This document shows, piece by piece, positions 1-64,000 of a DNA stretch of 64,000 bases. Numbering within the stretch: the stretch's first letter is position 1; every line of letters starts with the position of its first letter. The translations under genes and the position numbers were made by a program. This DNA comes from Candidatus Cloacimonadales bacterium (lineage in GTDB: Bacteria; Cloacimonadota; Cloacimonadia; Cloacimonadales; DAONDQ01). Where the stretch lies: positions 1,952,001 to 2,016,000 of the forward strand of contig OY759316.1 of assembly GCA_963662275.1 (NCBI GenBank), read 5' to 3'. Under the pieces are notes generated by a model. It was not told the DNA's origin. It saw nothing but the letters and a program-made list of their open reading frames with translations, and ran no database searches.

Positions 1-270
1 ATTGGTTAAAGTTGGAGTTAATCTTGGCGTAATTAGCCAATCATTATGAGCTGTGAAGTAGTCAAATGCAATAGCTGCACAAGCTGACCCAGTATGAGCA
101 GGCTCATCAGTGTATCTTTCCCAGGTATTTCCATCCCCGCCATTTAAAACAGTCCATCCTAATGGCGGAAATGTCGTGCCTTCAAATCCTTCGGTAAGTT
201 CAACAGAATACAACTGAGAAAATGCACTTAACAGCAATGTCAGGCAAATTAGAAAGTGAATTTTTTTCAT
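1..270 (-). CDS. 5' part of a secreted protein with a cleaved-adhesin/choice-of-anchor J-like domain; runs off the window start and is absent from the ORF track
   Basis: Hand translation from ATG at 270 (RBS GAGG): MKKIHFLICLTLLLSAFSQLYS-VELTEGFEGTTFPPLGWTVLNGGDGNTW...HNDWLITPRL. Signal peptide plus EGFE..FPP.GW and DWLITP motifs. Confidence 0.75.
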   Translation of the reverse strand, partial: MKKIHFLICLTLLLSAFSQLYSVELTEGFEGTTFPPLGWTVLNGGDGNTWERYTDEPAHTGSACAAIAFDYFTAHNDWLITPRLTPTLTN

Positions 271-283
271 TGATTACCTCTTG

Positions 284-604
284 TTATTTCGCTAGATTAG
301 TTAACTGTAATTTTTTTAATGATATATCTTCAAAATTGCGATAGTTCTTTAGCTTCAATTGTGAGTGATTAGATATCCCATTTTTATATAGATAAATCAC
401 AAGCCTAGGATACTTTCCGCTAATTTCTTTAATAAAACTATCTGAACAGCTCTGCTGAAATATTACAGCATCTGGCTTGATTTCCTCGAGTATGCGCAGC
501 GTATCGCTTTGAGAAACAGAGAGGTAGATGCTGGTATTATCCAGATTCGTGAGAAGCTGGATTAGCTTGGTCATTTCTGAAATTTCATGCACTAATATAT
601 TCAT
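284..604 (-). CDS. Small hypothetical protein, possibly a degenerate receiver (REC-like) domain
   Basis: 106 aa ORF with RBS GAGGTG. The 'MNILV...LEEIKPDAVIF...PRLVIYLY' pattern recalls a REC fold, but no Asp sits at the usual phospho-acceptor position. Confidence 0.5.
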   Translation of the reverse strand: MNILVHEISEMTKLIQLLTNLDNTSIYLSVSQSDTLRILEEIKPDAVIFQQSCSDSFIKEISGKYPRLVIYLYKNGISNHSQLKLKNYRNFEDISLKKLQLTNLAK

Positions 605-627
605 GATTTCACCTCAAATACTATATT

Positions 628-643
628 AGCAAATGAAGAGCCA
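628..643 (-). promoter_or_regulatory. sigma54 -24/-12 promoter for the 604-284 and 270-1 genes
   Basis: Minus strand TGGCTCTTCATTTGCT = GG-N10-GC, 24 nt upstream of the ATG at 604. Confidence 0.7.
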
Positions 644-726
644 CATGTGTAACTGTATGTTATTGATAAAGTTAGAATGGCTTTCAAGAAATGGTTATGA
701 AAGTTAGTACGATAATTGATAATTTA

Positions 727-833
727 TGGTCAAAAATGACCATTCATAATGCGTACTAACTGTAAAACATAGAGGGAAAAAGGATGTAATTAATACAAAT
801 TAAGAAAGTTATGAATGTGGTCGAAAATGACCA
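727..833. promoter_or_regulatory. Pair of palindromic putative enhancer (UAS) sites, TGGTC-N6-GACCA
   Basis: TGGTCAAAAATGACCA at 727-742 and TGGTCGAAAATGACCA at 818-833. The same pair with the same spacing recurs at 20884 and 20975. Confidence 0.65.
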
Positions 834-988
834 GAAAAGTGAATCTATTTGTATATTTGTATTGGAACCAGCATTAAGCTCTGAATCCCATCGGGATGAT
901 AGATAATAACGCTCGGATTTCAATACGGCATAAGGCATTCAAAAAAGAACTAAAGTCCCAGGCGATGAAAGGTTGATGTGTCCAAAAC

Positions 989-1043
989 AAATCAGATTCC
1001 CTTAGGGAAGAAACATATTAACACTGGATTTCAATCCGGTGAG
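989..1043. repeat. REP-like element; inverted copy at about 56833-56885
   Basis: ATTCCCTTAGGGAAGAAACATATTAACACTGGATTTCAATCCGGTGA versus the reverse complement ATTCCCAGAGGGAAGAAAGATATTAACACTGGATTTTAATCCGGTGA. Confidence 0.7.
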
Positions 1044-1084
1044 AGGAAGCTGTTCAGCTATTTGTCCTATTTTGATCATGGTAC

Positions 1085-1170
1085 AATTACTATACCATTA
1101 CGGTAGCATTACGGTAAAAAACCGTAATGCTACCGTAATACTACCGTATTGATAAAGTAATGCTCATATG
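1085..1170. repeat. Palindromic repeat with an 11-bp period (TACGGTA/TACCGTA units); second copy at about 25408-25493
   Basis: TACGGTAGCAT-TACGGTAAAA-ACCGTAATGC-TACCGTAATAC-TACCGTATTG. Both copies end in TGCTCATATG. Confidence 0.7.
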
Positions 1171-1186
1171 CTGATTGACCCGTCAA

Positions 1187-1395
1187 AATTGGTCAGCGAA
1201 TGGATATCGTCTGCCCACAGAAGCAGAATGGGAATTTGCAGTACGTGGTGGTAATTCCACACATTGCTATACTTTCAGCTGAAGCAATGACATCACTACG
1301 ATGCATACTTCTGCACTGTTTCCAGTCGGAGCTTCTGCAGTTCGACTACCAGCAGCTGCGTTAAAGGCTTTCGTCTTTGTAGGGTTTCCCCCTGA
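1187..1395 (+). pseudogene. Relic FGE-sulfatase (SUMF1/CLec-fold) gene with an internal deletion; the 3' end resembles a DGR variable region
   Basis: 1187-1294 reads NWSANGYRLPTEAEWEFAVRGGNSTHCYTFS*SNDI. 1297-1395, in another frame, reads YDAYFCTVSSRSFCSSTTSSCVKGFRLCRVSP*. Confidence 0.75.
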
Positions 1396-1592
1396 TTATT
1401 GTCACATGTTGGCTTGTAGTTTGGTATTTTGTTATGTTGTCGAGGTTGAAATCCTGCGTCGCGAGATTTTGGAGTTCCAATATTAACCATTTAACTGACT
1501 GTGTTAATATTCATTGACTATTTTATTAGTTGCATTTTCATATAAACATGAAATATAGCCTTCGATCTGATGAGTAAGTTAGGGGGAAGAAA

Positions 1593-3860
1593 TTGGAAGC
1601 TGGTAAGCAAAAACATAACAATATTGATTCTCTGGATATTCTATCGGAAGAGAAACCAGATTATTTGGTACAGAATTTTGATGCTATTAAAGCCCAATTT
1701 ATCGGCGAGATTCAAGAGTCCAGAGTATCATATTTTCTGACAAAGGCTCTTACTTCGCTGCGCAAGTTTGAACAGGCAGAATTATTGGCTATAGACCTTC
1801 TGAGTCAAGCTGTGATCCATAAAGATTATTATATTTTAGTCAGATGCAATATCATCTTGAGCAAATGCTATGATACTAGAGAAACCCTATACAAGGTCAA
1901 GCCCTGTCTGGAATTGGCTGAAGAATACGCTCGGGCTTCTGAAGACTTGGAACTGATTGTCGAAGCATACAGCCAAATGGGCTCTCATTTACATAAATAC
2001 GATTATGATAAACAGGCGATAGAATGTCACAATAAAGCTGTAGTATTGGTAAAAAATACCCGACCTGGTTTGACTACGGTCAATGCTCTAACGCGTATAG
2101 CAAAAATGTATCTTGATAAACAGGATTTTTTGAAAGTAATCGACTATCTGTCCCAAGCATTGGAAATTAGCAGGAAAGTAGGCATTGGCTTTATCCAGCT
2201 ATCCATTATCAACAATCTAGCCACAGCCTACAATAAACTACAAAAGTATGTGCAGGCTGAAGAACTGCTAGAAAAGGCATTAGATACCTGCCGGTCTCAA
2301 AAATTAAGCAGGCAGGAATTGAGTATATTGTTTAACCTCGGAGTTCAGAAAAACTATCAGTTACAGTTTCAGGCAGCGATAGACTATTATGACCAATGCT
2401 CTCATCTTGCCCAAGATCTCAATTTTAGTAATCCTGCCTTTCTTACAGACTTATACAATAATTATGCCAATTGCTACTGGTTGCTGAAGCAGCCGGATAA
2501 AAGCATTGAGTATCTCAATCGGGCGGAGGAAGTAGCCCGGCAGGCAAATAATACCGCCTTGAGCATTCAAATCAATGTGAATAAAACAAACATACTGATC
2601 GAAACCGGTCAATACTCTGAAGCAAAAGATATACTGATATCTGCCGGGAAATATTATAAGGCAAATAAGAACTATGCTAATTTGTTGGTTGTCCAGCGCA
2701 ACCTGGCATTACTCTTTGCCAGGCAAGAGGATTATAAAAAAAGCTTCAAAACCTATCAGGTTACAGATAAGATTTACATGGATTACATTGCCCAGCTTCT
2801 TTCTGAAAAAGCGGATTCACACAAATTACAATTGGATGAGTTAAGAAGCAGATGTGCTCAGCCAATCAGTTCCATTTTTGATGATTGTTCACAAAGCCAG
2901 TTATCTGGAACAGCAGAATTCATCGGACAGAGTGATACTCATAAGAAAGTGCTTAATTCAGCTTTATTGGCTGCCCAGCACATGAATACCAATGTTTTCA
3001 TCATAGGTGAATCTGGTACAGGTAAAGAAGTGATAGCCAATATTATTCATCAAAACAGCATCCGCCGCAGCTATCCCTTCGTGCCGTTAAACACTTCTGC
3101 AATCTCAGCAGGGATTGTAGAAAGCGAGCTTTTCGGACATACCAAAGGGGCTTTCACTGGGGCTCAGAATCAAACAAAGGGCTTCTTTATTCAAGCACAT
3201 AAAGGTACTCTGTTTCTGGATGAAATAACCGAAATGCCTCATGATTTTCAGGCAAAGCTCTTACGTGTTCTGGAATCTCGCAAAATAACCCCAGTAGGCA
3301 GTTCTATAGAGATCCCCTTCGATTGCAGGGTAATCTCTTCCACCAATCGCAATATATATGACTTGCTGCAAACCAATGAATTCAGGATGGACCTCTTCCA
3401 CAGGCTAAATACCATTGAAATCTTCATTCCGCCCCTGCGTGAAAGACCTGAAGATATTGAAATCCTGCTACACTATTTTGTTGATAAATATTCCTTTGTT
3501 AACAAACACAGCATACCACATATCGACCGATCTTTTATTGATCGGCTGCTCAAGTATCCTTTCCCCGGTAATGTGCGTGAACTCAAGAACATTGTTGAAA
3601 GACTATTTATTATGTCCGGCACTTCTGTATGGAATGACCGAGTACTGGACAGTCTCAAATACTCAAGCTATGACACAGTTCACTCGGCATATGCTTATAA
3701 GCAGACCAAAGCCGAAGAAACTGAAATGATAATCAACGCTTTGCTCCATACCAACGGCAAGCAAAAAGACGCAGCAACGCGATTAAAGATGACCGAAAGC
3801 ACACTCTGCCGGAAGATAGCAAAATACCACTTGGAAAGCTATACTCACAAAGGAAAGTAA
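1593..3860 (+). CDS. sigma54-dependent activator (bEBP): N-terminal TPR array, AAA+ domain, Fis-type HTH
   Basis: Walker A GESGTGKE, SELFGHTKGAFTGA, Walker B LFLDE, FPGNVREL, C-terminal HTH. About 400 aa of TPR-like helices and no receiver domain. Confidence 0.9.
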   Translation: MEAGKQKHNNIDSLDILSEEKPDYLVQNFDAIKAQFIGEIQESRVSYFLTKALTSLRKFEQAELLAIDLLSQAVIHKDYYILVRCNIILSKCYDTRETLYKVKPCLELAEEYARASEDLELIVEAYSQMGSHLHKYDYDKQAIECHNKAVVLVKNTRPGLTTVNALTRIAKMYLDKQDFLKVIDYLSQALEISRKVGIGFIQLSIINNLATAYNKLQKYVQAEELLEKALDTCRSQKLSRQELSILFNLGVQKNYQLQFQAAIDYYDQCSHLAQDLNFSNPAFLTDLYNNYANCYWLLKQPDKSIEYLNRAEEVARQANNTALSIQINVNKTNILIETGQYSEAKDILISAGKYYKANKNYANLLVVQRNLALLFARQEDYKKSFKTYQVTDKIYMDYIAQLLSEKADSHKLQLDELRSRCAQPISSIFDDCSQSQLSGTAEFIGQSDTHKKVLNSALLAAQHMNTNVFIIGESGTGKEVIANIIHQNSIRRSYPFVPLNTSAISAGIVESELFGHTKGAFTGAQNQTKGFFIQAHKGTLFLDEITEMPHDFQAKLLRVLESRKITPVGSSIEIPFDCRVISSTNRNIYDLLQTNEFRMDLFHRLNTIEIFIPPLRERPEDIEILLHYFVDKYSFVNKHSIPHIDRSFIDRLLKYPFPGNVRELKNIVERLFIMSGTSVWNDRVLDSLKYSSYDTVHSAYAYKQTKAEETEMIINALLHTNGKQKDAATRLKMTESTLCRKIAKYHLESYTHKGK

Positions 3861-3876
3861 TCACTGTCATGGAATA

Positions 3877-3918
3877 AATTGCATTATGAAATTGCATTTC
3901 ATACTATGCAATGCAATT
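3877..3918. promoter_or_regulatory. Putative bEBP enhancer built from TTGCAT/ATGCAA dyads
   Basis: AATTGCATTATGAAATTGCATTTCATACTATGCAATGCAATT, about 80-120 bp upstream of a GG-N10-GC box. Confidence 0.5.
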
Positions 3919-3997
3919 AATGAGAACAGCCGATCCAACTACTTTTATAACTCATTGAATATAAGGCAATTACGTCAGCATAAATAAAACTGCTCAT

Positions 3998-4013
3998 AGG
4001 TACAGCTTGTGCT
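3998..4013 (+). promoter_or_regulatory. sigma54 -24/-12 promoter for the FN3 protein unit
   Basis: AGGTACAGCTTGTGCT = GG-N10-GC, just downstream of a bEBP gene. Confidence 0.55.
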
Positions 4014-4026
4014 TCTAATATGGGTT

Positions 4027-4317
4027 ATGAAAACAACAAAGAAAAAAACTGTCATAGTGTCTAAAATTAGCCCCATCTTCGAGAAGATACTCAAAGATGA
4101 AGGTTGCGGTATTTTGGGATTTACTGTTATCTACCCTGAAGACAAGTTCGAAAACATTATTTGTCCTTTCATCTTGAAAAACCGCACGGCTGCTCTCATT
4201 GAAATTGAGCATAAACGACAAGTTTTTCTCAATGATCTTAACAAAGCAAATCCAATCATCTCAACAGATAAACATTCAATTAACATAAAGCCTCGAAAAG
4301 GAGTCTCAAATGAATAA
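4027..4317 (+). CDS. Small hypothetical protein overlapping the start of the FN3 gene
   Basis: ORF track 4009-4317. The GTG at 4009 lies inside the putative promoter, so the in-frame ATG at 4027 is preferred. No motif recognised. Confidence 0.4.
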   Translation: MKTTKKKTVIVSKISPIFEKILKDEGCGILGFTVIYPEDKFENIICPFILKNRTAALIEIEHKRQVFLNDLNKANPIISTDKHSINIKPRKGVSNE

Positions 4318-7300
4318 GCATTGCTCTTGGCAAAGGATTTTACCCGTCTTTTTTGTTATCATACTGAGTGGGATCATCCCCTCGCTTTCGTTGCAGCCGT
4401 TGTATGCCCAGACCAATTCGCTTAGTCTGGATCAATCATATACTTCTGGTGCTTTTCAATATTATATGTGGGGCAATTCTACTCTGGAAGTGACAGGGGC
4501 TGGACGTATCACAGAAACTCTGTATATGTATGGAACCAGGATCTTTACGGAGAGACAATATGCCTTATATCAAGGGGCAACCCTAAAAGATGGGCAATCC
4601 TGGCCTGATGATGTGGAGTATACGTCTAATGCCAACAGGTTTGATGCGACCCGCACCACTACCGGATTAGCAGCCGGCACTTACACAGCGATGATTGTGG
4701 TTCAGCAAAGACAAGACGGGACTCCCCACACCTTTCCTGCCAAAATACATTCCATTACCTTGTACGGAGCTCCGGGTATCGGAACTCCAACTCTTACGTC
4801 CAGTACGGCCACATCCCTGACTATATCCGCTACAGCCACCAATATAGGTCATGGTATATCCGGTAGGATAATGGTGGGAAGCACTTGGTACACGGCAACG
4901 GTAACAGGCTCTACATTATCCTATACTGCCACAGGTCTTAGTCCCTATACCAGTTATGCTGTTGATGCTGATGTTACCTCTATCGAAGGCACAGCTGGGG
5001 CTACTGCTACTTCTTTTTCCACACTCGGAGTTGCCCCCACGGTTACTACCCAAAGCGTTTCTGTGATCGCCAGCGCTACAGCTACCGGCAATGGGAGTAT
5101 TACATCTCTGGGTGCACCCAATCCCACTGCCTACGGACATTGCTGGGCTAATACTACCAACCCCACTATTGCCAATAGCTCAAATAACTTGGGTGCTGCG
5201 AGTGCCACAGGAGCCTATATCTCTTCGCTTACAGGCTTAGCTGCCAATACATTGTATTATGTGCGGGCGTATGTCACCAACTCAATCAGTACAACTTATG
5301 GAACTCAGGTCTCCTTTACCACTGCTCCCGGTGCTCCCGGTACTCCGACCAGCACTTATATCACATCTACCGGATTCACGGTAAACTGGACGGCTGCCAC
5401 TGGTGCTACCGGGTATTACCTGGATGTATCTACTTCAGCTTCCTGGGCTTCATATGTGACAGGATACCAAAACCTCCCTGTAGGTAATGTTACAAGCTAC
5501 GCTGTTACCGGTTTGGCTTCTAATACGTACTATTTTTATCGGATAAGAGCTTATAACTCCAATGGAACAAGTGATAATTCTACCAGAATACAGCAAAAGA
5601 CCGGTCCAGCAGCTCCAGCTGCCGGTGCCGCCACTTCAATAACAATCAGTGCTTTTACAGCAAACTGGAGTGCTTCCACCGGAGCAACCAGCTACCGATT
5701 AGATGTCTCCACAGTAAATACTTTTGCCAGTTTTGTCACTGGCTACAATGATTTGAATGTCAGCACAGTATTAACTTATGCGGTCTCTGGTCTTTCTGCC
5801 GGGACTACATATTATTATCGCGTAAGAGCAGTAAATTCAGGTGGAGCAGGCGACAATTCTGCAGTTATAACTGTTGAAACCATCCCAGCAGCTCCGACCG
5901 CCACTGCTGCCACTTCCATTACTACAACGGGATTCTCAGCAAATTGGAGTGCAGTCACGGGTGCAGCCAGCTACAGACTGGATGTTTCAACTGTCAATAC
6001 CTTCGCCAGCTTTGTCACAGGATACAACGATAAGAATGTTGGCTTGGTCGTTACTTCTGCGGTGGTTGGTCTTTCATCTGGCACTACCTATTACTATCGG
6101 TTGAGATCTGTGAATACCGGTGGGACGAGTGCTGTTTCAAACACTATGTCCACTACTACCTACCTGGCTCCCACGGTCACTACCCAGGCAGTTACCGCCA
6201 TTACTGTGGGCACTGCTACCGGTAATGGCAATGTGACAGTCCTTGGTGTACCCAATCCCACTCAGTATGGTCACTGCTGGGCATTGACCTCCAGCCCTAC
6301 AACTGCGAATGCTAAAACCACTCTGGGTGCTAAAAGTACTACTGGTGCCTATACTTCCTCGCTGACCGGACTAACAGCCGGAACACTTTATTTTGTGAGA
6401 GCATATGCCACCAATGCAGCCGGAACAGTTTATGGCAGTGAAGTATCATTTACCACCACGCCAGCTGCTCCTACCGCCACTGCTGCCACTTCTATCACGA
6501 TATCCGGTTTTACAGCCAATTGGTCTGCAGTCACGGGTGCTGCAAGTTACAGGCTGGACGTTTCCACTGTGAGTAGCTTTGCCAGCTACATCACCGGATA
6601 TACCGATAAGAATGTAGCCTCTGTCGTTTCCTATGCCATAGCAAGTTTAACCACAGGTGCTACTTATTACTACCGTGTAAGAGCAGTGAATACCGGTGGC
6701 ACCAGTGCCAATTCCGGTACTATCACCACTATCGTCTATCAAACCCCCACAGTTGTTACTTCGCCGGTTACTGCTGTTACCACCACCTCCGCCACAGGAA
6801 ACGGCAACGTCACTGTCCTGGGTGTGCCCACTCCCACCCAACATGGTCATTGCTGGGCGATTACCTCCAATCCTACTATATCAAACAGTCATACTTCGCT
6901 GGGAGCCAAAATTACTACCGGTGCCTTTACTTCTTCTCTGACCGGACTGCTTGCCGGAACCCAGTACTATGTAGCAGCGTACGCCACCAACGCAGCCGGG
7001 ACATCTTATGATGACGATGCTATATTCGTCACCACTCCTCCGGCTCCTGTAGCCAATGCAGCCACATATATCACATCCACAGGATTTACTGCGAATTGGA
7101 GCGCTGCCACCGGAACCTTCAGCTACCGGCTGGATGTTTCCACTGTAAATACTTTTGCCAGTTGTATCACAGGATACAGTGACCTGACAGTGGGCAATGT
7201 GCTTACCTATGCTGTATCCGGTCTCTCCACCGGAACTACCTATTTTTATCGGGTGAGAGCTGTGAATACGGGTGGAACCAGTGCCAGCTCAAATACTATC

Positions 7301-9088
7301 TCCACTTCTTCCTACCAAACTCCAACCGTCACGACTCAAGCTGTAACAAGTATCACTGCTACAACAGCCACAGGTAACGGCAATGTGACTGCGCTCGGTA
7401 ATCCCAATCCCACGCAGTATGGGCATTGCTGGGGTATTGCGGAAAACCCTACGACTTCCGATAGCAAGACTCAATTGGGAAACAAAACCACAACCGGGAC
7501 ATTCATCTCAGGGCTTACAGGACTGACTGCAGGAACCGAATATTTCGTGCGGGCATATGCCACTAATAGCCAAGGCACTTCCTATGGTAATGAGGTAAGC
7601 TTCGAAACGATACCCGCAGCACCGGTTGCCAATAACGCAAATACCATCACGACAACCGGCTTCACCGCTCTGTGGAATCCAGTTACAGGAGCGACGGGCT
7701 ATCGGATAGACGTTTCAATCTCAATGGGTTTTGGAAGTTATGTAGCAGGATTTGAAAACTTGGATGTAGGCAATATTCTCGGTTATCCAGTCACAGGGCT
7801 GACTGCCGGAACCACCTATTATTACAGGGTAAGAGCCTACAATGCAAGCGGGACAGGTATCGATTCAAATATCATGTCAGTGATTACTAACTCAAACTAT
7901 AATGTTAACATTGATAAAGGCAACATTACAGGTGTCCACATCTTTACTGATGAGACTGATTATGGTATAGACCCTGTCAGCCCTATGGTTTTGCCGGCTG
8001 GTTTCAATGGGACTTTCCATGCAGAAAAGACAGATTATGTATGGGAACTGGCGGTCGGGTCAGATAGCAACATCATCTTAAATCTGGCTGCCGATACAAA
8101 TATTGCTTTTATTGGCACTTACACATACGTTGATCCTGTCAATCCAGGGTTTGTTTACACAGGGGAACCGGATATCCCCATCGTTGCTGTTGCGGTTACA
8201 TTTGAAACCCTGGTCGTTCCTCCACCCACACTGAATCCCGTTGGCGCGGTTGTAATCGTTTTTACCGGAGTTACAGTCAGCGACCTGACGATCTCTGTTC
8301 CAACCGGAATATGGTATGTGATCGCCTATTATAATGATCCGGTAAACGGTGGTCTGGATTGGCATCACGCGAATCCATATCCGGCAAACGGACCTATGGA
8401 TGTTGTATTTTACAATGTACCGTTCGGAACCAAGAGCAATATACCGATCATAATAACCGGTGAAGATGTCACTCTGCCTGTGGAACTATCCTCCTTCACA
8501 GCCAATGTTACGGTAAGCAACTTTGTCCAGCTTGATTGGGTTACACAATCCGAATCAGGTGTCTCAGGTTATTACATCCACCGCAATATCGTAAATAGTT
8601 TGATTGATGCTGTTGTGGTCAGTCCTTTTGTGACTGCCGGCAACACATCAAATGAACAAAGCTATAGTTTCACAGACGATGAAGTAGAGTCCGGCACCTG
8701 GTATTATTGGCTGCAAAACATCGATATGGACGGACAGATGGCATTTCACGGTTCCATCAGCGTTACTGTCACAAAACCAGGTGATGAACCAGTAACACCC
8801 ATAATTCCCAATCTGACCTCGTTAACAAGCGTATTTCCCAATCCATTCAATCCTGTTACCACCATTTCCTTTCATCTTGCTAAATCTGAATATGTAACTC
8901 TGGATATTTTCAACATCAGAGGAGAAAAAGTACGCGCCATTGCTTCTTCTTCTTTTAATGAAGGCACCTACCGCAGCAATTGGAATGGTATTGATGATCA
9001 CGGAATGGCTGTCAGCAGTGGAGTGTATTTCCTGCAAATGACAGCTGGTAAATACCATACTATAGCCAAACTGGTTCTTATGAAATAG
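4310..9088 (+). CDS. Large secreted Thr/Ala-rich fibronectin type III repeat protein with FlgD-like C-terminal sorting domain
   Basis: Signal peptide; two alternating FN3-like repeat types (YYYRVRAVN and GHCW...YFVRAYATN); TLPVELSSF linker; FPNPFNP...WNG.DD..SSGVYF terminus. Confidence 0.85.
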   Translation: MNKHCSWQRILPVFFVIILSGIIPSLSLQPLYAQTNSLSLDQSYTSGAFQYYMWGNSTLEVTGAGRITETLYMYGTRIFTERQYALYQGATLKDGQSWPDDVEYTSNANRFDATRTTTGLAAGTYTAMIVVQQRQDGTPHTFPAKIHSITLYGAPGIGTPTLTSSTATSLTISATATNIGHGISGRIMVGSTWYTATVTGSTLSYTATGLSPYTSYAVDADVTSIEGTAGATATSFSTLGVAPTVTTQSVSVIASATATGNGSITSLGAPNPTAYGHCWANTTNPTIANSSNNLGAASATGAYISSLTGLAANTLYYVRAYVTNSISTTYGTQVSFTTAPGAPGTPTSTYITSTGFTVNWTAATGATGYYLDVSTSASWASYVTGYQNLPVGNVTSYAVTGLASNTYYFYRIRAYNSNGTSDNSTRIQQKTGPAAPAAGAATSITISAFTANWSASTGATSYRLDVSTVNTFASFVTGYNDLNVSTVLTYAVSGLSAGTTYYYRVRAVNSGGAGDNSAVITVETIPAAPTATAATSITTTGFSANWSAVTGAASYRLDVSTVNTFASFVTGYNDKNVGLVVTSAVVGLSSGTTYYYRLRSVNTGGTSAVSNTMSTTTYLAPTVTTQAVTAITVGTATGNGNVTVLGVPNPTQYGHCWALTSSPTTANAKTTLGAKSTTGAYTSSLTGLTAGTLYFVRAYATNAAGTVYGSEVSFTTTPAAPTATAATSITISGFTANWSAVTGAASYRLDVSTVSSFASYITGYTDKNVASVVSYAIASLTTGATYYYRVRAVNTGGTSANSGTITTIVYQTPTVVTSPVTAVTTTSATGNGNVTVLGVPTPTQHGHCWAITSNPTISNSHTSLGAKITTGAFTSSLTGLLAGTQYYVAAYATNAAGTSYDDDAIFVTTPPAPVANAATYITSTGFTANWSAATGTFSYRLDVSTVNTFASCITGYSDLTVGNVLTYAVSGLSTGTTYFYRVRAVNTGGTSASSNTISTSSYQTPTVTTQAVTSITATTATGNGNVTALGNPNPTQYGHCWGIAENPTTSDSKTQLGNKTTTGTFISGLTGLTAGTEYFVRAYATNSQGTSYGNEVSFETIPAAPVANNANTITTTGFTALWNPVTGATGYRIDVSISMGFGSYVAGFENLDVGNILGYPVTGLTAGTTYYYRVRAYNASGTGIDSNIMSVITNSNYNVNIDKGNITGVHIFTDETDYGIDPVSPMVLPAGFNGTFHAEKTDYVWELAVGSDSNIILNLAADTNIAFIGTYTYVDPVNPGFVYTGEPDIPIVAVAVTFETLVVPPPTLNPVGAVVIVFTGVTVSDLTISVPTGIWYVIAYYNDPVNGGLDWHHANPYPANGPMDVVFYNVPFGTKSNIPIIITGEDVTLPVELSSFTANVTVSNFVQLDWVTQSESGVSGYYIHRNIVNSLIDAVVVSPFVTAGNTSNEQSYSFTDDEVESGTWYYWLQNIDMDGQMAFHGSISVTVTKPGDEPVTPIIPNLTSLTSVFPNPFNPVTTISFHLAKSEYVTLDIFNIRGEKVRAIASSSFNEGTYRSNWNGIDDHGMAVSSGVYFLQMTAGKYHTIAKLVLMK

Positions 9089-9110
9089 AAAAACCCATAA
9101 TTTGTTAATG

Positions 9111-9146
9111 CATAGCCCGTAATCTGGTTACGGGCTATGTTGTTTT
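9111..9146 (+). terminator. Intrinsic terminator
   Basis: CATAGCCCGTAA-TCTGG-TTACGGGCTATG followed by TTGTTTT. Confidence 0.8.
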
Positions 9147-9361
9147 AAATAGAAATAGCTCATAAACTACACGACAACTCTACCAATTCTAAGTAAAATA
9201 ATTCTGCATAACTATACATGTCCTCTCTTCTTCGCTTATAGATGGACATCTGAGCAATCATTTTCCTTGACCTGAGATGTGCAGAGAAATGTATTTGGTA
9301 AGATTATTAATTAAAACGATTATAATTATGCATGTGACGATCTCTAAAAGGAATAGATACT

Positions 9362-12300
9362 ATGGCGGAAGCAATATTCAAACAGTACCTTGCCAATCTG
9401 CAAGCTACCCTGAATCAGGGTGATGCCCGGGAAGAGAGCTTTTATGAACATGTCAAGACCCTACTCCTGCAATTTGCTGAGCTTACAAACAAGAAAAAGC
9501 CGGATATCACGATTCTACCCAAAGCTACCGAAGCCGGGAATCCGGACTTTCGTGTATGGGATGGTAAAAACCACATAACCGGTTATATTGAAGCCAAAGC
9601 CCCCAGTGTGTTCCATCTTGACCAGATCGAAACTTCAGAACAGTTGAAGCGTTATCTGAAAGTCTTTCCCAATCTGATCCTGACTAATTTCTATGAGTTT
9701 CGCCTTTATCAGCATGGTATTATGATTTGCACTGCTATGATTGGCAGAGCATCCAATGCCATTACTTTGCATAAAACTCCCCCGCTGGAGCAAGCAGAGC
9801 AGTTTAGCTACCTTTTAGAACGTTACTTTGCCTTTTCACTGCCTTCTATCAATAACCCCAAGTCACTTGCCAAGGAGCTTGCCAAACGCACCCGTTTCTT
9901 GCGGGATGAGATTATCGCTATCGAACTGGCTGAGGAAGAGAGACAGGGAAAGAAAGTCCTACTGGGCTTCTATGATTCTTTCAAACGATTACTGATTAAT
10001 AAACTGACCCATGAGCAATTTGCCGACCTGTATGCCCAAACACTAACCTACGGCATCTTTGCAGCCCGCACCAAGTCTGAAGGTGAATTCAACCGTGAGT
10101 TGATTTACAAGTATATCCCTAATACACTTGGTGTGCTGAAAAGCATCTTTAAGTTTATCTCTTATGACGAACCGCCCAAAGCACTCGAGGTTTTGATAGA
10201 CGACATTGCTGAAATCCTCTGCGTGACAGACATCAAAAAGATACTGCATGCCTATTACAAAGAAGGTAAAGGCAGTGATCCCATCATCCATTTCTATGAG
10301 ACTTTCCTCTCGGAATACGACCCGACTCTCAGGGAAAAGCGGGGAGTATATTACACACCTGAACCTGTGGTGCGCTACATCGTCAAATCCATCCACAGCA
10401 TCCTCAAATCTCATTTTAATTTGAAAGACGGACTGGCAGACAGTGCTGTCACTCTGCTTGACCCGGCTGCCGGTACCCTTACCTTTCCGGCAGAAGCCAT
10501 CAAACTGGCTGTGCAGGAATATACAGGCAAGTACGGCTCCGGAAGTATCAAACAAATGATCAGGAATCATATTCTCCCGCATTTCTATGCCTTGGAACTG
10601 ATGATGGCACCCTACACAGTTGGACATCTGAAAATCAGCTATCTGCTGGATGAATTGGGCTACCAGATGACTGAAGATGAGAGGTTCAAACTCTACCTGT
10701 CGAATACGCTGGAAAAGGATATACCTATTCAATCAGAATTAGCTTTTGCACACGAGATTACAGAAGAATGCCTGCTTGCCAATAAGGTAAAACAGGATGA
10801 GCCGGTGCTGGTAATCCTTGGTAATCCGCCTTATAGTGGTATGAGTGAAAACAACAACCCCTGGACCGAGCAACTGCTCAAACAGGATTTGGACGGTGCA
10901 ACCAGTTACTACAAAGTGGATGGAATGCTATTGGGAGAAGCAAATCCCAAAATGCTGCAAGATGACTATGTGAAGTTTATCCGTTTTGCCCAATGGAAGA
11001 TACACAAGGCAGGTAAAGGCATTGTGGGAATGGTAACGAACCACAGCTATATAGATAATGCCACCTTTAAAGGCATGAGACAAAGCCTGATGCATACCTT
11101 TGACCAGATCTATGTCTTGGATTTGCACGGCAACAGCACCAAGAAAGAAACCGCTCCCGATGGCAGTAAAGACGAGAATGTATTTGATATCAGGACAGGG
11201 GTAGCCATCTTACTTATGATAAAAGACGGCACTGCTGAAAAGAGATTTTATCATGGAGATTTGTATGGACTTCGGTCTGCCAAATATGATTGTCTGAATG
11301 ATAATAGCATTGATAGCTTTGAATATACGTTAATCAATCCCAAGCAGCCGTTTTATCTCTTCAAACACTTATCTGATGATAAAGCTCATTATTTAAGTTG
11401 GGATAAAGTCAATGATGTATTTCCTATAAACAGTGCCGGTATTCAAACTGCAAGAGATAACCTGACTATTCAGTTTGATAAACATATAATGCTAAACACA
11501 GTCAATCAGTTTACTAAACTCGATACTGAAACTGCACGGCAGGCTTATGAATTGGGTAAAGATTCGAGAGATTGGAAAATTGATTTAGCCCAAAAAGACT
11601 TAAAGGAATCAGGACTTAATTCTGATAATATAAAACCTATTCTCTACAGACCTTTCGATATCAGATTTACTTACTATACCGGCAAGTGTAGAGGATTTCA
11701 TAGTATGCCAAGAAATGAGGTCATGCAGCACATAAAGAACAACAATTTAGGTTTAATTCTGGGCAGACAGGGTCAGGTAGTGGGCTCAGATTATTTATGG
11801 AACTTGGCTTATATTACTTCAAGTATGATTGATTATAATGTGTACTATCGGGGTGGCGGAGTTTTATTGCCATTGTATCTGCATCCCGATTCACATTCAG
11901 ATGATCTCTTTGCAGCACAGGAAACGCAAGTTAATATCAAACCGGAACTGCTTGAAGAATTCGCTAAGCAGGACTTATCGGCAGAAACCATCTTCTATTA
12001 TATCTATGGCACTCTTTATAGCAATATCTATCGGGAACGTTATGCAGAGTATCTCAGGATAGATTTCCCTCGCATTCCTTTCACCAAAGACACCCAGCTT
12101 TTCAAGCAAATGGCAGTATATGGCAAGCAGATAGTAGATTTGCACCTGATGCAGAGCAGTGAACTGGACACACCCATAGCGAAGTATCAGGGCAACAGCG
12201 ATAATGACAAAGTGGAACATGTAAGCTATGACGAGTCACAAGGACGCATCTATATCAATCAGGATAAGTACTTTGAAGGCATCAGTCCGGAAGTATGGAA

Positions 12301-12484
12301 CTATCACATCGGTGGTTACCAAGTACTGCACAAATACCTCAAAGACCGCAAGGGCAAAATCATGGATGATCCCATCTACTATTGCCGTATAGTAACCGCT
12401 CTGAGTAAAACAATTGAGTATCAGAATAAGATAGACGAGATATATGAGGAATTGGAAGCAAGTTTGGAACGCCTCACCCCGTGA
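9362..12484 (+). CDS. Single-chain restriction-modification enzyme (Type IIG-like): PD-(D/E)xK nuclease, N6-adenine MTase and Type ISP-like C-terminal specificity region
   Basis: GNPDF...IEAK, GVYYTP, LDPAAGT, GNPPY, and C-terminal YRPFD and DFPRIP motifs. No helicase motifs seen. Confidence 0.85.
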   Translation: MAEAIFKQYLANLQATLNQGDAREESFYEHVKTLLLQFAELTNKKKPDITILPKATEAGNPDFRVWDGKNHITGYIEAKAPSVFHLDQIETSEQLKRYLKVFPNLILTNFYEFRLYQHGIMICTAMIGRASNAITLHKTPPLEQAEQFSYLLERYFAFSLPSINNPKSLAKELAKRTRFLRDEIIAIELAEEERQGKKVLLGFYDSFKRLLINKLTHEQFADLYAQTLTYGIFAARTKSEGEFNRELIYKYIPNTLGVLKSIFKFISYDEPPKALEVLIDDIAEILCVTDIKKILHAYYKEGKGSDPIIHFYETFLSEYDPTLREKRGVYYTPEPVVRYIVKSIHSILKSHFNLKDGLADSAVTLLDPAAGTLTFPAEAIKLAVQEYTGKYGSGSIKQMIRNHILPHFYALELMMAPYTVGHLKISYLLDELGYQMTEDERFKLYLSNTLEKDIPIQSELAFAHEITEECLLANKVKQDEPVLVILGNPPYSGMSENNNPWTEQLLKQDLDGATSYYKVDGMLLGEANPKMLQDDYVKFIRFAQWKIHKAGKGIVGMVTNHSYIDNATFKGMRQSLMHTFDQIYVLDLHGNSTKKETAPDGSKDENVFDIRTGVAILLMIKDGTAEKRFYHGDLYGLRSAKYDCLNDNSIDSFEYTLINPKQPFYLFKHLSDDKAHYLSWDKVNDVFPINSAGIQTARDNLTIQFDKHIMLNTVNQFTKLDTETARQAYELGKDSRDWKIDLAQKDLKESGLNSDNIKPILYRPFDIRFTYYTGKCRGFHSMPRNEVMQHIKNNNLGLILGRQGQVVGSDYLWNLAYITSSMIDYNVYYRGGGVLLPLYLHPDSHSDDLFAAQETQVNIKPELLEEFAKQDLSAETIFYYIYGTLYSNIYRERYAEYLRIDFPRIPFTKDTQLFKQMAVYGKQIVDLHLMQSSELDTPIAKYQGNSDNDKVEHVSYDESQGRIYINQDKYFEGISPEVWNYHIGGYQVLHKYLKDRKGKIMDDPIYYCRIVTALSKTIEYQNKIDEIYEELEASLERLTP

Positions 12485-12716
12485 GGTGGCACAACGCACC
12501 CCGTGAGTTGCGAATCTGATGTGTACAAGACGCTTATATATAAAAAAGATGACTATATTCTTCATATTTTGAATTAATTTGTGTAAGTTTAGAGATTATT
12601 GCAAAGAAAGAAGCTGAGTGATTTACGGAAGATGTACAACGCACGGGGTGCGTTGTGCCACCTGACGGGGTCAGGCGTTCCGGTGGGAGCACAACGCACC
12701 CCGTGCGTTGCGAACC
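12466..12716. repeat. REP/REPIN-like cluster: about 50 bp inverted repeat plus a third partial copy
   Basis: GGAACGCCTCACCCCGTGAGGTGGCACAACGCACCCCGTGAGTTG is inverted at 12637-12681, with a further CAACGCACCCCGTGCGTTG near 12692. The first copy supplies the R-M stop codon. Confidence 0.8.
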
Positions 12717-12759
12717 TTATTTGATGTGGCAAAGCGGAATTTGCCACCCTATGCTTTAG

Positions 12760-13383
12760 TTACCTGAATTTAATTGGTATAAAGGGCAGTGATTCATTCT
12801 GTTCCCATGTTTCTAACACATCCCGGTTGTATTTTAGCTGTTTTTGATATTCCTTTCTCATAGTTTCAAATTCAGGGATAAATGATTCATGCTGCAATTC
12901 CTTTATTTTTTTGATGAGTGCTTCCAATTCCAAGCACTGAAGTTGCCAGGACAACTTGTTTAGAATCTCCTATTTACTGGTTATAGCAACAGCTAATCCA
13001 CCTGTCGCAAAAGCACAACGTTCATCATCGAAGAAATGATAAGGTCCAATATTAATGAATGTTTCACATTCTCCCATATCAACCGGATAACCAATGAAAC
13101 TGAAATAGTAATCATCAAAACCTTCCCAGCGAGTATCAACCAGTTTCTTAGATTTCACAAACTTTGCCAGAACATTCGAGAAAAAATCATAATCCAGATT
13201 AATCTTTATTGGTTCCTTGGTTAGAATAAAGTCACCTTCGCTGAAGTAGTTATGTTGACCAATGCGAACTGAATAAAAAGGATCGGGGGAACTGAAATCG
13301 TACATGAGGTGGACATTCACACTTACTTCTAAGAACTCAATCCACATGGATTCATCTTCGTAAATTATAGATTTTTTCTTCAT
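12760..13383 (-). pseudogene. Hypothetical gene split by a single in-frame TAG
   Basis: ATG at 13383 with RBS GAGG. The stop at 12970-12972 is followed in frame by EILNKLSWQL..., which joins ORF 12760-12954. Confidence 0.55.
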
Positions 13384-13503
13384 AATTACCTCTTTTGTAT
13401 TTGCAATACAGGTGACGAAGGTTGTCAATAACAAACTGATGGTAGGTATGGCAGAAATACGATATTCAATGTTTTAACATACCCGCTGAAGTGGGTGCTA
13501 CCT

Positions 13504-13752
13504 CTTGGAGTTCAACTTGCCAAGATGACTTTAAAATGACAAGAATGTAATACGCAAGTTAGACTTCAAGCCTGAATTTGACTCGTTTCTAACTGGGGTG
13601 AAGTCCAATTTCCCTGTTAGCTAAGTGGTTACTTATAGTTTTGCTTGGGAAAATGAACTCCAAATTCCCAGCGGTGTCCAGTCGGGTTTGAAGTCCGAAT
13701 TTCCTATTACTTGTGTATTCATAATAAATTCGAAGGAAATTTGAACTCCAAA
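13504..13752. repeat. Three copies of a 64-66 bp stem-loop element (TTTGGAGTTCA...YGGACTTCA)
   Basis: Copies at 13504-13568 (+), 13599-13664 (-) and 13689-13752 (-). Other copies at 28816-28880, 38744-38807, 38829-38892 and 39038-39103. Confidence 0.8.
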
Positions 13753-13792
13753 TGCTCAGGTTTATACTTCAAATATTCATTTTCACTACAGT

Positions 13793-16700
13793 TTAATCAG
13801 TTGATGCTACAACACGGTAGAATTTCTTGCTTATTCCTACAGAATTTGTCGTCCATGTAATCCTAGTTCTGGTTCCGTTATTATCCCGCTGGTATGCACG
13901 ACTGCTCCGAATAAACTGCTCAGTAGAAGCATACTTAGAGCCTGTATTAATAGCAGAAGTTCGGGCAGAACTAAACACACCTTGTGAAGAGATATTAGTG
14001 AAAGTCCCATTCGTTGAGTCAGACGCAATGATTTTATATGAACTTGCCCCACTAACGCTATCCCAACTGATTTGAATTAACGGATCGTTCGCTGTAATCG
14101 TTATGTTTTGTGGTGTTCCGACAGAGTCTTGTCCAGCGTAAGCAATGATATACTGGCAGAAAGAGGTAATAGAATTGAACGTTACAGTATTAGCATCGGC
14201 ATCAACAGCATAAGCCTGAGTTGCCAAAGTCCATGCAGCATCTGAACTGCTGCTTCGGGTATACAATTTGAAATATTCGGGATGTGATTCATCTGCAACG
14301 GTGACGTTTTCATTCACTGAGAAAATCAGATTTGCATTGAAGCTCCCTGAGCCATAACGATTAACTATCCAGTATTGTGAATCATATACAATTATAGATC
14401 CGCTTGGATTGAGATTGGGTGCCTGATTCAATTTGGTAACAGTAACAGAAGCGCCATCATAGCTATCATAATAGATGAGAAGTCCAGTACCTGGAAAGCT
14501 GACATTTCCACTGATTTCTTCACGGGTATAAGTATTACCCTGTCCGAAGGGAATTGTTGAGGAGCACCAAGAACCGCTGCTCATATTGGTCAACGTTCCA
14601 TTTAAACCGGAGATAAGTTCATTTGCAGAAGAACCGCTATTATCATTGAACTGCCAGTAGGCAACCAAACCTGTTTCATTCCCTGATAATGGTAAACTGG
14701 CATTTTCCCTGATTTGCTGCGCAGATAGGGCAACATTCCATAATCTGACTTCATCCATTAGTCCTTTGTATAATTGGGTCCCACTGGTTCCGGAACCAAT
14801 TACCTTATTACTTGTATTATTCACAAAGGTATAATTAGCATCCGAGATAAGAGACATCTCCTGACCGTTAACATATATTTTATGAGTTCCTGCTCCGGTG
14901 CCGCTTCTTGTATAGACAATATGATTCCACATACCGGGTGTAATGGCATTATCATTAGTCTGGGCTACCCAGGTGCTTAATCCTGAAACAGCAACTCTGT
15001 TTGTGCCACCGCTTCCAATCCCAATTTCCAGTTGGAATGATCCGGCGGAATTATTGAATGCGGTGGAATAGATTCCTTGCCTTGTAGTCATTATATCAGG
15101 TTTTACCCATGCCTCCAGGGAAAGGACATTGCCAGCATTTAGAACAGTGCTGTTTCCAACATTTATATAATCATCTGTTCCATCAAAAAGCAAGCAAGTT
15201 CCGGCTACACCTTCCGGACCTGTGCCTTGTGCCACAGAGAATTCACTGAATGAGGAAAGTCCTGTTAATAAGAACGTCCTGCTACTTACATTTTGGGTTG
15301 CAGTTGTGGTAATATCTGTCCAGTCAGATAAGGGATTATTTCTCTTCAAAAGTCGGACAAACTGATAATCGGCAAGCGGGATATTGGAATAATTGATAGA
15401 CAGATTGGCTGTAACGGTACCTGTTTTAAAAACACCCCAGACTGCATCAGCTCTCTGGGTTATATTCCCGGGAAAAGTCTCTGAGTCAATAACATCGGTA
15501 CCGCTTCCGGTATAATAAATCCCCAGGAAATTGCTGTTATCGGGTGTTGTTGTGATTGTAAGTGTCATTTGCTTACCTGTACTGCCGATACTTGTTGGAG
15601 TTGCAGTCCGTACAGAAGTTCCCAGCACACCCATAGAGACACTCGAATGAACCCAGCTAAAGTCTGACATATTATTCATCGTTCCGTTATACCCGTTACC
15701 GCTTAGATCAGAAACAACACTTCCGGTCACATTATTGAAGTTATAATACATCAAAAGATTAGTTGTGGGAGGTGTGGCAAATTTACACATATTATCCTGA
15801 ATCTGAGCCTGTGTACGGGCTGTATTCCACACTCTGAATTCATCCAGCTGACCATTAAAGAAACTTGACCCTGCTCTGTAACCTATCGTAAGGGGAGGAA
15901 CAGGTGCTATCCAGGGATTAACTGTTGACGTGACCAGGCTGCCATTTACATATAACTGTGAAGTAACTGCCATTCCTGCTTTAATCCAGGTTACAGCACA
16001 GTGATACCATGTATTGGTGTTCAGAGTTGAATAGATAAGAGAATTGCCTGAAGAACCAATCCAGACATATAACCTATTACTTGCTATAGTACAATAAAAG
16101 TTGGATGAGCCACTTGTTTCAGACCACAAATATCCTCCGGAGATATCATTCGCTTTAAACCAGAACTCAATCGTACCCTGGTTGGGAAGTGTGACCGGAA
16201 TTGTAATATTATCATCATTCCCATCAAAGTCAAGAGCGTTATTTAGTCGGTATGGCGTAGAGAATTCAGTGTCAGCTCCGTATCCTGTCCCGACCGCATT
16301 GGTGGCATAAGCGTGGACATGATACCTGGTATCATGTGTCAAACCTGTTAAATTGCCTGTGAAAGTACCTAATCCGGCGCCATTGGTTGTATGCAGTCCA
16401 TCTACCGTGGGATTAGCAGAAGTACTCCAGCAAATGCCTCTGGCTGTAACTGCTTCTCCGTTTTCGGAGGTAACGCTTCCTTCACAAATTGCTGCTACTG
16501 TATCTATCAATGAGATGGTATTGGTTGTTACTGTGGGCACATCATCGGTTGTAAAGGATAACTCCTCACCATAGCCTGTTCCTACTCCGTTTTTGGCATA
16601 AGCCCTGACGTAGTATTTTGTACCCTTAGCAAGTCCTGTTATTGATGCAGAGAAAGTTCCTGTACCTGTCCCGCAATAAGTTTGAGTATCTGTTATTAAA

Positions 16701-18277
16701 GGGGTAGGGGATGTTTTCCAACACACTCCTTTTTCGGTAATACTGTTGTTTCCATCGCTCGAAATAGTACCTCCGCTTCTGGCGGATCTATAATCTACAT
16801 TCGTAATTGCAGTTGTGCTGATTGTTGCAAAAGTGTCTGTAGTAAACGACAGTTCATTACCATATCCTACACCGATGCCGTTAATTGCATAAGCCCTGAT
16901 ATAATATGTTGTAGAGTGACTCAATCCTGTTATCGATGAACTAAAATAAGTAACACTACTCCCATCATTGGTGTGGGGATCTGTTACTGTGGGATTGTGA
17001 CTGGTACTCCAACAGACACCCCTCGAATAAATATATGAACCATGGTCATTCATTAAGTATCCACCGCTAGTCGCAGTTGTAACGCCAATATTTTCAATTG
17101 GACGGGTAGTTATACTGGGATAATTAGCCAGGATAAAACTCTTCTCTGTACCATATTTCGTCGTTAATTGGTCTGTTACGTATGATCGCACATAATAGGT
17201 GATTTCTGAAGTCAGGTCAGTCAGATTTGTAGTATAATGCCCGGGAACTGTTCCATAGTGTGTGTGCGAGCCGGAGATGGTCGGGTTTGGAGAAGTACCC
17301 CAACAGATACCATAGGCACTGAATGTGAGCAAAGAGTTTGGTTCTAAGGTTGCTCCAGATGTTGCAGATGAATTTGTCATAGCAGTAATGTCATCTGTAT
17401 TGATAACAGAACTTACCTCATAATGCACAATAGTAGAATGATGTTTTCCTATCAGCATGTCAAGATAACCATCATGGTCAATATCTGCAAAACAAGGTGC
17501 TGCACAAGCCAGGACTTCGGTATTTGAGAAATTAGTACTGGCAAGAGTAAATGTGTTCGAATTAACTGAGTTTTGAATATACTGATAGGTAAAACCATCA
17601 TAGTTACCCACAAATAAATCCAGAAAACCATCATTATTGTAATCTGTTACATAAGGAACAGATTCATTACCGATATCGATACCATTAAAATTGTTGGTTA
17701 CTAATACAAAACTCGAGGAATTATGTGCAGTTTGTTCAAAATGCGTTATCACTCCGCTACTCTCTCCAACTAACAAATCAAGCCTGCCATCACCATCCAG
17801 ATCACAGAAGAAAGGGTTGGCAGCTGAACCGACATAGAGACTACAAAAGTCATTGGTCACAAGTGTGAAATCAGATGAATTAGGTGCACTTTGCCTGTAA
17901 TAATAAAGATATCCTCTCTGACCTGAATAACTGTTCCCTATAATCAAATCAAGCAGTCCATCACCATCAAAATCTGTGATAGTGGGAGAAGGATATGATG
18001 CAACTACTATCCCGCTAAAAAAACTGGAGCGCTCCACAAAGGTCAAAGAGCCATAACTGCTTTGCTCCCAATGAGCTAATTTGTTACCACTGATTCCACC
18101 GAATATCAGATCAATAAGTCCATCATGATCCAAATCCGTCAGACAAGGTTTGGAAGCCATTACCGAATAACTAATATTCGAAAAGCTGTTCGTAACCAGG
18201 TTGAAATCACCTGCATGAAGGTTGGATATAAAAATTAAAAGTGCAATCAGGCAGTATCCTTTAGTAATTTTGCTCAT
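13793..18277 (-). CDS. Large secreted protein: FG-GAP/VCBS repeats, four FN3-like repeats, two LamG-like domains, non-FlgD C-terminus
   Basis: Likely start MSKITKGYCLIALL at 18277 (RBS GGAGG); the track's longer start lies inside the mobile element. DxDxDGxxDL repeats and LDEFRVWN / MDEVRLWN LamG motifs. Confidence 0.85.
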   Translation of the reverse strand: MSKITKGYCLIALLIFISNLHAGDFNLVTNSFSNISYSVMASKPCLTDLDHDGLIDLIFGGISGNKLAHWEQSSYGSLTFVERSSFFSGIVVASYPSPTITDFDGDGLLDLIIGNSYSGQRGYLYYYRQSAPNSSDFTLVTNDFCSLYVGSAANPFFCDLDGDGRLDLLVGESSGVITHFEQTAHNSSSFVLVTNNFNGIDIGNESVPYVTDYNNDGFLDLFVGNYDGFTYQYIQNSVNSNTFTLASTNFSNTEVLACAAPCFADIDHDGYLDMLIGKHHSTIVHYEVSSVINTDDITAMTNSSATSGATLEPNSLLTFSAYGICWGTSPNPTISGSHTHYGTVPGHYTTNLTDLTSEITYYVRSYVTDQLTTKYGTEKSFILANYPSITTRPIENIGVTTATSGGYLMNDHGSYIYSRGVCWSTSHNPTVTDPHTNDGSSVTYFSSSITGLSHSTTYYIRAYAINGIGVGYGNELSFTTDTFATISTTAITNVDYRSARSGGTISSDGNNSITEKGVCWKTSPTPLITDTQTYCGTGTGTFSASITGLAKGTKYYVRAYAKNGVGTGYGEELSFTTDDVPTVTTNTISLIDTVAAICEGSVTSENGEAVTARGICWSTSANPTVDGLHTTNGAGLGTFTGNLTGLTHDTRYHVHAYATNAVGTGYGADTEFSTPYRLNNALDFDGNDDNITIPVTLPNQGTIEFWFKANDISGGYLWSETSGSSNFYCTIASNRLYVWIGSSGNSLIYSTLNTNTWYHCAVTWIKAGMAVTSQLYVNGSLVTSTVNPWIAPVPPLTIGYRAGSSFFNGQLDEFRVWNTARTQAQIQDNMCKFATPPTTNLLMYYNFNNVTGSVVSDLSGNGYNGTMNNMSDFSWVHSSVSMGVLGTSVRTATPTSIGSTGKQMTLTITTTPDNSNFLGIYYTGSGTDVIDSETFPGNITQRADAVWGVFKTGTVTANLSINYSNIPLADYQFVRLLKRNNPLSDWTDITTTATQNVSSRTFLLTGLSSFSEFSVAQGTGPEGVAGTCLLFDGTDDYINVGNSTVLNAGNVLSLEAWVKPDIMTTRQGIYSTAFNNSAGSFQLEIGIGSGGTNRVAVSGLSTWVAQTNDNAITPGMWNHIVYTRSGTGAGTHKIYVNGQEMSLISDANYTFVNNTSNKVIGSGTSGTQLYKGLMDEVRLWNVALSAQQIRENASLPLSGNETGLVAYWQFNDNSGSSANELISGLNGTLTNMSSGSWCSSTIPFGQGNTYTREEISGNVSFPGTGLLIYYDSYDGASVTVTKLNQAPNLNPSGSIIVYDSQYWIVNRYGSGSFNANLIFSVNENVTVADESHPEYFKLYTRSSSSDAAWTLATQAYAVDADANTVTFNSITSFCQYIIAYAGQDSVGTPQNITITANDPLIQISWDSVSGASSYKIIASDSTNGTFTNISSQGVFSSARTSAINTGSKYASTEQFIRSSRAYQRDNNGTRTRITWTTNSVGISKKFYRVVASTD

Positions 18278-18432
18278 TCTATTCCTCCGGAATTCTCGAA
18301 TCTGAATATGTTGAACGAAGCTGCAAGCAGCAGTACCGTTCGCAGTAAACTCGTGTTTCATGCATTTAAACTATTGATATACTGAACCCTCACTAAAAGC
18401 ATACTTACCCCCAAAATTAACTGGAGGTAAGT

Positions 18433-19305
18433 ATGGAATCATACGAAGTTCGCTTTTTAGAGTGCCTTGATCTTCGAGGCGTGTCCCGAGAGACAAAATA
18501 CAATTACATCAGACAAGTCACTTCTTTAGCATCATATTATGGTCAAGACCCCGGCACACTATCTATTGAACAGGTAAGAACATATTTTGTCTACCTGCAT
18601 AACGTCAAGAATTATAGTCCTCAGAGTTTAAAATCAGCCTATTATGGCATCAGATTTTTTTTCATCCATGTTGTTGGTTTCAGGCAAGAGGATTTTACCT
18701 TTTTTAAGGCAAAGATTGAGCACAAACTTCCTGTGATTCTGACCACAGACGAAGTTAGAATGCTTATCTCCCGCATTCATACTTATGATTATCGACTCTT
18801 ACTGACTCTTACCTATCAATGCGGATTAAGGATTTCGGAAGCAGTCAAGATTAAAATAGCCGATATCAACCGGGAATTGATGACCATCACGGTAAGGCAA
18901 TCCAAAGGCAACAAAGACAGGTCAATACCTCTGCCTGAAAAATTGTATCAGGAACTCCGGGAATATTGGAAAACCCATCAGAACAGACAGCTTTTATTCC
19001 CGAGCAGAAGCACCAGACAGGCTGATATTAACAGAATGACAACCTCGAACCAGATTTCTGTCCAAACTCTTCGGTCAGCTCTGAAGTCAGCCTTAAAGGA
19101 GACACGCATCCCTAAGCATGTAACCTGTCATACACTCAGACATTCTTATGCCACACATTTATTGGAAGCAGGTGTCAGTATCATCATCATCAAAGACTTG
19201 CTCGGGCACGAAAGTCTTAGAGCGACCATGGTATACGTGCATTTGACTAACGTTTCCCGAGAGCAGTCATGTAAAATCATCAATGAACTGATGAATAAGA
19301 TGTAA
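18433..19305 (+). CDS. Tyrosine recombinase with an integron-integrase-like N-terminal SAM domain
   Basis: GLRISE, QSKGNK, HTLRHSYATH, LLGH and TMVY catalytic motifs. Confidence 0.92.
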   Translation: MESYEVRFLECLDLRGVSRETKYNYIRQVTSLASYYGQDPGTLSIEQVRTYFVYLHNVKNYSPQSLKSAYYGIRFFFIHVVGFRQEDFTFFKAKIEHKLPVILTTDEVRMLISRIHTYDYRLLLTLTYQCGLRISEAVKIKIADINRELMTITVRQSKGNKDRSIPLPEKLYQELREYWKTHQNRQLLFPSRSTRQADINRMTTSNQISVQTLRSALKSALKETRIPKHVTCHTLRHSYATHLLEAGVSIIIIKDLLGHESLRATMVYVHLTNVSREQSCKIINELMNKM

Positions 19306-20448
19306 ATGGATTTTAGCAGGATTCTCAAAAACAACCTGTCCGAGTATCTGGAAAAATATGGAAACCAGTCACCGGAAAGCCATTTAAGAGCGATCAGAGA
19401 TATTCTCCTTTGCCGGACACCTGAACTGGGCGGAGAAGTCTATTTATGCCAGGAATGTGCGGAACTGCATTATTCCTATCATTCCTGCAAAAACCGTCAC
19501 TGCCCGAAGTGTGGCCGTAATGATTCAGCGAAATGGCTGGAAAAGCAGCTTGCCAAACTGCTGCCGGTTAAGTACTTCATGGTAACTTTCACCATACCCC
19601 GGGAACTGCACAAAACATGCCTGTCAAATCAGAAACTGCTTTATGATCTTCAGTTCAAAGCATCATCTGAAGCCTTAAAGACATTGCTTTCAGATCCCAA
19701 ATATGCCGGTGGCGTTTCAGGCTTTACCGGGGTACTTCATACCTGGACAAGGCAGCTTGAATATCATCCTCATATTCATTATATAGTCCCCGGCGGAGCT
19801 TGGAATAAAGAACGAAAGGAATGGCAAAAAGCAGGCAATAAGTTCCTGATTCCGGTCAAAGCTCTTTCGGTGATTTACCGGGCAAAATTCCGTGATTTGC
19901 TTCGACTGGAAAATCAGCATCTGTTTGGTCGGATATCCCCGCTAGTCTGGCAGCAAAAAGAGTTTGTCACAGACTCCCGACCCGTCGGAAAAGGTCGGGA
20001 GGCTCTGACTTATTTGGCCAATTATGTGTATCGGACCGCCATCACCAACAATCGCATCCTTTGGGAAAAGGACGGGCTGGTAACCTTTAAATACAAGCCG
20101 GCAGGTTCAGCTAAATTCGCCTTTAAAAGCGTCGACTCCGTGGAGTTTATCAATAAGTTCCTGATGCATGTTCTGCCGCAGGGATTTCAGAAAATCAGAT
20201 ACTACGGATTTCTCAGTCCGGCGGCAAAATCTGTCTGGGAGATGGTCAACAGCTTTTTCCCAGCAAAGTCCGATTCTAATGACAAGAATCAGACAGCTAA
20301 AACTTTTGTAATTCCCAAATTTGAAAAAGACCTCTGCCCTAATTGCAAATCAAAGATGACACAGCATGCTTCAATTACCGGAAAACCAAGATCACCGCCT
20401 TGGTCGCTGTTGTTTTTGGCAAATTGCTTTGATGGCGGTAAACTGTAA
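19306..20448 (+). CDS. IS91-family rolling-circle transposase (Zn-binding domain plus HUH Y2)
   Basis: CRT..CQEC..SCKNRHCPKC, HTW..HPHIH, YLANY, IRYYG and C-terminal RSPP. Starts immediately after the recombinase stop. Confidence 0.92.
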   Translation: MDFSRILKNNLSEYLEKYGNQSPESHLRAIRDILLCRTPELGGEVYLCQECAELHYSYHSCKNRHCPKCGRNDSAKWLEKQLAKLLPVKYFMVTFTIPRELHKTCLSNQKLLYDLQFKASSEALKTLLSDPKYAGGVSGFTGVLHTWTRQLEYHPHIHYIVPGGAWNKERKEWQKAGNKFLIPVKALSVIYRAKFRDLLRLENQHLFGRISPLVWQQKEFVTDSRPVGKGREALTYLANYVYRTAITNNRILWEKDGLVTFKYKPAGSAKFAFKSVDSVEFINKFLMHVLPQGFQKIRYYGFLSPAAKSVWEMVNSFFPAKSDSNDKNQTAKTFVIPKFEKDLCPNCKSKMTQHASITGKPRSPPWSLLFLANCFDGGKL

Positions 20449-20784
20449 GTTAATTTTACCGACGGGATTGTCTTGCCTAAATTATAGAAACAACCGAAAT
20501 ATTACAGGCAATTTGCTAAAATACTTGAAAACAATATCAGCCCATACACAAAAAGTCTGATCTCAAAGTGATTTGATAACTTCTGAAAAGAAAATCATCT
20601 CTTCCATTGGTAAAAGACTCTGCTAAAATTGTAAAAATCCAATTCAACCCAAGAAATCTTCAAAAAGCAATTTCCAAATACATATTCAAAATCACCCTGC
20701 TACTTGAGCTTGTTCAACAGCATATCCAATCATGTCTATGATGGGAAATGCTTATTATGTTATACTTCATTATTTAAGTATATG

Positions 20785-20800
20785 AGCATTTTAGATGCCA
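20785..20800 (-). promoter_or_regulatory. sigma54 promoter of the FG-GAP gene, now separated from it by the element
   Basis: Minus strand TGGCATCTAAAATGCT = GG-N10-GC. It would lie about 60 bp from the ATG at 18277 if the element were removed. Confidence 0.7.
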
Positions 20801-20883
20801 AAGCCATATATGCATTCCTTTCAGTAGTTTATATTTCGTATCGTTAATTTATATCAGGATTTTACTGTATTTCCTGTTATAAA

Positions 20884-20990
20884 TGGTCATTATTGACCAG
20901 TATGTTTTTACTTTTTGAAGGAGAGATCCTCAAATATCAATTCTAAGACTCTCTGAGCGAGTAAGATAGTGATATGGTCGATAATGACCG
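20884..20990. promoter_or_regulatory. Pair of putative enhancer palindromes, TGGTC-N6-GACC
   Basis: TGGTCATTATTGACCA at 20884 and TGGTCGATAATGACCG at 20975. Confidence 0.65.
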
Positions 20991-21130
20991 GAGAATTGAA
21001 TATGTTGGTTTATTTGTATTTGAACCTTGGTTAAGCTCTGAATCCCATCGGGATGAAGGATAATAACGAAAGTCGTTCATGGAATTGCTATTTGCCCTGG
21101 ATCTTCTGAAGTGCCAAAGAAGAAAAGAGC

Positions 21131-21397
21131 ATCAAACTCTCCGACACTAAAGTGCCACCTCCCTTCATCTGAAGGGAGGAATTCAGCAGGAACGGCGTTC
21201 AGGGACGTACGAAGTGCGAAGTGCGAAGTACGAATGCAGAAAGCAGGAACGGCGTCCTACTCTACGCGGCAGACAGTAAGATCGGCATCTTACTCCACAG
21301 CTCAGCAGGAACAGATTCATACCCTATACAGCAGACAGTAAGATTGGCATCTTACTCCACAATTTAGAAGAGGATAGACACATGGGTCTATCCCTAC
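21131..21397. repeat. Mosaic of REP-like modules (CCTCCCTT hairpin, heptamer tract, GTAG/GTGG REPs)
   Basis: 21131-21182 matches the reverse complement of about 38980-39029; GAAGTGC heptamers; AGCAGGAACGGCGTCCTACTCTAC; AGTAAGATCGGCATCTTACTCCAC. Confidence 0.75.
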
Positions 21398-23943
21398 AAT
21401 TCTTCTTCAGATAAACCGTATTTCTTGATTTTACGTTCAATGACTTTACGATCTACTTTCAGAAGATTAGCAGCTTGCACACGGTTAAACCCGGTAGCTC
21501 TCAGGGTATTCAATAACATCAATCTTTCCATATCCTGGAGCGGGATGATGTCCTGCATAATATCAGCCCCGTCTTTTTTAACAGGGATGAGAAAATTCTC
21601 CAAATGCAGTGTGGAACTATTAGTGACTAGCACAGCTCTCTCCACCATATTCTTCAATTCACGTATATTACCCGGGTAGTCGTAATTCATCAAATGGGGG
21701 AGAATATCCCTATCAATTTTATTGATCTTCTTATTCAAAGCATTGGAAGACAAGCCAACAAAATGCTCTAATAATAAAGGAATATCTTCTTTATGTTCCC
21801 TCAGGGGTGGAATGTTAATGACAAAGATTGCCAGCCGGTGATAGAGATCACGTCTGAATTCAGATGAATTGACTTTATCTATCAGGTTGAGGTTTGTTGC
21901 GCTGATGATCCTGACGTCTATTGGTATTTCCTTATATGAGCCAACTCTGATAATGCTTCTTTCTTCCAAAACACGGAGCAGCTTTGCCTGTTGCTCATGA
22001 GATAGATTACCTATTTCATCCAGGAATAAAGAGCTTTTATTGGAAATTTCAAACCAACCTATCTTAGCGGTGTTTGCCCCAGTAAAAGAATCTTTCTCAT
22101 GCCCGAAGAACTGGCTTTCAAACAGAGCTTCCGGTACGGCAGAGCAATTAACTGCATAGAAGTGTTGTTTTGCCCGTTTGCTGCTGGCATGGATGTTACG
22201 GGCTACAATTTCCTTACCTGTCCCTGTTTCACCTGTGATAAGCACATTTGTCTTATCTGAATGCGCTACGAGGGTTATCATTTCAATGATCTTACGAATA
22301 GACTCACTCGTCCCAATCAGAGTAGTCTTGATATCCTTAGTCAATTCATCAGATACGAAGTTATAACGTATTTCACTATTATGTAGTTTATCGAGAGTAT
22401 CCTGGAGTTTAGCTTTCTGCTTTTCTATTTCCTGGTTCTTTGCTTCCAGTTCGAGATTCCTCTGACGGTATAATTCTGCTTCCCTTTCTTTCTTTTCGGT
22501 TTCATATTTCGTCTGCATCTCTGCTATTTTGGTAACACTATCTTCTTTTACAAGCTTATCCTTTTCTTCACTGTATTGCAGAAGAGCTCGACAGGCTTTT
22601 TCATATTCATGTTTCAGTAAATAAATCTCATAATAACGATGATGTATTTCTATATACATTTTTTCATATTCATTTTCATGAATCAGCTTTTCTGCTTTTT
22701 GCAATATAGAAAGGGCTTCGTCGCTTTTTTCATTTTGAATCAGAACTTGAACCATCTGTATTTCAATGCTGGCTTGCTGAAACTGTTCTTTTATTTCTAC
22801 AGCTATTTTATGTGCATTATCCAAATATTCCATTGCCTTCTGATAATCTTTGAAATATGTTGAATAGATGATACCGATATTCTCCAATACTATGGTCATA
22901 TTTGATTTATCACTAATTTCCTCTGCCAGTTCCAGAGATTTAATAAAACAATCAAAAGCTTCCTGATATTCTTCCCGTTCTAAATAGATATTTCCAATGT
23001 TATTCTGGAGCATGGATTTTTGATTGATATCACCAATCGCTTCAAAATGAGTTAGTGCTTTTGTGTAATATTCAAGTGCAGTGTCCAGATCCCCGAAATC
23101 CTTATAAAATACTCCCAGGTTCAGCCAATTGGTTGCAAGGCTGTTCATGTCCTTTAATTCCTCTTTAATTCTAGTGGACTTTAAGGAATATTCGATTGCT
23201 TTTTCCAGATTGTTCATCTTATGATAAATAACAGCAACGGCATTCAAGTCCATGGCAATTTGCTTCAGGTTATTCGATTTTTCATAATAAGCAATACATT
23301 CAAATTTTAAATTCAAGGCTTCCATTAATTTACCTTGTGCATTCAAATAATTTGCCATATTACTCAAAGCCAAATATTCCAGATCGATTCTACCGAGCTT
23401 TTTAAATCCCTTTATTGCTTCATTTACGCATGAGATAGAAAGATCAGTATTTCCACGGGAATTATGCAGAACCCCCAGGTTCATGTATATACCAGCAACT
23501 TCCAATGTATCTTTTCTTTTCTTGAATGTCACCAGTGCTTTTTGAAAGAATGAAATAGCCAAGTCCAAATGGTTCATTCGCCAGTGCAATCTCGCCATCA
23601 TATTGTAAACCTGGTGAATAAACTCATAATCATATCCATGGGAAGTTATTGTGAGCAATTGATCTAGAATCGATAGTGCTTCATCTATATCAAACATGAG
23701 AAAATGGCATCTGCCAAGAAGGTGCAATATTTCCATTTGCTTATCGAACAAAGTATTTGCTTGCGCAAGTTTCAATGCCCTTTGGAGTCTATCCATACAT
23801 ACCGGACATTTATCCTTATCCGGCTTATCCGGTTCAGGGCATTTTTCCATAAGCTTTGAAAGATCGGATAGGAAAGAAACCTCTGGTTTCTGGGTTCGAC
23901 CAGCTTTTTTATTCATAATATTTCCTATATTGCTGGAGTTCAT
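21394..23943 (-). CDS. sigma54-dependent activator: TPR array, coiled coil, AAA+ domain, HTH
   Basis: GETGTGKE, FFGHEKDSFTGA, LFLDE, YPGNIREL, C-terminal HTH and many TPRs. Start codon uncertain. Confidence 0.88.
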   Translation of the reverse strand: MNSSNIGNIMNKKAGRTQKPEVSFLSDLSKLMEKCPEPDKPDKDKCPVCMDRLQRALKLAQANTLFDKQMEILHLLGRCHFLMFDIDEALSILDQLLTITSHGYDYEFIHQVYNMMARLHWRMNHLDLAISFFQKALVTFKKRKDTLEVAGIYMNLGVLHNSRGNTDLSISCVNEAIKGFKKLGRIDLEYLALSNMANYLNAQGKLMEALNLKFECIAYYEKSNNLKQIAMDLNAVAVIYHKMNNLEKAIEYSLKSTRIKEELKDMNSLATNWLNLGVFYKDFGDLDTALEYYTKALTHFEAIGDINQKSMLQNNIGNIYLEREEYQEAFDCFIKSLELAEEISDKSNMTIVLENIGIIYSTYFKDYQKAMEYLDNAHKIAVEIKEQFQQASIEIQMVQVLIQNEKSDEALSILQKAEKLIHENEYEKMYIEIHHRYYEIYLLKHEYEKACRALLQYSEEKDKLVKEDSVTKIAEMQTKYETEKKEREAELYRQRNLELEAKNQEIEKQKAKLQDTLDKLHNSEIRYNFVSDELTKDIKTTLIGTSESIRKIIEMITLVAHSDKTNVLITGETGTGKEIVARNIHASSKRAKQHFYAVNCSAVPEALFESQFFGHEKDSFTGANTAKIGWFEISNKSSLFLDEIGNLSHEQQAKLLRVLEERSIIRVGSYKEIPIDVRIISATNLNLIDKVNSSEFRRDLYHRLAIFVINIPPLREHKEDIPLLLEHFVGLSSNALNKKINKIDRDILPHLMNYDYPGNIRELKNMVERAVLVTNSSTLHLENFLIPVKKDGADIMQDIIPLQDMERLMLLNTLRATGFNRVQAANLLKVDRKVIERKIKKYGLSEEEL

Positions 23944-24193
23944 ATTTTATTTAATTTTAATCTCGATTCATATCAGTTTTTATCATACAATTATTAAATA
24001 TCAAATACTGAATTCTTCTGTCAAGAAAAAGCTCATTCAGATGATTTGCAGCTTATGGTGATAGCTTTATTTTGTTCAGTTTATATGAACCTGATATCTG
24101 TTATCTGTCACATATTACCATCTGCCACCACCATTCCTATTGACAAAATATTCTGCCATATAGAAGTTTCATCAAAAAACCTTTGGAGGAATC

Positions 24194-25147
24194 ATGAAGC
24201 GAATCCTGGTGATTGGTGCCGGTGGACAAATCGGTTCTGAACTCGTACCATATCTGCGTAATATCTACGGAACTGACAATGTCATTGGATCTGATATCAA
24301 TGCAGCTTGTTGTAGTGAATTGGCAATGCAGGGACCATTTGAGATTTTTGATGTTTTGGATATGAATGTACTTACTGACATCGTTAAAAAACACAAAATA
24401 GATGCAATATTCAACTTGGTTGCAATGCTATCCGCCAAAGGTGAAGCGAATCCACAGATTGCCTGGAAGATCAACATGGGTGCGTTGAATAATTGTCTGG
24501 AAGCTGCTCGAGAAAATAAATGTGCTATCTTCACACCAAGTTCCATCGGAGCTTTTGGGCTTAGTACTCCTCATGATAATACTCCCCAGGACACAATCAT
24601 GCGTCCGAATACGATATATGGTGTATCCAAAGTCGCTGCTGAACTGTTAAGCGATTACTATTTCCAGCGTTTCGGAGTGGATGCTCGGGGAGTTCGTTAT
24701 CCCGGCATTATTTCCAATGTTACTCTTCCCGGTGGTGGAACTACGGATTATGCAGTTGAAATCTATTATGAAGCTATAAAAAATAAGAAATATACTTGCA
24801 ATCTGAAAGCAGGAACCTTCCTTGATATGATGTACATGCCTGACGCTCTTAGAGCATGTGTAGAACTTATGGAAGCAGATCCCTCAAAGTTTATCCATAG
24901 GAATTGCTTTAACGTTACTGCGATGAGTTTTGAACCTGAAATGATAGCCGCTTCCATACGCAAGTTCATTCCTGAATTCAAGATGGATTATGATGTCAAT
25001 CCTGTGAAACAGGCAATTGCTGATAGTTGGCCAAATAAGATGGATGATTCCGCTGCCACTGCTGAATGGGGCTGGAAACCGGAATATGATTTGGATAGGG
25101 TTACGGAAGACATGCTGAAGGTACTCAAATCGAGAATTATAAAGTAG
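24194..25147 (+). CDS. tdh: L-threonine 3-dehydrogenase (SDR / NAD-dependent epimerase type)
   Basis: GAGGQIG, YGVSK, RYPGIIS..PGGGTTDYAV, MMYMPD and IADSWP motifs; RBS GGAGG. Confidence 0.85.
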   Translation: MKRILVIGAGGQIGSELVPYLRNIYGTDNVIGSDINAACCSELAMQGPFEIFDVLDMNVLTDIVKKHKIDAIFNLVAMLSAKGEANPQIAWKINMGALNNCLEAARENKCAIFTPSSIGAFGLSTPHDNTPQDTIMRPNTIYGVSKVAAELLSDYYFQRFGVDARGVRYPGIISNVTLPGGGTTDYAVEIYYEAIKNKKYTCNLKAGTFLDMMYMPDALRACVELMEADPSKFIHRNCFNVTAMSFEPEMIAASIRKFIPEFKMDYDVNPVKQAIADSWPNKMDDSAATAEWGWKPEYDLDRVTEDMLKVLKSRIIK

Positions 25148-25757
25148 CTCCGCCTTCAGACGGTTGGTCAATTGCGAGTAGGGGTTTGCGGTAGTAAACC
25201 CTTCTGGAGCGCCGATTCCTCTAAGACGAACGATTGGCAGAAAATATATTAAAGAAGCATCATAACTGATGATTTTGACGATTGAATTCCTCATTCCAAT
25301 AGAAAAGAATTCGGAGTAGTAGTCACAGATTCTATAAGATCGGAATCTTATGCCACAAGATATACCAAGTTCATACTAATCTCATACTAATTTCTTGAAA
25401 CAGGGTACGATTACTATAGCAATACGGTAGGAATACGGTTTTTTACCGTAATGATACCGTATTGCTACCGTATTGGTACCGTAGTGCTCATATGTGTATT
25501 GGTAAAGCAAGACGCCGTTCTTGCTATCTGCGTGGTAGCTCATCCTTTAGGCTTGGTGGAAATGACTTCAGGCGTTGATTGCTTTGCAGAAGGTTCTAGG
25601 TGTTAGGTGTTAGGTGCTAGCTCAGAGCAGACCAGACAAGAGCAGACCAGAACTAGCTCTCCCGGCCACCCTCCCTTTGCAAATGGGAGGGAACGGAGCA
25701 GATTTACTGCCTCAAAACCCTTCTGCGATTTTTAGTTATTAGTTTTTAGCTTTTAGT

Positions 25758-26876
25758 TTATCTAATTCTTTTCCGGAAAGTAAGAACGCTTGTAGTAAAA
25801 ATGGTAATACCGATCGCAGCCATGGGTATAGCTGAAGTTAATAAGTCTGATAGTGAACTTCCTTTCTCAAAGACACTTCGCATTATATATATGAAGTAAC
25901 GCATTGGATTGATAAGCGTAACTCGTTGCATAACAAGAGGCATATTCTCAACAGGAACGAAAAGACCACTCAAAAGAATCATGAAAAGCATAAAGAACCA
26001 GGAAACAAACATAGCTTGCTGCTGTGAGTTAGTGATAGTAGAAACAAGCAATCCCAATCCCAATGTCGTGAAGAAGAAAATAGAAGCGAGAAATGCAAGC
26101 AATAGATAACTTCCCTGCATATGGATGCCGAATACTACTTGAGCTACGAGAAGTACTACCATCATCTCAAAGAGACCAAGCAGCAGGAATGGAATGAGCT
26201 TCCCCAGCAACAGTTGATACTTCTTCAAAGGTGTGACCAGAAGCTGCTCTAGTGTACCGATCTCCTTCTCACGGACGATATTCATAGACGACATCATGAG
26301 TGTCAGGACGGTCAGCAGGATGACGATAAGACCAGGTACCATGTATTGCGAACTGTTGAGATTCTCATTGAAGCGCATCCTGTCCTGGATTTGCACCATA
26401 TGTAATACAGGCTTGGGCATGTTTTTCGGTAAACCTGGATTAGTCATGGCAAATTGAGTCAGTATTCTATCCATATTGCCCATGGCAATCATTGCTGAAT
26501 TGCCATCGAGACCATCTGCAATGATCTGGAGGGATGGCTGTTGTAAACGATTCAAGTCTCTCGAAAAATTGCTGGGAATGACCAATGCAAGCTGTGCTTT
26601 CCAATTATGAATCATTTTCGAATATAACTCTGGGTTTGATTCCACTCCAACAACATCAAACCGATCCGTATGAGAAAAGGATTCAATCAATTGCTGACTA
26701 TACATTGAACGATCCTGGTCAGCGATGACAAGTCTCACATGCTTCACATCCGTAGTCACAGCAAAGCCCATAATCAGCATTTGAATCAGGGGCATACCGA
26801 AGATAATCATCAGCATTTCTCTTGTACGAAAGATTTGGGTGAATTCCTTTTGAAGAACGTAAAATAATCTATGCAT
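25758..26876 (-). CDS. ABC-2 type permease (YbhR-like)
   Basis: REKEIGTLEQLLVTP motif; multiple TM helices. Confidence 0.9.
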   Translation of the reverse strand: MHRLFYVLQKEFTQIFRTREMLMIIFGMPLIQMLIMGFAVTTDVKHVRLVIADQDRSMYSQQLIESFSHTDRFDVVGVESNPELYSKMIHNWKAQLALVIPSNFSRDLNRLQQPSLQIIADGLDGNSAMIAMGNMDRILTQFAMTNPGLPKNMPKPVLHMVQIQDRMRFNENLNSSQYMVPGLIVILLTVLTLMMSSMNIVREKEIGTLEQLLVTPLKKYQLLLGKLIPFLLLGLFEMMVVLLVAQVVFGIHMQGSYLLLAFLASIFFFTTLGLGLLVSTITNSQQQAMFVSWFFMLFMILLSGLFVPVENMPLVMQRVTLINPMRYFIYIMRSVFEKGSSLSDLLTSAIPMAAIGITIFTTSVLTFRKRIR

Positions 26877-26884
26877 TTGAATCC

Positions 26885-28015
26885 TTAACTGTGCGTTTTA
26901 AATCGTTTCCAGGCGATTGTGAGCATGAATGAGGACATGATGACCAAACATATAGCGGGGAAAGACAACTCAGCCAAAGTATTGCCTTTGATTAGGATTC
27001 CCCTGATGATCATGAGGAAATACCGCGCTGGTACAAAGTAGCTCATACCCTGCAGTATCACGGGCATGGAACGTATCGGGAAGATAAACCCTGAAAGCAT
27101 CAGTGTTGGCAACAGCGTTGCTACAAGGGCAAACATCAGAGCTGTCTGCTGTGATTTGGCTATCGTTGAGATTAGTATTCCCAGCGAAAGGGCTGTAATG
27201 ATGTATAAAAGTGTTAAAAAGACACAGAGGATGAGAGAACCATTAAAAGGAACCTGGAACAGGAATATTCCTACACAAAGTACTAGGCAGGCATCCAGGA
27301 AAGCTAAAAGAATATAGGGCATTACTTTCCCGAAGATAATCTCTTCCGAACGGATGGGGGAGACGAGTATCTGTTCCATTGTGCCTAATTCCTTCTCCCT
27401 GGCAAGTGCTATACTGGTCAGTAATGCAGAAATCATGACAAGCAGCATCGCCAGGATACCGGGAACAAAGAAGTAAGAGCTTTTCAAATCGGGATTGTAC
27501 CAAACACTATGGCTGATACTAAAAGGTAGCTCCGGCTGTATTGACGGTTGTAGCACTGACTTCAGGCGGTATTTCGAATTAAACGAATTGATTACTCCCA
27601 AACTGTATATCTTCACCAGGTTTGCTGCATTCGGATCAGAAGCATCAATCAGCAATTGAACATCGGTTAAAGCTATACGTTGGAAGCTTTCACTGAAATC
27701 CTTCGGAATGATGAGGATTGCATTCGTCTTCCCTGAAAGAAATGTTTGCTCTACAACAGAGATTGGATCTTGGGTCATAATCACATGAAAGTACTTACTG
27801 CCTTGGAATTCCTCAATCAATTGCTTGGAAGCCATGGAATGTTCCATATCAATGACTTGCATTTGCACCGTCTGCAGTTCCATATTTAAGGCATAACCGA
27901 AAATGATGAGTTGGAATATCGGCAATAGAATAACAACAGCTAATGTCATTTTATCGTTGATGATATGGATGAACTCTTTGTGCATTACGGCAAACATTCG
28001 TCTGTTAAACAGCAT
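26885..28015 (-). CDS. ABC-2 type permease (YbhS-like)
   Basis: REKELGTMEQILVSP and WYNP motifs. Start taken at MLFNRR. Confidence 0.9.
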   Translation of the reverse strand: MLFNRRMFAVMHKEFIHIINDKMTLAVVILLPIFQLIIFGYALNMELQTVQMQVIDMEHSMASKQLIEEFQGSKYFHVIMTQDPISVVEQTFLSGKTNAILIIPKDFSESFQRIALTDVQLLIDASDPNAANLVKIYSLGVINSFNSKYRLKSVLQPSIQPELPFSISHSVWYNPDLKSSYFFVPGILAMLLVMISALLTSIALAREKELGTMEQILVSPIRSEEIIFGKVMPYILLAFLDACLVLCVGIFLFQVPFNGSLILCVFLTLLYIITALSLGILISTIAKSQQTALMFALVATLLPTLMLSGFIFPIRSMPVILQGMSYFVPARYFLMIIRGILIKGNTLAELSFPAICLVIMSSFMLTIAWKRFKTHS

Positions 28016-28763
28016 GATCCTGTTCCTTTTCACGCGTTTGGACAAGTGATATAAATACATCCTGCATGGAAGTCTTTTTCATTTCCAGTTTCAGGTTTCG
28101 CGGGTTATCGAGGGCAATTGTCTGACCATCCTTCATAATGAGCACTCGATTGCAATATTCAGCTTCATCCATGAAATGCGTGGTAACAAATATCGTCTTA
28201 CCTTCATTCGCCCTTTCATAGATGATATCCCAGAAGTTTCTGCGTACCTGGGGATCGACACCAGAAGTCGGTTCATCGAGGAAAAGGATAGGTGGATTAT
28301 GTAAGAGAGCGCAACCCAATCCAAGACGTTGTTTGAAGCCAATTGGCAGGGAGGCGATTCTTCGTTTCTGAATATCTTCAAGTTTTAAGAGAGATATGAT
28401 TTCCTGCTTTCTAGCTGCCAATTCCTTGCCATGTAATCCATAAATCCCACCAAAGAACGTGAGGTTTTCCAAAACTGAGAGATCATCATAGAGAGAAAAC
28501 TTTTGGCTCATGTAACCAATATTCTTCTTGATCATTTCACTCTGGGTACGAATGTCATAACCAGCAACAGTACCGGAACCGGAAGTTGGTTCCAGCAAAC
28601 CGCAGAGCATTCTTATCAATGTCGTTTTCCCTGCGCCATTAGCACCCAGGAAACCAAATATCTCACCTTTTGTTACTTCCAGGTTAACCTTGTCCACAGC
28701 GGTGAATTTGCCGAATTTACGAGTGATGTCGGTGGTTGTTACACTTAATTCAGATGTTTTCAT
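28005..28763 (-). CDS. ABC transporter ATP-binding protein
   Basis: GANGAGKT, LDEPT, TTH; degenerate signature LPIG. Confidence 0.92.
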   Translation of the reverse strand: MKTSELSVTTTDITRKFGKFTAVDKVNLEVTKGEIFGFLGANGAGKTTLIRMLCGLLEPTSGSGTVAGYDIRTQSEMIKKNIGYMSQKFSLYDDLSVLENLTFFGGIYGLHGKELAARKQEIISLLKLEDIQKRRIASLPIGFKQRLGLGCALLHNPPILFLDEPTSGVDPQVRRNFWDIIYERANEGKTIFVTTHFMDEAEYCNRVLIMKDGQTIALDNPRNLKLEMKKTSMQDVFISLVQTREKEQDHAV

Positions 28764-28764
28764 G

Positions 28765-28886
28765 TGAACTTCCCTGGAAATTGGTTTTCGCTACCGAATA
28801 TGAACATGTCGATTCTGAAGTCCACATGCCCTTTAAGCAAGATATTCAAAGCAAATGAGTTTGGGCATATGAACTCCAAAATCTTA
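28765..28886 (-). mobile_element. 122 bp miniature insert carrying the 65 bp stem-loop, flanked by a 9 bp direct repeat
   Basis: GTTTTCATG at 28756-28764 and 28887-28895. The insert aligns along its length with 39038-39152. Confidence 0.7.
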
Positions 28887-29807
28887 GTTTTCATGAGTGT
28901 TATCTCCCATTGTGAGGAACACATCTTCCATGGAAGCAGCAATGGGTTCAAAACTTATTAAATTTGAATTGCTGCGTGTTTTGAAATCTTCCCACATCTC
29001 ATTAGTTGGATTGTTCTTGAACGCCAAATGCAGTGAATCACCGAATAATTGAATAGAAACAATATTCTTCTCTCCAAGAAAGAAATCACGCATGGTATGA
29101 ATATCCTTGGCGATCACAGAATAAAGCGAATAAGGGTATTGTTTGATGATTTCAGCAGGTTTTCCTTCCGAGATATTGATACCGCCCCTAATCAAGGTAA
29201 TCTTTCCGCACTGCTCCGCTTCTTCCATATAAGGGGTGGAAACCAGCATTGTGGTTCCCTGACGGTTGAGTTCATGCAGAATTTCCCAGAATTCATAACG
29301 GGACACCGGGTCGACACCAAAGGTCGGTTCATCCAATATCATGATGGCTGGCTCATGCATGAGATTACATGACAATGCCAGCTTTTGCTTCATACCACCG
29401 GATAATTGTCCCGCCTTTCTTTTTCTGAAAGGTCCTAGGCGAGAGAATTCATAGAGATTCTCCATTCTTTGCTTTTGAAGAGAACGATCCACTTGAAATA
29501 AATCCGCAAAGAAACGTAAGTTCTGTTCAACCGTTAAATCCTGGTAGAGAGAAAAACGCTGTGGCATATAACCTAAAATATTTCGAATGGAAGCTGAGTG
29601 TTTACAGACATCCATATCTCTGACAGTCATTGTGCCTTTATCAGGTTTGATCAATGAACATAACATGCGCATCAATGTGGTCTTACCTGAACCATCAGGA
29701 CCAATCAGTCCATACAGGCATCCTTTTTCCACTTGCAGGGAAAAGTCTTGCAAGGCTTGATTGGCTTCAAAGTTCTTCGAGATACTCTCAATCGAGATAT
29801 CAATCAT
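28884..29807 (-). CDS. ABC transporter ATP-binding protein
   Basis: GPDGSGKT, LSGGM, LDEPT. Confidence 0.92.
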   Translation of the reverse strand: MIDISIESISKNFEANQALQDFSLQVEKGCLYGLIGPDGSGKTTLMRMLCSLIKPDKGTMTVRDMDVCKHSASIRNILGYMPQRFSLYQDLTVEQNLRFFADLFQVDRSLQKQRMENLYEFSRLGPFRKRKAGQLSGGMKQKLALSCNLMHEPAIMILDEPTFGVDPVSRYEFWEILHELNRQGTTMLVSTPYMEEAEQCGKITLIRGGINISEGKPAEIIKQYPYSLYSVIAKDIHTMRDFFLGEKNIVSIQLFGDSLHLAFKNNPTNEMWEDFKTRSNSNLISFEPIAASMEDVFLTMGDNTHEN

Positions 29808-30706
29808 TTGGTTATTTCCGGGTTCGGTAGCTTCACTTCCACAGGCATACCCTGTTTCAGGATAACATTGGGATTCATGACTTTGACTTTCACGGCATAA
29901 ACAAGAGAGGAACGAGTCTCAGGAGTTAAGACGTTCTTTGGTGTGAATTCAGCGACAGTGCTTATCCATTGTATCTGTCCCTTATATTCTTTGTTGTCAC
30001 CTTCCGTAAGAATCGTGACTTCCTGTCCCATTTTCAGGGAATTCAGCAGTTTAACAGAAACATAAACCTTCACATTCAATTCTCTCGTATCGACGATCTG
30101 CACGATGTTCCCAAGGGGAGGAATTGCTTCCCCCGGCTGGTAGTAGAGGGTGGTTATTGTTCCTGTCGAAGGAGACTTGATAATTGAATCACGAAGCTTT
30201 TTCTGAATTGAAGCTATTTGCGCATCCAGTTGTTTTATGTTTCCTTGGATTTGCTTCAAGTTTTCGGTGCTGTTGTAATAAACCGAAGTGATCTTTTCCT
30301 TTTGATTGGTGATATCATCCACCGCTTGTTGGGAAACAGCTTGGGTTTGATATAGCTGCTGAGTTCGGGTGTATTTTTCATTCACATATTTTATGTCTTT
30401 ATCTGCTTGAATGACATTGGTTTTTGCGATCATCTCATTAGCAGCAAGTACAGACTGGTTGGCTTGAAGCTGCTGCAATTGGTAGTGAAGGTCTTCCGTG
30501 TCGATAATAGCAATTGTAGAATCTTTTTGAATGAATTGTCCTTCATCAACCAGTACCTGGTTAATTTTTCCTCCTGTAAGTGCTGGTACCTGTATTGTTA
30601 CACCATCGAGAGTACCGGAATAGACAAGTTCTTTCGTTTTGTGAGAACATGCAGAAAGAATCAAAATCAAGAGTACTGAGAAGAAGGGTATAAGAGGCTT
30701 TGTCAT
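29804..30706 (-). CDS. HlyD/YbhG-family membrane fusion lipoprotein
   Basis: Lipobox LSAC, coiled coil, AEFTPK and LKQGMP motifs. Confidence 0.9.
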   Translation of the reverse strand: MTKPLIPFFSVLLILILSACSHKTKELVYSGTLDGVTIQVPALTGGKINQVLVDEGQFIQKDSTIAIIDTEDLHYQLQQLQANQSVLAANEMIAKTNVIQADKDIKYVNEKYTRTQQLYQTQAVSQQAVDDITNQKEKITSVYYNSTENLKQIQGNIKQLDAQIASIQKKLRDSIIKSPSTGTITTLYYQPGEAIPPLGNIVQIVDTRELNVKVYVSVKLLNSLKMGQEVTILTEGDNKEYKGQIQWISTVAEFTPKNVLTPETRSSLVYAVKVKVMNPNVILKQGMPVEVKLPNPEITK

Positions 30707-32019
30707 TATTGTCCTCCAGTGCCGAATTTTCCAGTTAAAATATCCATCTGGAGCTGATATGTAATGAGATTGATGTATTGTTGCTGTAGGTTCAGTTGAG
30801 ACTCAGTGAGTATCTTTTCGCCAGTGCTCAGGTCGAGTGCGGTCACTTGGTTTTCCCTGAAACGGTCTTGAAGCATTTTGTATCTTTCTGCTTCCTGTTC
30901 TACAAGTCTATTCTGCAGGTTGATTTGATCAAAAGACAATTCCATATTCTTATAAGTTTCAGTAACCTGTTGCTCAAGATTCTGCAGAGCCTGCTTCTCT
31001 TGTAAATCCAATCTTGTTCTTTCAATGTGCTGTTGTTCGACTTTACGATAATTTGCTTTCCAGTTCCACACTTCCCATTGAAATCCCACACCAACGTTAT
31101 AGTAATTCATCCATTCCGTGCTAAATGAATTAGTCCCTGGTTTTGCTTCATGATATGTAAATGAGCCAACTAGTTGAGGATACAATGCTGCTTTTTGAAT
31201 TTTGATCAGGTTATCTTGCAGTTTTTTCTGAATTGAAATCTGCTTGATCTCAATATTCTTGTTTCTTGCTAATTCCATGAAGATTGACATTGAGCCCCAT
31301 GCCATTGGTCTCCTCGAGAGTTCAAGAGTTGTTGGGGCATAAGTATGGGTATCATCATTGATGAAATTATTGAATTTGAGAAGAAGAATGTCCTCTGATT
31401 GCTGGGAACGTCTTATCTGAGTATCAATGGAAAATATTCTGTTAGATACTTCCAAAGTATCGAAAGGAACTGCTTGTTTCGCAATAAGCAATTGCTTCTC
31501 AAACATAAGCTGGTTCAATGCCCTTTCACGGCTTTGCTGCAAAATGTCACGGGAGAGTCTTGTCGCCTGGATTTGTAGATAAAGAGACCCGACACCCAGA
31601 CGAAGCTGATTGCGTGTGCTTTCCATCTGGTTCTTCTGCGCTAAGTACTGGTTCTGGCTCATTTGGTAAGATTCTCTTACCCTGAAACCTGCAAACAGCA
31701 CTTGTTGAATACTGACATTCGCATCATAACGTTCCTTGGATTGCATCACTAATGCTGGTAAGGGAGTAAATTGAAGTCCGGCTTCCTTCGAATTATACGA
31801 ATAAGAACCATTTGCTAATATTGTTGGATAGTAAGAAGCATTCTTGATTTCTTTTTCTAGTTCCATGCTTTCAAGTTTCTGGTTCATTTGCTGGATGGTC
31901 AGGTTTTGCGTTGCTGCTTTATACATCGCTTCTTCCATCGAGATGGCAATGGCTTCAGCAGCGAACAAGCCGGGTAAAACCAATAACATCATCAGAGAAA
32001 TGGTAATGGATTTTATCAT
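30706..32019 (-). CDS. TolC-family outer membrane efflux protein
   Basis: Signal peptide, two OEP-like repeats (YYPT, LYPQ), and operon context. Confidence 0.88.
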   Translation of the reverse strand: MIKSITISLMMLLVLPGLFAAEAIAISMEEAMYKAATQNLTIQQMNQKLESMELEKEIKNASYYPTILANGSYSYNSKEAGLQFTPLPALVMQSKERYDANVSIQQVLFAGFRVRESYQMSQNQYLAQKNQMESTRNQLRLGVGSLYLQIQATRLSRDILQQSRERALNQLMFEKQLLIAKQAVPFDTLEVSNRIFSIDTQIRRSQQSEDILLLKFNNFINDDTHTYAPTTLELSRRPMAWGSMSIFMELARNKNIEIKQISIQKKLQDNLIKIQKAALYPQLVGSFTYHEAKPGTNSFSTEWMNYYNVGVGFQWEVWNWKANYRKVEQQHIERTRLDLQEKQALQNLEQQVTETYKNMELSFDQINLQNRLVEQEAERYKMLQDRFRENQVTALDLSTGEKILTESQLNLQQQYINLITYQLQMDILTGKFGTGGQ

Positions 32020-32034
32020 GTATTGCTCCTTAAA

Positions 32035-32658
32035 TCATTCATTCTCAAGATTGATTCCGTTCCAAATCAGATCGAATACTGCCTTTTTTCTTTGCTCGGC
32101 ATACTCTTCCATAAGTATCTGCAATTCAGGAATGATCTTTTCAATAATTGGTTTTGCAACAAAAGGGAAGGCACTCATCGCAACGATACTTACGAAAAGA
32201 TGATACGGATCGATCTTCCTGATTTGTTTTGTATCAATGGCATTTTGTATGGCTGCTATGAAAGGGTTTTCCCCGAAGCCAAGATTGGCAAATACCCTTG
32301 GAATGATCTCACCAATCCTTTCTCCACCCTCTTGTATCTCCCAAAGGAAGAAACGAAAGATGAACCTGTGTTTCGATATGGCTTCAATATACATATCCAT
32401 AAATGTCTTTAAGGCCAATTTGAAATCCTTGTCCAAAGGCACAGAAGAACTAAACGAGCGTAGTATTCCAGTAAATATCTTTTCAAAGACGATGTAGTAG
32501 AGTTGATCCTTTGAACGAAAATAGTAATGTAACAGTGCCTTATTGATTTTCGCCTGGTCAGCAATGTCCTGCATCCTGGCACCATCTTTTCCTTTCTGGA
32601 TAAAGACTTCTGTTGCTGCAATCAGGATACGTTCTTCAGTATCAGTAGTATTTGCCAT
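32035..32658 (-). CDS. TetR/AcrR family regulator
   Basis: N-terminal HTH ERILIAA..F..KG..GARMQDIA..A.INKALLHYYFRSKD. Confidence 0.92.
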   Translation of the reverse strand: MANTTDTEERILIAATEVFIQKGKDGARMQDIADQAKINKALLHYYFRSKDQLYYIVFEKIFTGILRSFSSSVPLDKDFKLALKTFMDMYIEAISKHRFIFRFFLWEIQEGGERIGEIIPRVFANLGFGENPFIAAIQNAIDTKQIRKIDPYHLFVSIVAMSAFPFVAKPIIEKIIPELQILMEEYAEQRKKAVFDLIWNGINLENE

Positions 32659-32685
32659 ATTTACCTCTCAGTTTAACTAAATGTA

Positions 32686-32701
32686 TTAACCATATGGTTA
32701 A
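32686..32701. promoter_or_regulatory. Putative TetR operator
   Basis: Perfect palindrome TTAACCATATGGTTAA, 28 bp upstream of the TetR start, with an adjacent TTAACTAAATG half-site. Confidence 0.7.
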
Positions 32702-32748
32702 AGAAATGAAGTGAAATAAAACTGTCAATAAGATTTTTCATTATGGAA

Positions 32749-32777
32749 GTAGAGACGCCCAACTTGGGCGTCTCTAC
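32749..32777. repeat. GTAG-type REP palindrome
   Basis: GTAGAGACGCCCAACTTGGGCGTCTCTAC. Confidence 0.75.
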
Positions 32778-32986
32778 CGTTTAAGATTATGTTATACCAC
32801 CATGTAAATTTGAATGATTTATAATTGCAGTTGTTTTTTCATTACTAAACGCTATCATTTTCAATATCAGTATCAATGCAGAAAATGAAGTTTAGAGTAA
32901 ATCGTATTGACATGATTGCCTATTACAACACATTTGAAAATAAATAGTTTAGCAGGCTCTGTTTCCTGCTTGACGAGGGAGAACTT

Positions 32987-33163
32987 TTGCATCAGTATTT
33001 ATTAGCTGCCATTGAATGGGTTTGCTTCATTATAGCACTCATACTCTTGTATCCAAAGATAGGATACTTGGGAATTCTAGGACTTTTTTTTGCATACGTT
33101 GGCTTTGAACTTCATCTCATATATCACCGTCGTGATCGTGAAAGGAAAGCAAAACTGAATTAA
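32987..33163 (+). CDS. Small 58 aa membrane protein, below the ORF-track cutoff
   Basis: RBS GAGGGAG, TTG start: MHQYLLAAIEWVCFIIALILLYPKIGYLGILGLFFAYVGFELHLIYHRRDRERKAKLN*. Confidence 0.55.
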   Translation: MHQYLLAAIEWVCFIIALILLYPKIGYLGILGLFFAYVGFELHLIYHRRDRERKAKLN

Positions 33164-33264
33164 ACCTGTACGTTTTTTGTTTTATTATCAAGTCAGTAAT
33201 TTTATTTATTGCCAACTTATAATATCTAATACCTGCTGTGATTGCTACATTCTTAGGAGGTATA

Positions 33265-33843
33265 ATGGAAGACTACACAGAATTTGCACAGAATGCGTAT
33301 CGACTGATTCAAAAAAAAGCAGAAGACAACACCGTTGCGCAATCATTGAGTGGTATCTTTGGATGGCCTTGGACCATAGGGACTGATATCGCGGTTATAC
33401 CAATTATCTATGTCCCTCTCTGGGAAAGAATACGTGAGCTATATGCACGCAACGAGGTTGATTCAGAAGTTGCCGGTTCAATCATTAGAGGAACACTATC
33501 TGAGATTTTTGTCGATATTGCCCTGGATAAATTCTTAGGGAATATTCCTCTCATTGGTATTTACTTCAATGCGATTTGTGCTAAGATGATGACATGGCGT
33601 TTGGGTATACTGTTTACAATGTTATCTGCACGTGGGGAAGAGGTTGATGTTTCTCAAGTTCGTGATTGTATGATGCTGATTCGATTAGTATTTCCACAGC
33701 ATGACATGTTCAAATTTATTACTCCAAATAAAGCGCATTTTATTAAACTGATTAACGGCATGACAGACATACCACAAGAGGATTTCAATCAGAAAGTTGA
33801 CCAGATGCTTGATATGATGAATAATAATCATAATAATGATTGA
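33265..33843 (+). CDS. Hypothetical protein, DUF697/YcjF-like helical domain
   Basis: ATG at 33265 with RBS AGGAGG; PW..GTDIAVI and NIPLIG..N..A...TW.LG pattern. Confidence 0.5.
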   Translation: MEDYTEFAQNAYRLIQKKAEDNTVAQSLSGIFGWPWTIGTDIAVIPIIYVPLWERIRELYARNEVDSEVAGSIIRGTLSEIFVDIALDKFLGNIPLIGIYFNAICAKMMTWRLGILFTMLSARGEEVDVSQVRDCMMLIRLVFPQHDMFKFITPNKAHFIKLINGMTDIPQEDFNQKVDQMLDMMNNNHNND

Positions 33844-33959
33844 TATCCATCAGCTTGGAAGGATATGCGCTAACGAAATAAAACAAATATTTGGAATGAA
33901 ATATGTAATATTTGATTTCGATTTTCAATAATTCATGCAGTTCAATGAGGAGTTATAAT

Positions 33960-36900
33960 ATGATAAAAAATTCCAGATTGTTTTTTATGTGTTTGTGTTT
34001 CCTCTTCAATCTATCGATTTCATTACTCTCTGCTCAACCATATGTTGAATTACCACAGTATTTTCCATCCCGAGAGGCAGTGATTGAAGATTTCGATTCT
34101 CTGAATATAGATCTCACATCATGGTCTACATTTGACACTGAACCCGAAAATTGGAGTATCGATAGTTCGAACACATATCCAGGTTCTGCTCATTCGCTTA
34201 AGTTATTTGGCAATACCTGTAAGCAGAAGATAATTCTTCCAGTCATTGTCGATACAAGTACTGTGTTCCAGGTTTCTGCTTATTCAACCGGAAATGCTTT
34301 GGTACAAGGATTTGGTATAGCAGATTCAATACATGTCTTATACTACTCTTTTAGGGGTAGTGCAGTACAGGATCCGGCAATATGGGCAGCAACCTACCAG
34401 GGGGCTTTCGCATCTGACCAATGGCAAATCTATCAGCTTCCCATTGGAGATGATTGGTTAGCACGTTTTGATTATTTACCGCAGATTACTTCCCTAATCT
34501 TCATGAACCAGGAAAGTGGCTCATCAACTTCAACTATATTTTTTGACCATATCGTGGATATCACTTCTGACTTACCAAAACCACCGCTAGTTCAGATCAG
34601 TTATTCCATAGGTGCTTTTATGAAGAATACTGTAAACGAGAGAACTATTGGAGTGGAATTCTTTAGCCAAATCATCGATACAGATAGTAGTATTTTTTCA
34701 TATTATTGGGATTTTGGTGATGATTCAACCAGTACAGAACCAAATCCTTATCATTCTTATGAAGTAATGGATAATCACCCTTATACGGTTCGTCTCGCAG
34801 TTCGGGATTCAACCAATAAATGGGGGTATGCAACCTGCCAGATAAATGTTGATAATGGAAGTTCATCCTATCCGCTTACAATCAATTTTGTGGGTGATAT
34901 CATGCTAGCAGATGCCTTGGAAACACAGATTATCCCCAATGTAGGTTTTCCTGGAATTTTCGATTCAACATTACCGGTTTTTGGAAATGCAGCAGATATT
35001 TCGGTAGCAAACCTGGAATGTCTTTACAGCAACACAGGAACACCTCATCCGAAACCAACGAATCTACATAGTGCACCTGCAAATGCTGCCGGTTTGGTAT
35101 ATGCCGGAATCGATGTCGGTACCTTGGCGAATAACCATGTTATGGATTATGGTCTGACAGCCTTGAATCAGGATATGTCAGTTTTAGATGATTTAGGCAT
35201 TACTTATTCTGGAGCCGGAGCAAATTCATATGATGCCTATAGACCTGCATTTATTTCCAAAAAAGGAATTAATGTAGCTTTCCTGGCTTGCACAGATCGT
35301 ACAGGACAGTATAATGGCTATCAGCCAAGTTTGGAAGCTGGATATAACAAACCCGGGTTCGCCATGATGACACCTTATTATCTGATGAAACAGATTCAGG
35401 CTGTAGAAGGAATCTCTGATTTAAATGTAGTTGAAATGCATTCCGGTAGTGAATACTCACTTGTGCCTACAGCAGATTATGATAAATTTGTAAACCCCTT
35501 TGCATTGACAACTGAATATACTGATGATGAAGATGAGGATGCTGCTCCCAGGATTGATCTTCCACATATGTGGGATGTTGAGATGAGGCACTTCGCCATT
35601 GATCACGGAGCTGATATTGTGATCAATCATCATCCTCATATCATTCAAGGCTTTGAAATGTACCATGGAAAGCTGATAGCTCATTCTTTAGGGAATTTCG
35701 TTTTTGATCTTACATATCCTGAAACCTTCCCCTCGGTTGTTCTGAATACAAAAGTTAATCAAAACGGCTTTTATGAATATAACATCGTACCGATTTATCT
35801 GGATAACATGATCCCAAAACGAGCAACCGGACTTTTAGGAACACATATCCTTGACTATTTAGCTTTCCGATCAAGAGAGATGAATACTTACCTGGAAATA
35901 GATCGACAAAACATAAATGCAGTTGTTCATACAGACAGTCTCCAATTTTTTACTCACGAAGTTGACCAGACTCTGAATGTAGCATTGACGCAAGAGAATG
36001 CTTACTATGCATCAAAGCCAATAGATTTGGTCAGACAAGGTTCTATTGCCGGAATTCAGAATATACAACCTCCATCAGATTGGAGTTACAGGCTAGGGAA
36101 AGAACAATTGTGGAGTCTCAATTGTGAGGATGAGGGTGGAAATTTATGGGAGTTAAATACAACCAGTGAGACATTCAATACCGAATTTTATGTGTCGGGT
36201 GCAAGATCAATATGTCAATCACGAAGCCAGGGAGCTGTTCAAATACCAACAGATCTTCTACATCGTATGAAAATCTATAACAGGACTAGTATCTATACGA
36301 TGCATGGATGGGTTAAATCTGATAATTCAAATAATGCCGGTTTTGAAATGCGTTTCTATACAAATCGTAATGATGGCTCACCTTTATCTACCGTATCTAT
36401 GGCATCAAGTATTAATGGCACTACTGACTGGACTTATTATTCATTCGATTTCACAATTCCTGATGGAGCAAACTTCTATTCTCTCAGGTTGAAAAGTACG
36501 GGTCCCAGCAATGGTAATTCAAATACTTACTTTGATGATGTTGGGCTTATCATTTGGGATGATTGGGCACAAGTGCAATTGCCGGTTGAGATTACAAATC
36601 CGAATGATTATTATTATGCTCAGATTCGCTGTAGTGACAATATATCCAATATTCAGTTCACTTATCTTGAAAAGGAGTACATTCCTGCACCTGTCTCAAA
36701 CGACGATTCATCGATTTCTGAAGCATCACCTGCTGTTTTATATAAGAACTACCCGAATCCCTTCAATCCTTCAACAACGATACGTTTTCAGCTCTATATT
36801 CCATATCAGGTGAAGATTTCGATCTACAATATCAGAGGTCAATTAGTAAAAACTCTGGTCGATGGACAATTTGAACGTGGAGTGCATGAAATTGTATGGA

Positions 36901-37004
36901 ATGGGAAAGATAATTTTAATAGACAGACAGCTTCAGGAGTATATTTTATGCGTATGGATTCAGGCTCGCATAAATTCACAAGAAAAATTGTGCAGCTTAA
37001 ATAA
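33960..37004 (+). CDS. Secreted CapA/PGA_cap-family metallophosphoesterase with PKD domain and FlgD-like C-terminus
   Basis: VGDIM, ANLE, LANNH..DYG, H.GSEY, HHPH, SLGNFVFD; WDFGD PKD motif; YPNPFNP terminus. Confidence 0.85.
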   Translation: MIKNSRLFFMCLCFLFNLSISLLSAQPYVELPQYFPSREAVIEDFDSLNIDLTSWSTFDTEPENWSIDSSNTYPGSAHSLKLFGNTCKQKIILPVIVDTSTVFQVSAYSTGNALVQGFGIADSIHVLYYSFRGSAVQDPAIWAATYQGAFASDQWQIYQLPIGDDWLARFDYLPQITSLIFMNQESGSSTSTIFFDHIVDITSDLPKPPLVQISYSIGAFMKNTVNERTIGVEFFSQIIDTDSSIFSYYWDFGDDSTSTEPNPYHSYEVMDNHPYTVRLAVRDSTNKWGYATCQINVDNGSSSYPLTINFVGDIMLADALETQIIPNVGFPGIFDSTLPVFGNAADISVANLECLYSNTGTPHPKPTNLHSAPANAAGLVYAGIDVGTLANNHVMDYGLTALNQDMSVLDDLGITYSGAGANSYDAYRPAFISKKGINVAFLACTDRTGQYNGYQPSLEAGYNKPGFAMMTPYYLMKQIQAVEGISDLNVVEMHSGSEYSLVPTADYDKFVNPFALTTEYTDDEDEDAAPRIDLPHMWDVEMRHFAIDHGADIVINHHPHIIQGFEMYHGKLIAHSLGNFVFDLTYPETFPSVVLNTKVNQNGFYEYNIVPIYLDNMIPKRATGLLGTHILDYLAFRSREMNTYLEIDRQNINAVVHTDSLQFFTHEVDQTLNVALTQENAYYASKPIDLVRQGSIAGIQNIQPPSDWSYRLGKEQLWSLNCEDEGGNLWELNTTSETFNTEFYVSGARSICQSRSQGAVQIPTDLLHRMKIYNRTSIYTMHGWVKSDNSNNAGFEMRFYTNRNDGSPLSTVSMASSINGTTDWTYYSFDFTIPDGANFYSLRLKSTGPSNGNSNTYFDDVGLIIWDDWAQVQLPVEITNPNDYYYAQIRCSDNISNIQFTYLEKEYIPAPVSNDDSSISEASPAVLYKNYPNPFNPSTTIRFQLYIPYQVKISIYNIRGQLVKTLVDGQFERGVHEIVWNGKDNFNRQTASGVYFMRMDSGSHKFTRKIVQLK

Positions 37005-37015
37005 GGGAGAAATTT

Positions 37016-38704
37016 ATGAAAAAGCTTCTTATTATCTTTATGTTTATAGTGTTATTTCAATTATTAAACGCCTTACCACCTGAGTTGGCAGATATTCAGA
37101 AACAGGTAGCCCGACAAGCAGGCGCTTTCCATAACTCCCCATCGCACCAAAAGATCAGAATGGAGCAACCAAATCGTTCATATGTTGTGGGGGATACTCG
37201 CAACTTTTGGCGGTGGAATCTGGCTGTTATGCCTCCACCCTGGATACAAGTCCCTGCAACATGCCGTGCAGTAGGAGCTCATTCCTATTTATTTGTCGCT
37301 AATAGTGAGTGGAATGTTCATATGACCCAGGCGAATGTCGATTCGATTATGGTACGTCTGGAAGAAAGAACTGTCAACGATCCGAATATGGGTGCTATTG
37401 AGATGGATGTTAATGAATTCGGTCCCATACCCGATGAATTGGATAATGACCCGAAAATAATTGTTTTTTATTCTGCTTTGGGTTCCTTCCAAGGTTCTCA
37501 ATTCGATGGATATTTCAGTGCGTATAATCAAGTTACAGAAGCGGAAGCCCAATTGATGGAACAATCAGGGCATAGCAATGAATGTGAGATGATCTATATG
37601 ACCTGTTCACCATTAAATCCAGTAGCTCCGGTTCGATTATCCGTGCTGGCACATGAATTGACCCATATGATTGAGTGGGGACTTGATCCAAATGAAGAGA
37701 CATGGATTGATGAAGGTTTAGCGGAACTTGCTATGGTTAAGTACGGAATTCCAGATCCAATCACAGATTTCAACGGAAATCCTGATAATTCCCTTACTTT
37801 ATGGGATAGAGAATATGCTGATTATGTAAAAGTAATGCTATTTTTCACATATCTTTCCGAACACTATGATACAAACGGCTTAATTAGGGATATTATCTCA
37901 GACCCAACTCACGGTCGGGAAAGCATAAATAACCAAATTGCATCTCATTTCCCAGGAGTTACATTTCAGGATATCTTCAGAGATTGGACTATTGCCAATT
38001 ACATAGACCATCAAACAAATGATTCAGATTTATTCACATATTTTCAATTGGATATTCCACAATTTACAACCACATATCACTTTACGGATGAATTCGTTAA
38101 TGTGGTAGATCAAACTGGTACCGTACAACCCTGGGCAGCAGACTATATCAAAAATGATGAGAATGGCTGGTATCACATTGGTGACTTTGGAGGTAATCAC
38201 CCCTTCCAATTTAGCTATGTTCCCATTACAAACGGTGATAATCTCCCATATTTAGTGTTCTCAAGTTCTGTAGGTAACAATTTTGAGTGGGTTAATACCT
38301 TCTGGTTAGGTTATTATATTCTTGTGATTTCGAATCCCTCTGATTCTGTATTAAGTTACCATTTTTCAATTCTTTCAGGAGATGGAGTTGAAGAGCACAT
38401 TATGCCACCTGCGACTTCTTCAATTGCATGTTATCCAAACCCATATGTAGCTAAAACCGGAAGTATGAATATTCAAGTAAAGAACATTAATAATATTCAG
38501 GTTAACTCCCAGGCTCTCATATATAACATCAAAGGTCAGTTGATTTCTAAGATTACCCTTCAGAAATCTAGCAATCAAAACAGCCTTTCAACTGAATGGA
38601 ATGGGAGAGATCGAGAAGGAAAAATTGCAGCCAGCGGTATGTATATGATTCGTTATCAAAATGGAGATAAAACGCTGAATAAGAAATTCATTATACTTCA
38701 ATAA
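37016..38704 (+). CDS. Secreted zinc metallopeptidase (M30-like) with FlgD-like C-terminus
   Basis: Signal peptide, DGYF, AHELTHMI...WIDEGLAE, YPNP terminus. Confidence 0.75.
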   Translation: MKKLLIIFMFIVLFQLLNALPPELADIQKQVARQAGAFHNSPSHQKIRMEQPNRSYVVGDTRNFWRWNLAVMPPPWIQVPATCRAVGAHSYLFVANSEWNVHMTQANVDSIMVRLEERTVNDPNMGAIEMDVNEFGPIPDELDNDPKIIVFYSALGSFQGSQFDGYFSAYNQVTEAEAQLMEQSGHSNECEMIYMTCSPLNPVAPVRLSVLAHELTHMIEWGLDPNEETWIDEGLAELAMVKYGIPDPITDFNGNPDNSLTLWDREYADYVKVMLFFTYLSEHYDTNGLIRDIISDPTHGRESINNQIASHFPGVTFQDIFRDWTIANYIDHQTNDSDLFTYFQLDIPQFTTTYHFTDEFVNVVDQTGTVQPWAADYIKNDENGWYHIGDFGGNHPFQFSYVPITNGDNLPYLVFSSSVGNNFEWVNTFWLGYYILVISNPSDSVLSYHFSILSGDGVEEHIMPPATSSIACYPNPYVAKTGSMNIQVKNINNIQVNSQALIYNIKGQLISKITLQKSSNQNSLSTEWNGRDREGKIAASGMYMIRYQNGDKTLNKKFIILQ

Positions 38705-39670
38705 TTTACAAGCAGGACGGTAAGTTTATACGAAAGCTGAGGATTTGGAGTTCAAATTTCCATCGAATCTACTACGACTTCTCAAGTAAAAGGAAATTCG
38801 GACTTTCTGAATCTGATAATAAGAAGTATGAAGTCCACTCATCCTTTTAGCTAATCCCAATAGATAGATACGAAGGATGAATGAACTCCAAACTTCCAGA
38901 AAGCAGAGAATCAAACTCTCCCCTACCCCTCCCTTTATCCAAAGGGAGGGAAATCAGACCGGGTGCTGACTTGTACCATTCCTCCCTTTGGATAAAGGGA
39001 GGTGGCACTTTAGTGTCGGAGAGTTTGATTCTGAGGTTTTGGAGTTCAATTGCCCTAAACAAATCATCAATGAATACCTGACTAAAAGGGCAAGTGGACT
39101 TCATAATCGACCTTTCATCCTCGGTAGCGAAAATCATTATCTAGGAAGTTCAATACAGAGTAGCTTCAACTATCTGTTTCTGCAATGCCAATCTTCAATC
39201 TTCCATTTTCCATCTTAAATTCTGCAACCTCTGCCAAATCTTCAATTTTAAATCTTAAATAATTTCAAATTTATTTGAAATACTCCCTCCTATATGGCAG
39301 AAGGTGACAGCTAACAGGTAACAGCCGACAGGTTCAGAACACAGAAGAAAATGCCTCAGAAAGCAACTTCGAACTTCGCACTTCGTACTTCCAAATAAGT
39401 CTCATGGAAGATAAAAAATACATAAAAGAAATAAAAACTAAAGAAAATCTAAGGAAAATCTAAAAAAGTCTAGATGATCCCTAGATGATCCCTAGATGAA
39501 ACCCAGCTCATATTTTCAGTGGAAAATATGAGAATTAAAAAGTAAAAGTGAAAAATTAAAAATTACAGATGAAAGAGTCGAGATTCGCGGAAGTAAATCC
39601 GTCTGTTCTTCATCCCCCATTGAGAAGGGGGGTAGGGGGGTCTATTTTGTGAACTGTTTCCTGTTCGCTG
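38705..39670. repeat. About 1 kb intergenic mosaic of structured repeats
   Basis: Three 65 bp stem-loops, ATCAAACTCTCC...GGAGAGTTTGAT inverted repeat, several heptamer tracts, 11-mer CTAGATGATCC repeats. Confidence 0.75.
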
Positions 39671-40123
39671 TTAGCTTCTGCTCCGGTATTGCAAAATTCT
39701 TCTCATATCTTTTCGCACTAGCATCGGACAATTAGGAAGTTCATCATAGATCAAGTCCAGTCTATGTTGAGAAATTGGTTGTAGGAATTGGATTTTACCA
39801 TCTATTAATTTCTTCTGTAAATCGCTTTTAGTTACTTTATAAATCCGATATAATTGAATCATTGTGTCCTTAGAAAAACTACTTTCTGTATTAGCTTCAA
39901 TGAAGATACCAGGAAGATCATAGAATTTATATTCTCGTTCAATGTTAGAAGTAGTAAACAGGAATAACGATTCTTCATTGTCATCATTACAGATTACGAT
40001 TAGCCTTTTGTCTGTAGGTGTTCCACCATCTGTATATTCAACATCCAACATCCTAATAACAGTTCCAGCTATGAATAATTGAGTAAGCTGTTCTTCAATA
40101 GTTGGTGTGGAAGTATTCATCAA
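39671..40123 (-). CDS. Putative PemK/MazF-like toxin
   Basis: G.VI....EYTDG...DKR.IVI...TTS pattern; ATGA overlap with the upstream Panacea gene. Confidence 0.55.
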   Translation of the reverse strand: MMNTSTPTIEEQLTQLFIAGTVIRMLDVEYTDGGTPTDKRLIVICNDDNEESLFLFTTSNIEREYKFYDLPGIFIEANTESSFSKDTMIQLYRIYKVTKSDLQKKLIDGKIQFLQPISQHRLDLIYDELPNCPMLVRKDMRRILQYRSRS

Positions 40124-40671
40124 TGAAATATAAGGTTTATTTCTTTATCGGTTCGTTCCATTTCTCTATTAATTTCTATAAGCTCTTCTCGTTGTTCCGC
40201 ACTTAACTCATGGGCAATTTTATCTATGGTAATTTCTGCACTAATTGGAGTATGAATCCAGGCATATTCTTTATGTGTGTAATCAACTAACTGATTCGCA
40301 GGTACGCTGCCGTATTGCTCCAAAACCTGGTTTAAGCAATCCAGTTCTGATTCAGAAAATTCATCCTCATCAATTGGTTCGATACAACTTAAAGTCCTTA
40401 ATTTATTTGGAGCAAATTCAAGATGCTGTGATAAATAGTTTTTTGTGTGTTCTGATAGCATCTCAGAAGAATAATCAATAAAATTCAGAATATCTTTCGC
40501 TACAGGACCATAACTCCATTTATAGTATTTTACACCAGTGATAGATCTGCCATATTTTAATAAGTGAAATTTGTCTGCAAAATAGATCAGTTTCAACACT
40601 TTCAATTTGGTTACTCGAGGTATTTTACTCGAAATGTACGTAAGCACATTGATTATCTTCCTATCGTCCAT
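40120..40671 (-). CDS. Panacea (DUF4065/SocA-like) antitoxin
   Basis: TKLKVLKLIYFAD...G..ITG..Y..W.YGPV...L...TH...AW motif. Confidence 0.85.
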   Translation of the reverse strand: MDDRKIINVLTYISSKIPRVTKLKVLKLIYFADKFHLLKYGRSITGVKYYKWSYGPVAKDILNFIDYSSEMLSEHTKNYLSQHLEFAPNKLRTLSCIEPIDEDEFSESELDCLNQVLEQYGSVPANQLVDYTHKEYAWIHTPISAEITIDKIAHELSAEQREELIEINREMERTDKEINLIFH

Positions 40672-41302
40672 AATACCTCCCTAACGTCCACCTATTAACA
40701 TAATTTAATATAATATAATTGTGCAATGAATATTCCAAAGTTAATTAGGTCAAGGCTTTTTGTTTTGTTCTGCTCTAGTCTCTATCATCTTCTGCAATGC
40801 CCTGTCAGCTATCAGCTATAAGCTTCTGCACTGCCAATTCTTAATTCTTCACTCTTAATTCTTAATTAAGCGAAGCGTTAAGCCTTCTGCCAGTCTGCCA
40901 ATTCATCGCATTTCACTTGTTTCAATCCTTGTTATGATGGATAGTGGTTATAGACCTGTCCGCTGTACCCTGTCCGCTGTCCGCTTCTGGTGAGTTTCAA
41001 TCCTTGTTATGATGGATAGTGGTTATAGACGGTAAGTATCTGCATCCATAAAATAGTCATATCCTTGTTTCAATCCTTGTTGCATATTCCGCTCAGAAAA
41101 GCCACCTTGTCCGATTAAGTTGAGCCAGTGCTCCACTATAATTGAGCCATACTATATTGTCTTTTTGAGCCACACTACGTATCTGATCGCCATATAACAT
41201 AATATCTGCAGTGTTTGGCAAGATTCTGTTCCGGCTGCTGCGGAGAGAGGACGTAGTCCGAGCGAAGCAGCAGCCGGAACGTTGCGCCTAATGGGCAATA
41301 GG

Positions 41303-42058
41303 CTATTTTCTATTGATTTGTTTTATTCCCTTGCGTTCTCTCATTGACATCTTCCCATCGATAAATATATGGTGAGAGTTATGAACAAGCCGGTCAAGGA
41401 TGGCATCAGCGAGAGTGGGTTGTCCAATCTTCTCGTGCCATCCTCCGGTTTTGAACTGAGAGCACAAGACCGTAGATGCTTTGGAATACCTCATCTCGAC
41501 TATTTCAAAGAGATCTTTAGCTTCCTGTTCGTTTATCCTGGTTAACAGCCATTCATCAAGTATCAGCAGTTTAGCATTGGCATATCTGTCTATGACTCTT
41601 TGATGCCCGCCTTCACAACGACTAACAGCGAGGTCATCCAACAGTTCAGGCAGGCGGACGTATTTTACAGTGAAGTATTTCTTGCAGGCAGCTATGCCAA
41701 ATGCGCAAGCCAGCCATGTTTTACCGCTTCCCGATGCTCCGGTGATGATGATATTCTCATTCTCTCCAATAAAAGAACATGACGCCAATTCAACGATTGC
41801 ACTACGATCAAGTTTCCTGTCTTCATGGTAGTCAATATCTGCTATACTCGCATTACTGAACTTGAAGCCGGCACCGTGAATCAGACGTTTAAGCCTATTA
41901 TTCTTGCGCTTATCCCATTCTATATCAACCAGCATGCCAAAGCGCTCGTCAAAGCTGTAGTTTTCCAGTGATTTATCGTTAACCTGATTTCGGTAGGCAT
42001 CTGCCATGCCATTTAACAGCATCTCTCGAAGTTTAATGATAGTAGTATTATTAGTCAT
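41303..42058 (-). CDS. istB: IS21 helper ATPase
   Basis: GASGSGKT, LLILDE, DAILDRL. Start taken at MTNNTT. Confidence 0.92.
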   Translation of the reverse strand: MTNNTTIIKLREMLLNGMADAYRNQVNDKSLENYSFDERFGMLVDIEWDKRKNNRLKRLIHGAGFKFSNASIADIDYHEDRKLDRSAIVELASCSFIGENENIIITGASGSGKTWLACAFGIAACKKYFTVKYVRLPELLDDLAVSRCEGGHQRVIDRYANAKLLILDEWLLTRINEQEAKDLFEIVEMRYSKASTVLCSQFKTGGWHEKIGQPTLADAILDRLVHNSHHIFIDGKMSMRERKGIKQINRK

Positions 42059-43603
42059 TTTCGTTTCTCCCGTAGTAACCTGATTCCCGGCTGATGGCAT
42101 ACTCTGAGCTTTGCACCGCTTCAGCATCATTATCGGTGCTTCTCTTCTGTTCATTTGAGTTTAGAATAGTCTTGATGATCCTGTAACTCGGATTTGGCGT
42201 GTAGCTTAATGCTCGTTGACAGGCACTTTCCAAATTTTGACAACCATACTTTTTTGAAGCGCTTAGCACAGCCATGCAAGTGCGATAACCTTGCTGTTCA
42301 ACCCGGCATGATCCCAGGATTGACTTGATTACCAACTCAGTGCTTGTTCCAATAGTACAAGCCCAGTCAACAAAACTTTCTGCATCCCATTTACGGTATT
42401 CCTGATGATCCCTGGGCATATGCTCGGCATTGGTCTGATATCGCTCAGAGTTTCCCTCCAAGCCCCTGTGGGAGGCTATTCTGACTGAATTGTAAAAGAC
42501 CTCCACCACCCTGGCGGTTAGGCGAATATCCACTTTGTGGTGGATATATTCATAAGGCACTGAATAATACTTCTTATCAACCATAATGTGATAGTTGTAA
42601 CCAACCGTTGCTGTAGCCCATGTAGCCAGTTCATAAGCCGCCTCCGGCAAGGGAAGCAGCTGCTCTCGTTCTTCTTGCCAAAATACGCTTTCACGGGAGC
42701 CATCTTTGACCTGGAAAGGCTGAAAGGCTTACTGTTAAATTCAGCCAACTTTTCCCTGATTGCCTTATTGAGTTCTCTAAGCGAGAAGAAACTCCTGTTG
42801 CGAAGAGCAGCCAGAATCCAGGTCGAGATAATACCTACTGTCCCTTCAGCACTTGCCTTATCCTTGGGATGCCTGACCCTGGCAGGGATGACCACTGTAT
42901 TGTAGTAATTAGCCAGTTCATTATATGTCCTGTTGATTACACTGCCTCCACTGGATACCCGCTCCACACCAGTCTTGAGGTTGTCAGGTACCAGTATTTT
43001 TGCCACTCCGCTCATATATTGAAAACAGTTTACATGAGCCTGAATCCAGTTACACAGACTCATATTGGGAAGTGCTTCAACATAAGCATAGCCACTATAG
43101 GGCAAAACAGCGACAAAGACTGGAACTTTAAGCTGTGCCCCGGTAAGATTGTTTGTCAAATACGCAGATTGACCTGCCCAATCAACCTCAAGCTTCTCAC
43201 CCGGCTTGTGATGAATGCGCATGGTTGCCTTGGTTTGATGAGCATATTCCGTGTAAAGCTCGCAGAATCGACTGTATTGATAGGGTATCGTCTGATTCTG
43301 ACGGCATAACTCCGAATATTCATGCCATAACAACGACAAGGTTACACCGCTTTTACCCAATTCCTTGTGAATATGCTCAAAATCAGGCATCCTGCGACAA
43401 CCTTCGATATTTACAATGGGAAATAGCATCTTCCCCAATTCCCTGTCACTAATTGTATCAGAAATTGGCCAGAAAACAGCTTGTTGGGCTGCTGCCCTCA
43501 GCACCTTGGATACGGTATTGCGGGAGCACGGCAGGCTTTGAGCAATATTCCTTTCACTAATTCCTTGCGCCTGTAAACGCAAGATTTCTCGATAATTGGT
43601 CAT
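42051..43603 (-). pseudogene. istA: IS21 transposase, frameshifted
   Basis: VDWAG, PDNLK and PKDKASAE DDE motifs. The tandem duplication GAAAGGCT (42714-42729) splits it into two ORFs. Confidence 0.9.
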
Positions 43604-45184
43604 TTTGTGACCTCCATTGTGTTATTTGCGCTCTTCAGCGCATTGCCACATGGTTAATCACACTCTGATTTATGCAAGGTGGCTCAAAGTAGAATATTCC
43701 CTGGCTCAATTATAGTGGAGCACTGGCTCAACTTGGGAATACTCATGGCTCAAATTCATAATATTATTCAACTTGTTATGATGGATAGTGGTTATAGACC
43801 GTGTCCTCTACTTTTAACAAGTTTAGGTACTCTACGTTTCAATCCTTGTTATGATGGATAGTGGTTATAGACGCTAAGTTATTGATAGTCAAGAAGTTAG
43901 AAATGAGTTTCAATCCTTGTTATGATGGATAGTGGTTATAGACAAATGTGACCACTGAATGCTTAGCAATGTAGAAAATGTTTCAATCCTTGTTATGATG
44001 GATAGTGGTTATAGACTTCACAGGAATTTCGTATGTATGAATATTTTTAACAAGTTTCAATCCTTGTTATGATGGATAGTGGTTATAGACCCTTATCCAT
44101 TTTCTTCATACTTGCCACGTTTTCTAAGTTTCAATCCTTGTTATGATGGATAGTGGTTATAGACATTCCTTGTCACTTCTATTAGTAGCTGGTTCAAATA
44201 TGTTTCAATCCTTGTTATGATGGATAGTGGTTATAGACTCCTTGCTTTGTTTGGCAGTTTCAAGAATTGACATGTTTCAATCCTTGTTATGATGGATAGT
44301 GGTTATAGACAATACATATTTTTACTTATGAAGATTTGATAGAATGTTTCAATCCTTGTTATGATGGATAGTGGTTATAGACGGAATTAACTTCTTTATT
44401 GGCAATTCTTGAAACTGTGTTTCAATCCTTGTTATGATGGATAGTGGTTATAGACAAATGTATTCAAAGTAACACTACCAGAACTAGTGAAGTTTCAATC
44501 CTTGTTATGATGGATAGTGGTTATAGACCTTAAAAGTAAGTTGTCAACTGAATTGCAAAATCTGGTTTCAATCCTTGTTATGATGGATAGTGGTTATAGA
44601 CGGAGATGTTATGGACACTGACACTGACATTACAATGTTTCAATCCTTGTTATGATGGATAGTGGTTATAGACTTCAGTTGTGGTTCTGGAGTTACCATA
44701 ATTGAAAGAAGTTTCAATCCTTGTTATGATGGATAGTGGTTATAGACGCTTCATTCTCTGAGGGAGTTTGATGCAGAATACCGGTTTCAATCCTTGTTAT
44801 GATGGATAGTGGTTATAGACGAAATCAGTTGCATGTTCGAGCAGGGTATTGACATGTTTCAATCCTTGTTATGATGGATAGTGGTTATAGACACGCTAAT
44901 ACATAGACGGCAAATGATCCTGTGATTAGTTTCAATCCTTGTTATGATGGATAGTGGTTATAGACTTCATTCCACACCAACTACAATCATCGTTACAAAC
45001 ATGTTTCAATCCTTGTTATGATGGATAGTGGTTATAGACTTACGATTGGAATGACATTGGCTATATAAGAGGTCAGTTTCAATCCTTGTTATGATGGATA
45101 GTGGTTATAGACAGGAATAAATCCGATAATGGTTATATATCAGGAAGGTTTCAATCCTTGTTATGATGGATAGTGGTTATAGAC

Positions 45185-45414
45185 TCGTCTGGATGCTCAA
45201 ACACAAGTAAGACAAGCAATTGTCTTCAAAACTCAGAAGAGGATAACACGAGTAAATAACCAAAAATAGCATAAAAACTCCTTATTTTCTTTGTATCGGA
45301 CATATTTTAACACTCTATATACCAGTCAAATAACAAATCATTTCAAATAAAGTCAATAAATATCTCTCGGAAAATAAACTCGAATTCCCTAAGATTGGAA
45401 TCTTAGACCACGAT
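45185..45414 (-). promoter_or_regulatory. CRISPR leader
   Basis: AT-rich non-coding stretch on the cas side, upstream of the array in the ATTGAAAC orientation. Confidence 0.65.
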
Positions 45415-45530
45415 ATAGCAGGAACGGCGTCCTACTCTATGCAGATAGCAGGAACGGCGTCCTACTCTACGCAGATAGCAAGAACGGCGTCCTACTCTAC
45501 GCAGATAGCAAGAACGGCGTCTTGCTTTAC
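45415..45530. repeat. Four tandem 30 bp GTAG-type REP units
   Basis: ATAGCA(G/A)GAACGGCGTCCTACTCTA(T/C)GCAG repeated; the last unit has the covariant AGCAAGA..TCTTGCT. Confidence 0.85.
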
Positions 45531-45531
45531 A

Positions 45532-46125
45532 TTACTTATCGCATAGATTGCGATAACAGCAATCCTGGCAGCGGACTTTACTTGTGGAAGCACCCGGATA
45601 CCAGGCATAGTTAATGATCCGAAAGACATCATCTACTATCTTCAACGTCTGTTTCTTAAGTTTATCTGTGATCTTTAATTCTTCCAGATGATTATTACTG
45701 CGAATATAGACGATATAGGCTTTTTCCACTTTTTTACTGAACATCTCTTCTGCAAGCAGGGCATACATAGTCTGTTGGATTCTGAATGTGGAGAATATCT
45801 TGTCTTTCCATTCTGCATATTTATAATCCAATATCGCAGCATTTCCATCAGCAAGGAAAAGCACTTCATCAGCTATACCAACCATTTTCAATTTCTCAGA
45901 ACTCATATAGACATTCAGTTCTTTTCCGATACTTCCAATTTTCTGACGAAGGTAATCTTTATTGGTCACCAGTTTTCTTTCATGCAGAGTCCGTCCTTTT
46001 TGAACAAGGGTTCTTCTTTGTTCATGTTGGTCAATTTTCAAGACGTTCAGGTAGTAGGTGAACCTCGGACAGAAAAGGTATTCTATCACATCAGAGGGGG
46101 TGATGAAGGTGAAAAGTTCAGACAT
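45532..46125 (-). CDS. cas4: CRISPR-associated Cas4
   Basis: FCPR, G..D...DYK, Q..Y, C..C.Y...C. Confidence 0.92.
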   Translation of the reverse strand: MSELFTFITPSDVIEYLFCPRFTYYLNVLKIDQHEQRRTLVQKGRTLHERKLVTNKDYLRQKIGSIGKELNVYMSSEKLKMVGIADEVLFLADGNAAILDYKYAEWKDKIFSTFRIQQTMYALLAEEMFSKKVEKAYIVYIRSNNHLEELKITDKLKKQTLKIVDDVFRIINYAWYPGASTSKVRCQDCCYRNLCDK

Positions 46126-46185
46126 TGTAAACCTTCATTCTGAGAGGATAAACACATGGGTTTATCCCTACATTGATAACATTAT

Positions 46186-46479
<294 letters not shown>

Positions 46480-46611
46480 CTATCCTTCTTTTAAATCTTC
46501 CATCTTATATTCTCATGGCTATCTCCGGTACATTTCGATACGATTTCTCCTTCGTCGAAATCACTCAATGAACCTTCTTCTCTGCAATTTTTCATTTTTA
46601 ATTCTTAATTT

Positions 46612-47595
46612 TTAATTCTCTAAGTCTTCCCTTTTTCCAATGAGCGTATTCGCGAAGGCATGAGCGCTAGCCTGGACGGATTGAATTCTTTTCATATTCT
46701 TATTACCCACACGAATGATCTCATCAAAGTACTCCATCAATGCTGGTACTAATAGTTTCTTGCCACTGTCATTCAGTGTAACTCCGTTATTGATTGTTTC
46801 GATGTTCTCATCTGTTACTTTATGACGTGAAAACAAATAGAATACAGGTTCTTCAATAATTATCCGAAATGGTTCGATGAAATCATAGACGAGAGAGACT
46901 TTGTTGTAGTTGTCCGTATGCAGGAATCCGATATAAGGGTCTAATCCTGCTATGATAAGAGCTTTCTCCACTTTCCCATACAAGATGCCATACCCGTAAT
47001 TCAGGAAAGCGTTAAACGCATCTTTTGCAGGGCGGGAACTCCTCCCCTCAAACTGATACTTATCAGGTATTAATTGAGATAAGCATTTGAAGTATGTCTT
47101 TCCGGCATTTCCTTCATATCCCATTAAGGTCGGTCCAATCAATTCAGGACATCCTTTCAATTCGCCAATCTTATTTCCGAAATCCCGGATACTGGTAATT
47201 TCTTTCTCCAAATCCACTTCACTTCGCTTGGAAACGAGTTTTGCTATTAAGGAAGCCTGATTCCTTACTTTTGAAGAAACCCATTTCTTAACAAACTCTG
47301 CCCCAGCATCAGTAACACTGATTTCCAGAAGCTTACGTCTAATGAAAGTTGTACTACCTAATTTAGGAAACCACACCCTGCCATAGGGATTACCAAATTC
47401 ATCAAGGAACAGAATATCAATGTTATGATCCATCGCCAGCTTGATCACATCCGAAGTAATCATGACGCCGTTGCAGATAATGATGGAACTGACCTTTTCC
47501 GGTGATATCTTCTTCTTATCATTCCCATTCTGTATTTCAAACATGTCTGCTGTCTTATGCAGCATTGTTCCGTAGGTGGTGATGTAGAGTTCCAT
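46612..47595 (-). CDS. cas1: CRISPR-associated Cas1
   Basis: MGYEG.A...YF, NAFLNYGY, GLDPYIGFLH, DFIEPFR; TAATG coupling to cas3. Confidence 0.95.
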   Translation of the reverse strand: MELYITTYGTMLHKTADMFEIQNGNDKKKISPEKVSSIIICNGVMITSDVIKLAMDHNIDILFLDEFGNPYGRVWFPKLGSTTFIRRKLLEISVTDAGAEFVKKWVSSKVRNQASLIAKLVSKRSEVDLEKEITSIRDFGNKIGELKGCPELIGPTLMGYEGNAGKTYFKCLSQLIPDKYQFEGRSSRPAKDAFNAFLNYGYGILYGKVEKALIIAGLDPYIGFLHTDNYNKVSLVYDFIEPFRIIIEEPVFYLFSRHKVTDENIETINNGVTLNDSGKKLLVPALMEYFDEIIRVGNKNMKRIQSVQASAHAFANTLIGKREDLEN

Positions 47596-49916
47596 TAAAA
47601 ACAGCAATCCTCATATTTGGGTTCAGTATAATAACCGGTATCTTTATCATATTGTGGTGAGAGAGTATATTGATCTATAATCTGTAAATCCGATTCTGAA
47701 TCTTGCTTACCTGATTTTGTATGAACAAGAACAATATACTGGCTCATTTCTGACCAAATCAGTTTCAGTTTTCTCTTCTTTTCAAACCTATCGAGAATAT
47801 CATTTCTCTTCAGATCATAATATCTTTGAAGAATACTGGATGCTTCATCATCAAATTCAATAAACACTGGCACCTTGGGCAATTCTTTAATCAGTTCAAA
47901 CGCATATTGGTTTTTACCAGTGCCTAAATGAAAAGCCTGATGATATTGCAGTTTCTCGATAAACTTAATTAATTCCTTTGAATCCTGATTATTCTTTCTT
48001 TCCATCAAAGTAGAATAGTATTGATGTGATAGCTCATAAAAAGAGGATTCCCGAATTACTTCTTCAATGGGAACAATCTTCTTTGTACAATCAATTAAGA
48101 CTGTATCATAGATATAACTCCAATAGTATTTGTTCTTATCATCGTGCAATTCCCACAATTCAACGATACCATTGCTCGACATTTCGTTTCTTTTACATCT
48201 GCCGGCAGCTTGAAAGATCGCATCCAAAGGAGCCATATCACGATAGACGATATCTAAATCAATATCAACACCAGCTTCCACAAGCTGAGTTGAAACAACG
48301 ATCTTACCTTTGTTTGATTCTTTTATTTCCCTGATTCTTTCCAGTCTGTGTTTTGGAATGATATTCGTCGATAAATAGACCAAATCAGCTTGAGGAATTT
48401 GTTCATTAATTGCATGATAGACATGTAGTGATGATTTAATTGTATTTAGGATGATAAGCCTGCTTTTATCAGGTTCAGCTTTAATCTGATCAACCAGGAA
48501 TTTAATGAAACTATCTATGCTTGATGGATTCTTCCTAATTAAGGAAATCCGATTCATCTCATGGAAATACTCTTTTTTATGAGTTGCCAACTCTGTAATT
48601 TCATTCTTTTCCTCTGAAAAAATCAACGGCATGGTTGCAGTACAGAGAATGAAATGAATATCAAGCATCTCAGCCATTTTAGTGAATTGTGTATTTATCA
48701 AAGCCCAATATTTGAAATCAATTGTCTGAACTTCATCCAGGATTATTATGGAATGAGCCAAAGTAAACATTCGTTTCAGCATGGAGTTCTGATTGGTAAA
48801 GATACAATATAGCAACTGGTAAAAAGTAGTAATGATCATTTCACTTTGCCAGGTTTCAATAGGAAATAGCATATCGTTACCTGCATCATCTTCATCAATC
48901 ATATCTCTCAAGCTATTATGATGATGTATGAGGAGATTCCCAAGGTTCTGATCAATATTATTTTCTTCCAGTATCTTCTTCATAACATCAGCATTCTGAT
49001 CAATAATGGAAGTAAATGGCAAAGCATAGATAATTCTCTTCTTTTGTTTATACCTGTCACGTAAAATCATAGCCGCTTGCAAAGCTGTAAGGGTCTTACC
49101 GCTACCAGTTGGTAAATTGATGGAGAGAATCCTTGAACCGCTCTTAGTCACAGAGTTGATAACATCCAAATATACTCTTTCACGGAGTTCATTGATTCTT
49201 GCAGATTGAGTCAGACTCTTTTTGAATTCCGGTATGAATTCTTTGTTCCATTGAATCTCCACATGATCATCATCCGTTCTCATATAAATAGCAGAATTCT
49301 TATCTGCATAAATCAGGATTGAGAAAAGATAATTTAATACTTGAAAGTCATTCGGTTGAATCATCTGCTTCCATTTAATCAAAGAAATTCCTGAAAAACT
49401 GCTATCCTTGAATTGAAGCTTCTCTTCCAGATTAGCGGCTGTAAAGTATTCAGGTGAAATCAATAATCTGAAAATAGGTTCAAGTGAAATGTAATCAATG
49501 TTTTGGTTAATTTCACTTAGCTGATGCATTTCTAAATATCGAACACCAATTTCATTGAAATCAATTAAATCCTTATGATGGGATTTGACGATGATATATC
49601 CATAATATGCTTGAATATCACTTACTTTCAAAATATCCCGTAGATAATGGAAAACCAATAAGGCACTCAGTTCAGCATGGTTTTTTAATTCTGTATTATG
49701 CTTATCCGGCTCACGTATGTATCTTTGAAAGAAGATAGAGGCTTTTCCGAAATCATGCAGTAACAGTGCTGCTTCCAAGATTGGACGATATTCAGGGAAT
49801 AATCCATTCTGATCAAATATGTTCAATCCAGTTTGTTGAACTGTTATTAAGTGATCACAAAGTAACACTTCAGGATGAGAAAGCAACTTATAACCAGCAG
49901 ATTTTATCTGTTCCAT
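47595..49916 (-). CDS. cas3: Cas3 HD nuclease-helicase
   Basis: H...LHDFGK, PTGSGKT, LDEVQ, TAT, STQLVEAGVD, QAAGRC.R. Confidence 0.95.
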   Translation of the reverse strand: MEQIKSAGYKLLSHPEVLLCDHLITVQQTGLNIFDQNGLFPEYRPILEAALLLHDFGKASIFFQRYIREPDKHNTELKNHAELSALLVFHYLRDILKVSDIQAYYGYIIVKSHHKDLIDFNEIGVRYLEMHQLSEINQNIDYISLEPIFRLLISPEYFTAANLEEKLQFKDSSFSGISLIKWKQMIQPNDFQVLNYLFSILIYADKNSAIYMRTDDDHVEIQWNKEFIPEFKKSLTQSARINELRERVYLDVINSVTKSGSRILSINLPTGSGKTLTALQAAMILRDRYKQKKRIIYALPFTSIIDQNADVMKKILEENNIDQNLGNLLIHHHNSLRDMIDEDDAGNDMLFPIETWQSEMIITTFYQLLYCIFTNQNSMLKRMFTLAHSIIILDEVQTIDFKYWALINTQFTKMAEMLDIHFILCTATMPLIFSEEKNEITELATHKKEYFHEMNRISLIRKNPSSIDSFIKFLVDQIKAEPDKSRLIILNTIKSSLHVYHAINEQIPQADLVYLSTNIIPKHRLERIREIKESNKGKIVVSTQLVEAGVDIDLDIVYRDMAPLDAIFQAAGRCKRNEMSSNGIVELWELHDDKNKYYWSYIYDTVLIDCTKKIVPIEEVIRESSFYELSHQYYSTLMERKNNQDSKELIKFIEKLQYHQAFHLGTGKNQYAFELIKELPKVPVFIEFDDEASSILQRYYDLKRNDILDRFEKKRKLKLIWSEMSQYIVLVHTKSGKQDSESDLQIIDQYTLSPQYDKDTGYYTEPKYEDCCF

Positions 49917-50598
49917 CTTCTGCAATCCAATATTCTTTTGGAATTACTTTCATCTTCTTTCCTGAGCTTTCAAAGATGTATTGCTCATATTGGAAGGTTT
50001 CCCTGTCATTTTTCATTGCTCTGGGTAGTAATGTCCTGAATATTTGAATATTACTCCCAAAATCAATATCAATCACGTCATTATCTTTGATTGCTGTTTT
50101 GATAAAATGCCATTCCTTATTCTCTGAAACCGATGAATATTCAATTTCTTTTATGTAGGAAAAATTAGCAAGACAGTTACTGATTCCGAGGCATATCGTA
50201 TATTGGCTTTTATGTTCTTTCAAATGAGATAAAAGCTTCTGATATATGCCATCATCATTATGTGAAAAATAAATTCGATATTTTGGACATTTCAGATATT
50301 CCACATGGGTAGGTTTATGCTCTTTAAAACGTGAGAACTGAGACATACCTCCACTTGTTTTTAGATTATTGACGGGTATCTTCACATTCCTGCTTTGCTG
50401 TAATATCTGAATGCCAATATATGAAATTTCGGGAGAGAATTTCTCAGGGTTCTCTGCTTTATCAATGCCGATGATACCTCCTATGATTCCGGCAATAACT
50501 GTCCTGGGAGGTATCTGATAGGTAAGTGGTGACATATTGGTATAGAATTTCCTAAACTGGGCATAATCTGCCCATATATCAAATTCGAGTACCTTCAT
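49888..50598 (-). CDS. cas5: Cas5 (type I-B)
   Basis: YAQFRKFYTN.SPLTY.IPPRT..GI.G.I.G and LG...C motifs. Confidence 0.92.
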   Translation of the reverse strand: MKVLEFDIWADYAQFRKFYTNMSPLTYQIPPRTVIAGIIGGIIGIDKAENPEKFSPEISYIGIQILQQSRNVKIPVNNLKTSGGMSQFSRFKEHKPTHVEYLKCPKYRIYFSHNDDGIYQKLLSHLKEHKSQYTICLGISNCLANFSYIKEIEYSSVSENKEWHFIKTAIKDNDVIDIDFGSNIQIFRTLLPRAMKNDRETFQYEQYIFESSGKKMKVIPKEYWIAEDGTDKICWL

Positions 50599-50619
50599 CT
50601 TAGCCTCAATGTTTAATAA

Positions 50620-51549
50620 TTATAGTATCCATTCCTTATTCAGATTTTTTACAGAATCCAAACCAATGTATTTTAATCTGGAATCAGCAATGATACGAAC
50701 ATCTTGTATATGATCCTGGTTTTTGATAAGCACTTTTCCTAATTCAGATAAATTAAGTATTACTTCTCCGATATCTCTCAATTGCTCATCAGAGATTGTT
50801 TTATCCAAAGACACATATTTATCCAATTCACCAATAAAGAATGATGGATCTTTGTAGGTAACTACCAAAAGCAATCTTGGCTGATGTTCCATTTTAGAAC
50901 GTGTGATCAAATTCTTGGTTCCATACCACATACTCTTGTACAGCAACTTTACATCAGCTTCAGTCAATTTAGTTTTCTCTGCAGCATTCTCATTAACAAC
51001 ACCATAAAAAGCAATGAGAGAATAAGGAAGGATATGCTCTTCACGGAATGTCTTATTTTCTTTTCCAGCCTGTGATGCAAAAGCTCCAGTACCCTTAATA
51101 AACATTGGCTTTACTTTATGAAGTGAATGACCCATTTTGAATTGCACTGGACCAGTAAATGTTAGAGAGTCCTTTTCTATTGGGAGTACACCTCCAAATA
51201 AACGTATATCTATACAGGAATTTAAAACATTATCTGCATCATTACTAAAGCAACCGGTTCTTTGCTTTCCATCCATAATACCAAGTTTCCCATTTTCTTT
51301 TGCCTTCTTAGCAGGATCAGGCAAAGCTTCCATTTCTCGGACAAAAATGTCTTTCTCTTTTGTATTGTGTCCTTCAAAATTGAACAAATAATCACGTATA
51401 GTTCTTTTCAGACGAACATCGGTTACAATATTAATACCCGTTTCGTTATCAATTCGTGGCATATTTCCATCAGCAGGATCACCATTGGGATTGGCATTAG
51501 TGACATCATACAGAAAGAGGATTTCACTGCGATTGAGAGACATCTTCAT
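50620..51549 (-). CDS. cas7: Cas7 (Csh2-type, type I-B)
   Basis: NPNGDP..N.PR, VTDVRLKRTIRD, DIRLFG, TGPVQF, TRSK. Confidence 0.93.
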   Translation of the reverse strand: MKMSLNRSEILFLYDVTNANPNGDPADGNMPRIDNETGINIVTDVRLKRTIRDYLFNFEGHNTKEKDIFVREMEALPDPAKKAKENGKLGIMDGKQRTGCFSNDADNVLNSCIDIRLFGGVLPIEKDSLTFTGPVQFKMGHSLHKVKPMFIKGTGAFASQAGKENKTFREEHILPYSLIAFYGVVNENAAEKTKLTEADVKLLYKSMWYGTKNLITRSKMEHQPRLLLVVTYKDPSFFIGELDKYVSLDKTISDEQLRDIGEVILNLSELGKVLIKNQDHIQDVRIIADSRLKYIGLDSVKNLNKEWIL

Positions 51550-52142
51550 TCTCCTTTTTTTCTTTGAATTGTTTATTAAGTGTCATACCGAGAGTAAAAT
51601 TAAAGCTAATATCATCATTAGGCATCTTACTGAAATCAGACTCAATAAACAATGACGCGATATTGCTTTCCAAATCTCGATAGTAATTCTTATCATACTG
51701 ATTCAATTTTTCTACTATTTCAGTATAAAGCCTTTGTACCATTTGCGGATTTAACTTCATATTGTTCAGCTTTGAACGAAATGGAGTAGAATCTGTTTGT
51801 TGCTTTGTGATATCCATCAGGTGTTGGCATAACATAATAAGCATTTCCCATCATAGACATGATTGGATATGCTGTTGAACAAGCTCAAGTAGCAGGGTGA
51901 TTTTGAATATGTATTTGGAAATTGCTTTTTGAAGATTTCTTGGGTTGAATTGGATTTTTACAATTTTAGCAGAGTCTTTTCCAATGGAAGAGATGATTTT
52001 CTTTTCAGAAGTTATCAAATCACTTTGAGATCAGACTTTTTGTGTATGGGCTGATATTGTTTTCAAGTATTTTAGCAAATTGCCTGTAATATTTCGGTTG
52101 TTTCTATAATTTAGGCAAGACAATCCCGTCGGTAAAATTAAC

Positions 52143-53285
52143 TTACAGTTTACCGCCATCAAAGCAATTTGCCAAAAACAACAGCGACCAAGGCGGTGAT
52201 CTTGGTTTTCCGGTAATTGAAGCATGCTGTGTCATCTTTGATTTGCAATTAGGGCAGAGGTCTTTTTCAAATTTGGGAATTACAAAAGTTTTAGCTGTCT
52301 GATTCTTGTCATTAGAATCGGACTTTGCTGGGAAAAAGCTGTTGACCATCTCCCAGACAGATTTTGCCGCCGGACTGAGAAATCCGTAGTATCTGATTTT
52401 CTGAAATCCCTGCGGCAGAACATGCATCAGGAACTTATTGATAAACTCCACGGAGTCGACGCTTTTAAAGGCGAATTTAGCTGAACCTGCCGGCTTGTAT
52501 TTAAAGGTTACCAGCCCGTCCTTTTCCCAAAGGATGCGATTGTTGGTGATGGCGGTCCGATACACATAATTGGCCAAATAAGTCAGAGCCTCCCGACCTT
52601 TTCCGACGGGTCGGGAGTCTGTGACAAACTCTTTTTGCTGCCAGACTAGCGGGGATATCCGACCAAACAGATGCTGATTTTCCAGTCGAAGCAAATCACG
52701 GAATTTTGCCCGGTAAATCACCGAAAGAGCTTTGACCGGAATCAGGAACTTATTGCCTGCTTTTTGCCATTCCTTTCGTTCTTTATTCCAAGCTCCGCCG
52801 GGGACTATATAATGAATATGAGGATGATATTCAAGCTGCCTTGTCCAGGTATGAAGTACCCCGGTAAAGCCTGAAACGCCACCGGCATATTTGGGATCTG
52901 AAAGCAATGTCTTTAAGGCTTCAGATGATGCTTTGAACTGAAGATCATAAAGCAGTTTCTGATTTGACAGGCATGTTTTGTGCAGTTCCCGGGGTATGGT
53001 GAAAGTTACCATGAAGTACTTAACCGGCAGCAGTTTGGCAAGCTGCTTTTCCAGCCATTTCGCTGAATCATTACGGCCACACTTCGGGCAGTGACGGTTT
53101 TTGCAGGAATGATAGGAATAATGCAGTTCCGCACATTCCTGGCATAAATAGACTTCTCCGCCCAGTTCAGGTGTCCGGCAAAGGAGAATATCTCTGATCG
53201 CTCTTAAATGGCTTTCCGGTGACTGGTTTCCATATTTTTCCAGATACTCGGACAGGTTGTTTTTGAGAATCCTGCTAAAATCCAT
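52143..53285 (-). CDS. IS91-family Y2 transposase (copy 2)
   Basis: Same translation as 19306-20448. Confidence 0.92.
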   Translation of the reverse strand: MDFSRILKNNLSEYLEKYGNQSPESHLRAIRDILLCRTPELGGEVYLCQECAELHYSYHSCKNRHCPKCGRNDSAKWLEKQLAKLLPVKYFMVTFTIPRELHKTCLSNQKLLYDLQFKASSEALKTLLSDPKYAGGVSGFTGVLHTWTRQLEYHPHIHYIVPGGAWNKERKEWQKAGNKFLIPVKALSVIYRAKFRDLLRLENQHLFGRISPLVWQQKEFVTDSRPVGKGREALTYLANYVYRTAITNNRILWEKDGLVTFKYKPAGSAKFAFKSVDSVEFINKFLMHVLPQGFQKIRYYGFLSPAAKSVWEMVNSFFPAKSDSNDKNQTAKTFVIPKFEKDLCPNCKSKMTQHASITGKPRSPPWSLLFLANCFDGGKL

Positions 53286-54158
53286 TTACATCTTATTCAT
53301 CAGTTCATTGATGATTTTACATGACTGCTCTCGGGAAACGTTAGTCAAATGCACGTATACCATGGTCGCTCTAAGACTTTCGTGCCCGAGCAAGTCTTTG
53401 ATGATGATGATACTGACACCTGCTTCCAATAAATGTGTGGCATAAGAATGTCTGAGTGTATGACAGGTTACATGCTTAGGGATGCGTGTCTCCTTTAAGG
53501 CTGACTTCAGAGCTGACCGAAGAGTTTGGACAGAAATCTGGTTCGAGGTTGTCATTCTGTTAATATCAGCCTGTCTGGTGCTTCTGCTCGGGAATAAAAG
53601 CTGTCTGTTCTGATGGGTTTTCCAATATTCCCGGAGTTCCTGATACAATTTTTCAGGCAGAGGTATTGACCTGTCTTTGTTGCCTTTGGATTGCCTTACC
53701 GTGATGGTCATCAATTCCCGGTTGATATCGGCTATTTTAATCTTGACTGCTTCCGAAATCCTTAATCCGCATTGATAGGTAAGAGTCAGTAAGAGTCGAT
53801 AATCATAAGTATGAATGCGGGAGATAAGCATTCTAACTTCGTCTGTGGTCAGAATCACAGGAAGTTTGTGCTCAATCTTTGCCTTAAAAAAGGTAAAATC
53901 CTCTTGCCTGAAACCAACAACATGGATGAAAAAAAATCTGATGCCATAATAGGCTGATTTTAAACTCTGAGGACTATAATTCTTGACGTTATGCAGGTAG
54001 ACAAAATATGTTCTTACCTGTTCAATAGATAGTGTGCCGGGGTCTTGACCATAATATGATGCTAAAGAAGTGACTTGTCTGATGTAATTGTATTTTGTCT
54101 CTCGGGACACGCCTCGAAGATCAAGGCACTCTAAAAAGCGAACTTCGTATGATTCCAT
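53286..54158 (-). CDS. Tyrosine recombinase (copy 2)
   Basis: Same translation as 18433-19305. Confidence 0.92.
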   Translation of the reverse strand: MESYEVRFLECLDLRGVSRETKYNYIRQVTSLASYYGQDPGTLSIEQVRTYFVYLHNVKNYSPQSLKSAYYGIRFFFIHVVGFRQEDFTFFKAKIEHKLPVILTTDEVRMLISRIHTYDYRLLLTLTYQCGLRISEAVKIKIADINRELMTITVRQSKGNKDRSIPLPEKLYQELREYWKTHQNRQLLFPSRSTRQADINRMTTSNQISVQTLRSALKSALKETRIPKHVTCHTLRHSYATHLLEAGVSIIIIKDLLGHESLRATMVYVHLTNVSREQSCKIINELMNKM

Positions 54159-55815
54159 ACTTACCTCCAGTTAATTTTGGGGGTAAGTATGCTTTTAGTG
54201 AGGGTTCAGTATATCAATAGTTTAAATGCATGAAACACGAGTTTACTGCGAACGGTACTGCTGCTTGCAGCTTCGTTCAACACTCCTGTTAAGAATACAG
54301 ATTTCTTAGCATTTGAATTAAAGTATGACGCATGTTCCTGGAAGAAGTCATTATATTTAGTATCCAAACTAACCTCCTGATCTTTGTTTGTTGGGAAATC
54401 TATACATTTTAATTCTTGCATAAAGAGAATGATTTGAAATGCTTTTAGCACAAGATGGTCGATGAATTCTCCTTTAGCAAATCTGGAAACGATCAATGAC
54501 ATGATTCTATGTGACAGATAATCATAATCATATTGCTTTTGCTGAAACGTACTTTGAACTATCTTAAGAAAAGCCTCAGTGTAATCACCTTCAATTCTGC
54601 TTTTAATCGGAAAGAAATCTTTTACAATTGAGTAGGTAAATTCAAGAGTTCCAGCTACTCCTTTTTCGTTAATGCCTTTAATATTCTTGAAAACAGAATG
54701 TTTTTCAGCTCGATCTTTTGCATTAAAAAGTGCTTTGAAGTGAGTTGGGAAAAGACCTTCAATCGATTCAAGAATAGAGAACTTAGCATTCTCTGCATCG
54801 AAAAAGAATATTGAATAATTTGCTCTGTTATTCAAATCTGACAAAAGATCAAAAACTTCATCTTCAATAGATGATACATTTACAATGTGTTTACGAGTCA
54901 TGTTCATCTGTCCAATTGATTTTCCGTTATCAGTGAAAAGCTCCAGAATTTGATTGTTAGCTTCCGATACTTTGAGAAACTCTGGTATAAGGTAATAATC
55001 AAGACCACAGAATTTATAATGAAGATAGCGATCATTGAACTGCTTTGCTCTTTCCAGCTTTAATGCACAATTCTCACAGACAGGATAGTTCTTCCAAGCT
55101 TCTTTGCGATTAAAACCGGATGCTAATGGAGCTAGTTCTGTTTTAGCTGTATAAAAATTATATGTGCTTACAAACCCCCAAACTTGAACAGAATCTCTAT
55201 GGCACAGACTACAGGTTTTATTATCTCCGATATAGACTTTATCTCCCAATGTGTAATAATCTTTGTTTCTATCTGTTATTGCTTGTTTTCGGATTTTATC
55301 GAAATCACCTGATTCTCCTATTGATTCATTGTTGATACGTATTGTAAGAATAAACAGGTCTTTCGTTTTTGAAAGGTGTTCATCAACCGATTTAGCTATA
55401 AAGCCAATATCACTCTGGATATAGTTGAAATAGGCTCTAATATCGGATCAATGCTGAGACAGTTTTTCCATATACGAAACCATTTACCTATTGCTTTAGT
55501 AGTTATCAACTGATCATCAGAATCATCAAGAAGGAAGTCTCTATCTGATACAAAGATAGTTGGGAAATCAGATACGCTGTTTGCTTGTGATCTTTTAAAA
55601 AACCACTTAGTTTGATTATCTTCTTTTTTATAATCATATAGATCAGAACCAGTAAATTGTATATTATCTTTCTCTATTTGGAAATTTAAGACAATCACCT
55701 TTTCTTTTCGATCTTCTAATTCCAATCCATAAGAATCATATTCTACTGAATCATTTGGTATAAATGGCTCAAGATTGATTAATTTCTGTATCATTCTTTC
55801 TCCTTCATCACAACA

Positions 55816-55957
55816 ACTCTTAACAAGCAGAACAGACAGTAAGCTCGGCATCTTACTCCACTCAGACAGCAGGAACGGCGTCCTGCTCTACGACACAAAA
55901 CAGTAAGATCGGCATCTTACTCCACGCAGACAGCAGGAACGGAGTCCTGCTCTACGA
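55816..55957. repeat. REP cluster (four alternating units) between cas6 and cas8b, flanked by a 16 bp direct repeat
   Basis: CTCCTTCATCACAACA at 55800-55815 and 55958-55973. Confidence 0.8.
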
Positions 55958-56614
55958 CTCCTTCATCACAACACCGAACCCTCTAGCGCTTTGTTTTCCC
56001 AGACCAACAAAGTCAGGCAGGTCGAAGTTCATGACAAATTTCCCTTTAAAACCGAGCATTTTCTGATTTTTGAAATTCATCTGCGTTTCTTCAAAGAAGC
56101 CATCCACCTTTATTTGCTCAATATCAGGTATCTGATAGACAAAGCCTTTAGAGATGGTTTTCAGATTCTCTCTCAGTATGTGACGCAGGAACTTCTGACG
56201 TTCAATTGTATCTAATGATATATAGGTTTTGTGATTTTCTTCCTTCAGAGCCATCCAGGGGGACAGGAAAGAATACTTCTGATATGTTGATGTAGCACCA
56301 AAGTCATATTCGCCTAAAAATACTTCCCTATCATGGGCAGGATATATCGTCTGGTTGATTCTTATTTCATTTGTGCGAAAGAAGATGTCCTTGAGTATGT
56401 GAATGCCTTCATTCATCGCCATGAGAGCTGGATGGTTATCAATCATGCGATATTGTATGACCGGATATTTATAGGAAAACGTGTTATCGGGTAAGTGGTT
56501 ATGGAGTTGAGTATGCTCTGGAAATTGATGTGAGAACCAGCCGCGCAGCTTCGGTATATCCTGTGGCTGCAATTGAATATCCGTAAATTTCATGGTTAAG
56601 ATCGTTACTTTCAT
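55952..56614 (-). CDS. cas6: Cas6 endoribonuclease (Cas6b-like)
   Basis: LHNH, YPVIQY, F.SPW.AL and C-terminal GLGKQSARGFG loop. Confidence 0.92.
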   Translation of the reverse strand: MKVTILTMKFTDIQLQPQDIPKLRGWFSHQFPEHTQLHNHLPDNTFSYKYPVIQYRMIDNHPALMAMNEGIHILKDIFFRTNEIRINQTIYPAHDREVFLGEYDFGATSTYQKYSFLSPWMALKEENHKTYISLDTIERQKFLRHILRENLKTISKGFVYQIPDIEQIKVDGFFEETQMNFKNQKMLGFKGKFVMNFDLPDFVGLGKQSARGFGVVMKES

Positions 56615-56906
56615 CAGAACACCTTTCCTCTACATCAATATAGATGTTATTATGTTTGGTGATACTACCAAGATGAAGTTACACTTAATATTTACAGAAT
56701 ATCTAAAGGAAATTTAAATGTTTGTTGTCAATTGAAAAATTCAATTATTAGGTGTCCTTTCCAGTTTCTCACGATACTGTGTATGATACGTCATCTCTCC
56801 GAGATTCAGAGGGAAGCATGTCTGGGTTCATTTCACCGGATTAAAATCCAGTGTTAATATCTTTCTTCCCTCTGGGAATTTGGTTAAATGTAGACTTACT
56901 TTACTA

Positions 56907-57106
56907 CCGCGTAAATGCGGAGCTACTATAAGAATGATCGGCATCCTACTCTACAACCGCGTAAATGCGGAGCTACTCATAAGAATGAACGTCGTCCTAC
57001 TCTTCAACCGAGTAAATGCGGAGCTACTCATAAGAATGAACGTCGTCCAATTCTTCAACCGCGTAAATGCGGAGCTACTATAAGAATGAACGACGTCCTA
57101 CTCAAC
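56907..57106. repeat. Four tandem units of about 50 bp
   Basis: CCGCGTAAATGCGGAGCTACT(C)ATAAGAATGAACGTCGTCCTACTC..CAA; the second half resembles a decayed GTAG REP. Confidence 0.8.
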
Positions 57107-57111
57107 TTCTT

Positions 57112-60100
57112 CTATTTCAAAACGATCATTTTCCTTGTGCTATGATAGCTGCCTGATTGCATCTTATACAGATATATACCGGACGGCAACGTATTCCCAT
57201 TATCATCTTTTCCATTCCAACTGATACTTTGGGTACCGGAGAATCTTTCGTTATTAACAATTGTCGCCACTTTCTGACCCCTGATATTATATACTTCAAT
57301 GGTAACAGGTTTGCTGGATTTTGCAGCAAAACGAATTGCTGTTGAACCAGTGAAAGGATTTGGCACATTTCCAAAGAGAACAGGTACTGAAACCTGGGCA
57401 ATCTGATCATCATTGTCAACCGGGAAATCAACCAAATCACGGGCTGTAATCTCAAAAACCGTATCATACGGAAATGCGATGGCTGTGATTGGACCAGGGA
57501 TTGCTGGAATTGTCGTTCCGATATAATCTGATTCCTGGAAACTAGTCCTGAAAATGATGCTGGCTCCACTTTCATCAGTAACCGTATAATTTCTGCCATA
57601 CACGAAAAGACCCCCTGTCGTATCAGGGAGGAAACTTGCATTTGCAATACGGATCAGTTCCTGGCTGTAATTATTGAAGTTTGTGTTCAGTTCTGCGATT
57701 GTTACTGTTTGTGGTTCAATGAAATGCCCTTGAGATGTGGGTTGCCCCGGATCCTGGACAGGTACGAATTCAAATTGAGCATGATAAATCATCAATTTGC
57801 CTGTAATATTAGTCAATCCATCTCCACGAAGGTATTGAGTTGTGATATGACCGTTTGGATCATCAATCATAATACCCGCTGTGTTATCCTGGATATATTT
57901 CTGATTTCTAGCAGTACGTAAGTATGTAATCCAGGCTTCTCCAGTTAGACGATATACTGTCATATTATCTGCAAATTGGGTTCTCAGGGTTGCTAAATCA
58001 GCAACATCAATTGGGTTAGTCGATTGAAAATCAGCCAGGTAACGAGCAGCTATCTGGTTAACAGTGTCGTAGGGGAGAGCTATAGCAACAATACTGGTTT
58101 GTGTTGTTGGAATCAATGTACCTATGTAATCAGACTCAACAAAGTTGGTTCTGAATATGATCGTCCCGCCACTATTGTCAGTGATAGAATAACTCCTGCC
58201 GTTCAGGAATATACCCCCTGTAGTATCAGGGAGGAAACTTGCATTTGCAATACGGATCAGTTCCTGGCTATAATTATTGAAGTTAGTGTTCAGTTCTGCG
58301 ATTGTCACTGTTTGTGGTTCAATGACATGCCCATGAGATGAAGGCTGACCCGGATCAAGGACTGGTATGAATTCGAATTGGGCATGATATAGCATTAGCT
58401 TACCCTGGAGGTTCGTGATGCCATCACCACTTGAATAAGGTGTGGTTATGATACCTAATGGGTCGTCAATTAAAATCCCACCTGTATTATCCTGGATATA
58501 TTTCTGATTTCTTGCTGCACGTAAGTATGTAATCCAAGCTTCTCCGGTAAGACGATAGATGGTAGTATTATCAGCGACCTGTGCTCTTAGGGTTGCCAAA
58601 TCTGCTACTTCAATTATTGGTATTACTGGAATTAAAGAGAATGTACTATCTGATAAGTCAACAGCAATGCTATTAGGTCCGGATATGCGAATTGTATAAT
58701 CAGAACCCAGTATGAGATTCGCTGCAATATTCCACATCCATGAACCAGTGTTTTCTACGGATTCAACTAAGGTAATAGCATTAGTATCACTAATCAATTC
58801 GATTTTCACATTTCCAGTAAAATTGGCATGTGTCCACGTTATCGGGTGATTAGTTCCTAAATGCCACTGTTCTCCGCCATTGGGTGAAGAAATTACAATA
58901 ATAGGATCTGTTGTTCCACCAATAAAAGTGTGTAACCCTAAATTTGTAAAAGTGTTTACTGAATATTCTGACCATTCATTGACATCCCATACAAGCCTGG
59001 GTATATAAACGGTTGCATTGCGAATAAGAGTCTTGTCTGTACCCCAGAAAAGCGTGGGTTGATCTACAACACCTACCACATCAAGAAGCGCACCATTCTT
59101 ACATAAGGCAACGCAATCATTACCATTGAAAGCCAGGACAAAGGTCGTTGTTACTAAATCGACATAAGGCTGACCTTCAAGAGAAGTACCGGATGTACCG
59201 CTAAATACAACAACATAACAATCATTATCACTCAAAATCCCTGATAGAGCAAGTTCCTCACCAAACATACCTGCACCATTCGTTTGTTTCTTCAGCGAAT
59301 ATTGAGATAAATCAACCGGAGCACCGGTTCCATTGAAGATTTCAATGGCTTTCTGATTAGAAGTTCCTTCTACATATTCAGATATGAATAAATCGGTGGC
59401 ATGTCCCGGATTATCAACCTGTCCGAAATCAGCTAAGTCACGTGCAGATATTTGGAGCATTGTATCATAAGGAATAGCAATCGCTGTAATTCTTTTAGGT
59501 ACAGTTGGTATTTGCGTGCCGATATAATCAGATTCAGGGAAGGAAGTTCTAAAAATGAATGAACCACCGTTGTTATCAGTGATATCATAACTCCTGGATG
59601 CTAGAAAAATACCTCCAGTTGTATCAGCAAGGAAACTTGCGCTGGAAAGAACAATCAATTCCTGACTATAATTATTGAAATTTGCTGTCAGTTCAGCAAG
59701 TGTCACTTCTTGAGGTGCGATAAAGTTATGGGATGTAATTAGACCAGGATCCTCGACAGGAATGAACTCATATTGAGCATGATAAATCATGAGTGTACCC
59801 TTCAGATTTGTCATGCCATCACCACGAGTGTATGGTGTTGTAATTATAGCATTTGGATCATCTATCAAAATCCCGCCCGTATTATCTTGGATATACTTTT
59901 GATTTCTCGCTGTACGGGCATATGTGACCCAAGCTTCACCTGTAAGACGATAAATTGTCAGGTTATCAGCAGGCTGAGTTCTCAGATCTGCTATGTTTGG
60001 GACATCAATCATCGTGACAGCGGGAAGCAGGGAGAATGTGGTATCTGACATATCCGCAGGTGTACCATTCGGACCGGAGACACGGATTAAGTAATTAGAT

Positions 60101-62244
60101 CCCAATGGAAGATTGTTTGAAACATTCCATGTCCATGAACCTGTATTTTCCGTTGATTCAATTAATGTTATGGTTGTTGTATCATTCATCAGTTCAATTT
60201 TTACGTTACTTGTAAAATTGGCATGTGCCCAAATTATCTGATGATTACTTCCTACATTCCACTGCTCTGCTCCATTTGGAGAAATAACACTAACCAATGG
60301 TTCCGTTGTTCCACCAGTAAAAAAATGAAGCCCTAAGTTTGTAAAAGTATTCACAGGGTAGGTTGTCCATTCAGCAGGATCCCAAATGATTCTAGGCATA
60401 AATACATCAGCATTGCGGACAAGCGTCATATCCGTACCCCAGAATGGTGAGGGTTGATCTATGATACCGACAACATCCAGAAGATTTCCATTCTTACATA
60501 AAGCTACACAATCGTTTCCATTGAATGTCAAAGCCCAGATAGTTGTCACTAAATCGACATAAGGCTGACCTTCAAGAGGACCACTAAGCACAATTACATA
60601 ACAATCATTGTTATCCAGAATACCGGATAAAACTAGTTCTTCTCCAAACTCACCGACTCCATTTGTTTGTTTCTTCAGCGAGTATTGAGATAAATCAACG
60701 GGAGCACCGGTTCCATTGAAAATTTCAATGGCTTTCTGATTTCCAGTTCCTTCAACATATTCTGAGATAAATAAGTCTGTGGCATGACCTTCGTTATCAA
60801 CAGGTCCAATATCAGCTAAGTCACGAGACGATATTTGGAGAGTTGCATTATATGGTATTGCAATAGCAACAATATTTTTGGGTGAAGTAGGTATTGCAGC
60901 ACCTATGTAATCTGCTTCAGAGAAGTTTGTTCTGAATATTATAGTGCCTGAACTTGGATCAGTAATATTGTAACTTGAGGCACTAGCGAAAATCCCCCCT
61001 GTTACATCAGGTAGGAAGGTGACGTTGTTGATTCGGATCAATTCCTGGTTATAATTTTCAAAATTTGCAGTTAATTCCGCAAGAGTGATAGTTTGTGGTT
61101 GTACTACATGATTTTGCGAAGTTGGGGGACCAGGATCCAGGATTGGAACAAATTCATATTGAGCGTTATAAGTCACTAGAGTACCCTTAAGGTTTGTCAG
61201 TCCATCACCGCGTAAATAAGTTGTTGAAATAATACCGTTTGGATCATCAATCAGTATACCTGCGGTATTATCCTGGATATATTTTTGGCTTCTTGTCGTA
61301 CGGGTAAATGTAACCCACGCTTCTCCAGTAAGACGATAGATAGTTAAGTTATCAGCAGCGTGTGTTCTGAGTGCTGCCAAGTTTGGGACATCGATAGTCT
61401 GGATAGCTGCAATCAGGGAGAATGGACTATCGGACATATCCGACGGTGTACCATTTGGACCAGAAATGCGTATTTTATAGTTAGAACCCAGTGTCAGATC
61501 AGAGGCTATACTCCAAATCCAAGAACCTGTATTCGGAGCAGATTCAACTAATGTGGTGGGTATTGTACCATTCATTAATTCAATTTTCACATCACCGGTA
61601 AAATTAGAATGAGCCCAGTTTATCTGATGACTCGTCCCTAAATTCCAGGATTCACCACCATTCGGAATAGAAACCGAAATCACGGGGTCAGTAGTTCCAC
61701 CAGTAAATGTATGATTTCCTAGAAACGAGAATGTGTTCACAGGATAGGTAGTCCATTCAGTGGTAACCCAAACAACAGTTGGCATAAATACTTCTGCATT
61801 ACGAACAAAAGTGATATCGAAACCCCAGTTAGGTGTGATTTGATCAATTATACCTACAACATCAAGTAAAGCACCATTTTTGCAGAGAGCAACGGCGTCG
61901 TTACCATTGAAAGCACAGACAAAGCTTGTTGTTGCTAAATCAACATAAGGCTGACCGACAAGAGTGGTTCCGGTTGAACTAAAGCAAATAACAAAACAAT
62001 CATTATTAGCCAAAGTACCTGAAAATACAAGTTCAGTTCCGAAAGCACCGGTACCATTGGTTTGTTTCATTAGCGAATACTGCGATAAGTCAACTGGAGC
62101 GCCGGTTCCATTAAAGATTTCAATGGCTTTCTGATTTGACGTTCCTTCGACATATTCTGATATGAATAAATCGGTGGCTTGAGCCAGGATAAGAGTAGAC
62201 ATAGTGTACAACAAAACGCAAAGTAGAAAAGTTCTCATGTTCAT
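57112..62244 (-). CDS. Large secreted protein: three repeats of lamin-tail domain + Ig-like spacer + OB-fold-like unit, one extra OB-like unit, FlgD-like C-terminus
   Basis: ATDLFISEYVEG..NQKAIEIFNGTG x3, PNG.E.W x3, YIQDNT.GI.IDDP x4, VPNPF terminus. Confidence 0.85.
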   Translation of the reverse strand: MNMRTFLLCVLLYTMSTLILAQATDLFISEYVEGTSNQKAIEIFNGTGAPVDLSQYSLMKQTNGTGAFGTELVFSGTLANNDCFVICFSSTGTTLVGQPYVDLATTSFVCAFNGNDAVALCKNGALLDVVGIIDQITPNWGFDITFVRNAEVFMPTVVWVTTEWTTYPVNTFSFLGNHTFTGGTTDPVISVSIPNGGESWNLGTSHQINWAHSNFTGDVKIELMNGTIPTTLVESAPNTGSWIWSIASDLTLGSNYKIRISGPNGTPSDMSDSPFSLIAAIQTIDVPNLAALRTHAADNLTIYRLTGEAWVTFTRTTRSQKYIQDNTAGILIDDPNGIISTTYLRGDGLTNLKGTLVTYNAQYEFVPILDPGPPTSQNHVVQPQTITLAELTANFENYNQELIRINNVTFLPDVTGGIFASASSYNITDPSSGTIIFRTNFSEADYIGAAIPTSPKNIVAIAIPYNATLQISSRDLADIGPVDNEGHATDLFISEYVEGTGNQKAIEIFNGTGAPVDLSQYSLKKQTNGVGEFGEELVLSGILDNNDCYVIVLSGPLEGQPYVDLVTTIWALTFNGNDCVALCKNGNLLDVVGIIDQPSPFWGTDMTLVRNADVFMPRIIWDPAEWTTYPVNTFTNLGLHFFTGGTTEPLVSVISPNGAEQWNVGSNHQIIWAHANFTSNVKIELMNDTTTITLIESTENTGSWTWNVSNNLPLGSNYLIRVSGPNGTPADMSDTTFSLLPAVTMIDVPNIADLRTQPADNLTIYRLTGEAWVTYARTARNQKYIQDNTGGILIDDPNAIITTPYTRGDGMTNLKGTLMIYHAQYEFIPVEDPGLITSHNFIAPQEVTLAELTANFNNYSQELIVLSSASFLADTTGGIFLASRSYDITDNNGGSFIFRTSFPESDYIGTQIPTVPKRITAIAIPYDTMLQISARDLADFGQVDNPGHATDLFISEYVEGTSNQKAIEIFNGTGAPVDLSQYSLKKQTNGAGMFGEELALSGILSDNDCYVVVFSGTSGTSLEGQPYVDLVTTTFVLAFNGNDCVALCKNGALLDVVGVVDQPTLFWGTDKTLIRNATVYIPRLVWDVNEWSEYSVNTFTNLGLHTFIGGTTDPIIVISSPNGGEQWHLGTNHPITWTHANFTGNVKIELISDTNAITLVESVENTGSWMWNIAANLILGSDYTIRISGPNSIAVDLSDSTFSLIPVIPIIEVADLATLRAQVADNTTIYRLTGEAWITYLRAARNQKYIQDNTGGILIDDPLGIITTPYSSGDGITNLQGKLMLYHAQFEFIPVLDPGQPSSHGHVIEPQTVTIAELNTNFNNYSQELIRIANASFLPDTTGGIFLNGRSYSITDNSGGTIIFRTNFVESDYIGTLIPTTQTSIVAIALPYDTVNQIAARYLADFQSTNPIDVADLATLRTQFADNMTVYRLTGEAWITYLRTARNQKYIQDNTAGIMIDDPNGHITTQYLRGDGLTNITGKLMIYHAQFEFVPVQDPGQPTSQGHFIEPQTVTIAELNTNFNNYSQELIRIANASFLPDTTGGLFVYGRNYTVTDESGASIIFRTSFQESDYIGTTIPAIPGPITAIAFPYDTVFEITARDLVDFPVDNDDQIAQVSVPVLFGNVPNPFTGSTAIRFAAKSSKPVTIEVYNIRGQKVATIVNNERFSGTQSISWNGKDDNGNTLPSGIYLYKMQSGSYHSTRKMIVLK

Positions 62245-62330
62245 CTTACCTCCAATATTAGTTTATTACTAAGTGATAGAAGTAAAAAATACTATTTATT
62301 AATGTCAATTTATAATTATCAATAAAAGTA

Positions 62331-62365
62331 AAAAAAAAAACGGCAGGATAACCTGCCGTTTTTTT
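62331..62365 (-). terminator. Intrinsic, probably bidirectional, terminator
   Basis: A-tract-CGGCAGG-ATAA-CCTGCCG-T-tract. Confidence 0.85.
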
Positions 62366-62379
62366 AAATGTATGAATTC

Positions 62380-63999
62380 TTACTTCATAAGAATCATTTT
62401 CTTAGTGCTACTATAGCTGCCTGATTGCATCTTATAAAGATAGACGCCTGAAGGAAGCTTGTTGCCATTATTGTCAGTCCCATTCCAATTGATGCTCTGT
62501 AAGCCATTTGAACGTTCGTTATTCACAACTGAAGCAACTTTCTGTCCTTTCACATTGAAAACTTCTATAGAAACAGGATTGTTTGATTTTGCATCAAAAC
62601 GAATTGAAGTAGAACCCATGAAAGGATTAGGAACGTTATTATAAAGGACAGGTGTTGAAACCTGAGCAATTGGATCTTCATTAGCAATAACATAATCGAA
62701 ATCAGCAAGATTACGAGCTGATATCTGCATAGCGGCATCATATGGTATTGCGATAGCTGCTATATTTTTGGGTGTAGTCGGAATAGCTGCACCGATATAA
62801 TCTGCTTCAGAGAAGTTTGCTCTGAAGATCATTGTTCCAGAACTTGGGTCTGTGATATTATAATTAATGAGAGTTGCGAAAACACCGCTTTCAACGAAGC
62901 TTACATTCGAAATGTAAACCAATTGTTGGCTGTAAGCAGGAAAATTGGTTGATAATTCAGTTAGTGTAACTGGTATTGGTTGCACAATATGGTTATGTGA
63001 GGTAGGCTGACCCGGATCCTGGACAGGAATAAATTCGAACTGAGTATGATATAGTACCAAAGTACCTTTTAGGTTAGTCATACCGTCATTACGAACGTAA
63101 GGAGTTGTAATTATGCCGGAAGGGTCATCAATAAGAATACCGGCAGTGTTATCCTGGATGTACTTTTGGCTTCTGGATGTGCGTGCAAGTGTGATCCAAG
63201 CTTCACCTGTCAAACGATACACAGTAGTACCATCGGTTGCCTGTGTTCTTAAGGTTGCGATATCAGGGACATCAATGACAGCAACAGCAGGGATTATGGA
63301 GAATGGATTATCAGAAAGATCCGTAGGTGTACCGCCTGGACCTGAAATACGGATTTTATAGTTGGTACCTGTAGCAATTTCGGATGGAATTGCCCAAGCC
63401 CATAAGCCAGTATCTTCTGTAGATTCAACTAATGTAGTAGGTGTAGTGCCATTTAATAACTCAATTTTTACATTTCCTGTAAAATTAGCATGAGTCCAAG
63501 TAATCTGATGAGAAGTTCCTACATTCCATTGTTCGCCACCCATTGGAGAGGTAACCATGATCAACGGATCAGTTGTTCCACCTGTAAATTCATGAGAACC
63601 AAGATAAGTAACAGTATCCTGCTCATAAACTATCCATTGAGAATTCCCTGCATCTGTACCGGCGGAAGCAGTCCAACTGGTAGTAGGAGTAAAGACTTCA
63701 GGTTTTCTAACGATTGTGTGATTTAACATAGCGCCAGTAGTACCAGCGACATCCCATCCGGCTGCTCCAGGATCAGTTCCCTGCAGACCGACTGTATCAA
63801 TCAACTGTCCATTCTTAAAAAGACCCACAGCATCATTACCATTATAATATGTGACAGTGCTGGTTGTGTCTGCAACTGCTAAAATCGAAGCATTTGCACC
63901 GGCATTTGCGATAATAAATACATCATTGTTTGCAAGAGTACGTGTAGAGGTTAACGTGGTACTCCATGAACCACCATTAGGAGCGAGCCTGACTGAGTA
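62380..63999 (-). CDS. 3' part of a paralogous lamin-tail / OB-like surface protein; continues beyond the window
   Basis: Frame is open to the window end; same repeat unit and C-terminal domain as 57112-62244. Confidence 0.85.
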   Translation of the reverse strand, partial: YSVRLAPNGGSWSTTLTSTRTLANNDVFIIANAGANASILAVADTTSTVTYYNGNDAVGLFKNGQLIDTVGLQGTDPGAAGWDVAGTTGAMLNHTIVRKPEVFTPTTSWTASAGTDAGNSQWIVYEQDTVTYLGSHEFTGGTTDPLIMVTSPMGGEQWNVGTSHQITWTHANFTGNVKIELLNGTTPTTLVESTEDTGLWAWAIPSEIATGTNYKIRISGPGGTPTDLSDNPFSIIPAVAVIDVPDIATLRTQATDGTTVYRLTGEAWITLARTSRSQKYIQDNTAGILIDDPSGIITTPYVRNDGMTNLKGTLVLYHTQFEFIPVQDPGQPTSHNHIVQPIPVTLTELSTNFPAYSQQLVYISNVSFVESGVFATLINYNITDPSSGTMIFRANFSEADYIGAAIPTTPKNIAAIAIPYDAAMQISARNLADFDYVIANEDPIAQVSTPVLYNNVPNPFMGSTSIRFDAKSNNPVSIEVFNVKGQKVASVVNNERSNGLQSINWNGTDNNGNKLPSGVYLYKMQSGSYSSTKKMILMK

Positions 64000-64000
64000 T

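Follow-up and report, generated by a model that had tools for sequence, protein, structure and literature searches.

A recombinase-bearing IS91-family insertion sequence whose joined ends are predicted to fold into an attC-like hairpin

Genes and copies of the element

The window, that is, the whole stretch of 64,000 nucleotides that was analysed, holds an intact insertion sequence, 2.45 kb long and with two genes, at positions 18309-20763 of the forward strand. Two full-length copies lie in the window and 13, all near-identical, in the genome. The genes, a structure at the start of the first gene and the second window copy are:

18400..18435 (+), stem-loop over the ribosome-binding site and ATG of the recombinase gene; 15-pair stem, found on the other strand by a terminator-like scan
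18433..19305 (+), tyrosine recombinase of IntI/Xer type, 290 aa; Pfam Phage_integrase (2.1e-36) and Phage_int_SAM_4
19306..20448 (+), IS91-family Y2/HUH transposase, 380 aa; starts with an ATG immediately after the stop codon of the recombinase gene
51829..54282 (-), the other window copy; open frames enter it at both ends

The sole difference between the two window copies is a 1-nt indel near 20612-20614, and the frames that run into the copy at 51829..54282 suggest that this insertion interrupted a gene. The recombinase frame is open in all 13 genomic copies listed. Near-identical copies in this number, with their recombinase frames open, fit a recent copy-out spread, and the element is most likely an active member of a recombinase-bearing IS91 subgroup. 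The gene pair itself is known: as the earlier note had it, IS91-like elements with a recombinase gene upstream are already catalogued. ISfinder names of members with an upstream integrase-type ORF include ISWz1 and ISSod25, and the papers found do no more than name these.

The recombinase and transposase genes are translationally coupled. The transposase matches the Pfam models Y2_Tnp (PF04986, 9.6e-47, 159.8 bits) and Zn_Tnp_IS91 (PF14319, 8.8e-31, 106.2 bits) and passes the cut-off of NCBIfam NF033538 (363.3 bits; cut-off 125). The residues of its HUH and YxxxY motifs (H154, H156, H158, Y236 and Y240) are invariant in all seven aligned Y2 proteins, those of IS91 and IS1294 included, and the enzyme looks intact. 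A Pfam search found no DDE transposase in the element. The stem-loop at 18400..18435 would sequester the ribosome-binding site and ATG of the recombinase gene; comparable anti-SD pairings lie upstream of the recombinase gene in the relatives L036, L037 and L040 and in Pseudoalteromonas.

The top family and structure matches of the recombinase are integron integrases, VchIntIA among them, and yet the protein scores about as near archaeal XerA as IntI. The IntI model TIGR02249 gave 180.3 bits in two stretches, below its cut-off of 265, against 172 bits for XerA, and PRK15417 gave 121.6 bits, short of its threshold of 435; in the PDB, 2a3v matched at 1e-31 (in two stretches) and 4a8e at 1.7e-31. 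The catalytic residues R, K, HxxR, H and Y all align, and the recombinase looks intact. What it lacks is the IntI-specific insertion of ∼32 residues, which in integron integrases binds the extrahelical bases of attC: the alignments of all 13 genomic copies pass over model positions 182-213, and the VchIntIA match breaks at the same place (query 178 to 188 versus chain 180-222). The setting also differs from that of an integron, in that no attI, Pc or cassette array is evident beside the element, every genomic copy is flanked by unrelated genes, and a TIGR02249 profile search found no IntI above the curated cut-off anywhere in this genome. The earlier proposal that this enzyme integrates a folded site draws support from the IntI-type matches, the catalytic residues and the integron-like boxes described below, and is weakened by the missing insertion. 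Smyshlyaev et al. (10.1101/542381) group IS91-borne recombinases as 'integron-like', and these too are without the IntI-specific segment.

Ends, target word and junction fold

The following features were defined at the two ends:

18309..18333 (+), left end (IRL): TGTT, a GAAC box (R'-like GTTGAAC, 18310-18316), one extra base, then AAGCT onward; boundary from 13 copies
18320..18331 (+), short GC hairpin (GCTGC..GCAGC) of the left end; relatives, IS91 and IS1294 have a GC hairpin of other sequence equally far from the end
20697..20719 (+), subterminal inverted repeat of the right end (IRR); its last bases are the R''-like GTTCAAC and an A; pairs with the left end at −20.2 kcal/mol
20720..20751 (+), inner right-end hairpin, imperfect, 32 nt with two internal mismatches; alone −10.3 kcal/mol, z −2.2
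20752..20759 (+), A/T spacer TTATTA plus TG; bulges out on one side when the joined ends fold
20760..20763 (+), TTA(T), bases next to the right end that derive from the target (12 of 13 copies); target consensus TG|TTA

The left end starts with TGTTGAAC in 12 of the 13 copies and with AGTTGAAC in the remaining one. The right end reads ...TTATTA-TGTT-A, again in 12 of 13; the deviant copy is without TGTTA, is missing one spacer base and has a flank other than TTA, and a search of the same-genus genome G100 for its empty site matched only a distant flank. Comparison of the 13 copies (12 of 13 at the right) therefore bears out the earlier description of exact ends, with the right end at 20761 and TGTT at both. 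The accompanying statement that there are no classical terminal inverted repeats is only half right: it holds for the extreme right tip, whereas the left terminus (18309-18333) is repeated in inverted orientation at the subterminal 20697-20719, and this IRL/IRR pair forms the outer stem of the junction.

The A at 20762, present in 12 of 13 copies, is also found in the probable empty site and so belongs to the target. That site, in a related strain, reads ...TGTT then ATACTT and has a single TGTT; likewise, empty paralogues of the hairpin repeat family described below have one TGTT where occupied sites have two around the element. This would suit a 4-bp target-site duplication made by strict-target cut-and-paste, with the junction fold a by-product of ordinary inverted repeats, just as well as it suits a shared core. 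We regard that explanation as very improbable. The left and right flanking words are unequal in 2 of the 13 copies (AGTT versus TGTT; TGTT versus a non-TGTT flank), which argues against a duplication; the subterminal box pairs through TGTT, a DDE transposase is missing, and IS91-family elements are not known to make target duplications. No target duplication is evident, and the short target word TG|TTA adjoins the right (ori) end. The crossover would lie at G|TT, between 18310 and 18311, or one position before that; the deviant copies A and B and the relative L032 confine it to immediately one side or the other of the R in RTT, in keeping with G|TT.

TGTTA occurs 10,609 times in the genome, and yet 4 of the 13 insertions occupy the same position within a family of 21 hairpin repeats. 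This family has no match to a known RNA in Rfam below E = 0.59. A hairpin ends directly 5' of TTG|TTAT in three of six relatives. Replication-strand bias gave no strong signal, with three of nine assignable copies co-oriented with replication, and so weak a bias is more in keeping with a double-stranded target than with a lagging-strand template. The assembled contigs of four element-bearing public runs contained no circle junction (window positions 17900-21200), an absence that is uninformative in such contigs.

The junction of a circular form was built by a script, joining 20697-20759 to 18311-18333, and was folded with DNA energies alongside 500 dinucleotide shuffles. The joined sequence has a folding energy of −24.7 kcal/mol, against a mean of −9.5 (sd 2.2) for the shuffles (z −6.75), none of which was as stable; the right ends of the two window copies, each with its real flank, reach no more than −12.7 and −12.1 kcal/mol. 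The fold consists of an outer stem, interrupted by one A/C mismatch and two bulged single bases, that encloses a one-sided 6-nt bulge (TTATTA) and the 32-nt inner hairpin with its two internal mismatches, and so reproduces the single hairpin with two unpaired bases, one mismatch and a 6-nt bulge that had been described at the joined ends. In it, GTTCAAC (20712-20718) pairs with GTTGAAC (18310-18316), the pairing running through TGTT. The DNA holds no single contiguous palindrome for this structure, the R' half being 2.4 kb off at the opposite end. The claim that the hairpin is contiguous only in the circle is correct for the outer stem, which needs the joint, and fails for the inner hairpin, which is already continuous while the element is integrated and can fold by itself. 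The loop of the inner hairpin is GTCT, or GCCT in 6 of 13 copies. A terminator scan did not flag the right-end hairpin as a transcription terminator.

This anatomy resembles that of an integron cassette. The integron core consensus is GTTRRRY / RYYYAAC, which GTTGAAC and GTTCAAC fit respectively, and the order of parts is that of a cassette: a TTRRRY start, an RYYYAAC box, a hairpin, a spacer and a terminal G. In attC x attI recombination the folded bottom strand is recombined at G|TT, and the target GTTA of the present element resembles simple or secondary IntI sites. The spacer sets the fold apart from attC, being one-sided here (0-1 nt on the 5' side versus 5-11 nt on the 3' side), whereas the central spacer of attC is roughly symmetric. 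A further difference is that the 'cassette' here brings its own recombinase and a rolling-circle enzyme.

Two of the end features may belong to the transposase. The spacer with the 3' arm of the hairpin resembles the right-tip motif AT-N-C-Y-TAT-Y of IS91 and IS1294 and is thus a probable oriIS, and the GC hairpin at 18320..18331 probably acts as a terIS-type signal for the Y2 transposase. As the 6-nt bulge and the GC hairpin both have counterparts in IS91 and IS1294, they probably serve the HUH enzyme. These putative signals, situated exactly at the ends, count against the idea that the recombinase, acting on the right-end site and a left-end half site, both excises and integrates the element, as it would a self-encoded cassette, while the Y2 enzyme only replicates or amplifies the circle or starts strand displacement for transfer. 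The cassette-like layout, which runs from a TTGAAC start to a box, hairpin, spacer and final G, together with the IntI type of the recombinase, speaks for this idea, which we nevertheless hold to be quite unlikely: a complete site exists only once the ends are joined, the integrated right box pairs with only ∼4 flank bases so that no second full site is available for excision, and 13 copies with donors retained fit copy-out better than cut-out.

Conservation among relatives and the link with the recombinase

Thirteen recombinase-linked families, belonging to several phyla, have this architecture, each with a left-end GTTGAAC box, a complementary subterminal box, a covarying hairpin, an A/T spacer and a putative crossover at R|TT. 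The left-end motif TTGAAC + (T/G)AA is kept in all 13. Two of the families were judged by eye and the other 11 were folded; among the latter, the nested stem and hairpin with one-sided spacer appears in the minimum free energy structure of 10 of 11 junctions, and is recovered in 11 of 11 by segment folding. The right-end hairpin is in the same place in all 11 with differing sequence, at 32-39 nt (96 nt in Herpetosiphon), and the spacer, of 5-11 nt, is unpaired in all 11.

Covariation of the junction hairpin among homologues had been set as a check, and it was found. Cognate IRR:IRL duplexes of the 13 families have a mean of −12.8 kcal/mol, compared with −9.1 for pairs from other groups, and none of 10,000 permutations was as good. 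The outer stem is not conserved at the full length first described, since its distal third (9-10 pairs) is not kept in L036 and L037 despite the same left end. RNAalifold found no consensus structure in a MAFFT alignment of 10 scripted junctions, owing to misalignment of the hairpin arms. Strand asymmetry of stem mismatches and wobble pairs, inspected by eye in a small sample, was mixed, with no consistent pattern. Covarying inverted repeats would also be expected for ordinary protein-binding ends, a point against the mechanism proposed below.

The architecture goes with the recombinase gene. Among plasmid homologues, a co-oriented recombinase lies directly upstream in all four of at least 31% identity and in none of the three at 29% or less (IS91, IS1294 and Piscirickettsia). 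The junction architecture is present in the four recombinase-linked plasmid elements and in neither IS91 nor IS1294, the two whose ends were compared; their junctions, folded as controls, gave z of −1.3 and −0.3. The ORF upstream of IS91 (121 aa) was considered as a decayed recombinase and has no Pfam match at E ≤ 0.01.

The IS91 family (IS91, IS801, IS1294 and ISCR) is among the closest known systems. It shares the Y2/HUH transposase with a zinc-binding N-terminus, the lack of an evident duplication and a short target word at the right end, and to the eye the left-end TGAAC with GC hairpin and the right-tip motif resemble those of IS91 and IS1294. The differences from IS91 and IS1294 are the coupled IntI/Xer recombinase, the subterminal repeat complementary to the left terminus and the 32-nt hairpin. 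The target also differs, being TG|TTA here and GAAC/CAAG in the IS91 family.

IS91 reportedly makes single-stranded circles and inserts with no recombinase, and the present element could in principle do the same, the Y2/HUH enzyme cutting and joining at ori, ter and TGTTA by ordinary IS91 rolling-circle transposition with the recombinase as an accessory. The invariant Y2 catalytic set fits this, and since both tyrosines are kept, the transposase could also carry out target joining. The left-end TGAAC, the GC hairpin and the right-tip motif have apparent counterparts in the recombinase-less IS91 and IS1294. Moreover, the left end of IS1294 begins TGAAC, close to the GAAC target, and the right end of the copy examined abuts CAAG, one of the GAAC/CAAG targets of the family; since IS1294 already has this resemblance between the start of its left end and the target beside its right end, TGTT at both ends needs no recombinase by itself. 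Taken together, the spacer motif, the GC hairpin and the end pattern of IS1294 mean that an HUH enzyme alone could explain the precise ends and the repeated short word.

Under such ordinary transposition the HUH enzyme might use the subterminal box beside the hairpin, perhaps as a guide pairing with the cleavage and target word, and the recombinase might resolve tandem or cointegrate products or help in circle conversion. A guide has a precedent in IS608, a Y1 HUH element with a single-stranded circle and subterminal hairpins, in which a guide beside the hairpin base-pairs with the cleavage and target words. The present element resembles IS608 and the IS200/IS605 family in its subterminal hairpin, the lack of a duplication, a target word equal to the left-end word and a complementary tetranucleotide beside the hairpin. 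This tetranucleotide covaries with the target/left-end word (AACA-TGTT here, AATA-TATT in family 2), as a guide mechanism would also predict. The element differs in that its HUH enzyme is of the Y2 and not the Y1 type, that it also has a recombinase and that it shows no replication-strand bias, unlike the single-strand targeting of IS608, albeit in only nine assignable copies. Three further observations are left unaccounted for by an HUH enzyme acting alone: an intact, translationally coupled recombinase kept across phyla; a subterminal repeat and large hairpin that occur only with that recombinase (four of four linked elements, neither IS91 nor IS1294); and boxes and a crossover of integron pattern. 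We see this explanation as the main rival of the mechanism proposed below, if on the unlikely side.

A proposed mechanism and its meaning

The anatomy of the element, its copy number and target, the conservation of the architecture and its link with the recombinase, and the catalytic motifs of both enzymes are established. The mechanism that we favour for them, at somewhat less than an even chance, is that an HUH-made single-stranded circle is integrated by the element's own recombinase. Drawing on what is known of the family, the Y2/HUH enzyme would nick the bottom strand at the right tip, at the oriIS-like A/T motif; rolling-circle replication would peel this strand off as far as the terIS-like GC hairpin of the left end, where the enzyme would seal it into a single-stranded circle, the donor copy being retained. 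To judge from the anatomy, the abutted ends of the circle would then fold, the left-end GTTGAAC pairing with the subterminal GTTCAAC as an R-box-like stem beside the one-sided A/T spacer and the L-box-like right-end hairpin. The IntI/Xer-type recombinase would bind this attC-like fold and swap one strand at R|TT with double-stranded TG|TTA, preferably beside a hairpin-forming repeat, and replication would complete the insertion, as it does for integron cassettes at attI and CTX phage at dif.

The proposed division of labour, with an HUH enzyme for the single strand and a tyrosine recombinase for folded-site integration, is that of the CTX-phi-like Xer exploiters, in which an HUH Rep makes single-stranded circles, XerCD integrates a folded hairpin at dif and replication finishes the process. 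Here, in contrast, the recombinase is self-encoded, numerous TGTTA sites take the place of dif as targets, and the element is 2.45 kb with no phage genes. Another comparison is with integrative elements of Vibrio whose circles form with strand bias; these are reportedly much larger and carry several recombinase genes. They are described as tyrosine-recombinase elements with strand-biased circle formation (Nonaka et al. 2022, PMC9345347, which also mentions Xer exploiters of the CTX-phi kind), and no HUH enzyme is mentioned for them in the part of that paper at hand.

Literature searches outside TnPedia, ISfinder and subscription journals found no paper that proposes or tests a mechanism for elements combining IS91 and a recombinase. 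Such elements are met near resistance genes: pairs of an IS91-type transposase and 'XerD' adjoin tetX and catB in Chryseobacterium (PMC11194056), and ISWz1, of the IS91 family, lies in resistance regions of Elizabethkingia ICEs (PMC11322121); neither report offers a mechanism in the portions available to us.

Among the major vehicles that mobilize genes, including those of antibiotic resistance, are IS91-family elements and integrons. If the favoured mechanism is true, the element would join integrons and CTX-type phages as a third natural example of a tyrosine recombinase that recombines folded single strands, and would be the first such system encoded wholly by a small insertion sequence. 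The single-contig genome, with precise ends, targets and an empty site from 13 copies, gives a basis for experimental design. The mechanism would also bear on the origin of IntI and attC. A bolder reading, which we consider doubtful, is that the recombinase-bearing IS91 subgroup is a self-propelled 'cassette' in which an HUH enzyme produces single-stranded circles whose joined ends are a proto-attC for an IntI-like enzyme without the IntI insertion, a living relative of the IntI/attC ancestor or else a derivative; if so, both halves of single-stranded recombination would be present on a tractable 2.45 kb.

Genes, copies and insertion sites

The element (copy 1, window 18309-20763, + strand) carries two genes in the same orientation, the ATG of the transposase gene lying immediately after the stop codon of the recombinase gene, and ∼310 non-coding bases follow 3' of the transposase gene. 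Its features, in window coordinates, are:

18400-18435: 15-pair stem spanning the ribosome-binding site and ATG of the recombinase gene
18433-19305, + strand: tyrosine recombinase gene, 290 aa (Pfam Phage_integrase, 2.1e-36, and Phage_int_SAM_4)
19306-20448, + strand: IS91-family transposase gene, 380 aa (Pfam Y2_Tnp, 9.6e-47, and Zn_Tnp_IS91, 8.8e-31)

The transposase scored 363 bits with NCBIfam NF033538 (cut-off 125), and an alignment of seven Y2 proteins, IS91 and IS1294 included, left its three HUH histidines and YxxxY pair invariant. The catalytic R, K, HxxR, H and Y of the recombinase align with VchIntIA and a Pyrococcus XerA-like protein, and the active residues of both enzymes look intact. 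The 18400-18435 stem probably provides translational control of the element.

The genome, assembled as one 4.38-Mb contig, contains 13 full copies. Copy 2 (window 51829-54282, opposite strand) is one indel apart from copy 1. The left end starts TGTTGAAC in 12 of the 13 and AGTTGAAC in the remaining one, copy A; the right end reads spacer TTATTA, TGTT, A in 12/13. The exception, copy B (G000:C1:2046490-2048937, locus L013), with a normal left end, a right end one spacer base short and a flank other than TTA, could be an off-target insertion or have suffered a deletion next to the end. The right-end hairpin has the loop GTCT in seven copies and GCCT in six (window 20733), which suggests that two sublineages expanded recently.

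Four of the 13 insertions lie at one fixed position of a ∼110-nt hairpin-forming repeat family (21 members, as found with the chosen anchor sequence), built of a 9-bp outer stem with a GC hairpin inside (e.g. L063:240-360, L064:150-270 and L065:140-260) and without a match in Rfam (best E 0.59). Since the genome offers 10,609 TGTTA sites, target choice is far from random. All 17 empty members hold a single TGTT at the insertion position. A contig from public sequencing run X20 (a related strain, flank divergence ∼10%) carries the left flank, TGTT and then ATACTT, identical to the hexanucleotide after TGTT in the right flank of copy 1, and this single contig is a probable empty site. Thus, one of the two TGTT words is the element's own, and because the two words are unequal in copies A and B, there is no target duplication.

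Copy 1 is inserted upstream of a gene for a 1,494-aa surface protein, ∼20 nt from its ribosome-binding site (window 18276-18309), and may affect expression of that gene; an ORF listed at 13793-18361 extends into the element by chance alone. Elsewhere in the window, a CRISPR array with 37-nt repeats (22 copies in repeat family D4; 40911-41062 and 43755-45216) is split by a 2.6-kb insert at ∼41117-43734, which has 49-bp inverted repeats (I8) at its borders and contains an ORF for an IstB-like ATPase and another, split, that is IstA-like, and which we read from these motifs as an IS21-type element. Intergenic tandem repeats of 30-62 nt with the common word AGCAGGAACGGCGTCCTACTCTAC occur at 21242-21365, 45415-45538, 55836-55958 and 56878-57106.

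Folding of the joined ends and its conservation

The junction was built by script (20697-20759 joined to 18311-18333), folded with DNA parameters and compared with 500 dinucleotide shuffles. The earlier note had described an attC-like hairpin formed by the joined right and left ends, and this fold was recovered at −24.7 kcal/mol (shuffle mean −9.5, z −6.75, 0/500 as stable). In the integrated state, with the true flank attached, the right end gave −12.7 and −12.1 kcal/mol, nearly all from the inner hairpin, and the IS91 and IS1294 junctions, built identically, gave z values of −1.3 and −0.3. The same note's statement that terminal inverted repeats are lacking is only partly right, as in the outer stem the left terminus pairs, as an inverted repeat, with a subterminal segment of the right end. 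The repeat duplex of this stem is kept in relatives, but its distal 9-10 pairs are not: two related loci, L036 and L037, have an identical left end without the complementary right segment.

A phylum-wide search found a Y2 homologue at E ≤ 1e-20 in 14 of 232 genomes, the source genome counted. Of the 13 loci in the remaining genomes, nine have an upstream ORF bearing the recombinase motif (by regular expression), two have an unflagged ORF of ∼300 aa, recognized by size and place alone, and two lack an upstream recombinase ORF, one being a broken copy and the other a 28%-identical homologue. All four plasmid matches that reach 31% identity or more (Herpetosiphon, Pseudoalteromonas, Photobacterium and Sinorhizobium) have a recombinase gene in the same orientation immediately upstream, and none of the three at 29% or below (IS91, IS1294 and Piscirickettsia) does.

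Recombinase-linked elements have in common a left end of (T)RTTGAAC, (T/G)AA and a short GC hairpin, and a right end made of a left-complementary segment ending GTTCAAC-like, a hairpin, an unpaired A/T-rich spacer and RTT; outside the two multi-copy families these boundaries come from motifs rather than copy comparison. The nested fold is the MFE structure of 10/11 scripted family junctions; for Herpetosiphon the segment taken was not long enough. In all 11 families, segment analysis found a repeat duplex of −11.0 to −20.2 kcal/mol, a right-end hairpin of 32-39 nt (Herpetosiphon, 96 nt) and a spacer of 5-11 nt. These counts omit L041 (right end only), L043 and L044 (variant ends) and L046 (small contig). 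The junction covaries across recombinase-linked relatives: hairpin arms change in sequence between families yet keep their pairing, and the mean energy of cognate left/right duplexes is −12.8 kcal/mol versus −9.1 for cross-group pairs, with 0/10,000 permutations as good, a test whose independence is overstated because five of its 13 families are close kin.

Anti-SD pairings similar to the 18400-18435 stem are visible in relatives. The omitted L046, a whole MAG contig of 2332 nt with a related element, has TTGAAC at its start and right-end hairpin, spacer and TTGAAC at its end; this may reflect a joint between tandem copies or of a circle, or else insertion at a GTTGAAC-type site.

No recombinase accompanies canonical IS91 or IS1294, and the ORF upstream of the IS91 transposase gave no Pfam match. 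By eye, the left end of the window element resembles that of IS1294 (TGAAC, a few bases, GC hairpin), and its right tip, directly before the target word, resembles the AT-N-C-Y-TAT-Y pattern of both. Because similar features occur in recombinase-less elements, the 6-nt bulge of the joint and the left-end GC hairpin are best read as probable ori-like and ter-like signals of the transposase; the bulge that the earlier note placed beside the crossover is present in the fold, but its apparent counterpart in IS91 and IS1294 suggests that it serves the HUH enzyme. By this comparison of ends, the subterminal repeat and large hairpin are what the recombinase-bearing subgroup adds, making the joint attC-like. 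GTTCAAC and GTTGAAC fit the integron consensus sequences RYYYAAC and GTTRRRY, and the integrated element has a cassette-like layout, with TTRRRY at its start and a closing series of box, hairpin, spacer and a final G.

The recombinase, the crossover and a possible mechanism

Among NCBIfam models, the recombinase scores highest with that of the integron-integrase subfamily (180 bits, split over two stretches; cut-off 265) and next with XerA (172 bits); the closest solved structures are VchIntIA (2a3v, 1e-31, two stretches) and the XerA-like protein (4a8e, 1.7e-31). Both IntI matches break, skipping ∼32 IntI residues (model positions 182-213) that, by alignment, are the IntI-specific segment. 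As this segment is absent, the protein is not an integron integrase, and a genome scan for integron integrases gave none above cut-off. According to Smyshlyaev, Barabas and Bateman (10.1101/542381), the recombinases carried by IS91 and IS3 transposons belong to an 'integron-like' subgroup and have no IntI insertion.

The crossover was bounded with copies of the element and of the second multi-copy family (MAG loci L014-L032; 18 loci, both ends visible in 17), whose transposase is 38% identical to that of the element. The ends of this second family have ATT in common where the window element has TGTT; the base preceding ATT is variable (T in 14/17), and the right flank opens with TT in 16/17. 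Copy A shows the first T of TGTT to be target-derived, and copy B and L032 show this for the right-end TT. These three deviant copies place the exchange immediately to one side or the other of the G (A in L014-L032) of RTT, compatible with G|TT without proving it.

The reading we favour, tentatively, keeps the two-enzyme idea of the earlier note. Y2 would peel the bottom strand off from right tip to left end and seal a single-stranded circle, the circle joint would fold, the recombinase would join it to a TG|TTA site through a single-strand exchange at R|TT, and the insertion would be completed by replication. The architecture supports this in part; the missing IntI segment and the HUH-type bulge speak against it. 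The main rival, which we hold to be somewhat less likely, has the HUH enzyme perform all steps as in IS91, with the hairpin-adjoining box guiding cleavage and the target word and the recombinase accessory; it predicts the covariation of AACA/TGTT versus AATA/TATT equally well.

On the target side, insertions lack replication-strand bias (3/9 assignable copies co-oriented with replication), which weakly favours a double-stranded target. A hairpin lies directly 5' of the insertion in 3/6 relatives, and together with the hairpin-repeat preference seen here this suggests that structure or context is recognized. For the two-enzyme reading, the nearest functional precedents are CTX-type phages, in which an HUH Rep works together with Xer at dif, and the insertion of cassettes at attI; PMC9345347 mentions both.

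Significance for IS91-type elements

The pairing of a recombinase with an IS91 transposase gene is already catalogued, with ISfinder names. As far as the available portions of these papers go, an IS91-plus-XerD pair adjoins resistance genes, with no mechanism given (PMC11194056), ISWz1, an IS91-family element, is named in a resistance region without description of the pair (PMC11322121), and an IS91-like element adjoins an attC site (PMC9229058). The literature searched, with ISfinder, TnPedia and subscription journals outside its scope, offered no proposed mechanism for IS91-plus-recombinase elements. The observation in the earlier note is confirmed and its interpretation partly supported. 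Added here are a genome with 13 copies and no integrons, in which the element occupies plain TG|TTA sites; a crossover narrowed down to one base; a probable empty site; and a distinction between end signals of HUH type and the fold linked to the recombinase. The proposed mechanism is now precisely testable.
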